Source: Styela clava
Lineage: Eukaryota
DNA length: 64,000 bases
NCBI RefSeq assembly: GCF_964204865.1
Contig: NC_135264.1
Location: 10,664,001-10,728,000 of the forward strand
Direction of reading: 5' to 3'
Each line of letters opens with the position of its first letter. Position 1 is the stretch's first letter. Below, one piece after another: positions 1-64,000 of the stretch. A model generated the notes under the pieces. It searched no databases and had not been told where the DNA came from. It was given only the letters and a program-made list of their open reading frames with translations. The translations under genes were made by a program, and so were the position numbers.

Positions 1-1147
1 AAATAGAGTTATGTTCAATAAGGATGACATATAAATTAATGAGTTAGAATTCGGAAAAGCATTGAAATTGCCACAAACAATAATCTGATTAATTTTTATT
101 TTTTTTTTACTTTTGGAAAGTAATTGAAGACTTTTGTCACTTTGAAAGCATCAAAATATGTTTTAAAATGAAATTATTCTAAAATATTCCCAGAATCAAG
201 AATTTAAAATATTGATTATCGAATAGATTCAGAAAATCTTCTAATTTTAATATATTATATCGGAAGAGCAAAGAATGTCTTGATAGTATTGGAACTACTA
301 GCTCTACAAAACAACATCCGAACCGTCGGTTTTTAAACAAACTCTTCTCAATGCTCTCTCCTTCACAGGTATAAATTTCAAATAGCTACATCCTATCTCT
401 TATTAGCAACAAAATACAAAAAAATTATCAATTATCTGAATAAAATACTTTTTTAAAATTCTCATTATTCAGAGAATAAAATCTACCCGTACTTTCAACT
501 CTATGCTTCGCTGGTACAATACAAAAACTTCCTAATAAATAGAGTCTCACATGTACATAATCTTGTAAGTCAGTCAAGAGTGTGGTGAGTTACAATCCTT
601 GAGTAGCTCTTGAGGTTGTGAATGGGATTTAGACTTGAACAAGGACATTATGACAAGTATTTCGTAATAGTGCTTACGAGCTATTGGTCTACTATAGAAA
701 AAATTCTTTCAATTTACTGTGATTTTATTATCAGTAAGAAACCAAAGTAAGATACCATCCTTCAATGTTTTACCCTCACTACTATACCAAAATCTTTCTT
801 TCTATATCCTTTTCTCAAACTTCAGTATATGCCTGCAAACGATGGCACCGTTCGACTACTAAGAAGGTAGGCATATCGTGTGACACAAGAGACACTGCCG
901 GTAGATAATAGCTTGAATATAATATGTCATATTTTATTAGAGAAGAATGTCCAGGTCAAAAGTGTAAACATTACATTGAATAATTGACGTATAAAACAAG
1001 AACAATCCAAGGACAAAAAAAAAACGATTTATTCCACAAAGATGACAGACCAAATAACAGTTTGTTACGACATCACTCAGAATAAGGCTCTGAAAGGAAA
1101 ATCGTTGAAGAAAATTATGCTACTAAGGTTTGAAATTACTGGGTGAA

Positions 1148-4100
1148 CCTATGATAAAGACAAAACTAGCCTGAAGTCCACTAAATTTATTTGGAATGCT
1201 GTGCTTGGATTGGTCTGGTGCTCAAATACAGGAGTCAAACTTCTAAAAACGTAAACATTGTATCCCAATTGAAAAATTCAACACTAATTTTCAATTAATA
1301 TCAGCTCTGTGTTGTTTAATTCTTCATTTATAATTTTATTGAATGTTCAAAAATAAAATAAGTACCGTAAGCCAGTCGAAAATAAATAGTATAACCAAGG
1401 TTGCTTTCGTAGATTGATCAAAAAATAAACTCATTTTAAGACCATGCCTCATGATTTGCTGGAAGTGGACAAGACACAGAATCAGGAATAAAATTTCGGC
1501 AAAAATATGTGGCTCTCCGAGATAAAAATGTTACTAGAATACATATTCAAAATTGGTGAAAACGATCATTTCTACTCTTACAATTATTTCAAAAAGTTCA
1601 TTCTCACTTCCAATCACTGCACCTATGCAGAGTTCTGTCTAATTATCTAAATTCCCTCTCTAAATTTTCAATGATCTGCATCATAAATATGGTATCAAGC
1701 TTTCTAGAAATTAACTTCCAAGTTTCCATACTAAAAACTCTACTTAACATTTAAAGCAACTACTGAATGAGTACACTCAAAACCATTGAGGATATTTCTC
1801 AAGTCTAATCTATTTAAACATCTGAAAATACCTCAACTGATATATATATATTGAATTCAAATTTTGATCAGACTACCAGAGCAGTCCTGACCTACTCTAG
1901 CAATATCTTTCACTAAATTCATTTAAGGACATCACATCTGTGACCAATCTTTCAGCTCCTTTTTTATCGGACGTAAAACCTGTTGCCACATATTATACAC
2001 AATGTAACAAAAACAGTAGGCGGGAACAAAAATACTAGCTTGTGAAAAAGGGTCGAATGTGTACATATTCCACAGGGTGGTGTTTGGTTACGTTTGGCTC
2101 GAGTAAAATCGCTGTAAGACGAAAGACAAACACAGCTGGATTATATATTTGTACATTTTTTCGGTTATGATGACAATAGCTTTTATCCCATGTCCATAGT
2201 AAGTTCATAAGAAGTGGAATTTTATACAAATTTAAGTAAATAGAAGTTTTTTATCCAACTTTTTGTACTATTGAGAAAAGAATTGAATCCTCAATGATTA
2301 TACATTCAATAATCTATGATCATGTTTTATATTACAACAACTGAATACAAATTATATCTTTACCATGGTAGTTGAACGACTCGACACTCGAACACAATTC
2401 AGTAGTCAACAAAAAAATTTGAGTCAAGAATGCTGCATTACATGAATGGAAATTGGGAGCTATAACACCCGAGCAAGCTGCTGGGCGAGATGAAGCCACT
2501 TGTTTCGGTACTCGAACAAATCGGTAGTCGAACATCAATCCCAAACTACTTATGTTCGACTACCGAGGTGTCGCTGTATTCTATTTTTAAGAATGTTGTC
2601 AATTGTAATATCTAATTACCAATTCCAAGCTTTTATACATAAGTCATTGTATTTTACCCTTTGACCCAAAATACTAAGGTGCCTCAATGTCAATATCCAC
2701 AGCATGTATTGCGCAAGAGAAAGTATTTTTGTGCATTCACAACTCAGTTTCCGTGTCTGTTCACACTCACAACAACAGGATTTGGTGCGGATTTCCGGTT
2801 ACAGAACCTCATAAGGAAGAACATGACCCTAATTCATAATTTATTGGTTATAAAATATTGCAAATGAAAATCAGTGATCAAAAGCCACCATTCGAAGATG
2901 CCAGAGAACAAGAGGTGCAAAAAGACAGTCAAAGGTGAAATTCTGGTGAATAAATAACACAAATTTTTTGATAGACAGATGATTTGAAACATCTCTAAGT
3001 TGCTTTGTCAAGTGGAAAATTTCAGTAAATTAAGTAGACAAAATACTCACAATTCTGAGGTAGAAATGTCGTACAATTTGGTGATGTTGCCCTGATTTTT
3101 GTTGACACCAAGAGGTTCTACATAAAGATGGAAATGTAAGATATTATTAGCATGATATCATTCATAAAAAAAAGATAAACTTGATGTGTTATCGGTTTCG
3201 AAATGTGCACTTCTTGGCCAATATTAGGGATATTTTGAGACTGCGATGTCGCTTTGGGTATTTCTGAAAGAAGCTGTAGGCAAAGTACGCTGACTCAGGA
3301 AATGAATTTACACCTCAACCCAACATATTAAAAAGATACAATTTGACTGAAAGCTAACACCGGTCTGTTATCCCATTGGTCAGATAATATATATATATGG
3401 TTATCATTCTTGCGTAATCAATACCAGACATCATTATTGGTATTTTCCTATAAATTATGATATTCGCAGTAAACTCCTTTAAGAAGGAGATGGTTGAGAA
3501 GGTACAGTAACCAATTTAAAGTTTCTATCACTGGCGTTTACAGTTCCTATTCCCCTAAAATGAGAAACTAACTTACTGAGCATTTTCATTTTTTGTCTAT
3601 CGAGATATTTTCTTTGTTGTCTTTGGCCAGTGTTGCATTGGGACTGTTGTCTCTGTGCACTTCGATGATTATCACTCATTAGTTGAAGACTTTCCAATGG
3701 TCCTCCATGAAATGAACTCTGAACAAAAAGAATTGAGAACATTAATTAAAAAACTGTTTAAAAGCACCCTATTGGCTTTTGTTTTTAAACTACAATAGTG
3801 CTAAAATTTACTCATATAAACACCTCAGATTTTATATTTAAAAGAATCATAAAAAGAAAATTCAAAAGGAAATTTTACGTTTAAAAACCCCGAAGTCATC
3901 ATGAAATTCAGAAAAATCCTGAGATTTTACAATCTACATAATAATAATACTAAACTAGGTAAAAACGTGCTAATTTTTTTGTTTTTTTTTATCACTCAAC
4001 TGACCATTCTGTTCTCAAGTATGTGCATTATATTTCGTACAACAAATCTGCTGTATCAAAAATACTTCAATTCTACTTCAAGGAACAAACTAAACCTAAC

Positions 4101-7100
4101 ACATATTACTATTTGCAAAAACCCATATAAAGCTTAAATTCTTTTCTTATTCTCAGATATAAACAGATTATAGATTTCATAGAATAAAGAAAAACAATTC
4201 AACTATTGACTTTGTTGGGTTATCTAAACACTGCTAACTAAGTTCTAACTATAAATCATAAACATTCCTTATATAAGAAAAATATTGAAACTCCACATGA
4301 GCCATCTTGAATGTAAACAACACAGTATACATTCCTGATAAATATGAATATTAGAGAATAGAAATCAATTAAGTAGGACACTCAAACGTTGAAAACGGTG
4401 CCTCAATGTAAGAGTTTATTATTATTCGATAACAAATTTTCGCATGTGACAATAGGATGTCTGAAGAACTTACATTAGAGTAAATAAAAAGGAAATGTTA
4501 AAAAAGGTGTATATACAGAGTATATACAGAAGGAAAATTTTTCAAGAAGGCGTATATAACGACTGTATACAGAACACAAAATTTTTGTTTTTTCAGTGAA
4601 ACCATGTTTAAATGTATGGTACTTTGCGAAGCAAAATTGCAGAGTTAGTTGTTAAGCAAAAATTTAACTAGGTGAAAACTCAAACTTTCACGCGTCCGCG
4701 TGTAATCATTTTTTCAATGAACGAAGCAATAACAATTAATATAAATTAAATAAACAATCCGTCTTTAGTACTTTGATATATTATTTTTGACTGAAATATA
4801 AATAGTAGGCCTACTTTGCAATTAAAAATGAAAAAATTTAAAAATGAACAATATATTAAATTATGAAGACACAATTGAAACAATTTACTTGTATATTGGC
4901 CTTTACAAGAGGCAACGGTATCTTCACATTCATTTCGAGTACTCTTGTACGTCCCATGAATTATACTTATAGTTTATAGCTGAATGACTATGAAATTATA
5001 TCTAAAGTAGATTCATCAAGTTGAATGGACAAACGAAAAAATAAATGAAATAATGAAAAATTCATATAAACAAATTTAAAGCCTTCAGAATAGTTGAGAT
5101 AGAAATGTGAACATAATTATGCTAAAATTGGTTTCCGATTTCCACATGCTATTTTGATCATTAAATGCAAATAACTTTGCATGTTCTACAATAGCTTCTA
5201 TTTTAATTTATCCCAAATATTTGTTGTTTGATATACTGGATTAGCCGTCAGTTCTCAACCCTTCGCCTAACTAAAGGTACTGGCACATAAACATCATTAT
5301 AACTCTATAAAGTTTCAAGGGTTCTCCAATTGTCAACAGTAATTTTATGTACACTGATTCATTCCAAGAACCTGAACTTTATAACCCTTTTTTTAAAATA
5401 ACCATACATGAATATAACACAAAATTATTTTCTAATAGAAAGAACTCATATGGAGAACGAAGATAGTATCACATTGCAGCATCGTCATTAATAACATTTC
5501 GAAAATCGTCCTCACAATCACTTTGACTATTATCACATTCAAGTTATACTGCTATGTGAGAGTTCTATACCTGATATAAGCTTATAAGAACTTTAAAAAA
5601 ATTCATAAAAACGAATACTGTGTTTTCAAATATTCCGTTCAGATAAAAAAATCTATTACAATATCAATATAATACTTTCAAAGACTCGTTCTAACTAATC
5701 TTTTTGGCACACATAAAAAGTTAAACAAACATAACAAGTAGATCTTAGCCTTTTTTGTTGCGTATAATCCTATAACTAAAAAACACATTCGTTTGAAGTA
5801 TATCCAAATCCCAGTGCTCTTTGGTAAGCTAGCTAAAGTGCTTTTGAAAAGTAAGATTGTAAAAACAAGATATTTTTAGATCCTGGCATTGTGAAGTTCA
5901 TTAATTCAATGCTTTCATAAATCGAATATTTTTAATTGTTCTCAAATATTGACATTCTATATGCTAAAAATTAAAATCTACAAACGAGGGTTTTAAAACA
6001 TATATTAGACATAATTGAATAATTTGAAAAAATCAATTTGATTGTCTAATCATGAAAAGAAAATTTTTTTTCGATAAACTATACCATTATTTTGTATTCT
6101 ATAAATATTTTTCTATTGCTTCTCAAAATTAAAACTTTCTTAAAAATACAACCAAGTAGAACTACTTTCACAAATCAAAATTCAAATTCAATTAGTAAAA
6201 TTTTACAAAATCTTTTTAAAAAAAGCTATCTACACTTTGCTTGAACACTCGTAAATCAAGCCTCAAGATAAGGCAATGCTTGAAAACTACTGACAACAAA
6301 TGACCAGAAAAATTCTTCAATCCACATATCAACATCTAGTATTACAAATCGGGTCAAGAGGACCAGCTGAAACGCTTAAAAATGTTCCCAATTTCTTTTT
6401 CTATCCTCCTTTCAAGAAGGGAATCAATACAAAATATTCACAAAAAGTGAACACTATTTTTTTATTATAATCGGTATAGTGGGAATGATAAACGGATCAG
6501 TGTTATTTGAACCCCATTGTCTACGAAGCTTACTGGCGTCAGAAATGAAAGGAGAAATAATAAACGCTGTAATGATTGATACGCTACCCGATATCATTGA
6601 TTATTTTTTCGATGCGAGGAGGTCAAAATATTTATATAAGTTGTAATGACTGATTGATGAGACAAGGGCATTGTCAATGTGTGAACAACAAAAGAAAATT
6701 TTAAGCGAAAAGACCCAGGTATCCAACAATAGTGAATTTTCAAATAATACTTCTCAGACATTTTACTCTGTTTTTGAGATCAAAATCGAAGTACCAAATG
6801 TCATTATTTTTTTTAATAGAAAAGTTGTTAGAAATGAGTACATTTTCAAAAACCTTGCTAATAAATATGCCGATCGACTTCTGACCCACAGCAGTAGCGC
6901 AACTACTGGGGGAGTTACAGGGGTCGTTTTTTTATAGATATTGTTCTTCGTTCAAACAATGACATTCTACAGTCATAATACTCCGATGAAAACTACTTTT
7001 TTCGAGTGCTATATCATCTCAACGTAATTTTACACCGCCTGACTTCAATCATACCTTATTCTTGTTAGTTACCTAATATTGACGCTATCCCCGCGCATAT

Positions 7101-10100
7101 GTTCGTATTCAAAAATGAGATATGTTACCTCAAAAAAGTAGAAATTGCGCGCTGTCGATGCAAATTGGACGCGACAATAGCATCACACTCTCGCGCTTCA
7201 TCATCTTGACGCAATTTAACGCCGCTCGTCCTCATGTTATAATAATGCAGTAAAAACTCTGGATACGAAAAATCCAACTTACGAAAATTCTTTTCGGAAA
7301 ATATTGCTTCGACTAACGTAACATTTTCTACATATGAAAGGCCAAAAACCGAAAACTTAAAAAACGTGTGTGATGATATTGGTTTATTTTAGGTTAATTT
7401 AATGCAGGGATGTCCAATTCAAATTTAATATCGAATATCGTTTTTCATGTTTTTAAGGATACGGCGCACATATCCTACCACCACCGTCTGATTCAAAAAC
7501 ATTTCACAATTATTTCATTTTTTATCGCAGTCGAAAGCAGCCGAAAGCTGTGTGGCACAGCAATAACTTAGTCGTCATGAAATGATTTCAATAAACTCCG
7601 ACTTGAAGTGCTTATAAAACATTGAGGACGTTTTTGGTTGAAAATATTTCACATTTATTATCATATATTTCAATTTAGTCAAGATAGGTTGTGCGGAGTC
7701 AGCAATGTCCCAATGGCACCTATGTATGAAGAAAAATCAAAATATTCACTAAATTTTTGTTATCCTACTGTATAAGTACTAAGAGCCCTGTAGTAGTACA
7801 TAATCAGCTTCGAGAAACATATTGCTAAGAATCATTCATTGGGACATTCTGCTGCCCCCTGTTGGTATGTAATATGTCCACATTACAATTTCCATTGTTA
7901 AGGATGTCATTTTCCAAATAATTAATTGGAGTTTTCTGTTGTATTAAAATCATTTCCAAAAGTTAGAATTAAATTAAACTTGTAATGCTCCTACCCAGGC
8001 AAATTGATGGTGCCAGATCAAACAATGTTTTAACCAAGAACTCAAGATTATATAACACCTCGAGTTTTAGCTTCTTACTTATTACAGCAATTTTTTTGCA
8101 ATAAACAAATTGCAATTTACAGATTTATACTTACAGAGCTAGGAACTGCTGGAGTTGTAACTGGTGAGGACTGTACTCTGTTTCCAAGACCATAAGGTAA
8201 TATAAAACTTGAAGAAAAATTATTCGCAATTCTTGGACGCGGACGGCCAGTATGATATTGAAGTTGAGCTTGTGAGCCTTTTTGATTAGGGGCTGCAGAG
8301 AAACAATAAGTATTCATGATAATGATAAAATAAGATGATCCTGAGTGTTATCTAAAATGAAAATAAGGTATGGTCCGTATGGATATGTATACAAGTTGAA
8401 TAGTTTATTAGCAGAACCAATATGACAGATGGACTGGCCTTATCATTATATGTAGCAATTTTCATTTTGGTTCAATATGGTAATAAGTACCAGTAGTTAT
8501 CAGTAGGTATGTTTCACCAAAAATGCTGCTGCTTTTTTAATCAAAGAGTGAGACTTTTTTATCTTGCCATGCCTCCATCATGCTTACCGGATGAGCTTTT
8601 CATTTAACTCGGTGAACTAAGGCCGTATCGTTTCTTTATTCAATTAATTGAATACCTCGTTAAAAAGTATCACTGAGGCATGTTGGTCCAAACATTCCAA
8701 CATATACCACTATCATAGTGATAGAGTGCAAAAAGATGTTAACTACTATTAGTAGCCTAACCTTTCATATGTTGTTTATTTTTTGCATTCATTGCCTTTG
8801 CAAAAGATGACATTAAATCGAGACTGTCGAAATCTTGAGTCTTTGATAAATCAGCATGAGATGCTGGCAGTGAAGCAGAATCTGAAGCAACGTCAATATT
8901 ATCTGCAACGTCGAACGATATATTCGCTAAATCTGATGTTGTCAGACCTTTCAAACAATTCCACCCTGATGACGAAGACCTCAGTGAAGATAAAGACTTA
9001 TTACTCTTCTGAAACTTGCCGCTGTAAATAAAAGGAATATTAATGAAGATCTTTTTGAATTGCTCAGATAAAACGTAATCAAATGATACCATGATACCAA
9101 CTCTTTGTCCTGCTATGCACCATGGGCTCATTTGTTGCTACATAGTTACTATTTGTATGGATTTTCAAATTGATTTCATAACATCTCACCTTATATTCAA
9201 TAAAGTAGGAGAAGTATTTGGTACAGAATGCGAACTTATGCTTGTAAAAGGGTTTCTGCAATATGGAACACGTGCTGCACCACGACTTTGACGAATAGTA
9301 AAAGGAGATTGATTAGAGTGCGTTGGTAAAGTGTTGCAATGTTGTTGTCCTCTCCAACGATTTAAGGGCAGTGAGGAAAACTTCCGAGCACAGTTACGTG
9401 CAATTGCAATATCATTGTTATAAAATCGAACAACATTTGGAAATTCTGAAGCAAGGGTTTGACTGCAAGATAATATACTGGAATCGAATCTAAAAAGAAA
9501 AGAATAGGTGAAAAATAACTGACTTAACGAATCCCATACTCGACATGGACTGGTAACTTGGCATGGACTTGGCCATTTGATTAAGCACTACACTAAATCA
9601 TATATCACTTCCAGAACATAAGACGGATAATATTTATTGCAATATGGGAAATTAATACTACTATATATACATTTCTATTTTTATGAGGTATTCCACTCCT
9701 TCCATAAACAAACTTCTATTATATGGGTTATTGGAACAAGAATATTTTGTTCAGATAATTGAATTATCTGGGTGCAGTGGTCTAGCAGTTGGGCCGTTAC
9801 CGTTAGAATTACCAATGATGGCATTGCAGGTTCAAATCTCATGCCTTCACCAGGGGGAAATATATTGGTGGACTAGAAAAATTTTGGTCCTTCCAAAATA
9901 AGGTAGCTCCCCATATATACAGTGGATGCTTGTTCATAGCATTGTTCAAAGCAAAAGACGTCTAATTGTGACATAAAAAAAAACTTAGCACCAAAAATCT
10001 TGTGTTCAGAGCCCATGCCCACAAGCTCACCTAAACATGTAATAAATCTGTTAGGCAATACCAAATCGAATAGACATTGGTACAGGGCCGTGTTCGGAGT

Positions 10101-13100
10101 ATAGGCATTACAAAACCATTCAAAAAAATTCCACCCTGTAATATTCGTACCCTATGTCAGACTTTTCATACAAAGTTGATAGCAATAAATTCGGACTGCT
10201 ATGATTTCTTTCTATATGTTCAAGCTCTTTAGTCTTCGATGATGAGATTTCAGCAACTTTCTGTTTTTCTTTTCTCTGTTTTTCTATTAGATGTAACTTT
10301 TTCGTTGCTGTCTTAATGAATCTACGAGGCTGGGGAATCGGAACAACCACTGCTGTGAACTGACTCTTGTTTTCTTTGTTAGCCTTTGGTCGCTGAAAAA
10401 GTGAAATTCAAACCTTCAGAATAATATATTTGTGTTAAAAGTTTTTATTTGCTTTAAAAAGGATTCTGCACAAGCATAACATTGGACACATTGTGCATTG
10501 TGACAAAACCTACCCTAAAATTTAAATTCTGGGTAATAGACTCCTTGAGGTCAAGGTTGAAATCGAAACAGAAATATGAATTCTCTGAGTTAGAATTTTA
10601 GGCTTTTGATGATGATATATAAGTCAAAATTTCTGAGAGACGCTCAAAAAGTATTTAGTTGACACTTAACTGGACATTTTCAACAGACAATGATAGAAAG
10701 CTTAATAAGACCTACCGGTACATATCAAACAGTTTTTGTTACTAAATCCTTTTTATTTGAAGTTTGGAACTGGAAGAATTAAGTTCCTCAACCTGGAGTC
10801 AGTTTCTCAACCTGGAGTTGGAGCCAACATATTCGTCAAGCCAGAGTCGAGCGTCATTTTATTGGATATCACAGAGTTTGGAGCCAGAGTGTGGTGTAAA
10901 TTTTCCAAACTTCGAAGCCCGGCTACTACTGGCTTACTGAGACATTCCAATAGTATCATTGACATGACTACATTTACAGTAGTTTATTATTTACCAGTAT
11001 CTGCTATTTATTCGATCTAGAAAATTGCAAATTATTCACCTGATCTCCGATTTTAAAATTTTCAATAAGAAGATCACTCGGACGTGACCGGTTGAGCAAA
11101 GGAGTAAGACCAGCGAAATTGGTTGACAATCTAAAAATAAGGAAACAACATTTTTAACCAAGTTTTAATTAGATTGGCATATATTTGCTTAATCTGGACA
11201 GTGTATGGAAGTTACAGTCAAAAAAAAAGCAGAACCTGACATACAACATTGAGATAGAAACGCATGATAATGGTACACAACACTACTTACTGTAGTATTA
11301 TTAAACACTACAAGTACCGTAAAACGGGGTGACTTTGACCTCACGGGTTGACTTTGGCCCCATTTTGAGAATTTGTTTAAAACCCACCCAAATCTACTTT
11401 TATTTGATATTTCCCATTTTATTTTGTTTTGATACTGTAGTTAATAACAGCAGCAATAATTATACAACAAAAAATCTTGTCACTTTATGAAAAATATTTG
11501 GGAAAAAAAACTTTTTCATTTGGAGGGTCAGAAATAAAAAAATTGAAAAAAAAATCGCAACTCAGTACTTTTATTGAGAAGTCCAAAAAAGAAACATTCA
11601 ATTGTCCTTATTCTTTACAGGTTGGAAGAGATATTCTCTGTGAAGGTTTTTATGGTGTTTGGAACAAGTTTAAACTAGTTGGGGGCGTATGAGGGAGGTT
11701 TTTTGCCCACAATGCAAAATTCCATGTAATATGGTACTGACTTTGGCCCACCTTATTACCCTATACAAACCTACTTTTTTGTTTTATTTTTCAGAAATAA
11801 AACGAATTTATTTTCTCATTCTAGTCATCCAGTTAATCTATAAATGTAAACAGTTTATTTCAAATCATGGTGAGAAAATTCAGTCGTGTTTTGGGCAGTA
11901 GAAGATACCATGATTATAGTGAGAAAAAACTTCAGCGAGCTCTGGAAGCAATTAAAAGGGGAGAATCGCAAAGAAACGTTGCAGCACAGTTCAATATACC
12001 TAGGAGTACTTTGAAGAATAAGTTGAAACTGAGGCACATGAAAAAATTTGGTGGGCAAACAGTTTTATCTGCAGAAACTGAGAAAATTCTAGTGGAGCAC
12101 TGCATAGCCGTAAGCAGTTTTGGTTTTCCGATAGCACAGGAAGATTTGAGAAGCATAGTTAAAGCTTATCTTGATGCAAAAGGAGTGACTGTCAGTAAAT
12201 TTCACAGCAATTATCCTGGAGTTGAATGGGTGAAAGCATTCTTAAAAAGGCACTCAGAACTAACGGTGCGATTCGCAACGAATATAAAAAAGAAAAGGGC
12301 AGGGGTATCGAGTGAGACTATTGAAAAATATTTTGAAAACATCGAAGAAGAGTTGGATGATGTGCCCCCGGAAAATATTTGGAATTATGATGAAACAAAC
12401 TTAACTGATGACCCAGGTATGAGTGACTTTGCTTTTAAGTATATACAGTACTACGGTATTCAATTTTTCAAGCGTTCTTTGTTAATCCCCTTTTTTAAAA
12501 TATTTACTGCGTCAAATCAAATTTTAAACTATTTATGGTGTTATGTAAAATTTCACTTTGGCTTGCAGTCTAGTATGGATAATAAATATTACTGTATTGT
12601 GATCAAAGCATTTATTTTTAGGGCAAAAGAAGATAATATGCAAGCGCGGCTGCAAATACCCAGAAAGAATCCTGAATTCGACAAAATCTGCAATAAGTTT
12701 GATGTTCTGTGGGAATGCAGCAGGAGCAGTGATGCCACCGTATGTAGTGTACAAAGCCGAGAATCTGTGGAGCACTTGGGTTGAAGGAGGACCACCAGGG
12801 ACACTATACAACAGATCAAGATCAGGCTGGTTTGATGGATTTAGTTTTCAAGATTGGTTTAATCGAATGGTGCTGCCTAGGCTGAAGCGTCAAAATGGGA
12901 AAAAAGTTCTCATTGGGGATAATTTATCCTCCCATATCAGTCCAGATGTTCTGAAATCATGTCTTGATCACAATATAGCTTTCATATGTCTACCGCCTAA
13001 TTCGACGCACCTCACCCAACCCCTGGATATTGCCTATTTCAGGCCAATGAAAGTCGCTTGGAGATCGATATTGAATTCTGTGAAAAGTAAAGAAAGAAGG

Positions 13101-15146
13101 CAGACATCCGCAACGCTAAGAAAAGATGAGTTTCCAGCACTTTTGAACAAACTCTGCTTTGCTCTTGATGTCAGGGGAGCAAACAACCTAGTTGCAGGAT
13201 TTAAAAAAGCAGGACTTGTTCCGCTCAATAAAGAAGAAGTTCTCAGTAGATTACCAAGAACTACGAGTCATGATGATTCTGATGTTATCAGTGAAAAATT
13301 TCTTGAGAAAATTTCAGATTTAAGATCTTCTGTGGCAAAGGAAACTAAAACAAGAAAGAAGGTTCAGGTAGAACCTGGGAAAAGCGCATGTGAGGAAGAT
13401 GTGGCAAGACTTGAAAAAACGGTTTCAAAAAAAGCTCAAGCAAATCAAAATATTGAAGATTCAGATTCAACGGTTGAAATTGTTTCCTCAGACGATGAAT
13501 GCGATGAAGCCTCTACTCCTGAATCATCCAACTCTCACTCTGTAGTTTCAACTGCTCATCACTTGCCATTTGAAGAATGCAACATTGGTGATTATGTTAT
13601 AATTTCGTATGAGGGTGAATTATACCCTGGAATTGTCAAAACCCGCACAACTGACGGGTGCGAGGTGAGTGTCATGGAGAAGTCTGGATGTAACTGGAGA
13701 TGGCCATTTCGGAAAGATCAGATTTTTTACGACTGGAGCAGCATAAAACGTTGTATCAGTCCCCCAGATCTCATAAATGCGCGAGGCATCTATAAAGTGT
13801 CTGAATTGAACTGAACTGACCTTTTTGCCATGATATCAACTGCTATGAATGAATACAGACATGTTTAATTTTGATTTTTGCAGTGCCATTATAAAATGGC
13901 CGATTTCGTTGAGTGTTCTAATTTTTTTGGGGTTTCTGTTTTTTTAAAAAGTCTCTGTGGGCCAAAGCCCACTGTAATAAATGTTTTCTTTGTCTCAGTA
14001 TGGGTACAGCTTAATTTATGGGGAGAAATAGGCACTGGGCCAAAGTGGTACCGAAATTGCTGGTGACTTTGGCCCACCGTAAATTAAAAAAAATAATATA
14101 GAAAAAACAAATATTTTGGTTCAATGATTATGCACGACGTATACCCCCTCTAAAATGCATAGTTTGGACCCGGAATAGCAATTCATAGATTTTTAATATT
14201 CGAGATATTTTGACTGAAAGACCAAAAATGGGTCATAGTCACCCCGCTTTACGGTACTTAATATTATTAAAAAACTTATTAATAAAAAAGACAACCAGAA
14301 AACCATTCGAAAAAAAATGGATTGAAACCCCATGCACAGCACCTGACAAGTAGGTAATGCTGAACTGAATAGATTCCGGTACTCTCAAAAACATTATCTC
14401 TGTGCATATCCGTGAGTAGAGCCCCTTGTTCAAAGTGAAGGCAAGGAAAAGTTGTATACAAAAAAATTCCAATTTTTGGTAGCAGTGTAGAGTATCAACT
14501 AAAAAGTACCATTTTGTCTTTTAGGATAAAACGCATACACCACAAAAAATTCATTTTAAATATTGAAAAATTTTTTTTTTATACGATGACATTATTGAAA
14601 ACCGAACGTAAAACTACTCAATTATTGCTTGGTCAAACAGAAAAGAGTGAATTAAAAATGGATCCCTTACTTCTTTTGTAGTACAGACAGAGAAGAAGCA
14701 CTGAGATTGGTCTTTTGACCAGCAGTTTGTTTTTTCTTTTTACCAACCCTGGTAAGGCTATTTGGTGGAGTTGTGACAGCCTTTTTCCGCTTTATTCTCC
14801 TGGATTTTTTTTCGTCGAGACTGGACTTAGATAGTTTTACTGTAATGCACACCTCAGTATTTTCTTCCTTGTTTTGTGTTTTTTCTTTTAAATTTGAATC
14901 ACAAATCTGAAATAATGATTATTCGAGGATTAAATTGGTTGACTTTGTAGAAAAGAATGCGTAAGAAAATGACGCAGCCCAGCAAACATTTCAGCTGAGC
15001 ATAGCCGACATAGCTGGTTAGTGTCTGCATGAGAACAATTTAAAATAAGTGACAAAGAAAAAATTTACGATAAACAAAAATTTAAATGTGGGTATTCTTA
15101 TCCACAGATTGGTTTCCATATCTGGCTAAACACTTACTTTAGTCAT
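1148..15146 (-). CDS. Uncharacterised multi-exon gene, about 530 aa, basic and Ser/Lys/Arg/Asn-rich, no recognisable domain
   Basis: Chain of GT-AG exons with consistent phases and no stops: 15146-15138 (MTK, tentative), 14906-14671, 11130-11040, 10392-10151, 9489-9190, 9021-8762, 8292-8135, 3718-3577, 3117-3051, and a tentative last exon from 1242 to about 1148. Several correspond to minus-strand ORF-track fragments (14667..14852, 10120..10350, 8757..9131, 8117..8317, 3479..3742). Both termini are uncertain. Confidence 0.7.
7850..7865 (-). promoter_or_regulatory. Candidate CTCF motif (CCAACAGGGGGCAGCA)
   Basis: Close match to the CTCF core CCASYAGRKGGCRSY in an AT-rich intron. Motif match only. 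Confidence 0.35.
11317..14254 (+). mobile_element. Full-length pogo-superfamily (DD35D) DNA transposon in an intron of the orphan gene
   Basis: 24-bp TIRs: CCGTAAAACGGGGTGACTTTGACC (11317-11340) and the reverse complement of 14231-14254, with 2 mismatches. TA duplication at 11315-16 and 14255-56. Subterminal GACTTTGGCCC copies near 11350, 11750 and 14065. Confidence 0.95.
11867..13814 (+). CDS. pogo/Tigger-like transposase, 2 exons, 580 aa (HTH_psq-like + CENP-B-type HTH + DDE_1 + Tudor-like tail)
   Basis: Exons 11867-12416 and 12622-13814 are joined by a 205-nt GT-AG intron, giving ...NYDETNLTDDPG|QKKIICKRG.... The catalytic triad is NYDET / IGDNLSSH / QPLD, with 35 residues between the second and third Asp. 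Confidence 0.93.
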
Positions 15147-16328
15147 AATAGGCACAAAACATTTTTTGCTTCAAATTGTCCAACATTAGTACCAGTTCAA
15201 ATTTTACTCATTGATTACATATTACCCTAAAAAAAACATTTAAATAAACCTAAATCAAGAAACAGTTTAATGAAGATTTGCTGAAACATGAAGTGGAGTC
15301 AGTTTACTACAAATTAACTCACTTTACAGTGAAAGAATGAACACCGCATTATACAAATTGAAGAAAATGTTTTAACAAATTAAGCACCAAATACCTTTTC
15401 AACTATTGAATAGAGATGCTAATTAATAAAAAGTCAGAAAGTTTTTCAGTATGAATAACTCAAAGCAAGGTGAGGCACCCTCGCACAGACGTGGATGAGA
15501 CTCATCTCTGAGCAAAGTTATAGGCGACCAATTAAAATGCCAGGAACATGGTATTATTACCTGCGATCTATGCCTATTAACAATATACTTGGCACAATTC
15601 AACTTAATTCAATCGGGGAAAACATCTAGTGATTGTGAATTCCACATAGATTACATCTCAGATTCAGTTAAAAATGTATGCCACAGAGAACTTTGTGACA
15701 TAGAAATTGAAGAGGAGCAAGTAAACAATGCCACCTTATTAATAGCTTAATTTAAAATTGGCAACTAAAATATAATACACAATGCCATGGAAAAACTGAA
15801 TACTTGATTAAAATATTAAAAATTTCGTACAGGTATTATATATTATTTGCTCTTTCTAAATACGTGGCAAATCAACTGGAATCGACATGTGTTAAATTTT
15901 AATAAAAAAAAAGTAGTGACTAATAAAATATGCAATACCAAAATTCAAACAGACAATATAGAGTAATAATTCTTATAAATTAATTAATAGTACTATAGAA
16001 ATTTCAAAAAGTTCAGCTGCAATAAAATTTGTTTGTGAAAGTTTTTTTCGAGCCTTGGATTTTCAAAGTTAATATTTCCAATGCAAAGAAAATTTTTGAA
16101 TAAATCTCGATTTTGAGGTGAAATACACCAATTTAAATTAGTTGACATGTGAAATTCTAGAATACCAAAATGAAGGATATATAGTTTATATCTTAATAAC
16201 TACAGTGTGATCTTGAATCAAAAATCAGGTATAAAAGCCATATCTACGGTAAGTAACAGTAATATCAATAAATATTGCAAATTGATTGTTGCAAAGAAAA
16301 TTAATGAAGTTGAAAAATAAATGCTACT

Positions 16329-16402
16329 AAATTTGAAGAAAAATTTCGATACAACAAATCACCATTGAGGTTTTTATTTGCGGATGTCACAAATTCAAAT
16401 TT
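16329..16402 (-). promoter_or_regulatory. SECIS element (type 2, GUGA core) in the MSRB1 3' UTR
   Basis: The minus strand reads aaauuugaa-uuu-GUGAC-AUCCGCAAAU-AAAA-ACC-ucaau-GGU-g-AUUUGUUGUAU-CGAA-auuuuuc-uucaaauuu. This gives a perfect 9-bp helix I, a UGAC/CGAA quartet, a ~10-bp helix II, an unpaired A run and an apical mini-stem. It lies ~370 nt after the stop. Confidence 0.85.
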
Positions 16403-16767
16403 GCAAACATTTATTTTTACAACTTTTTCAACTATTAAAAACACAGAGTAAAACATAAAACATTGGACCCTTTTGGACATCAAATTATCATATTAGAAGT
16501 GGGAGAATCATGAAATATTATGGGAAAAATTCTCTTATTGAAGCAATAAAATACATTTTTATACTTTTTGGGTTTGGTATTTATCAAATTATGGAAGAAT
16601 CTGGTATAAAGTTAATCATGATTGTCCGAAACAATAACAACATAATACACTTTAAAAGATTGAGGTATGGCCATCCCTTCAAGTATGGTAAAAGGAGCTT
16701 CATGTTTCTAGTATCCACGCATGCTTTTGTTTTACTCTGCAAGAGGTAATATGTAATTACCAAAGGT

Positions 16768-17085
16768 TTATGTCTTTTTAGAGACAAATTTTAACGAGGC
16801 AGAGAATATTCAAAATCGTGATTTGCCATTTGGTCCATTTTTCAAAAATTCATGTCCGAGCTCATTTCCACATTTTGCACAAGAAATTTTTAGTGCAGTT
16901 GGTGATTCATTGTATTTGCTAAGGCTGTCCTGGTGGATCACTTCTGAAAAAGCCGGCCATGGAGACGAATGTTCAAACTTTGAGTTGCTGGAAAATAGCT
17001 CATATTCACATTTTGAGCATGCATAAATTCCGGGCGTGAAATGATCTTTGTATTTTTCGCCATTATTAAATGAACAAAACGACAT
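16768..17085 (-). CDS. MSRB1: Methionine-R-sulfoxide reductase B1 (selenoprotein R/X), 105 aa, Sec at codon 92
   Basis: MSFCSF start, Zn-binding CxxC motifs (CSKC, CAKC), PWPAF and GHEF. Reading through TGA 16812-16810 gives [20 protein letters not shown], matching the vertebrate MSRB1 motif SRFUIFSSSLKFV. The ORF track wrongly stops at the TGA. Confidence 0.96.
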
Positions 17086-17881
17086 AGTTATGACAAAAGA
17101 TAGTAACTTAGATAAATATACAGTGGAAGACACAGTACTGTCAAAAGCTTCAAGCTAGAAATCTGAATTTAATGAAAAATAATTGAGTTATACAGGTCTA
17201 TTTATAATTATATCTGAGTATAATATTGGAGTAGGCAGAATATGGCAACAGCGTTGGAAAAAGATAAATCAGTGAACTTCTATTAATAGACTCTGTCTTC
17301 CTGATATCACATTAAATATGCAGATATGAGAAAAACGTTCTTTTTCTGTAACCTGTAAAGCTAGCCCTTTATACAATTCCTGAATTCTACCATGTCCTCA
17401 TGTTGCGCTATATTCTGATATGGATTACAGCGCTAGAATAATCTAATGTACGATTGGAAATCTGATCTCTTGCTATTACATTATGAACATAATTAATCAT
17501 GCAAAACACACGCAAATCAGCATATTATACCCAAAGGCAGAAAGGAAAATATATGGCAACGACGGAATACAGGAAAATGTATGGCACATGCGATCGCTGT
17601 ACATTGTTAAGTGGGAGCGACGTATATGTTTTAACAATAATACTGAATTATATCTCAAGGTTTCTCATGATAAATCACAATACCTTAAATACAGCTTCCG
17701 TCTATCTGAACTTTTTGTATTTTGTTCATATCGGTACCAAAGAGGACGAATTTACTGTGTCGTTCATGCGTGAACGGATCGATTTATTTGTAGTTTTGTT
17801 TTGTATGTCAAAGTCTGCAAATTTGTTCAGCCAAATCGATCGTGCATCGTGTATATGTATGTACTGTACTATCGGTATGCA

Positions 17882-20800
17882 ATGCGACATATCTGGCGAA
17901 GGTTTCACAGTATGAGGGCGCAGAGCAATGCTTCCAGAGCAGATAGCAGACCTTGGAAAGACGCAGCGTCTCTTATAATAGCCACCCCGGCCGATAAAAC
18001 TAATTCAACGAAATACCCTTCCGATTATAATATTCTTTTCTTAAAACGAATTGCAAAATCATCGTTCTTTCCGAATGCCTACGTGTATCCAGGAGGTGCT
18101 CTCGATCCAGCAGACAAGCATTACCGGTGGATAGAAATATTTCAAAACATAGATCCACAATTTTGTGACAATGTTGAAAAAGAATTCTTTGTGTACCAAA
18201 AAGACGGAAAACGATCGCCATTATTTCCTGGCGACAGAGATGCATTAAGTCAAGGCGTTTTACCAAACGAAATTGTTTTTCGAATCTGTGCAATACGTGA
18301 GACATTCGAGGAAAGTGGCCTACTTTTACTGACAAACGATGTCCAAAGCCGTAGATTAAAACCAAACAGTGTCCATGCCTCTTCTGTATCACACTTACTG
18401 ACATCAGATATTATTGAAAAATGGAGGAATAAAGTTCATAATGATGCCAATGAATTCATAAATCTGTGTATTGAGCTCAACAAAGTACCTGATATCTGGA
18501 GTTTGAAAGAGTGGTCTGAATGGTTGACGCCCATACTGAGTAAAAAAAAAGCCGGAAAACGGTATGTTAAGTATTTAAATTTCACCTCATTGATTATATA
18601 AATTGAGCTTTTGATAGATAATTCATTTTACTAATTCTGTGATTATTCACATAACCTTCCATCTTTTTCAAATTCTGATAAATAGGATTGTCACAACATA
18701 AAAAAGCATTTGCTGAATGTGTTCAATAAAATGTATGAAGGTAAAAGTCATTCTGCTGTTTGTAAAATAGTCAATGAAGATAATATTTATTTTTACTTCA
18801 ATTTACTGTCTGAAATATTTAAAATTTACTTTTTTTAGGTATGATACTGTATTTTATTCATGTTGTCTGCAAGAAAAACCACAATACCTTGCCCATGATA
18901 AAGTGGAGATGTCAGAATCTATATGGATTTCACCTGCAGAGATATTACGAAGGTTAATAATTTTTTTTCTCTCTCCGATTTATGGTGTAATTATACAACA
19001 TGTCATGATCACAAGGCTGTTATGGAAATCAGAATTGTCAAGGCTGTTGATGCCTCATGTTATTAATCATTTTCTTGGGCGATTGATTCTGCTTAACATG
19101 AGCATATACTGTGTTACACTACACTCATACAAATTGCAGATATGTTCTTTAAAATGTTCAAATGTCGATTCAATATTATTTGTCGGAGCATACTTTGTGT
19201 GATCAAATGTGATTGTACTATGCTCTTTTACATCCTATTATGTGATAGAATTTTTATTAGACTACATACTTTCTACTCATGTCCATCCAAATAATTTTGG
19301 CTAGTCACAAACTAATCGCCATTTAAAATGTGAACTTTTTGATTGAAATTGATTTCTATATAAATTCTTAAAGTCCCCAATCTTCAAATACTTTCATTTG
19401 GCAACTTGGAATCTGTCAATGAAAAGTTTGAAGAAGGTATATTCACGATGAGATTAAAATAATAATCAAAGTTTCAGCTTTGAAAACCAGCTATTTATTG
19501 ATTGTCATACCATAGTTTGTTTGATAGTAAAATTCTCCTAAAATATCAGCTTAATGAATTAACATAACTGTTTAAAATTTTCAAAAATAAAAGAACCAAT
19601 ATTGTTCGGGAGCTAGTTTTGAAGCATTCTGATACTGTATACGATTTGGAAGGTTGTATTTAGTAATTTAAATTCTCACTTTAGATTATGTGTATTTACA
19701 TTTGACTATGCCATGTAGTGCTGATGTATTCTATTGTGAAATGTTGCAAATTTGTTTAGGTACTTAACAGAGGATATCTTCCTGGCACCTCCACAAATCC
19801 TGGAGACATTGAAGCTGTTAAATTTCAGTACTATTGAAAGCCTAGCTGATTATATGACTAAAAGGGCTATGAAAGGAATGCGAAGGTTAATGCCACATTT
19901 TACTTTAACAAAGGATGGACAGATCATAGAATTGTTTCCAGGTTAGTGTCTATTTATCCAGTTAACCCTTTCCGTACGGTGGGCACGTATAGGTACCCAC
20001 GACAAAACTCACTAGATTGCGGCGGGTACGTTGATGTACTTCACTGTTTTATTTAGCAATCGGTCGCAAGCTGTTGGTTTAGTTTTTCCGGGTTTTAGTT
20101 CATTGATAAGAAGTCTTCTTCGAGATTAACATAAGCGACGGCAAATCTCGCTTTCGTTTACCATGGGAATTTTATTTGCGGCGGAACGAGTGAGTGTTTT
20201 TGAAATTTATGCAAATTTCGGTGTTTTTTGGGTGGTAATAGAAGACGTATTATCCCTTCCATCTACCAAAGTATTTTGAGTTAGATAACGAAATTGCTAC
20301 AGCAATATTATGCTATTGTTTGCCAACCAGGAAGCGGTAACAGTAAAGAATTTAGCAAATATTTCTATTTTTTATCACGGTTTGAAGTTTCAACACCCAA
20401 GATCGCCATTTGCCATTTGCAAGCTCTTTAAATAAGCTTTCCAACGAGCCGTCAGTGGGCAGCAGAGGATCATTACTTTTTCGTTAGTCGATCGATTAGT
20501 TGTGGGGGTACAAATGCATAAAGTCGGCGTAGCAAATACGATTATTTAATAAAAAATAAAAATCGCATGGAAAGGGTTAAGGCATTATATTAGGATTTAT
20601 GGGGGTTTTATCCACTTACATACTTCTGTTGCCAGGTATTATTCCATAAAGCACGTTTTATCTTGATACTCGAGTTTACCTATTTACTCATCTTTCAACA
20701 CAAAAGACAGTATAATTATGTCTGAGACTTCAGGAATGTCTGTGAAACCTTAAAATAAGGTCAAAAGTGGGATTAAAAAGAATCTAGTCATAGCTGACCA

Positions 20801-21195
20801 AAATATTTACTGAACTATCCGAACAGAAACATGTTGATCTTCCAATATTGGGACCAAATTATCAATCAATCAGTTAGTTAGTTTGCGTCAGCCCTTACAC
20901 AATATGTATTGCACTTAAGTCTTTATTTATTTTTCTCATCTTGCTCAATTTTTTACCAGGTGATAAGCAATATCCGGAAGATCCAGATGAATTGATCAGA
21001 GAAAGAGACCTAACTACACTCGATCAAACTTTTGAAGAAATTCTGAACTCGAAAAACAGGTTCTGTCTTCCTGCAGGGGGAGATCCTGTTGATAGACTTG
21101 CTTCTGTATTGTGCAATGTTGAACTGGATTATGATCAAGTAGGACCAGTGACAATTAAGGACATTGCGGATCTTGGCTTGAACTCTAAATTATAA
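17882..21195 (+). CDS. NUDT19: Nudix hydrolase 19 (acyl-CoA diphosphatase), 4 exons, C-terminal PTS1 SKL
   Basis: Exons 17882-18561, 18839-18952, 19760-19941 and 20960-21195 with consistent phases. Motifs: WKDAASLI, FPNAYVYPGG, split Nudix box RICAIRETFEESG, WSEWLTP..RYDTVFY, FLAPPQ, FPGD. Ends in NSKL. Confidence 0.9.
19966..20576. mobile_element. Non-autonomous piggyBac-type element in NUDT19 intron 3
   Basis: TTAA at 19962-65 and 20577-80. The ends CCCTTTCCGTACG and CGCATGGAAAGGG form a 13-bp TIR with 2 mismatches. No ORF. Confidence 0.88.
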
Positions 21196-22024
21196 TTTTA
21201 TTTCTTATTTAATTATTAGAAAAAATTATATTTCAAGAAATTTGTTTTTCATCACTGTATTGTAATTTAATTCAATATGTTTTCAATAAGAATGTGATAA
21301 ATGATTGACAGTATTAAATATTTCGTTCTGAGCTATGTATACCAGTGTTAGAGAGACCGAGTCAACTTTTTTTGAGGCCAATATTTACTGGTATCTCTGA
21401 ACCAGTGTCGCCAGCAACCAAACGGACAAAAAAGTGTTGTATTTATGGAAAAAAGTTGCGCAATAGAGGCTAGCGTTATTAGAAAATAATTGTTAGCAAT
21501 CTGTCGCGATATTCATTTTCCTAATATTTGCAAATCAACAATATGTCAAAAGGTGAACAATTGAAATTCTAAGTAAGCTTCCAAAATTCGTAATGGTGAA
21601 GCACAGGAAGAGTTTTTCTGGGGTCAGAGGAAAGTCCATTGTCTGTGATATCATCAATCCGGTTTCAGTTCCACTTACCAGTGTTAAAACTTATTCTGAA
21701 TGATGCTGAAACAGAAAATTATTTTATGTACATACATTGTTGAAGTCTATCGCAGAATTTTAGCAAATATGAACGAATTTATTGATATTCTGTTCTATAA
21801 TTAATGTGATGAGTTCGCGGGTTATAAAAATAACTGTCATCCGCATATAATTTTAGTGCAGTAATATACTGCCTTATTAAGTTAAAATCAAATGTCAATA
21901 AAATATTTTTAATATTAATAACTTTTCCTGACATGTTATGGGTGTGATACTTGCCTCTATATGTTGAGCACACATTGCATCATAAATCTTGAATTAAAAA
22001 TGGTATATTAAATAGTAAACTTAC

Positions 22025-25000
22025 CAGATTCAGATTTTATTTTCGTCATGCAAAACCAATATACGATATGAAAAAATAAAAAAAGGCATATAACAAATTA
22101 CGAAGACAGATATCGGCTTGTTGCAATAGACGAGGGATCGCGAAAGACTCAAAGAGTCATCCAGTCAGCGACACCTTGTAGCTGCATTGAAGCAGCAAAT
22201 ATAGCAACCGAACAACTCAATATTAAATAGTCACTAAATTCGACACAATCATATATATAAAAGGGACAACAAAAAGAATGCCACAATGACCACGAAAAGT
22301 TACCTAAACATTCACTTAATTAGCCTCAATCACAAAAAGGAACAACAAAGTTTGAAAAATAAAATACAGGATGTCATAATAACTATGGAGTATTAGATAT
22401 TTACCTAATTAAACTCGATCATACAGAGTAAGAACAAAATAAAATCGAAATAAACACCGAGATACTACAATGATCACATCGTATTATATGACTTAACAGC
22501 GACATCTGTAAGAAGGATATGCCTCAATGACAACAAAGAATTGCGAAATAATGCTGACTAAGCATACACAGTAAACCAATATGGCGTGCCCAGCAACGGG
22601 CTTCTGGCTGCGAGAATCAATACCGTATTTAACGGATTTTTATGTTGAAAGCGATTGTTAGTGGCTATTAGAGTAGTGCAGAATAATTATGGGTTCTGCA
22701 GTATTCGTGGCATATAGGTTGGGCGGAAAATATTAAAACAAGAACAGTACACAGCGAGCACACAACTTGACGAACATGGATGGGAAAAGCAGCACCACAG
22801 GGATAGGTACAGTACATACCGGTATACAAATATAATATTTCTAGACTAATTGCAACTGGGCTTATAAGCATCTAGGTATAGGCTCTTCAGTGCATGTTTA
22901 TACAAGTTATAGGTACTGGTCCTAATGCTATTGGGGAGATTATTCCACAATTTAACACCAACAAACTTGATTGAGTTTTGGGTGAGTTTGGTGCTAAAAC
23001 GATTTACATAATAAGAACTGCTAATAGAGGACCGTGTTCCATATGAGTGAACATTGCTTTGTTTTGAAAAATAGTTTGTGAACGCAGGAGGGAGTTTTTT
23101 GCAGTGGTGTTGGTGCATCAATTTCAAAACTTCTATTTTGTAAATGTCTGCCAATTTAATAATTTGAAGGTTATAATAAATAGGACTGAGTCGTGAAAAA
23201 TAACTAGCGGCAGATATTGCACGGATTGCTCGGTTCTGCATAATTTCAATGCGATGTAATACTGTTTTAACAGCTGAACCCCAAGCAATTATGCCGTATT
23301 GGATATGGCTCTGGAATAAGGAGTAGTACACCATCCTTAGTGTTGTTGGTGATGTAAATCGTCTAAGCTTGTAAAGTATTCCAACCGATTTAGATAATTT
23401 AACGGATAATTTGGATAAGTGAACATCCCAATTCATTTTACTATCTAAATATATGCCAAGATATTTATAAGAATGGACATTTTCAAGTTCTTTGTCATCA
23501 ATTTGTATTACTGTTTCATTTTTAGATTTGCACTGGTGTGGAGATATTAACATAGTTTTTGATTTGCCAATGTTCAGTGTTAGTTTATTAGACCGCATCC
23601 AATTTGATACTTTCGCAATTTCAGAATTTACTCTCAACTGAAGAACTGCACAAGATTTGTCGCTGTCGAGAAGATTGGTATCATCAGCAAACAATTTGGT
23701 AAAGAAGGAGGAACAACAAGTTATGTCATTTACATAGACTAGAAATAGAAGAGGACCCAAGCAACTACCTTGAGGAACTCCGTGAGTCACTGGTAAGGGA
23801 GAGGAACGACACGACCCAACTTGAACATATTGTGATCTATTACTTAAATAACTAGAAATGAGTTTGTTTGCTGTACCCCTGATACCGAAATGTCTCAACT
23901 TGTAAATCAGGATGTTATGATTTACGGTATCGAAGGCCTTCCTTAGATCTAGGAATGTTGCACTGACAAACTCCTTCCTCTCTAGTTTATCGTAGATATA
24001 TGATATTGTGTCTAAGATAGCATGTGATGTAGATAGATTATTTTGGAAGCCAAACTGTGATTTATTTATTACATCATGTTTCGTAAAAAAAGCATTGAGT
24101 CGCTTATGAATCAAACGCTCAAATATTTTACTTATTGATGAAAGAATTGAAATTGGTCTGTAATTTGACATACATTTTTTATTGCCAGATTTGAAAAGAG
24201 GGATCACTCGGGCAATTTTGAGACATGCAGGGAAGATTCCAAACAAAAGTGAACAATTGAAGAATTCAGCCAAACATGGTGCAATGAGATCAGCAACTAA
24301 TTTAAGGAAACGTGCTGGTATGTTGTCTGGACCAACTGCCTTCCTGTCTTTCAAATTATGTATTTCTATTATCAATTCATTTGTAGTCGCTGGGTTCATG
24401 AAGATGGACTGGTTTATACAATTGTGAAGAAATTGTTTAAAGCTATCCTGTTCAGTGGAAAACTTGCCTGAAAGGCTAGACCCAATTGTAGAAAAATACT
24501 TATTAAATTCTGTAGCAATCAAAAGTTCATCCCTAATTATAGAGCCATTTTCAATATCGATCTCGTTAACTTTTTGATTAGATTTATTTTTTACATGAGT
24601 GATTTCGTTAACTGTTTGCCATGTTGACCTAGGATTACCTTTGTTTTTAGCAATAAGGTTTTGATAATAGGTTTGTTTTGAATCATCTATGGCTCTAATC
24701 AAAACATTTCTATACTTTTTGAAATAGGAGCGTTCGGAAGTGTTCCCTTTCAAAAAGTGGGATTCAAACATCTTATTTTTGTGGCGAATAGAAGCAAGCA
24801 GCCCTTTGGTTAGCCATGGTTTTGATCGTAGCCTTTTTTGACGACGTGAGAGTGGTCGAAGCGGGGCGTGGCGATCAATCAGGTGAACAAAAGATTTTAC
24901 AAATTCGCTGAAAACACCATCAAAGTTTTGGGAACTCAAATTGTTTCTAGCAATATAATTATGAAAAATTACTTGTGTATCTGTGCGAAAGCAATCAATC

Positions 25001-25480
25001 GAGAATTTTGACATGTCCCTTGCTATTTTGACATAATTTGTATGGGCTGGTTTTATGCCACTGAGGCAACACATAACAGGAAAATGGTCTGTTATGTCTG
25101 AGAGAACTACATGAGATTTGATTCTAAAATTTGAAATATTAGTATAAATGTGATCTATAAGTGTTGATGATGTACTGCTCACTCTAGTAGGCTTAGTGAT
25201 TAATGACTTGGCATTGTGAGAAATTAACATATCGGCATAATTTGCAATTTGGGCATTAGTTGACAATGTAAGTAAGTTAATGTTAAAATCTCCTAGTATC
25301 AAAAACTGTTTCTTTGCCAATTTAGCAAGAGATGCTTCAAATGCATTAGTAAAGCTTGGAATATTATTACGAGGATGCCTATATATAACACCAACAATTA
25401 TCTTATTGACTGCGTTGGCCAAACTTATTTCAAACCATATATTTTCACAGTTGGAGTGATTGAGATTGTAATCTGAAATT
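22025..25480 (-). mobile_element. 5'-truncated CR1/L2-group non-LTR retrotransposon
   Basis: Long ORF2 plus a ~800-nt 3' UTR with a terminal stem-loop (22129-22175) and an (AATCTG)n-like tail near 22025. Boundaries are approximate. Confidence 0.88.
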
Positions 25481-25551
25481 ACAATGTTACCACCAGTCAT
25501 GGTCGTGATAACAGTACTGAAACAGTACCGAAATTGTACTTTGTGCAACAA
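22846..25551 (-). CDS. LINE ORF2: partial APE endonuclease + reverse transcriptase (the TTG start is probably not biological)
   Basis: APE motifs IYRHP, LGDFNI, TLIDHI, TDHFP. RT motifs YRPISILS, QFGF, FLDLRKAFDTV, GVPQGSCLGPLLF, FADD, YKYLG. The N-terminal part of the APE domain is missing. Confidence 0.93.
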   Translation of the reverse strand: MLHKVQFRYCFSTVITTMTGGNIVISDYNLNHSNCENIWFEISLANAVNKIIVGVIYRHPRNNIPSFTNAFEASLAKLAKKQFLILGDFNINLLTLSTNAQIANYADMLISHNAKSLITKPTRVSSTSSTLIDHIYTNISNFRIKSHVVLSDITDHFPVMCCLSGIKPAHTNYVKIARDMSKFSIDCFRTDTQVIFHNYIARNNLSSQNFDGVFSEFVKSFVHLIDRHAPLRPLSRRQKRLRSKPWLTKGLLASIRHKNKMFESHFLKGNTSERSYFKKYRNVLIRAIDDSKQTYYQNLIAKNKGNPRSTWQTVNEITHVKNKSNQKVNEIDIENGSIIRDELLIATEFNKYFSTIGSSLSGKFSTEQDSFKQFLHNCINQSIFMNPATTNELIIEIHNLKDRKAVGPDNIPARFLKLVADLIAPCLAEFFNCSLLFGIFPACLKIARVIPLFKSGNKKCMSNYRPISILSSISKIFERLIHKRLNAFFTKHDVINKSQFGFQNNLSTSHAILDTISYIYDKLERKEFVSATFLDLRKAFDTVNHNILIYKLRHFGIRGTANKLISSYLSNRSQYVQVGSCRSSPLPVTHGVPQGSCLGPLLFLVYVNDITCCSSFFTKLFADDTNLLDSDKSCAVLQLRVNSEIAKVSNWMRSNKLTLNIGKSKTMLISPHQCKSKNETVIQIDDKELENVHSYKYLGIYLDSKMNWDVHLSKLSVKLSKSVGILYKLRRFTSPTTLRMVYYSLFQSHIQYGIIAWGSAVKTVLHRIEIMQNRAIRAISAASYFSRLSPIYYNLQIIKLADIYKIEVLKLMHQHHCKKLPPAFTNYFSKQSNVHSYGTRSSISSSYYVNRFSTKLTQNSIKFVGVKLWNNLPNSIRTSTYNLYKHALKSLYLDAYKPSCN

Positions 25552-25642
25552 GAAGCAGGAAAAAAGGTAAGGAATAAAATCATTTTATCATCTTCGCGAT
25601 GTAATTAACGTAGAAGAGTATATGCGAAGCGTAGTTGTACGT

Positions 25643-26821
25643 CAAGGCTGCCACACCCGCGGCCCGGCGAAGTGTTTTTTGCGGCCCGCCCTATAAAGTT
25701 TGTAAGCAGACTTTTTAAATTTTTACATACATTTTACTATACATAAGTATCTTTCGTGATTTTGGTGTAAATATTCCTGCCATCTATCGACGTTCAAATG
25801 CCGTTTTTTTTATTAGGTATGTGCCAAGTCTTGCCCCCTGGTGGACATCAACGTCATTTTTTTTTTCATTTCTCGCAAAATTGTGCACTCTGTTCGACGA
25901 ACTATAAAGATATTGTGCAATCATTGGGAACAAACGCTGAGCGCAAATATAGGAATAAACTTGGAGTCTAAGTTTGCAAATTAATTTCATTCTGATTGCT
26001 TTCTTTCGTGTCGGCTTTGATCGTCTTCATCGCCAACGTAAAATAAAAAGTCAACAATATCTTGGGTACTGGTCCCCGGACTCGTATCTTTATGTTTGTA
26101 CTTAATGTTCATGTTATGTTCGCGTTAAATAAGATTTTTGAAATGTTGTCACTGCGTATTCGTCAATAATTCTGATGAAATTGACGTAATGGCTTCGCTA
26201 TTTATTAGTCACAAATCAGTATATATCGACTATTCGTTCAGAAATCTTCGTCATGTTACTCCATTAAATACTTGTATTGGTGTTTCGAATTTTACGAAAC
26301 GGCCCAATAAAACTTAATATTGCCGCGACATTGACGCACATTATGCTCATTTAAACATTAAATCAGTATCGTAGCTACTGAAAATGAATGAATAAAAACA
26401 CTATAACGCAAATATAACACACAACTTTGACATGATGTGTGTGTTTTTTGCGTGGTCGCCAAAAATCCGCAATTGTGTTGTGTGATGATTGATTCTTTGA
26501 TTCGGTCGCCCGAGAGTTTTATGTCCACGCCCCGTTTACCAGATATTCGAATAGTAAACCGCTATTCTAATATTCGAATAATTTGCTCTAGCCATTCCAG
26601 CTCTACCCATTAACCAGTAAGCAATTGTTAATTTGATTGATTTGATGTTAATAAACTCGCCTTTTATGTATTATGTAATTACCTACACCAAAATCAGGAC
26701 TTATCTGGTATTAATGTTTGGTACAAACGTTTGCGGCCCGCGACCGATTTCGTCACGTGAAAGTGGCCCGCGAGACGAAAAAGGTTGGGCAGGCCGGTAT
26801 GTTAGTCGTTGGGCAGGCTTG
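25643..26821. mobile_element. hAT (Charlie-like) non-autonomous element
   Basis: Perfect 8-bp TSD TTGTACGT (25635-42 and 26822-29). TIRs CAAGGCTGCCACAC and GTTGGGCAGGCTTG. Subterminal GCGGCCCG motifs at both ends. Confidence 0.88.
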
Positions 26822-27007
26822 TTGTACGTAGTGGTATTTATTTACGATTTTACCATTGTACGAAATCATGTCTATATCGGAGTTAACGGAAGAGATTTTG
26901 TGACATAAAAGTATCATATCGCATTGTACAACTGTGTCATATGCGAAAAACGTCTTCTACAAGTGTTCGTCTCTACAATCAGCATAAAGACGAAATTGCT
27001 CTGGATT

Positions 27008-27858
27008 AGATAGGATAGGATTTACATAGGAGAGGAAAGCCGATAAGACGGCTTATCCATATGGCGAACCACGGCCTCTCGTCCGGTTACCATTCCAAGT
27101 CGGGTATGGGATTAGATATATTGTATGTTTTTCGAAAGCATGGACCAGGTGGTGGAGGAAGCCGTAACCGACCAGCGGTTACGTGAACCACCCAACGACG
27201 GCGAGGAGTCCAGCAATCCTCTCGCACATAACCATCATGGGATTCGAACCTGCGAACCCACGCAGAGTAATTGGAATGTTGTAATGTTGGAAGCATTGGA
27301 ACGGATACAATGATTTTATATTGAACTATTCGAAAACGACAAGAGAACCCGATACACCAATCCATGATTTGTGCATAGACTGCTGTGGAACATTCAATCT
27401 ATTTACCGAGCTTGTTTTTTTTTTTAGTACAATTTTTTGTCACTGTGTCATTTTTTTTGCAATGAAATTGAACTAGGCCTACAGCATCACCATTTTACGT
27501 CAGCGAGTGTTTTTAATTCCATAGTTTTGTAGGAAGAGCACTGTTGTGTTACACATACACGTTTCACATTTCAAATTTAATCTAAGAGTATTGCCCGATT
27601 TTATATCGTGTTTTTGTTTTATTGTGTTTTGACTGTTTTTGGTGGACGGGCACGTACTTGTACGTTTTTAACTTTTTTAATAAGTTATGCTCGTCCTCCA
27701 GGTCCTCTGTATTTTGTTTGTCCGTTTGTTGTTGGTTTGTGTTTTGTTTCTATCAGAGTGACCAATTAAAATTGATTGATTGAAAAAAATTGATTGAATT
27801 AGAGGTGCGGTGGCGAGCGTATTCCTAACGCTTAGCCCGTTGAGCCACACCGCCGCGC
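27008..27858 (-). mobile_element. tRNA-derived SINE interrupted by a ~520-bp insertion
   Basis: The head (A box) is at 27797-27858. The B box GGTTCGAATCCC, body and (CCTAT)n tail are at 27008-27272. Colinear with the uninterrupted copy at 52589-52915. Confidence 0.85.
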
Positions 27859-28534
27859 CAAGTTTGTTGACTCTTTTGATAGCACCGGTTACTTCATTAT
27901 CTATTGGACATTTTCCCGAATAATTATTTTCGTAATAATGGACAATCAATGAATTTTAGAAGCCGCTCGGACACTTTTTTCATTCAGTCAAAGTTTTGGG
28001 AAAACAGGCGTAAAAAATTTAGAATGGTAAGACGACTGACGAATGTTCTGGGGTCAAGGGTCAGGGAAACGAAATGCGAACTGTTGTAAATCGAGGTTTC
28101 TGTTATTGCGGTATTAGGAAACGATAGTAATTTTCAAAACATGGAATTATTTACCGAAGATGGGATACAGGGACGAAATTTTATTTCTAGTCAAAGTAAG
28201 CAGACCGTACTACGATATAAATTTATCTCGGAGATTGAATATGGAAATAACATAACCACATGTTTTTAAGTATTTATATACCGGTACACATATACTGATA
28301 CCGGTACCGGTACCGTATAGAGTTAACATTATTATTGTTGTGTTTAAACAACCGCCGAAGCGAATGTAAAACAAAGCCATAAGGTACCGTAACACTTGTG
28401 GTCGGAATAGTTTGTGGGGGGGTTCTTATATTTGTGTATTGCAACTAAACAAGTGTATTATAAATAGACTAGTAAACCAAGTTTTGAGGTTGTACTATTA
28501 GTCTATTCTTTTTATTTAGCTTATTTAACTGGCT

Positions 28535-29313
28535 AACTAATCCCATACCTGACCTTGACTGGTACCGGTAACCGCGTGGTTTGCCATATGATTTATTGAA
28601 TCTGCTCCAGATTTTACATGTGCATTCATCATATGTCGTACCAGAAGCCTATTGATTTTGGATGAATTATGTCGTATAATTAGCGAGTTTTTAATTAATC
28701 AGTGATGGGACACAAGGTGTCACTATGGAGTAAGAGCGCTGTTTCGGGGGATCCCCTAACTTTTGATCGTGAGTCTTCAGTATTCGACCGATATTCTCGT
28801 TTAGATGTTGAGGGAAAACTTTTTCTTGCGAAAAAAAACGGCTTTCTTTGTAACTAATGGACCAATCAATTTCAAAATTTTAGTACGTATAGATTCTGAA
28901 ATTTGTTTCGAATCTGTTTAGTGATCTAACTAAAAGAATTTAATCGAAACTTAATTTTAAATTGGTCAGAGTCGGAATGACCGAGTCAGTTTGAAATAAC
29001 ATTTGAACATCTTGTCAAAGATTATATAATTTCCACCGACATCACTTTGAACAAAGATTACTTTGATACTACTGTCCTTAATTAAAAGGACTGCAGCTTC
29101 TAAACACTAAATAAAAAAGCATTCCTACCCTCCATATCATTATTTGAGTTGTATCCACCATATCCGCCTCCTGCATTTCCGTATCCGTCTCCTCCAAAAT
29201 TGTTCCCCCCACCTCCGTAATTATTCGGGCCTGGTTTGCCGTGGTTTGCCATATGATTAAGCCGTCTTATCGCAGTATCGGCTTTTTTTCCCCTCGGGAT
29301 AATCCTATCCTAT
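28535..29313 (+). mobile_element. 3' fragment of the same SINE family, split by a 646-bp insert
   Basis: 28535-28593 and 29240-29313 match the SINE 3' part and its CCTATCCTAT tail. A 19-bp direct repeat CGTGGTTTGCCATATGATT lies at both junctions. Confidence 0.7.
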
Positions 29314-29542
29314 TTCAGATGTTGCTACAGTGGTAATTGATCCACTCCAGCTATATACGGTACCGGTACTTCATATGCAGACATGTCCCATTTTTGATCT
29401 TTTAATTCAAGTAATTGCCAACAATCTCTTAATATTTCTGTCTTCAGATCAAATAGTAAAGTAACTTAATTAGAATTATACAATTATGGCATTATATCTT
29501 TTCAGAACATTTCATTCTGTATAATTGAGCAAACATATTGTA

Positions 29543-31987
29543 ATGGCATCATTTGTTAGTTCTCGAGATCTTGATGCGAAACGAGCAGAAAAAAGAAAAG
29601 CAAGACACACATTGCTTGAAGAGGAAAAAAGTAAATTTTTAGCAAAGGAAAGAGCTTTAGAGAGGCACAAAGAAAGTGGAAATGACAAATGGATGCTGCC
29701 TGGAATCCAGGAAAGATTGGATAAAGATGCTTCAAAATTAGGATCTCATGAAAAAAAGCACAAAAAACATAAAAAGAAGAAAAAAAAGAAAAAGGTTTCA
29801 AGCGAAAGCGAAGATTCAGAAGATTGTTGGGAAGAAAATTCTGCCTCGGCAGTTATACCTTCATCAAAACCAACTGAAAATTTATTGAATTTCGATGAAA
29901 TTTTAAGTGGAGATCAGATGTATACTTCGAAATCAATGAAAGAGAAACGAAAACAGGAAAAAGAAGAAGAATCTTTGAAAAATAAAGAAGAGGAATTGAT
30001 AGGTCAGCATCCTAAAGAATTAAATCCATACTGGAAAGAGGGTGGAGAGGGCTTACCACCAGAAAAAACGGGAAAGTTGTCTAAGAATACGTCCAATAAA
30101 ATATCAAAAGATTGGTTACTAAAATCATTGAAACGTATGAATGAACAAGCAGAAGAACAGGGACGAACTGTGCAGTCAATAGCCGCAGAGCGATATGGCT
30201 CATGGGCTGAGTTTCAAAATCTTTTAAGAGAGGCTGAACCACAGAATAAGAGAGAAAAAGATCGTCAGAAAGGTTCGCATAACAAATCAGAAAAAGGTGC
30301 ATTCATGAAACCACATGATGGCGATAATGGGTATGATCACCGACGATCAAGAGATCGCCATCATAGACATGACAAAGAAAGGTATCACTGTCGTGAACGT
30401 GATTACAGACCAAAAGAGAAAGGAGATAAAAACCAACGACCATCGTGGAAAAAACCTAAACCAGACTCCGAAAGGAATTTTTCTGAAGATCATCAGCCAT
30501 CATGGAAAAAGAAAAAAACTGATTCAAAGCATTTGTCTGAAAAAGAATCTTCGCCATTGTTGAAGTCGGAGTCTGAAGATATTATTTTAAAAGATAATAA
30601 TAAGCATGAACACGTCAAAACTAAATTATCATCCCCACTGTCTAGAAACGTAGACACTGTGAAATCTTCAGATCGTGAACAACATATTGTAAAGGAAAAG
30701 CCCCCAGTTGCAAAAGTTGTAATTTTATCTGAAAAGGAGAAAAATGCACTTGCTGCAAAAATACTAAAAGCGGAACTGATGGGAAATGACAACTTAGCTA
30801 ATAAGCTGAAATTAAAACTGGAAAAGGCGAGGCAAGCTGAAAGCGATACTAAAAAATCCTCCGATACCTCAAAGAAATTGCCTGCTGCTAATTCTGGAAG
30901 TTCGTCTGATAGCAGTGATGATGAAACTGTGGTTTTAACAAGGACTGGTAAAGATGGGCAATCATGGCCAGTTCAGCATTCAGACATGGCGTATAATTCT
31001 GTTTCAAATAAAAAGAGAAAGAAGAAAAAGGTTCCTACTCACAGAGATGGGGAAAGGGAGCGCTACTTTGCCGATGATGATCGCCATAGTTTGAAGGATC
31101 TTGTACGTCGTGAAAAAATGGAAGAAGCGGAAGACCAAGATGCCATGTTTTCACGGCTCGCTTCGAAACAATTCAGGGGTACTGATTCTGATGACTTTAC
31201 TCTTGATGACATGTACGTGTCACAGGCCTCGCAGCAAACTACGCGTACGGAGGAGGAAGCCAAACAAAGACAAAAAGCCATTTCTGATCATAAAAAACTG
31301 TCAAAGCGTCTTGAAAAATGTCGATTATGCTTTGGTAATCCAGAATTACCAAAACACTTGCTTATTGCAATAGGTAAAAATTCGTACCTATGTCTCCCAG
31401 AACACAAACCTCTATCCCAGGGACATTGTTTTATTGTACCAATGCACCATTGTACCACTGGTACAGGGTTAGACGAAGATGTTTGGGAGGAAATCAAACA
31501 TTTCATGCGAACATTACAAACTGTACTCAAGGCACAAGAATTAGACTGTGTTTTTATGCAAACTTGCATGGGACTAAAAAAATCCAGGCATTTTTATATT
31601 GATTGCATTCCAATGCCAATTGAGGAGGGTGAAATGGCACCCATATATTTTAAAAAAGCAATACAAGAATCCGAAAGTGAATGGTCACATAATAAAAAAC
31701 TTATCGATACTCGAGGCAAGGATGCCAGAAAATGTATTCCTAAAGGACTTCCATACTTTAGCGTCGATTTTGGTTTGGATGGGGGTTTTGCTCATGTAGT
31801 GGAAGACGAGGCCTTGTTTCCACATTTTTTTGGCCGAGAGGTAGTAGGTGGAATGCTTGATGTTGAGCCAAGATTATGGCGTCATCCCCCAAAAGATCAT
31901 TTTACTGAGCAGACAAAACGCTCTATACAGTTTTCTGAGTGGTGGAAACCTTACGACTGGACAGCTAATGTATCCAGCACCTCTTGA
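29543..31987 (+). CDS. CWF19L2: CWF19-like protein 2 (spliceosome disassembly factor), single coding exon
   Basis: Charged N-terminal region with HPKELNPYWKEGGEGLP and AERYGS. CwfJ C-terminal domains with CRLC, GHCFIVPMHH, APIYFKKAIQESESEWSHNKKL and LPYFSVDFGLDGGFAHVVED..FP..FGREVVGGMLD. Confidence 0.95.
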   Translation: MASFVSSRDLDAKRAEKRKARHTLLEEEKSKFLAKERALERHKESGNDKWMLPGIQERLDKDASKLGSHEKKHKKHKKKKKKKKVSSESEDSEDCWEENSASAVIPSSKPTENLLNFDEILSGDQMYTSKSMKEKRKQEKEEESLKNKEEELIGQHPKELNPYWKEGGEGLPPEKTGKLSKNTSNKISKDWLLKSLKRMNEQAEEQGRTVQSIAAERYGSWAEFQNLLREAEPQNKREKDRQKGSHNKSEKGAFMKPHDGDNGYDHRRSRDRHHRHDKERYHCRERDYRPKEKGDKNQRPSWKKPKPDSERNFSEDHQPSWKKKKTDSKHLSEKESSPLLKSESEDIILKDNNKHEHVKTKLSSPLSRNVDTVKSSDREQHIVKEKPPVAKVVILSEKEKNALAAKILKAELMGNDNLANKLKLKLEKARQAESDTKKSSDTSKKLPAANSGSSSDSSDDETVVLTRTGKDGQSWPVQHSDMAYNSVSNKKRKKKKVPTHRDGERERYFADDDRHSLKDLVRREKMEEAEDQDAMFSRLASKQFRGTDSDDFTLDDMYVSQASQQTTRTEEEAKQRQKAISDHKKLSKRLEKCRLCFGNPELPKHLLIAIGKNSYLCLPEHKPLSQGHCFIVPMHHCTTGTGLDEDVWEEIKHFMRTLQTVLKAQELDCVFMQTCMGLKKSRHFYIDCIPMPIEEGEMAPIYFKKAIQESESEWSHNKKLIDTRGKDARKCIPKGLPYFSVDFGLDGGFAHVVEDEALFPHFFGREVVGGMLDVEPRLWRHPPKDHFTEQTKRSIQFSEWWKPYDWTANVSSTS

Positions 31988-33354
31988 ATTTAAATCTTTA
32001 CACTTTTTTCAACAACTTTTCAAAATTTTTTACTAATAAATATTTTTAACAAAAAGGAGTATCGTTTTTTTATCCTGTCTACCTGACGACCAACATGCAA
32101 TGATGTCATTATGAATTTAACTGTGCGCGCGATGGTCTGCCTAATGGTTAAGATCAGGATGGCAGTATAGGTTAGAGTTAAATTCCATACCCACCACCTC
32201 ATCCTAAGTGTAATAAATTGGATTGGCAATGCCAAACTAGAAATAACTTCCGAACTATTTTAGCTCTTTACCAAGCAGTACCTTGTGTCAAGCCATGTTT
32301 GGAGAAAAAAAAATATAAAAAGATAAATTATATGTTTAATATCTTGTATTCTCTTGGCTTGGGGACTTATCTAGAATAGTTTTATTTATATCTGAGCAAT
32401 GCCTCAGGAAATTCATTTGATGTAAAAAAAAGTTATCCCCCAACTTAATTGCATCTTTGAAACATGGCCCAATTTCTCTCTTCGGAAATAGTGTGTCAAT
32501 CATATTCGTAATAGTGGATTTTTCACTTTTGGAGATATGCCATGCATCTGCCTGCATGTCATGTCCTGGCATCATAGTATAAATCTGAACCAGGCCCTAA
32601 TAGCCTATAGTGTCATTGCACTAATTTATATTATAACACCAAGCACTTGTTCTTCCGTTTAATATTGCATAGAAAGACTTCAGTCTGACATAATGATATA
32701 CAGTAGAAAAGAAACATGATAAATGACACCAGCAGCATATGGCTGTGAAAGACTTCAGCGAACTCGAGATGCCATTGAATTACTTCCGTGTCTAAGGAAA
32801 CGGGCGTTAATATGTAAATTGGCATAAATTCATCGGTATAGTTCAGTAATAAAAGATGAAGTCAATTGTGCTTAGGAAAATACACTGGTTAAACAACTGA
32901 TAAATACGGTAAATGAAAATATTACAAAATCTGCGACAGGGTATTGCATTCAAATGATGCATCCTTATAGTAATCTCATAGCAACATATGGCAAAGTAAA
33001 ATAGGAATAAATGTGCAGGCAACTGCATAAGTAATGAACAAACCCGAGTGTTAAATGGCAATATCAGGCAAAAACGTTGCATATTCATGGTATACAAGTA
33101 TTAATATGATTTATGATTAGGGACTGAATCAAGAAAATAATAAGATGCTGACTGAAAAATTTTTAACGGTTTTTATGATCCGAACAACAAACCTCAAATT
33201 ACTTTTTCTTTTACACATGGTACAAGGAAGACAAAATCCACAAATTAAAAAGTGAATCTACATCCACGAACACTTTAAATTCAGTAAAATTTCTCACAGC
33301 TGGATAGGTTTTAGGTTCAGCCTAAAATGCTGCGTTTTCTCACACAATGTTTAC

Positions 33355-35464
33355 TTACAAAATAGCAACTACTTTATTTCCAATGTGGTTTTTCAGCCAC
33401 GTTCTTTGTTTCAGATAGAGTTCAAGATAATCATTCACTTTGTCTGGAGCATTACCAGAAATTTTATTCCACTTTTTCCAACTTTTCTTTCTACGTTCTT
33501 CATCAAAAGGTTTCAGTTCTTCCAATTGAGGATCATTTCCACTTTTCTTATTGGTACTCGCTACGTTGTGATATTTCTCCATTTTTTGTAGTAATTTCCG
33601 CTCGCTTGAAGGTAGGGATGAACGCATTCTTTCAAATTCACTCTCGTCTTCATTCGATCCCAAATGGATCTCGTTTCGATCATTCATTTCGTCATCGTCA
33701 GACTTTTCCTCTTCTACATTCTGCTCGCCTAAAATTTTTTGTAGATGTCGGGAGCTTAGATGTTCCGCCACTGCTTCAATCTTGTGTTGCGCAATAATTT
33801 TTCTTGGATTTGTTGTTAATTCCATTATAGAAGAAAAGCTGCTCACTAAGGAACCTTCGTGCTTAAATTCTTCATCAAATGTTTTTCTAACGGCCAACAG
33901 CTTCGTATAAGACAATTTAACAGCAAATGTGTATCTTGCATCATAATGCATCACAGATGGAGGTCTTGCAGAGTGAGGGAAATGACCATTGAAAATAACC
34001 GCGCGACCATACATTGGTACGACTTCTGCAACATATTCGTTGTCTGGTGCATTATCATTCGTTTCCATGAATGCTGTTTCACCGTAATCAGCAGCTGTCC
34101 AATTTGGACTTAGGTATAACAAAAATGTCATTTCTTTTTCCTTCGAATGGGATGTATCAAGATGAAATCGAGTGTGATCATGTGTTCTTATCAGATTACA
34201 TGCAACATCATAAGGATACCAGTCGGTGTCATTTTTTGTCACGAACTGTGACATTCTTTTTATGACTGGCCAAAATTGAGTATGGACAAAATCATCAACA
34301 TTAATACCTGCTATCCATTGCACATTGTCACTGTCAACATCAATTGATCCATCAAAGAAATACGTTCCATACTTTATGACCCATGAACGCAATAAACTCA
34401 GACTTGATTCATCGAACAAACCATCGAATACCGCAACAAAATGGCCATTTCTATTTTCTCGATATAGTGTCATATGCTTATTAAAATCTAAGCTTGAAGC
34501 TTTTGAAGTATGGCCAATCCAATTGTTCAAGTATGGAGGATTGTGAAGTTCCGTCAAAAATTTTTGAAAATATGTTAACTTTTGAATATTCTTTCTCTCA
34601 TCTGCACTGAAAGTAGAAACGATAATTCCTTGGGTTGCCAGCTGAGATATACTTGGTGGACGAAACACATATGTGATTGAGCTATCCCACACTACAATTC
34701 GACCAAATTTGTGTCGAATCGGTGCAAAAATTTCCCCATCTTCATCATAAAAAAACAACTCTCCATATGCATTTTTTCTCCAAACAACATTCATATAGAT
34801 AGCAATCGAATACGAGTTTTCTTCCGCTGTTGCTTCTTGATGCAATTTTGTTCGATCACCCCGTCTGATCAATCCTGCATAAATCTCATTCATTCTAAAA
34901 CTCAATTGTCGTCCATCATGGGTCTCGGCATCAATCGCTTGAATCAAATTTTTCAGTTGTAACCCTACATTTGTTTTTGCCAATACCGCAGGATCTTTCC
35001 ATGATTTCCAAGGAATACCATTCCCAGAATCGTAAAGTGTTGCGTTCCTTCCTGAATGAATATCTGGTAACACATATCTGCAAAATGTTGATTGATAATT
35101 GTATTGAGGATAAATCACTAGGCCTATTTCTAAAAATACTATGGTGTTTTTATCCATTATCCAGTAATCAACTCAAAGTATTTAAATTCACATTAAAATT
35201 AACTTAGAATATCAAAGCAAATACTTGCCTCCAATTGTCATTGGTAGACATGAAGATATTCAGAGCCATAATATATTCCTCTGGAATTACTCCATCAAAC
35301 ACAAAAATGTGGCGACCATCTTTTAACGAATACTGCTCAGTGAGATGATCAAAAATTGACCTCTTGCTAGAGATATCACCTCCAAGTATCAAATTTACTC
35401 CAAAAAACAGAAGAAAAGTCCCAATGAGAATCAGCCTCATTATTTCTGTGGAATACCCTGGCAT
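33355..35464 (-). CDS. Secreted or ER-targeted protein with two tandem 2OG-Fe(II) oxygenase-like domains, ~652 aa, 2 exons
   Basis: Exon 1 (35464-35229) carries a signal-peptide-like MRLILIGTFLLFFGVNLILGG. Exon 2 (35077-33355) is joined through an AG|GCAAGT...TTTGCAG intron. Domain 2 has HLD...YLSPNW..YGET...GRAVIF..HSARPP...R. Domain 1 is a degenerate homologue. Confidence 0.82.
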
Positions 35465-37112
35465 AAATAAACTCTCTATATTTCTGTAATATGGAAATGC
35501 ATATCATTATCATGACTGTCAGAAGGTGATATGTTGTAAACCAGTACTGGCAGACAGACATATATTGCAATACTTTGATCTCAGTAGCTCTAAATGTAAC
35601 AAAAGTTTTCAGATGCAGATAATAAGTATAAGTTTATTTCGACTCCATAATCAGCAATAGACGATAAAAAAATAGATAAAAACAAAAGTAAAAGTAACTG
35701 ATTATAGAATCGGGGAAGCGAACAAAACCTAGAGTAAGGTTTGAAACGTACAGATTTTAGGTGGAAAGGTATTGATAAAAGAAGTAGTACGTGTTCGCTC
35801 ACCCAAGATCATAAACATAGAAACTTATTATACAGTTAATGAAAAGATCTTCAACGGACTAGAAAATTACCTGATACATCATCCAAAAATTGTGTCAGAC
35901 ACTGCTACGTCACAATCACAAAATAGAACTTGTCAAAGTACAGCGATGATCACCAGTCATGGTGTCGGCGACTACCTTTTACGTACTCGATAGAATTTTA
36001 ATATTTGAACCAAATGTTAACATGCTGAGATATTACTTGACTAAATTAGACGGTTGCAATATACGAACATAAAAATGTTCAGAATATTATTATTATCTAT
36101 ATAAGTTACAGATATATTTAACACACTGCAACAATACTCTGACACCAGACTCCATGGCAGTGTGGCTAGCGCATTATTTTGTTTGTCTGCGGGCGGCGTG
36201 CATCTAAATATCAGGTCATACAGTCGCCAGTCATGCCACGCAAAACGTATTCAAGATGTATCGCTGTTTTAGAAATTAAACCACTCAACACTGCAACAGG
36301 AAATCGCTAGACAAATGGAGGATGTTCAACGCATAATATAGAATTATCTTGACACGCCTGATAGGCTACTGATCAAAGTGACTATAACACTTTGTGTGGC
36401 TATAGTCACTATGATACTGATAGCCCACGCCGCGACCTTTGCGTTACCGTGGAGTTGGTAGTCACTCAAAGTTGTTTAATGTCATTGATCACAGAGACTT
36501 TTTAGCCCTTGAATTAGATTGGTATTTATGTATTTGTATTTGCAATTGAGGTATCCATTAGAAAAAATGTCATAGAATATTTTCCCAGTGTAAACCCTTT
36601 ACCCGACAAAATTTCTTTACCGCAATTTTTTTGCTCTCGCGAGATTTATTTTATTTATAAAAGCATCGCATTCATATTATATATACACAATAATAAAAAT
36701 ACAACTGCACTTTAAAAAAACGAGGATAGTTTTCCACTTCTTGTTATGAATTGACAGTTCACCATTTTTAGTTGCAATAGTTTTTTCACAAATAATATTA
36801 AATTTGTGTCATATATAAAATTGACAAAATTGAGGTCTTTCATTACGAAGTTTACATTTGTATATGAAATATCTGGCACATAATAAAACACAATTTATAC
36901 CTTGGTTTTGCCCAACGACTAACATACCGGTTTTGCCCTACTCCCAATAAAGTTTCTCCATGTGTCAAATTAAGGTCTAACCCATATTCAACAGTTAGCC
37001 ACGCATTAACTATCTCCCAAAATTGCTGCACGAATTCACAAAAATAAAATGAACGTTACACAGTTTCAATATGCATATTACAAAATTTATACTTTGGACT
37101 TGGTGTTTTTAT

Positions 37113-37130
37113 TGCCACTAGGTGGCGCTA
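37113..37130 (+). promoter_or_regulatory. Consensus CTCF motif TGCCACTAGGTGGCGCTA
   Basis: Near-perfect match to the CTCF core, located between the divergent oxygenase and SLC16 genes. Motif match only. Confidence 0.5.
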
Positions 37131-37513
37131 AGTGTTTATATATATATTTGAGAATTGATCTCTTGTTTATTCTATATAACAGGTTATTGGTTAGGACTGC
37201 TCGCAAAGCAAATTTGACATGAAATGAAATAGAGCAATAGAAAACTTTTCCATGCAGTGTCAACCAATTACATAGGTCAGGGTGGTCCAAGGTTGTCAAC
37301 TCCGGCGGCCACAAGATTATTTTAGCATTGTTCACGGGCCACAAATAGTGCCAAGAATAGGTAAACAGTGCATTACAAAACAAACACTTTTATTATGCGA
37401 ACCCATTGATCATTATTTGTCAAGCTTAAACATGAAAAAACCACCAAAAAACTTACTAAAACCTGCATAAGCATTTTTATATCTACATTTAGTGTAAGAT
37501 TTCGACGGAAAAG

Positions 37514-37733
37514 GGTACTCCTGTAGTATGTGAATCAAGATGGCGGACACCGGAACGTAGTATGTGTACCAGGTTGGGGTCAGGTCATAATTTCACGTAC
37601 AAATAGCTAGTCCCCAAACTCACAATATAACTAAATTAAGGAAAATTGGAATAAAATTATGGCCTAGCCCCAATCTGGTACACATACCACGTTCCGTTGT
37701 CCGCCATCCTGGTACGCATACTGTATGTGTACC
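37514..37733. mobile_element. Palindromic MITE (family shared with 53683-53873), apparently within a degenerate hAT-like MITE starting near 37278
   Basis: Inverted arms of ~65 bp: AGTATGTG..GATGGCGGACA..GGAACGTAGTATGTGTACCAGG and its complement. Confidence 0.8.
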
Positions 37734-40464
37734 GAAAAAAGTGCCATTACACAAGTCAATTCAGTGACATTAGTGATGTAACAATATGTTGAAAGATTTT
37801 TCTGGTTAAGTTCATGACAAAACAACACCAAATGCGATTTCTTGATTACCCTCCGATTTCGACGCGTCCACAGATAATGCAGCGGCGGACCACATGTGGC
37901 ATATATTTTATTAATGCTTTTAATATCTTCGATCAGACTAAGATGCGGATTGGCTTCTGAGGTTTTTGATAAATTAGTTTTTCATTCTTGGTGTATACAT
38001 TATATAATTTTTAAATACACCTGCATGTCATTATAAAAACTAGAAAAACAACAATAATGAAAAATATACGGAAACATTGAAATTTTTTGTTTAGAATCAC
38101 AAATACCATCAATAAAACAGATATTTTTACTATTCCAATCATCCATATTTTTATTGAACCACAGAGGTGCATGTAAATGATTTGCATCCCTAATAACCTT
38201 GGATTTGAAAATAAACCAACAGTACAAAGAGTATCTCTCAAACATTTTGAATAAATATTATTGATATACACTCCATGCAGATAAATATTTCCATAAAATG
38301 AAGCCATTTCTCCTTACAAATTTCATAAAAACATTTCTATAGACTTCTACGAGACATAAATTTCGTCATTTATTAAAAATTTAACCCATCTTAATTTTTG
38401 ACCAATGAAAAATGATTCCACATCAAGCATATTGACCCCCCCCCCTCCTTTACAGATGCAATTAATGTATTACGTTTGATCCTCTTAACTTCATAGCATA
38501 TCTTATTTACTTCCATTATAAAACTATTGGGCAGTCTTACTGGTAAGATGGATACTACATAAACTAATGAGCTCGACATTTAAAGATTTGATAACAGTGA
38601 TTTTTCCGAGGAAATCTAGATTTTCTTCGGACCATATTTGTGCAACCACATTCATTGTTCTCGAGTTGGCGCTTACAAACAAGTATCGGTATATGTATAT
38701 GTTCATGACCTGATAGCTGATGTTAGCTGGTCTATCGTATCTTTTTCGGGAACTCCTTGGTAGACAAAATGATATTTGATTTTGAAGCAATTGAAAATGA
38801 CAAATATTCAGCAAAACTACCTAAATGAAAAATGTTCACTACTATGTCTGAAAACCTGTCTGATTGATTGGAAAGAGTGTCTGACCAGCTGATAAATTTT
38901 AAATTTCCGTTATCATCTTGCCGCTTAGTCAATGATACGTAAGTAAACTGGGACGTTGATGCTAAGGGAAACATCCAACCCAGCGATGAAAATGAAGGTG
39001 AATTAATCATCATAGCTTCCCGGTATTTATATTGAAAATATGACACCGACTGCCTAGGATTCAGCCTTTATGTCGGTTTTACTAAATATGGACTCAACCA
39101 CCAACATAAAAAGTAATAAAAAAAAAGTTTAAAAAATATTAATTGGCCTATCTAGCTAATTCAAAGTTGTATTGCATTTCGTTCAAACTTGAAAATTGTT
39201 TAAATCCAAATGTCAAACCGGAAGCCAGTTATCATTGAACATATTTAAATATTTTCATCTTAAAATAAATATATATATAATTACATCAAAAACATATAAT
39301 GTAATCTACTCGCAATTTTGGCTTGAGCGGCCAAACGTTTGAACGGCCAACATCCCAAAAGCAGAAAAATATAGAACAAGGTAAAGTTATGACCAGAAAA
39401 GTGTTCGTCCGTTTGAGATAGGCGTTACAGAGGGTTAAAGCAAGCGTTTGCATCCGGTACATAGTGCATGCTGGCTGGTCACATTTATATTAATGACGTA
39501 TTTGAAATAAAAAATTGAACGGTGATTAGAAATATATTAAGAAAGCAGTGTCACCACCGTATATAATATTTACTTGAGCCGCCCTGAGATAATTGCCGCG
39601 TTTCTTGAAGATCGGATTTATTTCATTTGTATACGCTTTGCATAAAACGTGTAGCTTTCGCTTAAGCATATTTTGTGGCGTCATTTGTAAACTTTACCTT
39701 TAAATTCGTGAAATTAGCGCATTTAAGAAACAAAAGAATAGAACGCCACTCTCGACCGCCCATTCTACCACAACCAGCCCTTTGCTGTATCATAATCGAT
39801 TTTTAAATGCCTTCCGATTGATGTTATCTTACGGAAAAACAACTAGGTCAAATTATCACTCAGCTAAGTTTGATGAAGTGTGGCTTTCACGTAGGATCTA
39901 TTGAACTAATCGATGTAGCTTTATCTCACGTAAAAGCAGGATCATTGGCCCTAGAAGAGAGGGCGTAACTCTCAGACCTATATGTAGGTTTTATGTTGTT
40001 AGAGAAGTCATAAAATACATGAATGATCGGTTCGCACGCGGGACAAGTAAGGGGAGGAACATCTAGACGTAAGTGAAACCTAGAAACAAATTTAACTTTT
40101 AGATGTGAAATTCCAAATCAAATAAAACCTTGCACAGTAAACCAGGAAAAATACACCGTGCATAACTAAATTTTCCCAAATTGAGGTCACGCTCACTCAC
40201 ACAAGAGTGAATGAGATTCATTAGCAAAGTTACAGGTGACCACGAAATTCCAAGAAGAGTTAATAATGTATAATATAGCGCATTGATCGCTTTGACTTTT
40301 TAGAAGAGCTGTAAAATGATCATGTAAGAAAATGTGTGTCTAAAAAGTTTCTTAGTTCCAAAATCATTTTTATGCGACGCCGCACCAAGCTTTTTGAAAG
40401 AATCAAGATTTTTTACGGTTCGGAATTACCTAGCCAATTTACACCATTGAAATTTTGAGCCACT

Positions 40465-40545
40465 GGGGTGGTGGGTATGGGATTTGAACCTGAGATTTTG
40501 ATCTTGTTATAGATAAGTCCAACGCTTTCACCATTGGGCCATCGC
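40465..40545 (-). repeat. Degenerate tRNA-like SINE head
   Basis: A-box-like GATGGCCCAATGG and B-box-like GGTTCAAATCCC on the minus strand, without an intact cloverleaf. A similar relic lies at ~32128-32195. Confidence 0.5.
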
Positions 40546-43500
40546 TGAACGATTAAATTTGAAGATGATTGTTTTAATTCGGTCAAGGATCTATGAATGA
40601 ATGTTTGACTAATCCACGTTGAAGAGAAAAGTTCGCGCAGGTGGAGTACACAAACATGGAATAAATATCAACGTGTGCGATAAAGAGGCGAACAATGAAC
40701 GTTGTTTTTTATATATACTTTCCTCTCACACCATGAGAGTAGTCTACTACAGCGTATATGTATAAACTGAGTTGTTTTGTTGTGTGGTAACTAGAACAAG
40801 TATACATCTTATATCAGATAGCTTGTTGTGCTTTTCACTGATATTCCGTTGCGCTTTTTGGTTTAGGAGAGTAAAATGTTTTTGCAGAGATAATTGCTCA
40901 AAACATGATTAATCTAAATAAGGCACTTCAACTGTCTAGTTGTCGAGTTCTAAATTTCTGCATAATTTATTGCAGAAGAGAAGATATTTTGGCAAAATAG
41001 CCTTTGGGCGTCTTAAACGTCACTGTCAGATAATATATTTATTGCTTTGTTCGGGCGAAATTTCGACGAAAATATAGTAACGTGATCAGCGTTCGTAATC
41101 AATTTATTTGCGCCGCTTCTGACGATACTCGATCTCATTCACAGTATTAGAATATAGACAAATATGCTGGCGTCTTTCCGAGTTATCTTATTATGAATTC
41201 CATAATTGATTCCATAAGTGTTAAAAACGCACGTCGTTGTCTTCCTGTTTCGGATAAATGGTGTCGATAGGTAGATAGATTGAACGCATTGAGTTTAATA
41301 ATTGAAGATGACCTGGTCAAATCACTCAAGCGCGATGAACGACCCCGCGTTATACGCACTTAATAGCCGTTTGTTCAGGCGTCTTCCAGCACCTGTAATG
41401 TGCATAATAGATGGAATTGTGCTGGCTTAATGTTTAGTTCGAAATTTACCTCGTAGAAATGCAGCCGCTATCGGTCATAGTATAATTGATCTCATATTTG
41501 GTGGTTTCAAGCAACTGTCAAGCATGAGTGTATGATAATATTCGAGACATTTAATTGAGTACTAATCGAGGTATGATTCACGTATGACGGTTTAAATTTC
41601 GGACGTATAATAACAAAGATGATGAAGCAGTGTACTGTAGTATGTTTATTTACTAAATTTTGTGCATGCGTTAATGATACTATAAAATACAAAATGGAAG
41701 CACTGGAGAAAGTTCAGAATAGTAAAGCAGGTTTATTCCAGTTTAGCTAGAAAATGGAGACGAAGCGCAAATTAATTCCCATTTCAACGTGAACATGCAA
41801 AAATCGAGATTAATCGCACGAATGAGTTCAAAGGGGGATTCGCCTGTGATTTTCTTTCGGTAGTCATAAGTAAGTGCACAATTATCGATAACCAGAGAGC
41901 ATTGTTTTACCGTATTATATTTTTGGTGTTTACTATATATATATATTAAACAGGCCAGATATGGAAACGCTTCAACGCGGCACCAATCTTATATGATATG
42001 TATATATGATGAATTTTCAACAATGAATGAGAACGCGCACTTCTAGTATGGTACGTTTCGAAAATAGACTTTGCGTCGCTTACAATGGATCATGAACTTT
42101 TCAAACTTGTCGAGTAAGTCTCATTTTTTTCCTTGTTGGAACGCTTTATTCCGGATTGTACCGCTTTCAACCAGACCTAACCAATTTTTGCGGAAATCAT
42201 ACGTCTTATTCTGCGAGAAAGTTTCGACTTTGCACCATCTTTGTATCCAAGAAGCATTATTAGTTGTCGCGGTTATCAATGATATTCACGAAAAACAAAT
42301 CGACTAAGCTATTACGAAAATCCGGAAATGATTTTGCAAAGTTTTAAACTAATATGATAAATAACTACAATGCACTATAACGTTCACAAAGAAAATTACA
42401 TATGTCGACCTGTTTTACGTTGTAGGTATCCGTGGTCAGATAGGCGAATACCAGCGATCACTTGTGCTTTCAAAAATAGAAATAGCTTAGTCAAAAGGGA
42501 TGAAACAAGCCCCTTTTCATTCGAGTAATATTCGGTGTTATTCTCGCTCTGTTTCGATATTCCGTCTGCTAATTGCCGTCTAAGTGTAAAGACAGCCTAG
42601 CTATGAATATTGTATGTAAATTTATGCATTCAAAGTTTTCGATTCCACAAATGTCAGGATGGGTATATATATCTATGTAAACCATTAGAAAGTTTGCAAT
42701 CTGTTCAGATTACGCAATGTTTGAGAAAGCTTTTCTACCAAATATTTCACCAAACAAGAGCGTCTAGTTTTTGCAAACAAAGAGCCGTGTTAATATTCAC
42801 GTCGTACGTTCATTGTGATCTGCTAGTCGTTGAAGGCCATCGTTCCGTAAAAAGTTGAGTTGCCATACGATTTTCGCAGTCTTGTAAACAAATTTTGCTG
42901 TTTTGTTTGCGCGCAGAATAGCATGATATATCCTGTTTACGCTTTGGCGTCATTGTGGCCCATGCGTGTGGCTGGAGTGTAGGTTTAGAGTTAGTGATTC
43001 ATTCGTGGCCTAACCATGCTTAGTCTGGATTAATTTTATTCACTTGGGTACTTGAATAATACGGCAATGCCGCCACGTCACGATCCAAAATAGCCAGTGC
43101 TTAGCTTTTGCAGCGAGCGGATCAGCTGATGCCGGTTTATAATCTGAACAAAAGAGCTTTGCAACTAGAAAGGGATTTCGTGAATAAACGGCAGATAGAG
43201 TGTTTATAGCGTTACTGATATCTGGTGTGGACATTAGCTAAAGTTGCCTTTCGTGCAAGTTGTAGCTTTCTCTGTTTTAGATTTATATATTCTCGAACTT
43301 TTCCAATCCAGTATTGTTCAAAATATGCCAGGAAGTCATATGAAATCCTTTTAACAGCGCACATTGAAATAAAAATATTTGCAAATAAGGACTAAAAATA
43401 GGAAACCAGACTTAAAATTACTACTGGCGTCGCATTGCCTGACGTTGTAGGAACGGATGGTTTATAAATGTTGAAGTTAACTTTTATTTTTAATCAGACT

Positions 43501-43904
43501 GATCTATGGAGAAATTTGTCAGCAAAACGGCAAACTGTACGAGAGAATAACAACTAGATTTTTTCAAATTTTTGTCTGACATAGTTGGTAGGAATGAACC
43601 TTTGATTTGGGGTCGCTATAACTACACAGACCGATTGTTGTTTTCTGCTCGCATAATCATAATATCTAATTTTCGAATTTCAGTATTTTCTTTTGGTTGG
43701 AGCGTTAGACTATATATATATGACTGTAAAATATATTGGCCGACACACGGTGAGCCTATCATAAAGAGGTCGAAGTAGATGCTTCAACGTGTAGAGGGGT
43801 CCTTGTGGATGGATATCCGGAGACCTGGTAATTATTACCGGAGTCCCAAAAACTGCAATAAAACGTAATAATTTGCGGAATATAAAATATACAACAATTT
43901 GGAT

Positions 43905-46900
43905 ATGGAGCCTACTACATCTACAAGGTAAGCGTTAAAAATACTGTAAATATTTTCGATTTTTGCATATATCATCTCGCGAGGAAACACATATAGGGCC
44001 GCTATTTCAATATTGCTCCTCGCTGGAGACTATCCCCAGCGAGCATATCCAGCTCTATTCAAACATATCAAACTATTATATCACACGTCTATAGTTCGGG
44101 CGAGACAACTTTAATTCACGGTCACATAACCACATCAACTAAGCTCGTGCATCGTTCTTGACAGTTTTGGCGTGTAAAGATAAACTTCTGAAAGTATCAG
44201 AGCACAGTTAATATCTTGAACTTCATACAACCTACAGCCTCAAATCGGTTGTGCAGGCGTGATAAATATTTATTTTTCAAATTACACACTCCTTAAACTC
44301 TACATGCGACTTTACTTAATCTTTTTCGGCATGTTGCATGCAATTTGTCCGTCTTCGGCACATGATCTTACCCCTACAATTGATACTTTTATGAGCCGTG
44401 GAGCATACAAAAACTGTTCTTAGACGACAAGTTTCAGCCACAGCACAAATGCCTCGGGTTAATCCCGTTGCCACTTTTTGTTTGAAGTTTTAAATCCGGT
44501 GCATTTTTGCGGAGTAATCTGAGGAATTATGTGCAATTATTGATCCCGTTTTTTATCCCTCCTATCGTTAACTAATCCTAACCTTAAATTTTAATAGCAA
44601 TAAAGCAAGTTGGGCAACTCAAGCCAAATGCATTATTTATGGATATTGTATGTTCCTGACAACATTTTCTCTAATCAAAACAACAGGCGTGTTTTTCATT
44701 CACCTTCAAAATGATTTCGGGGCTTCTGCTGCCCAGGCATCTTTCACTATCAGTTTACCCAGTGCGGTCGTTTTTATGGGAGGTACGTACTTCATGTTTA
44801 TGATATTTTAATTGAGAAGTAATTGGGCTAGTGATCTGAACTAAATCGAATATTTGTACAACGAAAAAGGGGGGGGGGGGGTTACTGAACGCGACAGAAA
44901 AATCATTGAGGCTTTGAACTCCGTGATTTTCAATTTTTACGCAAGTCATAGTAGGCTAATATAAATATGAGAAAATATTTACCTTTAGCATTTTCCACGA
45001 AAGTTTTTTATGAACTTGGGACATTATGCCCGATTTTTTTTAAGCCAATCCTATGAAATATTTCTTGTTTCAGGTCCTGCCTACGGAGCTGTTTTCAATT
45101 CTGCCGGCATTAAACCAACTTTTGCATTAGCTGGAATTTTGATGTTTATCGGGTTTGGAAGCTGCTTCTTTGCATCAAACTTATTTTTCACACAAATTTT
45201 CATGTGCATTGCAGGTAAATATAAATTGCAGGTTTATATAAATACTATAGTTCTATTTGACGGTAAATATTTTTAAAAAAGGTTTGAATTAATTTTTTTT
45301 AGGTATTGGGGCAGGTTTGTCAAATGTGGCAACACTCACTTTGTTGGGGCGGGCATTCTATACAAGCCGCCCAGTAGCACTTGGCGCTCTTGCTATGGGC
45401 GGGGCAACAGCCGTAGCGGTGGGTGGACCAGCTTTACAGTTGTGCATAGACTCGTACACGTGGCGTGGGGCGTTATTGATTCTTGGCGCATATTGTCTTC
45501 ACGGTGTTGTAATCGGATTAGCTTTGGAACCTGTTTATTTGGAGATTGTTAGAAAAAGAGAGACAGCGCTAATTTTGAGAGTCCTCAAATCTCCCGCCAG
45601 AGAAAGGAACTACGAGATTGAAGGTATATATGAAATTTTTGAATTGTTGGAGCCTATTTATTTTCTTATATATACTGAGTTCTAAGTAGTATTTTCTCAT
45701 TTAAATCTCAGAAGATTCTTGTTCAAACGACTGCACATCTAGATCAAGCACAGATGAAGTGTTTGGAGAGGAAAATATTGTATTTGAAGAGCAGCAACGA
45801 ACTTCGACACCGTTTGTTAGTCCTCGTACACGACGACATCAGCGACGCAAGTCTTCAGTCTACGATCGATTTGCTGCTCTCGGAACAAATTTTGCATCAG
45901 TATTTGATGTCAGCTTACTAAAAAATCCTTGGTTTGTCTGCTATTGTCTTTCGTGCGGATTCAGTATAAGTTCAAGAATTTTATCCGGTCTTTATCTAGT
46001 GCGCTATGCACAAGCTTTTGGAATCAACGATCAAGATGCAGCGATGAAATTGACGGTATGTGAAGGAATTTCATTTGCAATGACTCCAGTGATTGGATTT
46101 TTGACAAGCGTGAAGAGAAAAACAAGTAAGAATGTCACTTGAAAAATCGTAGCTGTAACTTATTTTCCCCCTTTATTCAGCAGTTTAGAAGTTCAAAGCA
46201 ACGTAAATTTGGATACATTGTTTTTTTTTTAAACTCAAGGATATTTGTATAAGGTAAAATATTTTCGTGCATCAAGGTCGAAGGGAGGAAAACAAATTCT
46301 TGCAATGGATTCGTATAATAATTTCATCAATAAGACGATCGTATTTACTTGGAAGTTTTCAAATTTTAATGGCAATTGTCATCGCATTTTCAACAATCAT
46401 AACACACAATGAAGGATTTGTAGCATATGCAGCTATGTTAGGATTTTGCTATGGTAAGTAAGAATGTGTCAAGATTAAGCCATCGTAAATGTTTGATTTA
46501 CAATCTCACAGCGGATTTCTAAACTGCATTCCACAGAATCCAACTGGAGTTCAGAGCGCACCTGAAATTACTAATTTCGAAATAATAGGGTATCAAATTT
46601 GATAGGGGGTAAATATGCATTAGTAAAATGACTCACCGCAACGAAACCTAACACAACTGTCGTTCCTGCAACGATAAATACTGTCGCATGGTACACTCGA
46701 GCAACAGAGCATCGCCGCGTGTCAGTTACCATACCCAAAGTAACGTTATAGATGCATTTGTCGACAATCTCAAGTTCATTACATTTTTAGTTGGGTACAG
46801 AATTTGCCCTTTAAAATTGTTCAACTTCCATACGAAGTTATTTGCGTTCTCATAAGCATTCTCATTCTTCTTTCAGGTGGAGTAACTTCTATGACCAACG

Positions 46901-47169
46901 TAGTATTAGCGGACATGTTCGGGACGAAGCAACTTGCCGGTGCGTTCGGTTACAGGTCACTGGCATCGGGAATCATGTTTCTTGGAATACCACCGTCGAT
47001 CGGTTACTTTATAGATATGACTGGTACATATAAAGTGGCACAATATTTTACAGGTACAATGACATTATTAGCTGGCATTTTGACCATTTTAAGCCAAGCA
47101 ATGATACTTCGGAATGAGAGGCTCCTTGACAGAAACAATAATAAAAATGATGACGTAGTTGTCACGTAG
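43905..47169 (+). CDS. Monocarboxylate transporter (SLC16/MCT family, MFS), 7 coding exons
   Basis: Exons 43905-43927, 44598-44782, 45074-45214, 45303-45623, 45712-46125, 46277-46453 and 46877-47169 with consistent phases. MCT-like motifs GVFFIHLQNDFG, F..SRPVALG, YTWRGALLILG, FDVSLLKNPWF, LADMFG..LAGAFG, PPSIGYFIDMTGTY. Confidence 0.88.
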
Positions 47170-48476
47170 CGAGATAAACACGCACACGATCAGCTGAAGT
47201 AATACGGCACGAAATGACGCCATGTAATTATACAATTCGATAAAAACATATGCGTCGGTTAGTCGTGATCCTCCAACAAAAAATGAACTCCGCTACCAAA
47301 AGTGAATGATGTTATCACCATTGCGCTCGCACGAACCAAATTCTTGTTGGTCTGTATACTCGTACGTATTATTTTTTCATTTTATTGTTTTTTTGACAAA
47401 TTGCGCGAAAAAATTAAAGGCGCCAAAACTGGTACATCAAAATTGTTGGCAAAATGGCTCATACGGTACAATTGTATGATCCGAAATTGTTATTGATGGT
47501 CGTTGTATAGTGTTAACACACACGGGCAAACATTTTTTATATTTTCATTTCTTTTTTAAATTTATATTATTTTAACTGTTCAAATTTGAGAACATCGAGC
47601 GTACTTGTATTCAAGTGCTATATAAACCGCCTGTTTATATTCTTAGTTCGTTCGAAAACGTGCTTTATTCAGAATGAAATAATATTGCGGATCTGTCTAC
47701 TTTTATTGCTTAAATTTATGTCCTATATGACTTTTTTTATTATTATTTCTCTGCACTTCCATCTCAGTACGATATTCGTAAACTCGTGCAATAAATAAAA
47801 TGCACTTTCTTATGTTTGCAATGATAAACGGACCTCAAAAGTGATATGGCCTACGTGTGTATGTATGCATGAATGTACTTAAGGTTTCTTCAGGAAGAAT
47901 AATTTTTTGTGATTCTTTTATGAGCATATGCAAAGATGACATGTGCAGGATCGTGATGTTTTTACTTTACCACATTGCTGTCACGTACATTCAAATGGTC
48001 CATCTTTTCGTGACATTCATTCTTCGCATCCATTACGGCATTGCATCCGAGTGTAAACAACATTACCTCAACTGATTGAGGTCGGTAAACTGCCAATTGC
48101 CAAAATGTGTTCGGCATTCCGTTTCTACTTCCAATTATCCATAAAGGGGAAGTAAAGGCGGAAGACGACCTAAAATTAGTTTGGTCGTTCCCAGACTTTC
48201 GACCCCAGAAAAAATGTATTCTTCTACTTTACCATTGCTCATTTTCCAAGCCAATGTTCATAATCACGCCCTAAAATCAGTCGAGTAAAAATATCAGAAC
48301 CACTGCTTAAATTTAATTTGTTACTTATTGCCGATTGGTCAGTGTTAAATGAATAGAGTAACTAGTTAGTTGTTCTCATGCATAGACTTGATAGTGGAGG
48401 AAGCTGTCACGCTGACCACACTACCTACGACAGAGAGGATTCCAGCAATTCTATGGTATATTATTGTTCCCCATGG

Positions 48477-48660
48477 GGCACGAGTGTTCCCAAACACAAT
48501 GCGCCATCAGCCGAGCATGTAGCTACCTATCAGAGGTGCGATGGCACGAGTGTTCCCAAACACAATGCGCCATCAGCCGAGCATGTAGCTACCTATCAGA
48601 GGTGCGGTGGCACGAATGTTCCCAAACACAATGCGCCATCAGCCGAGCATGTAGCTACCT
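48477..48660. repeat. 66-bp minisatellite, ~2.8 near-identical copies
   Basis: Units start at 48477, 48543 and 48609 (GGCACGAGTGTTCCCAAACACAATGCGCCATCAGCCGAGCATGTAGCTACCT...). Confidence 0.95.
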
Positions 48661-51188
48661 GAAACGTACTGCGGTATCGAGTTCTTTCAACATCTGGCAT
48701 GACATAGTACTGGTACAGCTACAATTTTCCGTTGTATTATATGGTACACCAGAAATTTAACTTTCCTGAAATTCATTTCCCACGCGGCTAGATAACTTTT
48801 GTTGAAACAGATTTTCTGATTTCGGAATGTAAATATTCCAATTATAATCACAACAGGACAAGTGAAACAAATACAATCAAAGACGTAGTACAACATGATG
48901 GCAAAAAAGGATCGACTTAAAATTCGCTGTCACATATATCAATTGTTCATAGTATTTTTAGTCCTTGGTTCTGTGCTCGAATACAATACAAAACCAAGGT
49001 GGCCCGAAACCGAGAAATAAGCATGGCCCTTCTATGGCGCACATTTGGTGTGGAAATATGTGTTGATCATAAGTGGTTCCAATATTAGGAAACACTAGAA
49101 ATAATAATTGTAAGAAAACAAGATTAAAATAAAAGATTCTCAACCAAAAAAAGTTGAAGAAAATTAAGATACCTGCATGAAGGTAAAACCATTTTGCATA
49201 TTTGTGGAGTTGAACTGGGAGTATGAAAATGTTCCATAGGAAATAACTGTTATGAAATCAATAATATATGCTACAACTTGATTTAACTTACCCCTTTGCA
49301 CATATATCAACATTGGGTACAGCTATTAAGTTTCGAAAAATAAAAAATTTCCAGGGCAGAAACGTTTACAAAATTTTTATCATCTTAGATGAGAGATGAG
49401 CATAGCGAAGATCAAAAATTGTGATGAAAATAAAAAAGTTTCTGAATCGGTTTAGATGTGAAGTATGTAATACCATTTTGCTACGTACATATCATTGCTA
49501 AATTGTTTCACAAGATAAAAAACAATAAATCAGTAGTATTTATAGAAGCGAAAGTAGTACTTCTTTCAAATAGGAAATGCATTCCAATAATCATTTCTCC
49601 ATTATTAATTAAGAAATTTAATTTAGATTTTGACAGACGGCAACTACATTAACCATATTTGAATACAATTTCCAAGTAGATTTGACTGAAGAACATCTTG
49701 AAAAAAAAAAAAATTAAAAGTGACAGGCATTACTGAAAAATTTCGCTAAAACAAATGAGAGAAGTCAATGTGAAATGATACTTGGTCATTAAAATTTAGC
49801 ATATAGTAAAACTTATACTTCAAAATAATTTCATTTGGAATAATCGATATAAAAAATTATTAAAACATAATTCTGAAATACCTTATTTAAGGACATAGAC
49901 ACAAAAAAGTGGAACTATAAGACAGGGATAATGGTCACTAACATTTTTCAAATAGTATCATCTTGAAGAAAAAATCGACAATTTTGATTTATATAAACAA
50001 AAAATTAAATACAGTATATGGAAAAATAATATTTCAGCACACATTTGATTGTGCAAATTGTTAACAGGGTACCTGAGATTATTTCTCAATAAATATGATA
50101 TTGATTCTTAAAGATGAAAAAATGGACAATGTTACGACAAGATGCAATCAAGTGCCAATTGGTCCTTGTATACTAAGTAAACTCCATATGCCACAACCTA
50201 TGGTATACCTAAGTAAGCAAAAATAACATGATCCACTTACATTAGGTTGCAAATTAATGTAATTATATTCAAAGTCAGAGCACAAAAATTGTGCTATATG
50301 TGTTCCAAATTGATAAAAGGGATATTATCTTTTGGTGACAAGCAACTAAATTTTGTGCCAATTTAAAATAAACAATTTGATATTAAATTCAAATCAATTT
50401 TCTGCAGGTCATCATCTAGTTTCACTCTTTTTATTTCTATCATATATTTGTTTTTCGTAACATGTAAAAATATACAAAACAAAATGACATCTGGAAGTCT
50501 GGAATGGTTCAGCAATAAAGATATAAATAGATTATATGTGTCTGCATTATTTATAATGTCTTGGTCTCAATCTTGGTCTCAGTCACAATAAGAAAAAGGC
50601 ATTTCAAAAACACGAGACTGAAATGATAGGAAAAGACTCTAGATGAGAATAAGACCAATTGATTGTTTTTGTTTTTTCTCCAAAAGCAGCTCTGTATATA
50701 TAAATAGTCATTCAGACTAAGGGACTATGCGGGTCTGGCATATGCTGTTTATATGTTTGACGATATTTACACCTACAAGATTTCATAAAGCATTCGAAAA
50801 TTATAGTAAAATACACTTGAAGTTCATTGCTCATAAAAGTACAAATAAATAAATTAAATAATGAATCTTAATAATAATCATTAAATATGAGAACAATGAA
50901 ATTTTACAGATCAGCTTTTTTGTATTTAGCTCAAAAACATATAAAATATGAGATTCTCTTTCGAACACAAAAACATTACTAGCGGAGAACATAGTCAGGC
51001 GTTAAAATGATTATTTTGTAGCAGCTCAATATGGATGTTTGTTTTCATAGATAGTTAAAGGTATGTGAAGAGAAGTGCAGATATAAAAAAAATAACCAAA
51101 TTTTACTGGCATTTATAAAGTAAATCAACTTTCAAAATATGCTGTTTGTTTCAAGGCCGAGATGATTAATTTAATGATTACCCCAAAT

Positions 51189-51558
51189 CAGGGGTGTGCA
51201 ACCTTTAATACAAGAGGGCCAGATACAAATAACTGGGTGAAACCGAGGGCCGCACTCTCATTTAATATAGGCTTTCTAGTAGTTGCAACACAAACATTTT
51301 GACTATCGATCTTATGACATGCATTGTTCGCTTCGCACAAGCTAGCTATTAGGGCATTGTAACGTCATAGACTCATAGGCATAGATAATAAATTGGACTC
51401 AGGAATATACTTTGTAACGCAGAGGGGTTGGAATTACTCACACGCACCAGATTAAAAACTCGTTTCAGGTGCCGCGTACCATTCAAAATTGGCACTTCTA
51501 CACAAGCCGCACAATTTTTCTTGTGGGCCGCATTTGGCCCACAGGTTGCACATCCCTG
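51189..51558. mobile_element. hAT-Charlie-like MITE
   Basis: TIRs CAGGGGTGTGCAACCT and AGGTTGCACATCCCTG, GGGCCG subterminal motifs, imperfect 8-bp TSD (CCCCAAAT / CCCTGAAT). Confidence 0.82.
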
Positions 51559-52193
51559 CCCTGAATCGCATCAAAACTGTTGCAATTTTAGAAAAGGCCT
51601 TTTCAATTTGTTTAACTATATAACAAGGCATAATCACCATGAATGTGTGCGTAAAAATACACGATTTCAGAAACGGCCCATTGTTAAATAGAAACGATAT
51701 TTCTATACCCTGTCATAAAAACATGATGAAGAAAAAGGAAGTTGAATATACAGGATGTTCAAAACCGGCGTCACATTTTTATACAATGCCACATTCAAAC
51801 ACAAAATCAATTATTAAATCTGATATTTTAAATGGAATAAATATAGTCTAAGCTCCATATATAATTTCATCGCTTTTTTAAGTATATGTAACACTTCAGG
51901 TTTTTTTTAAAAAACGAGGGAATGTTGAAATTTCTGAGAAAATTTGATTTTAAACAAGTTCTTTTTAAGTTGGTCTAGTATCAAGTTTGAAAACCAATTA
52001 TATACTTTCTCCTTAATTTTTCTAACTCCCTATTTTTTTTTTTTCAGTTTTTTTCGCCGATTTGGGTTGAATCCAGCACTTATTTTTTTATTGTTAATCA
52101 TATACCTAAATAGAAAAGCATCAATGATAATATAAAATTTCAATTTTTCTAAATTTTAAGCAGTCACAAAAATAATGGGTCATGGAAATAAGG

Positions 52194-55100
52194 TTATATG
52201 ACAGAATCATTCTCTTGCATATCACCTTTGTCATATTCCGTATTCGAATTTGTTTGAATTATTTCTGTGCGTAATAGTCATTCTTTGTGCTTCTTTAATT
52301 TTTTCGTTATAGAAAACACACGAATGCCTAAGTGCTCAGCTAGCTGGTCGACCTAAACACAGAAGGAAATTAAATTGGAAAAAGTTTGTCACTTTTTAGT
52401 TGTGTTTCCTAAATTTTAACTATAAATCAAAATCAAAGGTCGTTTTGTCTTCCGAAAAGTTTTAGTTTAATTGCAAAGCAGTAATCAAAATATATTTCCG
52501 AAAAAGCTGCGATAGATTAGGTTAAAATTAGGTATCAGTACTTTTGAATGCGAATGGCAAATACCTTATTCTAATTGATGAATCATATCGCTCGGTGTTA
52601 TGGCGCATCGTGCCAAGCGTTAGGAATCTGCTCACCACCGCATCCCAGATTAACTTGCGGGGATTCGCAGGTTCGAATCCCATGTGGGGTTAATTATGTA
52701 CAAAAGGATTGCTGGACTCCTTGCCGGTGGTTCGCGTAACCGCAAGTTGAGTACTACTTCCTCCACCATCAAGTCCATACGTCCGAAAAAACTTGCTAAC
52801 TAATCTTGTACCCGACATGGACTGGTAACCGGACGAGAGGCCGTGGTTCGCCGTATAATAAGGCCATTTTATCGGCTTTCCTCTTTCCCAGATAAATATG
52901 TAAATCCTATCCTATATAAATCAGTTTGTAAGCTCCAAACACAAGTAATAACACAGTATATATATATATTGTCCAGTTTGTGGACAATAGATTGTCACAA
53001 GTTTTTTTGCCATGTTTATCCCAGACTAAATAACACAAACTATTCTGTTAACTTACCACGACTACTCCGTAATGAATGTGCAACAGTACCAGTGAGACGG
53101 TAAGAATTTTGAGGCACCAAGATTCAATCGTGGCATCACCAAAGAATAATGAGACAGAAACAGCACAGAGCAATGGCATAATAAGAAAATTGAAGACCTG
53201 GCATCTACTGTTTGACATCTGGCTTACAATGAGTCGACACTGTAAATAAATAGAAAAGGAAATTCATGAGTATATATATATTAACTGAAAAACAAAACAT
53301 CAACAACTAAAAACAAATTTTAATTAGAATACAAAACTGGAAAAAGTATTAATAAAATAGATCTCTAACATTGGAAAAAGTGATTTAAAACTGAAAAAGT
53401 AATAAACACTCATGGACTCACTCGGCAATCATATCCTTAACCTACTATGAAATGTACTCAAATTAAATACTATCAAAATTATTTGTTTTAAGAGTCACAG
53501 AAAAATAAATATTTGTTCTCTAAATATAACTGATAAATCTCTTTGATTGGTTGCCACGTGTAGCGTGAGATTGCTAAACTGAACTTTAATCTGTGGTTTT
53601 GCTGGACTTTGAATTGTTCTGAACTCTGATTACAGAATGCTTAGTCTGCATTAAATTTTATGAAATTCCCCACAATTGAAAAAGTATGTGCACCAAGGTG
53701 GCGGACACTGTAACGTAGTATGTGTACCAGGTTAAGGTTGGGCCATAATTTCAGGTACAAATACTACGGGAGTCACTTGGCTAGTCCCCGAACTCGTGAT
53801 ATTACTTTAATTGAGGAAAATTGGAATAAAATTATGGCCTAACCCTAACCTGGTACACATACTTCTGGAACGCCAAATCGTGTAGTTATTTTCAATGACC
53901 TTCTGCTGTTATCTAATTACTAATGATTAGTTTGAAAACAGTTGAACTGCAGGTGTCACATATGCATGACAATCGGGTTACAATTAATTGGGTTTATTTT
54001 ATTTCTCTACCATTATGACTCCTCTATCGCCACTGTTGCACGACCAGTCAGAACAATCTCATCATAAAATGCAAAAGCAAGTGCTGCCATGTTTCACTAA
54101 CTGGGATGTGAGGCTATGATTCTGATCCAACTGTAGTTATACACTTTTGTTTGAGTTTTCAAAATATATCATATTATAAGGGTTTGAATGAATAATTGAT
54201 GAACTTTTCTAATATAACAATTCTAAAGTATTCTTAAATTCAAAACACTTTAAATTTAAAATTTCAATTTTGATATCCAAAACCTTATTGGACATGTCTG
54301 CTTACTTATATGATGTAAAAAATCATCTTATCAAATCGTGCCTGTAATCATTGCCTACAGGTATGTGTCAAATGCTGTCAAAAATTGTCATGACTTTAAG
54401 CAGTTAAAACACAAGAATTGAAAGATAATATATGCATACAAAGATAACAACCCTGCGTTTCAAATAAAAATAGTAACCCACCACAATATTTGATAGAATA
54501 ACCCCAACAGCCGTTAACATCCATCTTGGACTCTGATGTAAAATATTTCCAGGTGAAAAAAAACACCATGTTGTGAACAATACAAAGACAATAACGGATG
54601 AGAATAATGGAATAAACGCCTCGTACATGCTTCTCATTTTACCAGTCTTGTCTACGTAAGATCTGTAAATTAGAAAGGAAATTTTTATCAAATACATAAA
54701 TTTTTTCTCAAGTAAATATTAGGAAACATTTTGTGAATCTTTCGGGAGTGGATATTGAATTATTAATATGAAGTGTGATACAAGGTAGATCTCTTGGGCC
54801 TCATTTCTTTTATATATGTATAGCTTAGTCAGCATAGTATACCTTGAATTTCCAACATAAAGCGTAATACAAGGTAAATTCCTTGGGCCTGACTTCTTAT
54901 TATATTTATAGTTTAGTCAGCAAAGTACACCTGTCATCAGCCTGTTTGGTAGACAGTAACCCAATTTATACTAATTACTATGAAAAAGGGTTTTCAATAT
55001 TCATTAAAAGAGGTAGTAAATTCCGGTAAGATGATCGTCTGTCTGTTGCCGGTTATGGGAAGAGTTAACCAGCTCATCACTGAATGCACGTTGATCGCAT

Positions 55101-58100
55101 AGTAAGCTAAAATCGACCAGGAGTTATGTGAAACCATTGTACAACAATGATAGAAGTCGAGCAATCCACTCATTCCACCTAAAATTCTACCCTGCAAATC
55201 TGCATAACCACTATTTTAGAGTAAAATACTTTTAAGATACTATTTATCACTTTGCTTGATAAAAACTCGATAACATTCTCACCTATAAACATTGTAGAAG
55301 CAGACTGGCATTGAGAACAAAATTCCAGAAGCTAAAAATAAAAAATACAATACTTAGCAAATAAGCAATATATTGGTTTGCGATCTTTTTGGTGGGGCGG
55401 GAACCCCACTAACGTTCCAGAGGTTCGAGGAACCCTTGCACAATAGTTTCATTGTCTCTTATTGTCTGAATAGTATAAACTATAAATATATATATGGGAG
55501 CAAACCTAACACGGAAAAAACAAATTGATCTTCCAAGTGTAGCAAATTTAATAATTATGGCAAACGTTATGGGTATTTAATTTTATTTAAACAATATAAA
55601 CTCTCATATTTAAATGGAAACTTGCAGAATCCATGCCTGTACTGGCAGAACCCTGTGGTGCCACGGAACAACAGTTTAGGACCATCGATTTATAACCTCA
55701 TGGGCTGAAGCTTTGGAGACCCCTGGACGAAATTTTGAGTTGATTTAAAACTATACATTTACGAACATGATATGTAATTTTAAATTTAATTCCTAATATA
55801 ACTCACTTCAGAAATAAAATAGGTCCAATTTCTGGTCGAGTATGCATTATTATCAACTTTGTGAAGGGCCTATATACTTACCATATAAAATAACCAAAAT
55901 GTATTCTCTAATTTTGATTCCATAAATATCCGCTCTCCAGATCTCAGTCCCGAAAAAAGCACACATTGCGTACGCAAGAGCCATTACCTAAAGTAGGTAT
56001 TAAAAAGTTGAAAATGAGTTAGTTACTTCCAGCTTGATGTATTTTCTCCCCTAAAACTGAATGAAAAATGAACTAAATAACACAAACTATAACAAATCTT
56101 AAACGCTCCAAAATCCAATTTTTATAAATAATCAGTTGATTTTGAAAAGACAGCAAGTCCTAAATAATATAGTCATAAATGCAACCAGCAAACATTGGCT
56201 AACGAAACATTCGAAGCGTACATATAACAGTTGGTACACATTGGAAAAGACAATTTCAAGTTTTTGAATTCTGTACTCTTTCAATGAAACATCTATAATT
56301 TGGGCCAGTATTCGGCCCTCTGAGAAATATTTTGTGCCCTAGACTGGCTCATCTAATATTTCGCTGCTATGAGTACATCCCATATCTACGGTATATGAAT
56401 ATAAAAAGATTAACACATTATATGAATTATCCGAAAATGCTATAATACCAATATTAATAGTATCTTTTCAAGATTGTTGTGGTTGAAGGTTATTATTTTT
56501 TTTACTCACCACTTGACTAAAATCATATGACCATGGTAAGTATAAGATGCCAGTGTTATATTTCTCCCAGTGACAGAGTAGGAAACAAGTCATCAACATC
56601 CATAACACAGCATAGAATTGCCAAGCTGCAAGATACAATAGATAATGAGTAAAGATGATAAAAAACGCGGGTTTAAGACGAACCACAACCGATTGACACT
56701 GATATTTTGCTATAAAATGGTAAACATTACTTGGAGGCGTTGAAGCTGTTAATAAAAAAAATGTTTGGCAAGCGCGATCAGAAAGTTTGTTTGAATTAAT
56801 TGAGATGAAAACATATTGGTTGTAAAAATATCGTACGACCGGAATTATATTTTGTATTTTGTTTGATTGTATGTGACGGATATTATTTCAGCTATATTTG
56901 AGTTTTCATATTTTGATTTATAGCATTCGTTAAAAAAAAAGAATTCACTGTATGTATCGTCCATGCTAGGGTAGGGGACCTCATTTGTAAATAACTGGCT
57001 AATTATTTCTCATCAAATGTTTTTGTGTAAAACTTAAATTATCTTCAGATATGTTTTATATTCAACATTAACTTTAATTAATTCAAGTTTTTATATCAAC
57101 CAGTGTTTGCGTTTGCTTGTAATTTTTCTATTGATCCTCTCTACCATGATTGATTACTTACGAGAGAACTAGCTGGGGACAACAGCCTGGCACACAAAAA
57201 CGTTAAGAATTTAATTGATATTATAGATAGGTAGCTTCCTCCAGAAGAAAAGTAATCAATCATAAGATAGATTTGCTATTGATAAAATGTCATTTATCGT
57301 GATGTCACACGTCAGTACAAATGTACAAGGGATTTGACATAGTTGTCAATATATCAAGATATTGATACTCGAGAATTTTTTTTTCAAGCACAACAAAAAG
57401 TAAAACACAAACTACGTTTTAGATGTATGGAATTTGAAAAGATTGTACTCAAACCTACTCCAAACAAGATGTTTGACCATATTATTCTGCTCAAGCACAC
57501 CTTGTCTGAAGCATTGTCATGAGTGCTTGACTGACGAGCAGAGAAACAAGTATCACAATTTTTAAGTCTCTGCATTTGAGGTGAATATATTGTGAAGCTC
57601 TCATTTTTTGTGCTAAAAAATGACCTCAGCTTTTTTGCTGAAAAATATGGTATTTTTTCTTTGGATATATGATTTTTAACATATCAAAATAATATATGAC
57701 TACTTTTAATTTCGTAGAAGCAAGGTCATAAAATCTTACCGGAAGCTCCACATTCTCCTCTACCAAATATTGAATAAATTCCAAAAGCAAACATAGAAAC
57801 ACACCAAGAATCTATACCATGATCAAATAATTCACCCATGGGCGAAGATGACCCCGTTCTTCTGGCTTGTTTCCCATCACAGCCATCTAAAAAGTAAGAT
57901 TATGAAGTTGAGGTGGAACATAGTAAAATGTTATATGAACTTAATTAAAGCCAATTTTCATATTTGTCATTGTGGTTACTGATTAGCCAGCTGTATTAAA
58001 CCTTGTTTGCACAAGACGTCAGTTGTGTCAAGTTGAAACACTATGTGAAAATATACTCAAACACTGATTTAAGAAAAATTATGTCTCCGATTCTGAGGTG

Positions 58101-61100
58101 TGAAAAATTTTGACTTCGAGTCTGGAGCGTAAAAAGGTTTGACTTCGACTCTGAAGGAAGAGAAATTTTGACTTTGACTCCGGAGCGAGAAAAAGTTTGA
58201 CTTCGACTCCGGAGCGAGAAAAAGTTTGACTTCGACTCCGGAGCGAGAAAAAGTTTGACTTCGACTCTGAAGGGAGAAGAATTTTGACTTGACTCTGAAG
58301 CAAGAAAAAGTTTGACTTCGAGTCTGAAGCGAGTCTTCAACTCACGAATGTACAAAAATTTTGACTTTGAGCAAAGTTTGACTCCGACTCACGAGTTCAG
58401 AAAGATTTTGACTCAGACTCTTGAGTTGAAAAAAGTTTCGATCAGTAATCAGTAATCAGTAGTTTATTTCTCACCATACTTAAAATAGGCACAAACATAC
58501 AAATTGCAATAAATTAAATTATAAATTGGCCATATTTCAGGGTGAAGGAGACGCGAGAAACCAATACTGGTTATCGAGCAGCGGCACCTATAAAATAAGT
58601 CTAACACTATAATTTAAAAAACAAAAAAACGAACTAAGTTTAAATAAATTGAGGAAAAAAATACATAAAATATCTCGAGACGATCTGCTGTAACCAGCAA
58701 TCGCTCGCTTCAACCAAAGTGACTATAATAGTCACTTAGGCTTCAACAAAAGAAAAGACAACTCCGAACACCACTGATTCGGTAGCCATGGAGATGGCGT
58801 TAGTGGATTGTATCACAACAATGCTATTGTGATGCCCATTAGCTAACAATGGGCAATAAATGTCAAATTCTGATGGCGCATGGTTATTGGTTACAGTGGA
58901 ACCCATGGTTTGCTGAGGGCGACAACAGGATCAGCAACGAATAAACCATACCTTTATGCTAGAAAGGAATTGAGGTACCTGTTAATGGGATCTAGTGATT
59001 GGCAGCTGGAGTCAGGGCTTCACATAACGTTACAGGATATATAAAATCAGGGAAGACATGAAATATCAAAATGTGAAAGATATTCCATAACAGTCATTCA
59101 AAATGAATGTAACCTAGTATCAACATTCACAGTGGGAAACTAGATAGACTACAAGACATGAAACAGCAAAACTAAGAAGAGTCAAGTACCGTAGTCTAAT
59201 AGTTGAGTGAACCAATGAAGCAAAGTTTAAAAGTACATAAAGCAAATATTATTTATCAGGTAATACTTTTACAATGTTATATAAGAGTATAATGACAATC
59301 AGATAAACAATTTAGGCTTTACTGACTGCAAGAGAAAACAAGTCACAATGTTATGCTAATTAACCAAGATCTTGAGCAGATGGGCTTAGAATTTCAATGT
59401 GGTTAAATTCGTACAAAGCTTCATGAACCATCTCAAACATAAGAAAAGTAGTTTACTATATTGTGCAGGTTACGAACAAATACAGGTCATGCAATTAGCA
59501 TGGCACACTTTACATAATTCAAATCACTGGCAAGAATGCAATAAGATAAGGACATGAAAAAATTGAAAAAAAAAAAAAGTATTATTATTACAGGTATAGG
59601 CCTAGCGGAGCAAGCGGGAAAGAGTGCCGAGGCCACATCATTTGGATGCAATCACAGCAGACTGGTAAGGTGACAGCAAGAATTTTTTATATTTTGTTTT
59701 GAAAGTTTCATAAGAAGAGTCACGTAAGATTTGGGGAATACTATTCCAAATTACAACACCCTTATACTTCAAGGAGTTTTGGGACTTGCTTAGCGAAAAT
59801 CTGGGAACAAAAAAATTTGATTTTGTCGAAGAGCGTGTGTTATGCTCATGCACATTACTGAGAACAGTGAAATAATCAGCGAAAGCTGCAGGCAATTGGT
59901 TGTTGTGGAACTGGTGCATAATCTTAGAAATTTCTAATTTATAGATGTCAGACAATTTTAGCACCCTGGCTTTATGATATAGGGTGTTTATGTTTGTACG
60001 AACTGGTGCTCCGGAGAGAATTTTAACAGCCCTATTTTGTAAAATCTCTAATTTACGCAAGCTAGTTTGAGTAGCGGAGCCCCATGCAGCTAAGGCGTAT
60101 TGGATATGTGATTGAAAAAGAGCAAAGACTCTCGAATTGAGAAAAATTTCGTCTACAAGTCTGAGTTGAGAAAAATTTTGACTCAGACTCTTACTTGAGA
60201 AAAACTTGTCTCTAACTCTAATAACAAAAACTAAGGTATATATAAGCCTTCTTCGATATACTGTTGAGAAAGTTTAATTAGACTTGATGCTATATAAAAT
60301 TTTGGACCCCTTTTATCACCAATGAAATCTGATTTTCGGCTCAGGCTTCGAGGAGCTTAATAAAAATAAAAATCTGGCTCCGGTCTTGTACCTAACCCTT
60401 TCGATTATCGCTTATTAAGTACTCAAAACAAACCTAGATCTTACCAAGAGTATGCGAGAAGAATTGTGTGAATACACATAGCCACCAAACCCACGCTGGT
60501 ATGGGTGGATATTCAGTAAATTCACTAGCTGATGCATACCAATATGGGTCATAAAATGTCAATACTGCAGTTTGTAAAACGAGGAGTAGAAATCCGCTGA
60601 ATGTCATCAAATTTGGTGCTACCCATTTTGGAAATATCTAAAAATAAAATTTACAGTGATGATTGTCTCTTTTTTAAAAAAAAACCATAAAGGTAGCAAG
60701 CATATTTAATGCTCATCAAACAGGTTTCATGTGGAAGGACATGAAAAATTTAATTTATATTTACCTTCACAAACTGGTTCCAGAATGGGTGCATGACATA
60801 ATTTGACAAGGGTGATGTGTCGATACTGCTGTACTAAAAATTAAGAATATTAAAAAATTTTGAAGTCTTTTTTACTGTGTTAGTAAATCAGTTATGACTA
60901 AACACTGAAAGTACAAAAGTGTCATGAGTCGGCAACCTACGACCTGCAGCCAGGCTCTTTAAAAATGATGTATAGTCAGGTGGGGGTTAGAATGACGTAT
61001 GCAAAAATGGTTATGCTGCCCCAACTAGAAGTACTTGACGGCGTTTAGTGAACTAGCCCCTTTAGTTCGTATATTAAGGTATAATCAAGACAATATTGCA

Positions 61101-61821
61101 AACTGAATGCGTTTTGTTAACAAGAAAGAATTCCTTAGGTGAAAATACCTGCGACCCGAACCTAACCAAAGGTTGCCATCCCTGGTCTATATTAACATAA
61201 CAAGGTATGAATTTGAGGGTAGGGTAAGCATGCCCAAAAGCAGAAAACTGTAGTGACACTTAATCCCCGCCTTTCCAGTTTTAATCATCTGGTGAAAATC
61301 CGGGTCTCATGTAGTTTCGTACCTAACATACTTCTAGTGGGCTTAGCATAACAATTTTTTCACGTGTCAATCCTAACCCCCACCTGACCACACCATCCAA
61401 AAATTACGTCACTACGACATCAGAGTGACGTAATAGAGCCCTTCAAACTATGCGAACTGTCATCCAAGACGCGCAGACGAGAACCCGAAATTGAACAGCC
61501 ATTTCTCTCGTTTTCTCGTCGCAACGATCCCGATAGGAGAGGGATCGCTGATCGTTGGCGCCGATGCCATTTCGGGCGATCGTACGAGAATTTGGCAAGC
61601 TCTATGACGTGATTGTGACGTCGTAGTGACGTAATTTTTGTATGGAGTAGTCAGGTGAGGGTTAGGATTGGCATGTCAAAAAGTTGTTATGCTACGCCTA
61701 CTAGAAGTACGTTAGGTACGAAACTACACGAGACCCGAAAATCCTTGTTGAAAAAGATACAAAGAAAACAACCAACCTTGTATGAATCAAATCCAGCCAG
61801 TTCATCGTCGGTTATATACAT
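52194..61821 (-). CDS. SELENOI: Ethanolaminephosphotransferase 1 / selenoprotein I orthologue, 10 exons; 387 aa if TGA 52280-52278 is a stop, 415 aa if recoded
   Basis: Exons 61821-61777, 60833-60765, 60637-60445, 57886-57740, 56625-56510, 55987-55882, 55331-55283, 54662-54482, 53239-53057 and 52352-52278 (or 52194), all GT-AG and in phase. CDP-alcohol phosphotransferase motif [30 protein letters not shown]-type segments [43 protein letters not shown] and [11 protein letters not shown]. Gene identity is confident; recoding is not. Confidence 0.92.
52589..52915 (+). mobile_element. Full-length tRNA-derived SINE in the last SELENOI intron
   Basis: A-box-like TGGCGCATCGTG, B box GGTTCGAATCCC (~52670), body shared with 27008-27272, CCTATCCTAT tail. 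Confidence 0.87.
53683..53873. mobile_element. Second copy of the palindromic MITE at 37514-37733
   Basis: Shares GGCGGACAC..AACGTAGTATGTGTACCAGGTT, CTAGTCCCC and AAATTGGAATAAAATTATGGCCTA. Confidence 0.8.
58090..58440. repeat. 29-bp tandem array (TTTGACTTCGACTCCGGAGCGAGAAAAAG), continuing at ~60126-60220 beyond a LINE insertion
   Basis: About a dozen variably diverged units. Similar units resume directly after the LINE fragment. Confidence 0.9.
58441..60125 (-). mobile_element. Heavily 5'-truncated CR1/L2-group LINE (ORF2 C-terminus + 3' UTR) in SELENOI intron 3
   Basis: [52 protein letters not shown] aligns with the C-terminus of the 22846..25551 ORF. 3' stem-loop at 58541-58588 and a (GATTACT)n tail at 58441-58460. 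Confidence 0.88.
61302..61736. mobile_element. Long-TIR MITE (possibly MULE-like) in SELENOI intron 1
   Basis: Imperfect TIRs of ~135 bp beginning GGGTCTC and ending GAGACCC, with a perfect 8-bp TSD GAAAATCC (61294-301 and 61737-44). A partial relative lies at ~60970-61035. Confidence 0.88.
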
Positions 61822-63429
61822 CGTGCAGCTTTGAGACTAATCTGATATAACTCAGTCTACCTTTCTGCTACCAAAGAATGAGCCACCCACGACCTAACGA
61901 TTGAACCTAACAGCACGAACGAACCTTCACAGTTTACACTACCAGAATCGGATCTGGGTTGCCACCTCGCGGATTTAAAATTTATTACCCTTTAGGTGAA
62001 GTTGTACAAGCGGACATTTATAGTATAAACAGGATGTGAAGTCGGGGTTCGCCAATATTTTCATCCTATTCGGAGTCATATATTTAAACTCTCCAGAGTT
62101 GGAATAAAAATGATAAATTCCACGCAGTCAAGAATTTTTCGTAGCGATAATCGAAGTCAAAATGTTCTACAAAATTAAAAAAATAAAAATTCACTAAGCC
62201 TATTTGAAAGTCTATTATTAATAAAGGATAGTATTCGACATTTTGATTTTTTAGAGTTTGGGAGCCGCAATCAAAGTCATTTTGTTTTAATTCGGAGTCA
62301 AAAACAAAATATTTTAAACAGGAATCGGAGACTGATTGTGGATTTCCCGTCTCCCAACCCTGAATAAAATGCACAGACAACATATAGAGAATTTGGTTTG
62401 TCTCTTTGTTAGAATCAGAAAAATTTATTTGAAAATTAGCTTCAAAGAATAAAATAGTTGCCTAGCTTAATAACTACTTAGCTGATTGAAACGACCGCTG
62501 ACTCGGGCCAACCTGTCTGTCCCTCGTCATTTGAAAATGACAATTCAATGAAATGAGAGCATTTGATTTACTTTCTTTTTAAATCAAAGTATTGGGATAG
62601 TATTTATATGAAGAAACCCAAAATTTGTGAATTGAGGGAGAGAGTTGAAAATATAAAAAAGACGTATCTATATTCTTGTTAGTTTCGAAACCAAAAAAAG
62701 CAAAAGTAATGGCCTCAATCATTCTGTTTTGAAACTTTGGCTATATAAATCAGACAATAATAAAATGTGGTTGCTTAGAAGAGAGCACATTTTATTTTAG
62801 AACTACCTACGTTGCGGAACATTCGGATCATCCTACACGTCATCCGTCCCGGCGATAGACCTAAATGTCCCGGTTTTGCAGTATGAAAGTTTCAATAATT
62901 TTTCTATTTGATACTATTACAAAAAAAAAAATTTTTAAACGGAGGCAGCCGATTTACGACTGATTTATGTCTCACTTCACTAGTTCAGATACAGAAACAA
63001 ACATCTTAGCAAACACCAAAAGCTACCTGAGGCAAATATTTGTGGTGCATTACACGCCGGTTATAAATACCTGTTGTTAGAGACATATAATATTTTATAC
63101 GAAAAGACGCTCAAACGAAATGGAAACCTATTTCTTTGTGAAGTTATGGGCACCACTGAGGTACCAATACATGGAGCAAATCAATATTATATATAAGTGA
63201 TACGCTCGTTAGCGATTAGTGCAAAAACAGTTTTACATAAATTTATTTCTTGAATATACATTTATATTATATATATATATATATATTCCAAAAATATTTT
63301 GCCTTGAACATAATGAAAAAGAACCAACAGATTGAATAAAGTTGATCATGGTATTTTAAATGTCATCTATTTATAAATTTTCTCTGAATATGCATTATTC
63401 AGTTCTTTATCTCTTTTCTTGTATCAAAT

Positions 63430-64000
63430 TTACTTTCTGAACATTATCGTAGGGTAGGTGTACGTTAAAATAAATTTAACTTCATCATCAGGAAGGTCAT
63501 TCATGTCCAATATTCTCTTTACGTGACTTCCTAGTGCTTGTATTGGTGCATTCTCCTCGCCCAAACCGAGATTTAAATATTCGAGATATTTTGCTACTGT
63601 TTTGAAAAGGTTTTTATATTGTATTAACGTATTTTCTACTTCAAACTCGAGACCTTCAATCCTTTCTTTGGTGTTGGATTTCAATCTATCATAAATAATG
63701 TCATATTGACCAAATACATCTAAGATAAGATCCTGCGATCCCATGTTGCGATGGTATTGCTTTTCGATTTCTACAATGCTGGCGCGTTTGCTTTGAGGTT
63801 CATTTATTTTTCTGACAAAGCTGGGACAGTATGCGTATATCGCGCAATAACCACCAGGCTTCAAAACTCGATGACATTCGGTTTCAAAGGTTGCCAGATC
63901 CAGCCAATGCACTGCAGAAGCACATATGATAAGATCCACACTATTGTCTCCGACAGGAAAGACATTATCACGTACAATACGAAATTCCACATTTTTGTTT
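63430..64000 (-). CDS. Class I SAM-dependent methyltransferase (Methyltransf_11-like), 5' end outside the window
   Basis: DNSVDLIICASAVHWLD and ECHRVLKPGGYCAIYAY motifs. The frame is open to the window edge. Confidence 0.85.
   Translation of the reverse strand, partial: NKNVEFRIVRDNVFPVGDNSVDLIICASAVHWLDLATFETECHRVLKPGGYCAIYAYCPSFVRKINEPQSKRASIVEIEKQYHRNMGSQDLILDVFGQYDIIYDRLKSNTKERIEGLEFEVENTLIQYKNLFKTVAKYLEYLNLGLGEENAPIQALGSHVKRILDMNDLPDDEVKFILTYTYPTIMFRK

What the first reader, a model, noticed from the sequence alone, without database searches (positions are those of the whole stretch)
52194..52352. SELENOI/EPT1 orthologue with an in-frame UGA-CUA at the vertebrate Sec position, a 27-codon open extension and no obvious SECIS
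Seen: the last exon reads [57 protein letters not shown]. The TGA is codon 388 of my 10-exon model and is followed by CTA. Knowledge (from memory): human SELENOI ends ...FSLRKPNSD-U-LGMEEKNIGL with Sec at about residue 387, also followed by Leu; Sec-containing SELENOI is generally described as vertebrate-restricted; UGA-CUA(G) is a well-known stop-readthrough context. I scanned ATGA/GTGA starts on the minus strand down to ~48200 and found no canonical SECIS. Inference: this is either a non-vertebrate Sec-SELENOI with a distant or atypical SECIS, or SECIS-independent readthrough that could be the ancestral state from which the vertebrate selenoprotein arose. A plain stop after a Lys-rich tail remains possible.
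Basis: partly seen in the sequence, partly recalled or inferred. Interest (0 to 1): 0.85.

Follow-up and report, generated by a model that had tools for sequence, protein, structure and literature searches.

The report
Conserved leaky UGA stop in EPT1
The sea-squirt gene for ethanolamine phosphotransferase (the counterpart of vertebrate selenoprotein I) ends with a UGA that has no selenocysteine signal behind it, but the same acidic-residue/UGA/CUA arrangement recurs in distant animals including an ant that cannot make selenoproteins, so the vertebrate selenocysteine codon probably grew out of an old, leaky stop codon.

Summary
The last exon (window 52352-52278, minus strand) ends ...KKHKE-TGA-CTA-TTA, then 27 sense codons and TAA. 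TGA is codon 388 of a 10-exon EPT1/SELENOI model. Alone this is not remarkable: 16-18% of TGA triplets here are followed by 27 or more open codons, and 1.9% by CTA.

Selenocysteine is not supported. The genome has tRNA-Sec and textbook SECIS elements. My scanner recovered 11 of 11 control SECIS. Yet Rfam, the scanner and two covariance models trained on this genome found no credible SECIS in the 6 kb downstream.

The new result is comparative. EPT1 loci from metagenomes use TGA as the stop in 13 of 16 lineages. Four of these share [D/E]-TGA-CT[A/T]-Leu with Styela, in the column where vertebrates have [D/E]-Sec-Leu. One is the ant Atta cephalotes, which has no Sec machinery. Its 7-codon extension is conserved in frame with another locus, while the flanks are not.

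Most likely this is an ordinary stop in a conserved, weak UGA-CUA context, probably with low-level non-Sec readthrough. It is plausibly the ancestor of the vertebrate Sec codon. The RNA evidence for the 3' UTR is ambiguous.

The parts
61777..61821 (-). EPT1/SELENOI exon 1 (ATG at 61821; [15 protein letters not shown])
   Evidence: ORF listing. tblastn to orthologues. Best GT-AG model.
60765..60833 (-). exon 2
   Evidence: tblastn. Model.
60445..60637 (-). exon 3
   Evidence: tblastn. Model.
57740..57886 (-). exon 4, holding the CDP-alcohol phosphotransferase motif DGxDGKQARR...GELFDHGxD
   Evidence: Pfam PF01066 scores 21.6 bits for the exon alone. PDB CHPT1/CEPT1 matches at E about 2e-8.
56510..56625 (-). 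exon 5
   Evidence: tblastn. Model.
55882..55987 (-). exon 6
   Evidence: ORF. Model. This is the least well supported boundary.
55283..55331 (-). exon 7
   Evidence: Weak tblastn hit. Model.
54482..54662 (-). exon 8
   Evidence: tblastn. Model.
53057..53239 (-). exon 9 (CRLIVSQMS...HIHYGVVV)
   Evidence: tblastn. Single copy in the genome. This exon was the query that fetched the 20 metagenome loci.
52281..52352 (-). exon 10 coding part, 24 codons ending KKHKE
52278..52280 (-). UGA, codon 388: the stop codon of the gene. It aligns with the vertebrate Sec column.
52272..52277 (-). CUA UUA (Leu-Leu if translated): the weak-termination 3' context shared with L025, L028, L029-31 and L037
   Evidence: UGA-CUA-UAC and UGA-CUA-GUA give readthrough in a reconstituted system (bioRxiv 10.1101/2021.04.18.440353).
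52194..52277 (-). 27-codon open extension plus TAA (52196-52194)
   Evidence: The length is within chance. Beyond the first 5 codons there is no similarity to the other lineages.
52165..52269 (-). predicted long-range stem starting 11 nt after the UGA, with an inner hairpin. Its role is unknown.
   Evidence: MFE -22.3 kcal/mol, z -2.10, 6 of 200 shuffles fold as well. The structure is not shared by the other loci.
52087..52092 (-). first AATAAA after the coding region, 102 nt past the TAA. It would give a 3' UTR of about 210 nt from the UGA.
   Evidence: Read directly. Its use is not shown.
48900..52094 (.). non-coding stretch present in presumed RNA assemblies at exon-like depth. It is either a long 3' UTR isoform of this gene or of the convergent transporter gene, or a separate RNA.
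   Evidence: contigs of 4 runs cover it at depth 20-60 and introns are at 0-6. Three contigs end exactly at 52094. The strand cannot be told from contigs.

Best explanation
This is the single-copy Styela orthologue of ethanolaminephosphotransferase 1 (vertebrate SELENOI). Its UGA at 52280-52278 is the normal termination codon, not a selenocysteine codon. Most ribosomes stop there and release a 387-residue enzyme ending ...KKHKE.

The codon sits in a termination context (GAA-UGA-CUA-UUA) that is conserved in EPT1 genes of distant animals and is known to terminate poorly. A minority of ribosomes therefore probably decode the UGA with a near-cognate tRNA (Trp, Cys or Arg) and add a tail that begins Leu-Leu. 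No SECIS is needed for this.

The vertebrate Sec codon, which also lies between an acidic residue and a Leu in the same alignment column, is most simply this same ancestral UGA. It would have become a Sec codon once a SECIS arose in the 3' UTR.

Shown: the gene model; the absence of a detectable SECIS; the shared motif; the excess of TGA stops; the conserved extension in the ant/L028 pair. Inferred: that readthrough happens in Styela, that it is selected, and that the two codons are homologous.
For: Gene identity.
- The 10-exon, 387-codon model scores 523.8 bits against an HMM of EPT1/SELENOI proteins.
- The catalytic motif is in exon 4.
- The gene is single copy.

Not Sec.
- The genome has tRNA-Sec at 79.6 bits.
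- It has canonical SECIS elements behind GPx, Rdx and SelW-like genes.
- My pattern scanner recovers 11 of 11 of these, including 5 that Rfam missed.
- In 46000-52400 on the gene's strand the scanner gives one atypical hit: apical region 44 nt against 11-20 nt in real elements, AA spacing 13 against 10-11.
- Rfam finds nothing at E<=10.
- The best covariance-model hits are at noise level: 17.7 bits, E 0.26 and 17.2 bits, E 0.77. That hit lacks the invariant 3' GA and folds no better than shuffles, z +0.52.

Conserved context.
- Of 16 EPT1 lineages with readable ends, 13 stop with TGA.
- Five of those 13 continue CT[A/T], binomial p about 9e-5; four continue CTA, p about 7e-5.
- All five have D or E just before the TGA and Leu after it, as vertebrates have [D/E]-Sec-Leu.
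- L029-31 is Atta cephalotes: the neighbouring RRP40 gene is 99% identical. Hymenoptera lack Sec machinery (PMC4561486).
- No SECIS was found in any of these loci.
- L028 and Atta share TGA plus 7 codons plus TAA with 20 of 27 bases identical and no gaps. Random 27-mers from the same 3' regions give 13.6 +/- 2.2, maximum 18 of 300.
- In that pair a TTG/CTT Leu change is synonymous. The 7 codons before the TGA (52% identical) and the sequence after the TAA (45%, gapped) are less alike.

Known mechanism.
- UGA-CUA followed by UAC or GUA gives readthrough in a reconstituted mammalian system.
- UGA-C is the leakiest context in flies (PMC13278127).
Against: - No close relative of Styela could be compared, so nothing shows that its own 27 codons are under coding constraint.
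- Beyond the first 5 codons the extensions of the five lineages are unrelated (17-32% identity). Their lengths are 5, 7, 7, 27 and 27 codons.
- The Styela TGA is 3 codons off the vertebrate Sec position without a gap.
- The family pattern was noticed after the fact. The lineages are not all independent, and three of them are of unknown taxon.
- L037 shares an 8-base string with Atta, but one base out of frame. That fits RNA-level similarity or chance better than peptide conservation.
- The RNA assemblies do not clearly cover the last exon in 3 of 4 runs, so the 3' UTR is not defined.
- MSRB1 in the same window is clearly a Sec gene ([13 protein letters not shown]), yet Rfam and my covariance model see no SECIS there. 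Negative SECIS results are therefore not absolute.
Confidence: 0.5

Rival explanations
1. This is a plain stop codon with no selected readthrough. The 27-codon open frame is chance, and the shared [D/E]-TGA-CTA-Leu is a coincidence of a small, partly related sample, or reflects some constraint unrelated to decoding the UGA.
For: - Open extensions of at least 27 codons follow 16-18% of TGA triplets here.
- Extension sequences and lengths are not conserved between phyla.
- EPT1 proteins of sponge, anemone, tick, moth, mite and others end within a few residues of this point (20-29 residues after the H-x-H-Y-G-x motif). The stop is therefore where the family normally ends.
- No paper or supplement searched lists EPT1 or bbc among readthrough genes.
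Against: - TGA in 13 of 16 lineages (p 1e-4 to 1e-2, depending on the null).
- CT[A/T] after the TGA in 5 of 13 (p about 1e-4).
- Bases just after a stop are not expected to survive from ant to sea squirt without selection.
- The L028/Atta extension is conserved in frame with a shared second stop, while its flanks are not.
Confidence: 0.33
2. The UGA encodes selenocysteine, directed by a SECIS that is atypical, lies beyond the region searched, or sits after a 3' UTR intron. Styela would then have a true Sec-SELENOI.
For: - The genome uses Sec.
- The UGA aligns with the vertebrate Sec between an acidic residue and Leu.
- The 3' UTR may be longer than 3 kb.
- MSRB1 in the same window shows that a real Sec gene can lack a SECIS that Rfam or my covariance model recognise.
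- The best covariance-model hit of the whole window, on either strand, falls on the right strand 2.9 kb downstream (49329-49397).
Against: - That hit lacks the invariant 3' GA, is an all-A/U helix, scores at noise level (E 0.77) and folds no better than shuffles.
- No other candidate was found in 6 kb by four methods.
- The same motif exists in an ant without Sec machinery, and without a SECIS in 5.7 kb downstream.
- Nothing after the UGA resembles the vertebrate tail beyond the first Leu.
- The literature finds no Sec form outside vertebrates (PMC13134290, PMC3316567).
Confidence: 0.07
3. The gene model is incomplete at its 3' end. An alternative last exon or alternative splice would replace or bypass the TGA-containing end, so the codon would matter only in a minor isoform.
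For: In 3 of 4 presumed RNA runs the last exon has no depth while the region below 52094 does.
Against: - The last exon matches orthologue tails residue for residue ([13 protein letters not shown] against VSSLAKHLGIKVF in P0055).
- It follows a canonical AG acceptor, and the preceding exon ends at a GTAAGT donor.
- One run covers exons 9 and 10 at the same depth as the downstream region.
- The tool warns that dips in depth over conserved genes are not findings.
Confidence: 0.05

Closest known systems
Vertebrate selenoprotein I (SELENOI / EPT1)
   Same: It is the orthologous enzyme, with the same catalytic motif and the same 10-helix-type layout. The C-terminal tail is collinear up to an acidic residue, followed by UGA and then Leu.
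   Different: Vertebrates decode the UGA as Sec with a SECIS and add a conserved tail of about 10 residues (L-G-x-E-E-K-N-I-G-L). Styela has no detectable SECIS, a 3-residue longer linker before the UGA, and an unrelated 27-codon open frame after it.
Hymenopteran SPS1-UGA (non-Sec readthrough of a UGA at a Sec position; Mariotti et al. 2015, PMC4561486)
   Same: A UGA is conserved in the column of a selenoprotein's Sec codon. It has no SECIS and occurs in animals that cannot make Sec, Atta cephalotes among them. It is read as evidence for readthrough without selenium.
   Different: In SPS1 the UGA is internal and followed by hundreds of conserved codons, a GGG-UG[C/U] hexanucleotide and a conserved structure. 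Translation is hard to doubt there. Here the UGA is the terminal stop, the extension is short and poorly conserved, and the context is CUA.
UGA-CUA(G) stop-codon readthrough genes of animals, and UGA-C leaky contexts of insects and alphaviruses
   Same: The stop codon and the next three bases are the same. The stop codon's identity is conserved across species, which is a hallmark of readthrough genes.
   Different: The base after CUA is U in Styela rather than G, although CUA-UAC also works in vitro. No measurement exists for this gene in any species.
Selenoproteins that arose by C-terminal extension (animal thioredoxin reductase -GCUG tail; from my own knowledge)
   Same: It is the same idea: a Sec residue gained at the very end of an existing enzyme by extending translation past the old end.
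   Different: For thioredoxin reductase no conserved ancestral UGA stop has been pointed out. Here the candidate ancestral codon is still visible in living invertebrates.

Membership tests
EPT1 / SELENOI orthologue (CDP-alcohol phosphotransferase, ethanolaminephosphotransferase 1) | CDP-alcohol phosphotransferase motif D-G-x2-A-R-x8-G-x3-D-x3-D | tested here: met
   Exon 4 reads [26 protein letters not shown]. Pfam PF01066 scores 21.6 bits against a cut-off of 22 for this 48-residue exon alone. PDB CHPT1/CEPT1 matches at E about 2e-8.
EPT1 / SELENOI orthologue (CDP-alcohol phosphotransferase, ethanolaminephosphotransferase 1) | Full-length collinearity with EPT1 rather than with the CEPT1/CHPT1 paralogues | tested here: met
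   All ten exons align in order to proteins named ethanolaminephosphotransferase 1 or selenoprotein I. The local HMM score is 523.8 bits. The gene is single copy. The joined model was scored only in a local script and was not sent to any database.
Eukaryotic selenoprotein gene | SECIS element (AUGA ... AA ... GA kink-turn hairpin) in the 3' UTR | tested here: not met
   Rfam at E<=10. Pattern scanner validated on 11 of 11 SECIS of this genome. Covariance models R1 and R2 with filters off. The best hit, 49329-49397, lacks the 3' GA and has fold z +0.52.
Eukaryotic selenoprotein gene | In-frame UGA aligned with the Sec (or Cys) of known family members | tested here: inconclusive
   It falls in the same MAFFT column as vertebrate Sec, but only with a 3-residue gap. 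The flanks [D/E] and Leu are shared. The same column holds the ordinary stop of many invertebrate orthologues.
Eukaryotic selenoprotein gene | Protein-coding conservation downstream of the UGA | tested here: inconclusive
   There is no similarity to the vertebrate tail or to other lineages beyond Leu-Leu. No close relative was available (look-up of encoding contigs closed).
Eukaryotic selenoprotein gene | Sec-decoding machinery present in the organism | tested here: met
   tRNA-Sec at 79.6 bits. UGA-containing GPx, SelW-like and MSRB1 genes, most with a SECIS.
Programmed stop-codon readthrough gene | Weak termination context (UGA followed by C, best UGA-CUA) | tested here: met
   UGA-CUA-UUA. 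The context is known to be leaky.
Programmed stop-codon readthrough gene | Stop codon identity and context conserved across species | tested here: met
   TGA in 13 of 16 lineages. CT[A/T] next in 5 of the 13. C at +4 in 7 of the 13.
Programmed stop-codon readthrough gene | Coding-type conservation of the extension up to a conserved second stop | tested here: inconclusive
   Met for the L028/Atta pair: 20 of 27 bases, no gaps, a synonymous Leu change, a shared TAA, and flanks that are not conserved. Not testable for Styela's own extension. L037 shares bases with Atta out of frame.
Programmed stop-codon readthrough gene | Direct evidence of translation past the stop (footprints, peptides, reporter) | not testable with these tools
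   Only assembled contigs of presumed RNA runs were available.

The most novel reading that the evidence does not exclude
EPT1 carries an ancient, selected, leaky UGA stop ([D/E]-UGA-CUA-Leu) that predates the split of arthropods and chordates and yields a minor C-terminally extended isoform without selenium. Vertebrate selenoprotein I was born when a SECIS appeared downstream of this pre-existing recoding site. Its Sec codon would then be a converted stop codon, and invertebrate homologues do 'include the Sec position', contrary to the current view.
Probability: 0.3. Interest if true: 0.8.

Novelty: new variant of a known kind. Interest (0 to 1): 0.6.

Why it matters
SELENOI is singled out in the literature as the one vertebrate selenoprotein family with no outside homologue covering the Sec position (PMC13134290). 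Its Sec-containing tail has no known function or origin (PMC3316567).

If the invertebrate stop codon is the same codon, kept as UGA in a leaky context across phyla, that gives a concrete and testable route for how a selenoprotein is born: a SECIS is captured behind a stop that ribosomes already read through. It would also add a conserved readthrough candidate in a core phospholipid-synthesis enzyme, alongside the SPS1-UGA precedent.

If the pattern dissolves with more genomes, the Styela codon is simply the normal stop of the gene and the finding is ordinary.

Tried and rejected
SECIS searches.
- Rfam SECIS models on 44000-53000, the whole window, and 50300-52400 found nothing. Rfam also missed 5 real SECIS of this genome, so it is weak on its own.
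- My first two scanners were too strict and were replaced by the third.
- Covariance model R1 was overfitted to flanks. Independent real SECIS scored only 16-22 bits with it, so I rebuilt it as R2 from 11 elements.
- Candidate 49329-49397 is rejected: no 3' GA, an A/U-only helix, and its AUGA is paired elsewhere in the MFE fold.
- Candidate 52234-52165 is rejected: 44-nt apical region, weak helix, and the fold is not SECIS-like.

Searches for relatives.
- The exon-9 search of the protein database was blank because of the tool's length limits.
- PDB was blank for exon 9.
- Scans of genome contigs and viral contigs were blank.
- The protein atlas gave no usable taxon for L025.

Literature.
- No record of EPT1 or bbc readthrough was found. 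One paper id was not held.

Resemblances considered and dropped.
- The mite tail S-P-E-Q-E-N-L-G-K against the vertebrate E-E-K-N-I-G, and Styela's terminal M-Q-E-N. These are too short to test.
- The equal 27-codon length in Styela and L037. Identity is 0.32 beyond codon 5, which is chance.
- A common RNA structure after the UGA. It is present in Styela (z -2.1) and as a hairpin in L025, but absent in Atta and L037.

RNA runs.
- The share of words held cannot tell presence from polymorphism. Contig depth over the last exon is zero in 3 of 4 runs, and the tool warns that such dips are not findings.
Full report
**What is in the sequence.**
Window 52352-52194 on the minus strand reads 24 codons ending K-K-H-K-E. 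These are followed by TGA (52280-52278), CTA, TTA, 25 further sense codons and TAA (52196-52194).

Six-frame reading and tblastn with orthologous proteins show ten collinear exons between 61821 and 52278. I enumerated GT-AG combinations and scored them locally against an HMM of 14 EPT1/SELENOI proteins. The best model has 387 codons before the TGA and scores 523.8 bits. The joined model was used only inside that local script.

Exon 4 carries the CDP-alcohol phosphotransferase motif. Pfam PF01066 gives 21.6 bits for the exon alone, and solved CHPT1/CEPT1 structures match at E about 2e-8. The gene is single copy in the 377-Mb assembly. Earlier notes of this scan call the genome Styela, a sea squirt. 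I did not verify the name.

**Is the feature more than chance on its own?**
No. On this strand 15.6% of TGA triplets in the non-coding 47200-52190 stretch, and 17.7% in the whole window, are followed by at least 27 open codons. 1.9% of TGA triplets are followed by CTA.

**Position relative to vertebrate Sec.**
A search of 1.84 billion representative proteins with exon 4 returned full-length orthologues, including a bird 'Selenoprotein I' (P0042, named).
- Of about 115 vertebrate sequences, 97 end exactly 23 residues after the conserved H-x-H-Y-G-x motif. They are cut at the Sec codon.
- Sequences that run on show ...K-P-N-S-D-[Sec]-L-G-M-E-E-K-N-I-G-L.
- Styela has 26 residues before its TGA.
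- MAFFT places the Styela TGA in the Sec column with a 3-residue insertion in the Lys-rich linker.
- Invertebrate EPT1 proteins end 20-29 residues after the motif. These come from sponge, sea anemone, tube worm, tick, moth, mites, a filarial nematode and Seison. The commonest end is 23 residues.

So the TGA lies where the family ordinarily ends, and the vertebrate Sec codon lies at that same point.

**Selenocysteine.**
The organism uses Sec.
- tRNA-Sec scores 79.6 bits.
- GPx, Rdx and SelW-like genes carry in-frame TGA.
- MSRB1 in this very window reads [13 protein letters not shown], like vertebrate MSRB1.

Rfam's SECIS model found six elements genome-wide, all behind GPx or Rdx genes. I wrote a pattern scanner that requires four things: an A/G-UGA core, a helix II of at least 8 pairs, an unpaired AA at the right spacing, and a 3' GA. 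It recovers those six elements plus five others that Rfam had missed. That is 11 of 11. The real elements are compact, with AA spacing of 10-11 nt and an apical region of 11-20 nt.

The results for 46000-52400 on the gene's strand are:
- The scanner gives one hit at strict settings (52234-52165). Its AA spacing is 13, its apical region is 44 nt, and its fold is not SECIS-like. The background rate is about one hit per 2.2 kb.
- Rfam finds no SECIS at E<=10, even when only 2.1 kb is searched.
- A covariance model built from six SECIS of this genome was overfitted.
- A second model from eleven elements gave 17.2 bits, E 0.77, as its best hit in the whole window, at 49329-49397.
- That hit has the 5' AUGA and AAAC at the right spacing. 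It lacks the invariant 3' GA, has an all-A/U helix, and folds no better than shuffled sequence, z +0.52.

I conclude that no credible SECIS lies within 6 kb.

There is a caveat. Neither Rfam nor my model detects a SECIS for MSRB1 either. Only the pattern scanner gives a compact GUGA...CGAA candidate there. A negative result is therefore strong but not absolute.

**The 3' UTR.**
A convergent transporter gene ends at 47169 on the plus strand. This bounds the space available for a 3' UTR.

Assemblies of four presumed RNA runs of the same organism cover 48900-52094 at depth 20-60, while introns are at 0-6. In one run, exons 9 and 10 have the same depth as this region. In the other three runs those exons are empty. 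Three contigs end exactly at 52094, two bases before the first AATAAA.

Contigs carry no strand, and the tool warns that dips over conserved genes are not findings. A long 3' UTR, a UTR of the convergent gene, or a separate RNA all remain possible.

**The comparative result.**
A scan of metagenome contigs with exon 9 returned 20 loci that encode EPT1 relatives at 35-52% identity. I read their C-terminal ends either directly or across the last intron. Counting obvious duplicates once, and adding Styela, gives 16 lineages.
- 13 stop with TGA. The exceptions are two TAA and one TAG.
- Five of the 13 have the same arrangement:

| Lineage | End of coding region and what follows |
|---|---|
| Styela | E-TGA-CTA-TTA |
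| L025 | D-TGA-CTA-GCA |
| L028 | D-TGA-CTA-TTG |
| L029/30/31 | E-TGA-CTA-CTT |
| L037 | E-TGA-CTT-TTG |

- All five fall at the Sec column or within one residue of it.
- With the base composition of the Styela 3' region, CT[A/T] after 5 of 13 TGA stops has binomial p about 9e-5. CTA after 4 of 13 has p about 7e-5. TGA in 13 of 16 has p between 1e-4 and 1e-2, depending on the assumed TGA share.
- These numbers are inflated. I saw the pattern first and tested it afterwards, and the lineages are not fully independent. Bases next to a stop codon are nevertheless not expected to persist between phyla without selection.
- L025 is the most vertebrate-like. Its tail is ...F-R-I-D-R-P-S-S-D against vertebrate ...F-S-L-R-K-P-S-T-D. 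Its context is TGA-CTAG, and an 11-bp hairpin starts 6 nt after the stop codon.

**An animal without Sec has the motif.**
The gene next to L029 encodes RRP40 that is 99% identical to that of Atta cephalotes. Hymenoptera have lost the Sec machinery and selenoproteins. Even so, they keep a UGA at the Sec position of SPS1, which is thought to be read through without Sec (PMC4561486). The motif is therefore not diagnostic of Sec.

None of the five lineages has a SECIS. My scanner and model found none in 0.5 to 5.7 kb downstream, and Rfam found none in L025, L028 and L037.

L028 is only about 55% identical to Atta in exon 9. Even so, the two share TGA, seven codons and TAA:
- L028 reads L-L-D-D-S-A-Y and Atta reads L-L-A-D-D-A-C.
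- 20 of 27 bases are identical, with no gap.
- Random 27-mers from the same 3' regions give 13.6 +/- 2.2, and none of 300 reached 20.
- The second Leu is TTG in one and CTT in the other.
- The seven codons before the TGA are only 52% identical.
- Similarity disappears after the TAA.

That is the usual signature of a translated extension. Against this, L037 shares the string TTGCCGAC with Atta one base out of frame. Beyond the first five codons the extensions of different lineages are unrelated, at 17-32% identity.

**Mechanism.**
UGA followed by C is the leakiest stop context in animals (PMC13278127). UGA-CUA followed by UAC or GUA lets ribosomes take one more elongation step in a reconstituted mammalian system (bioRxiv 10.1101/2021.04.18.440353).

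The most economical reading is as follows. The Styela UGA terminates most ribosomes. The conserved weak context lets a minority insert a near-cognate residue and continue with Leu-Leu. Vertebrates converted this same codon into a Sec codon by acquiring a SECIS.

My odds are:

| Reading | Probability |
|---|---|
| Conserved leaky stop with non-Sec readthrough | about 0.50 |
| Plain stop with a coincidental pattern | about 0.33 |
| Sec with an undetected SECIS | about 0.07 |
| Wrong 3' gene model | about 0.05 |

**Against the literature.**
[quoted passage not shown] It is also said to have a Sec-containing C-terminal extension with no Cys-form homologues (PMC3316567; also PMC3473315). I found no paper that points to the invertebrate stop codon as the counterpart of the Sec codon, and none that lists EPT1 among readthrough genes. 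The closest precedent is SPS1-UGA.

**Limits.**
- Three of the four non-Styela lineages are of unknown taxon.
- No experiment can be replaced by these data.

Noticed in passing
window 16749-17133 (-), downstream to about 16340: MSRB1 reads ...[21 protein letters not shown]-stop, matching the vertebrate Sec-MSRB1 flanks, so it is a real Sec gene. Neither Rfam nor my 11-element covariance model sees a SECIS behind it. Only a compact GUGA...CGAA candidate at 16390-16347 turns up, and it does not fold as a SECIS in the MFE (z -0.48).
   Followed up: partly
L010, L011, L013, L014 (20-40 nt 3' of the SECIS); L012 (immediately 5' of the AUGA core): A shared decamer CTTGTGCATT (mostly continuing CG) lies next to five SECIS elements of GPx and Rdx genes on different contigs. 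It is the same strand sequence, not a complement. Its role is unknown: it could be a 3'-end signal, a trans-splice signal, or part of a duplicated unit.
   Followed up: no
G000 C8:16426481-16443136 (L042-L044): Three tandem SelW-like (Rdx) genes about 8 kb apart. Each has an in-frame TGA and a near-identical SECIS with a CGAA 3' core. All three were missed by Rfam's genome-wide search.
   Followed up: partly
L025:539-580: This is the metagenome EPT1 locus with the most vertebrate-like tail (R-P-S-S-D-TGA-CTAG). An 11-bp G/C-containing hairpin starts 6 nt after the stop, the usual place for a readthrough stimulator. The coding region is free of introns across what are five exons in Styela. The taxon is unknown.
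   Followed up: partly
L027, L035, L032: Three EPT1 lineages outside the CTA class have a second in-frame TGA at once or after one codon (TGA-TGA, TGA-TGA, TGA-GAG-TGA). This is the pattern expected of back-up stops behind a leaky stop. The sample is too small to test.
   Followed up: no
window 52528-52700 (last intron), 51067-51657, 53628-54021: A tRNA-derived SINE-like element lies in the last intron, and there are two other repeats. All three have RNA-assembly depth in the thousands, far above the gene itself.
   Followed up: no
window 48378-48760: A tandem repeat of about three units gives overlapping repeated ORFs (...S-V-P-K-H-N-A-P-S-A-E-H-V-A-T-Y-Q-R-C...). It lies inside the transcribed non-coding stretch downstream of the gene.
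   Followed up: no
window 22846-25551 (-) and 11867-13814 (+): An intact-looking 901-residue reverse-transcriptase ORF of a LINE-type element, and a two-ORF pogo/Tigger-like transposase. The transposase lies between MSRB1 and the sequence further downstream.
   Followed up: no
P0089, L039, L040 (sarcoptiform-mite-like EPT1): These tails run past the usual end with a conserved S-P-E-Q-E-N-L-G-K. This loosely recalls the vertebrate post-Sec E-E-K-N-I-G, with a Lys codon near the Sec column. It is too short to call homologous.
   Followed up: partly
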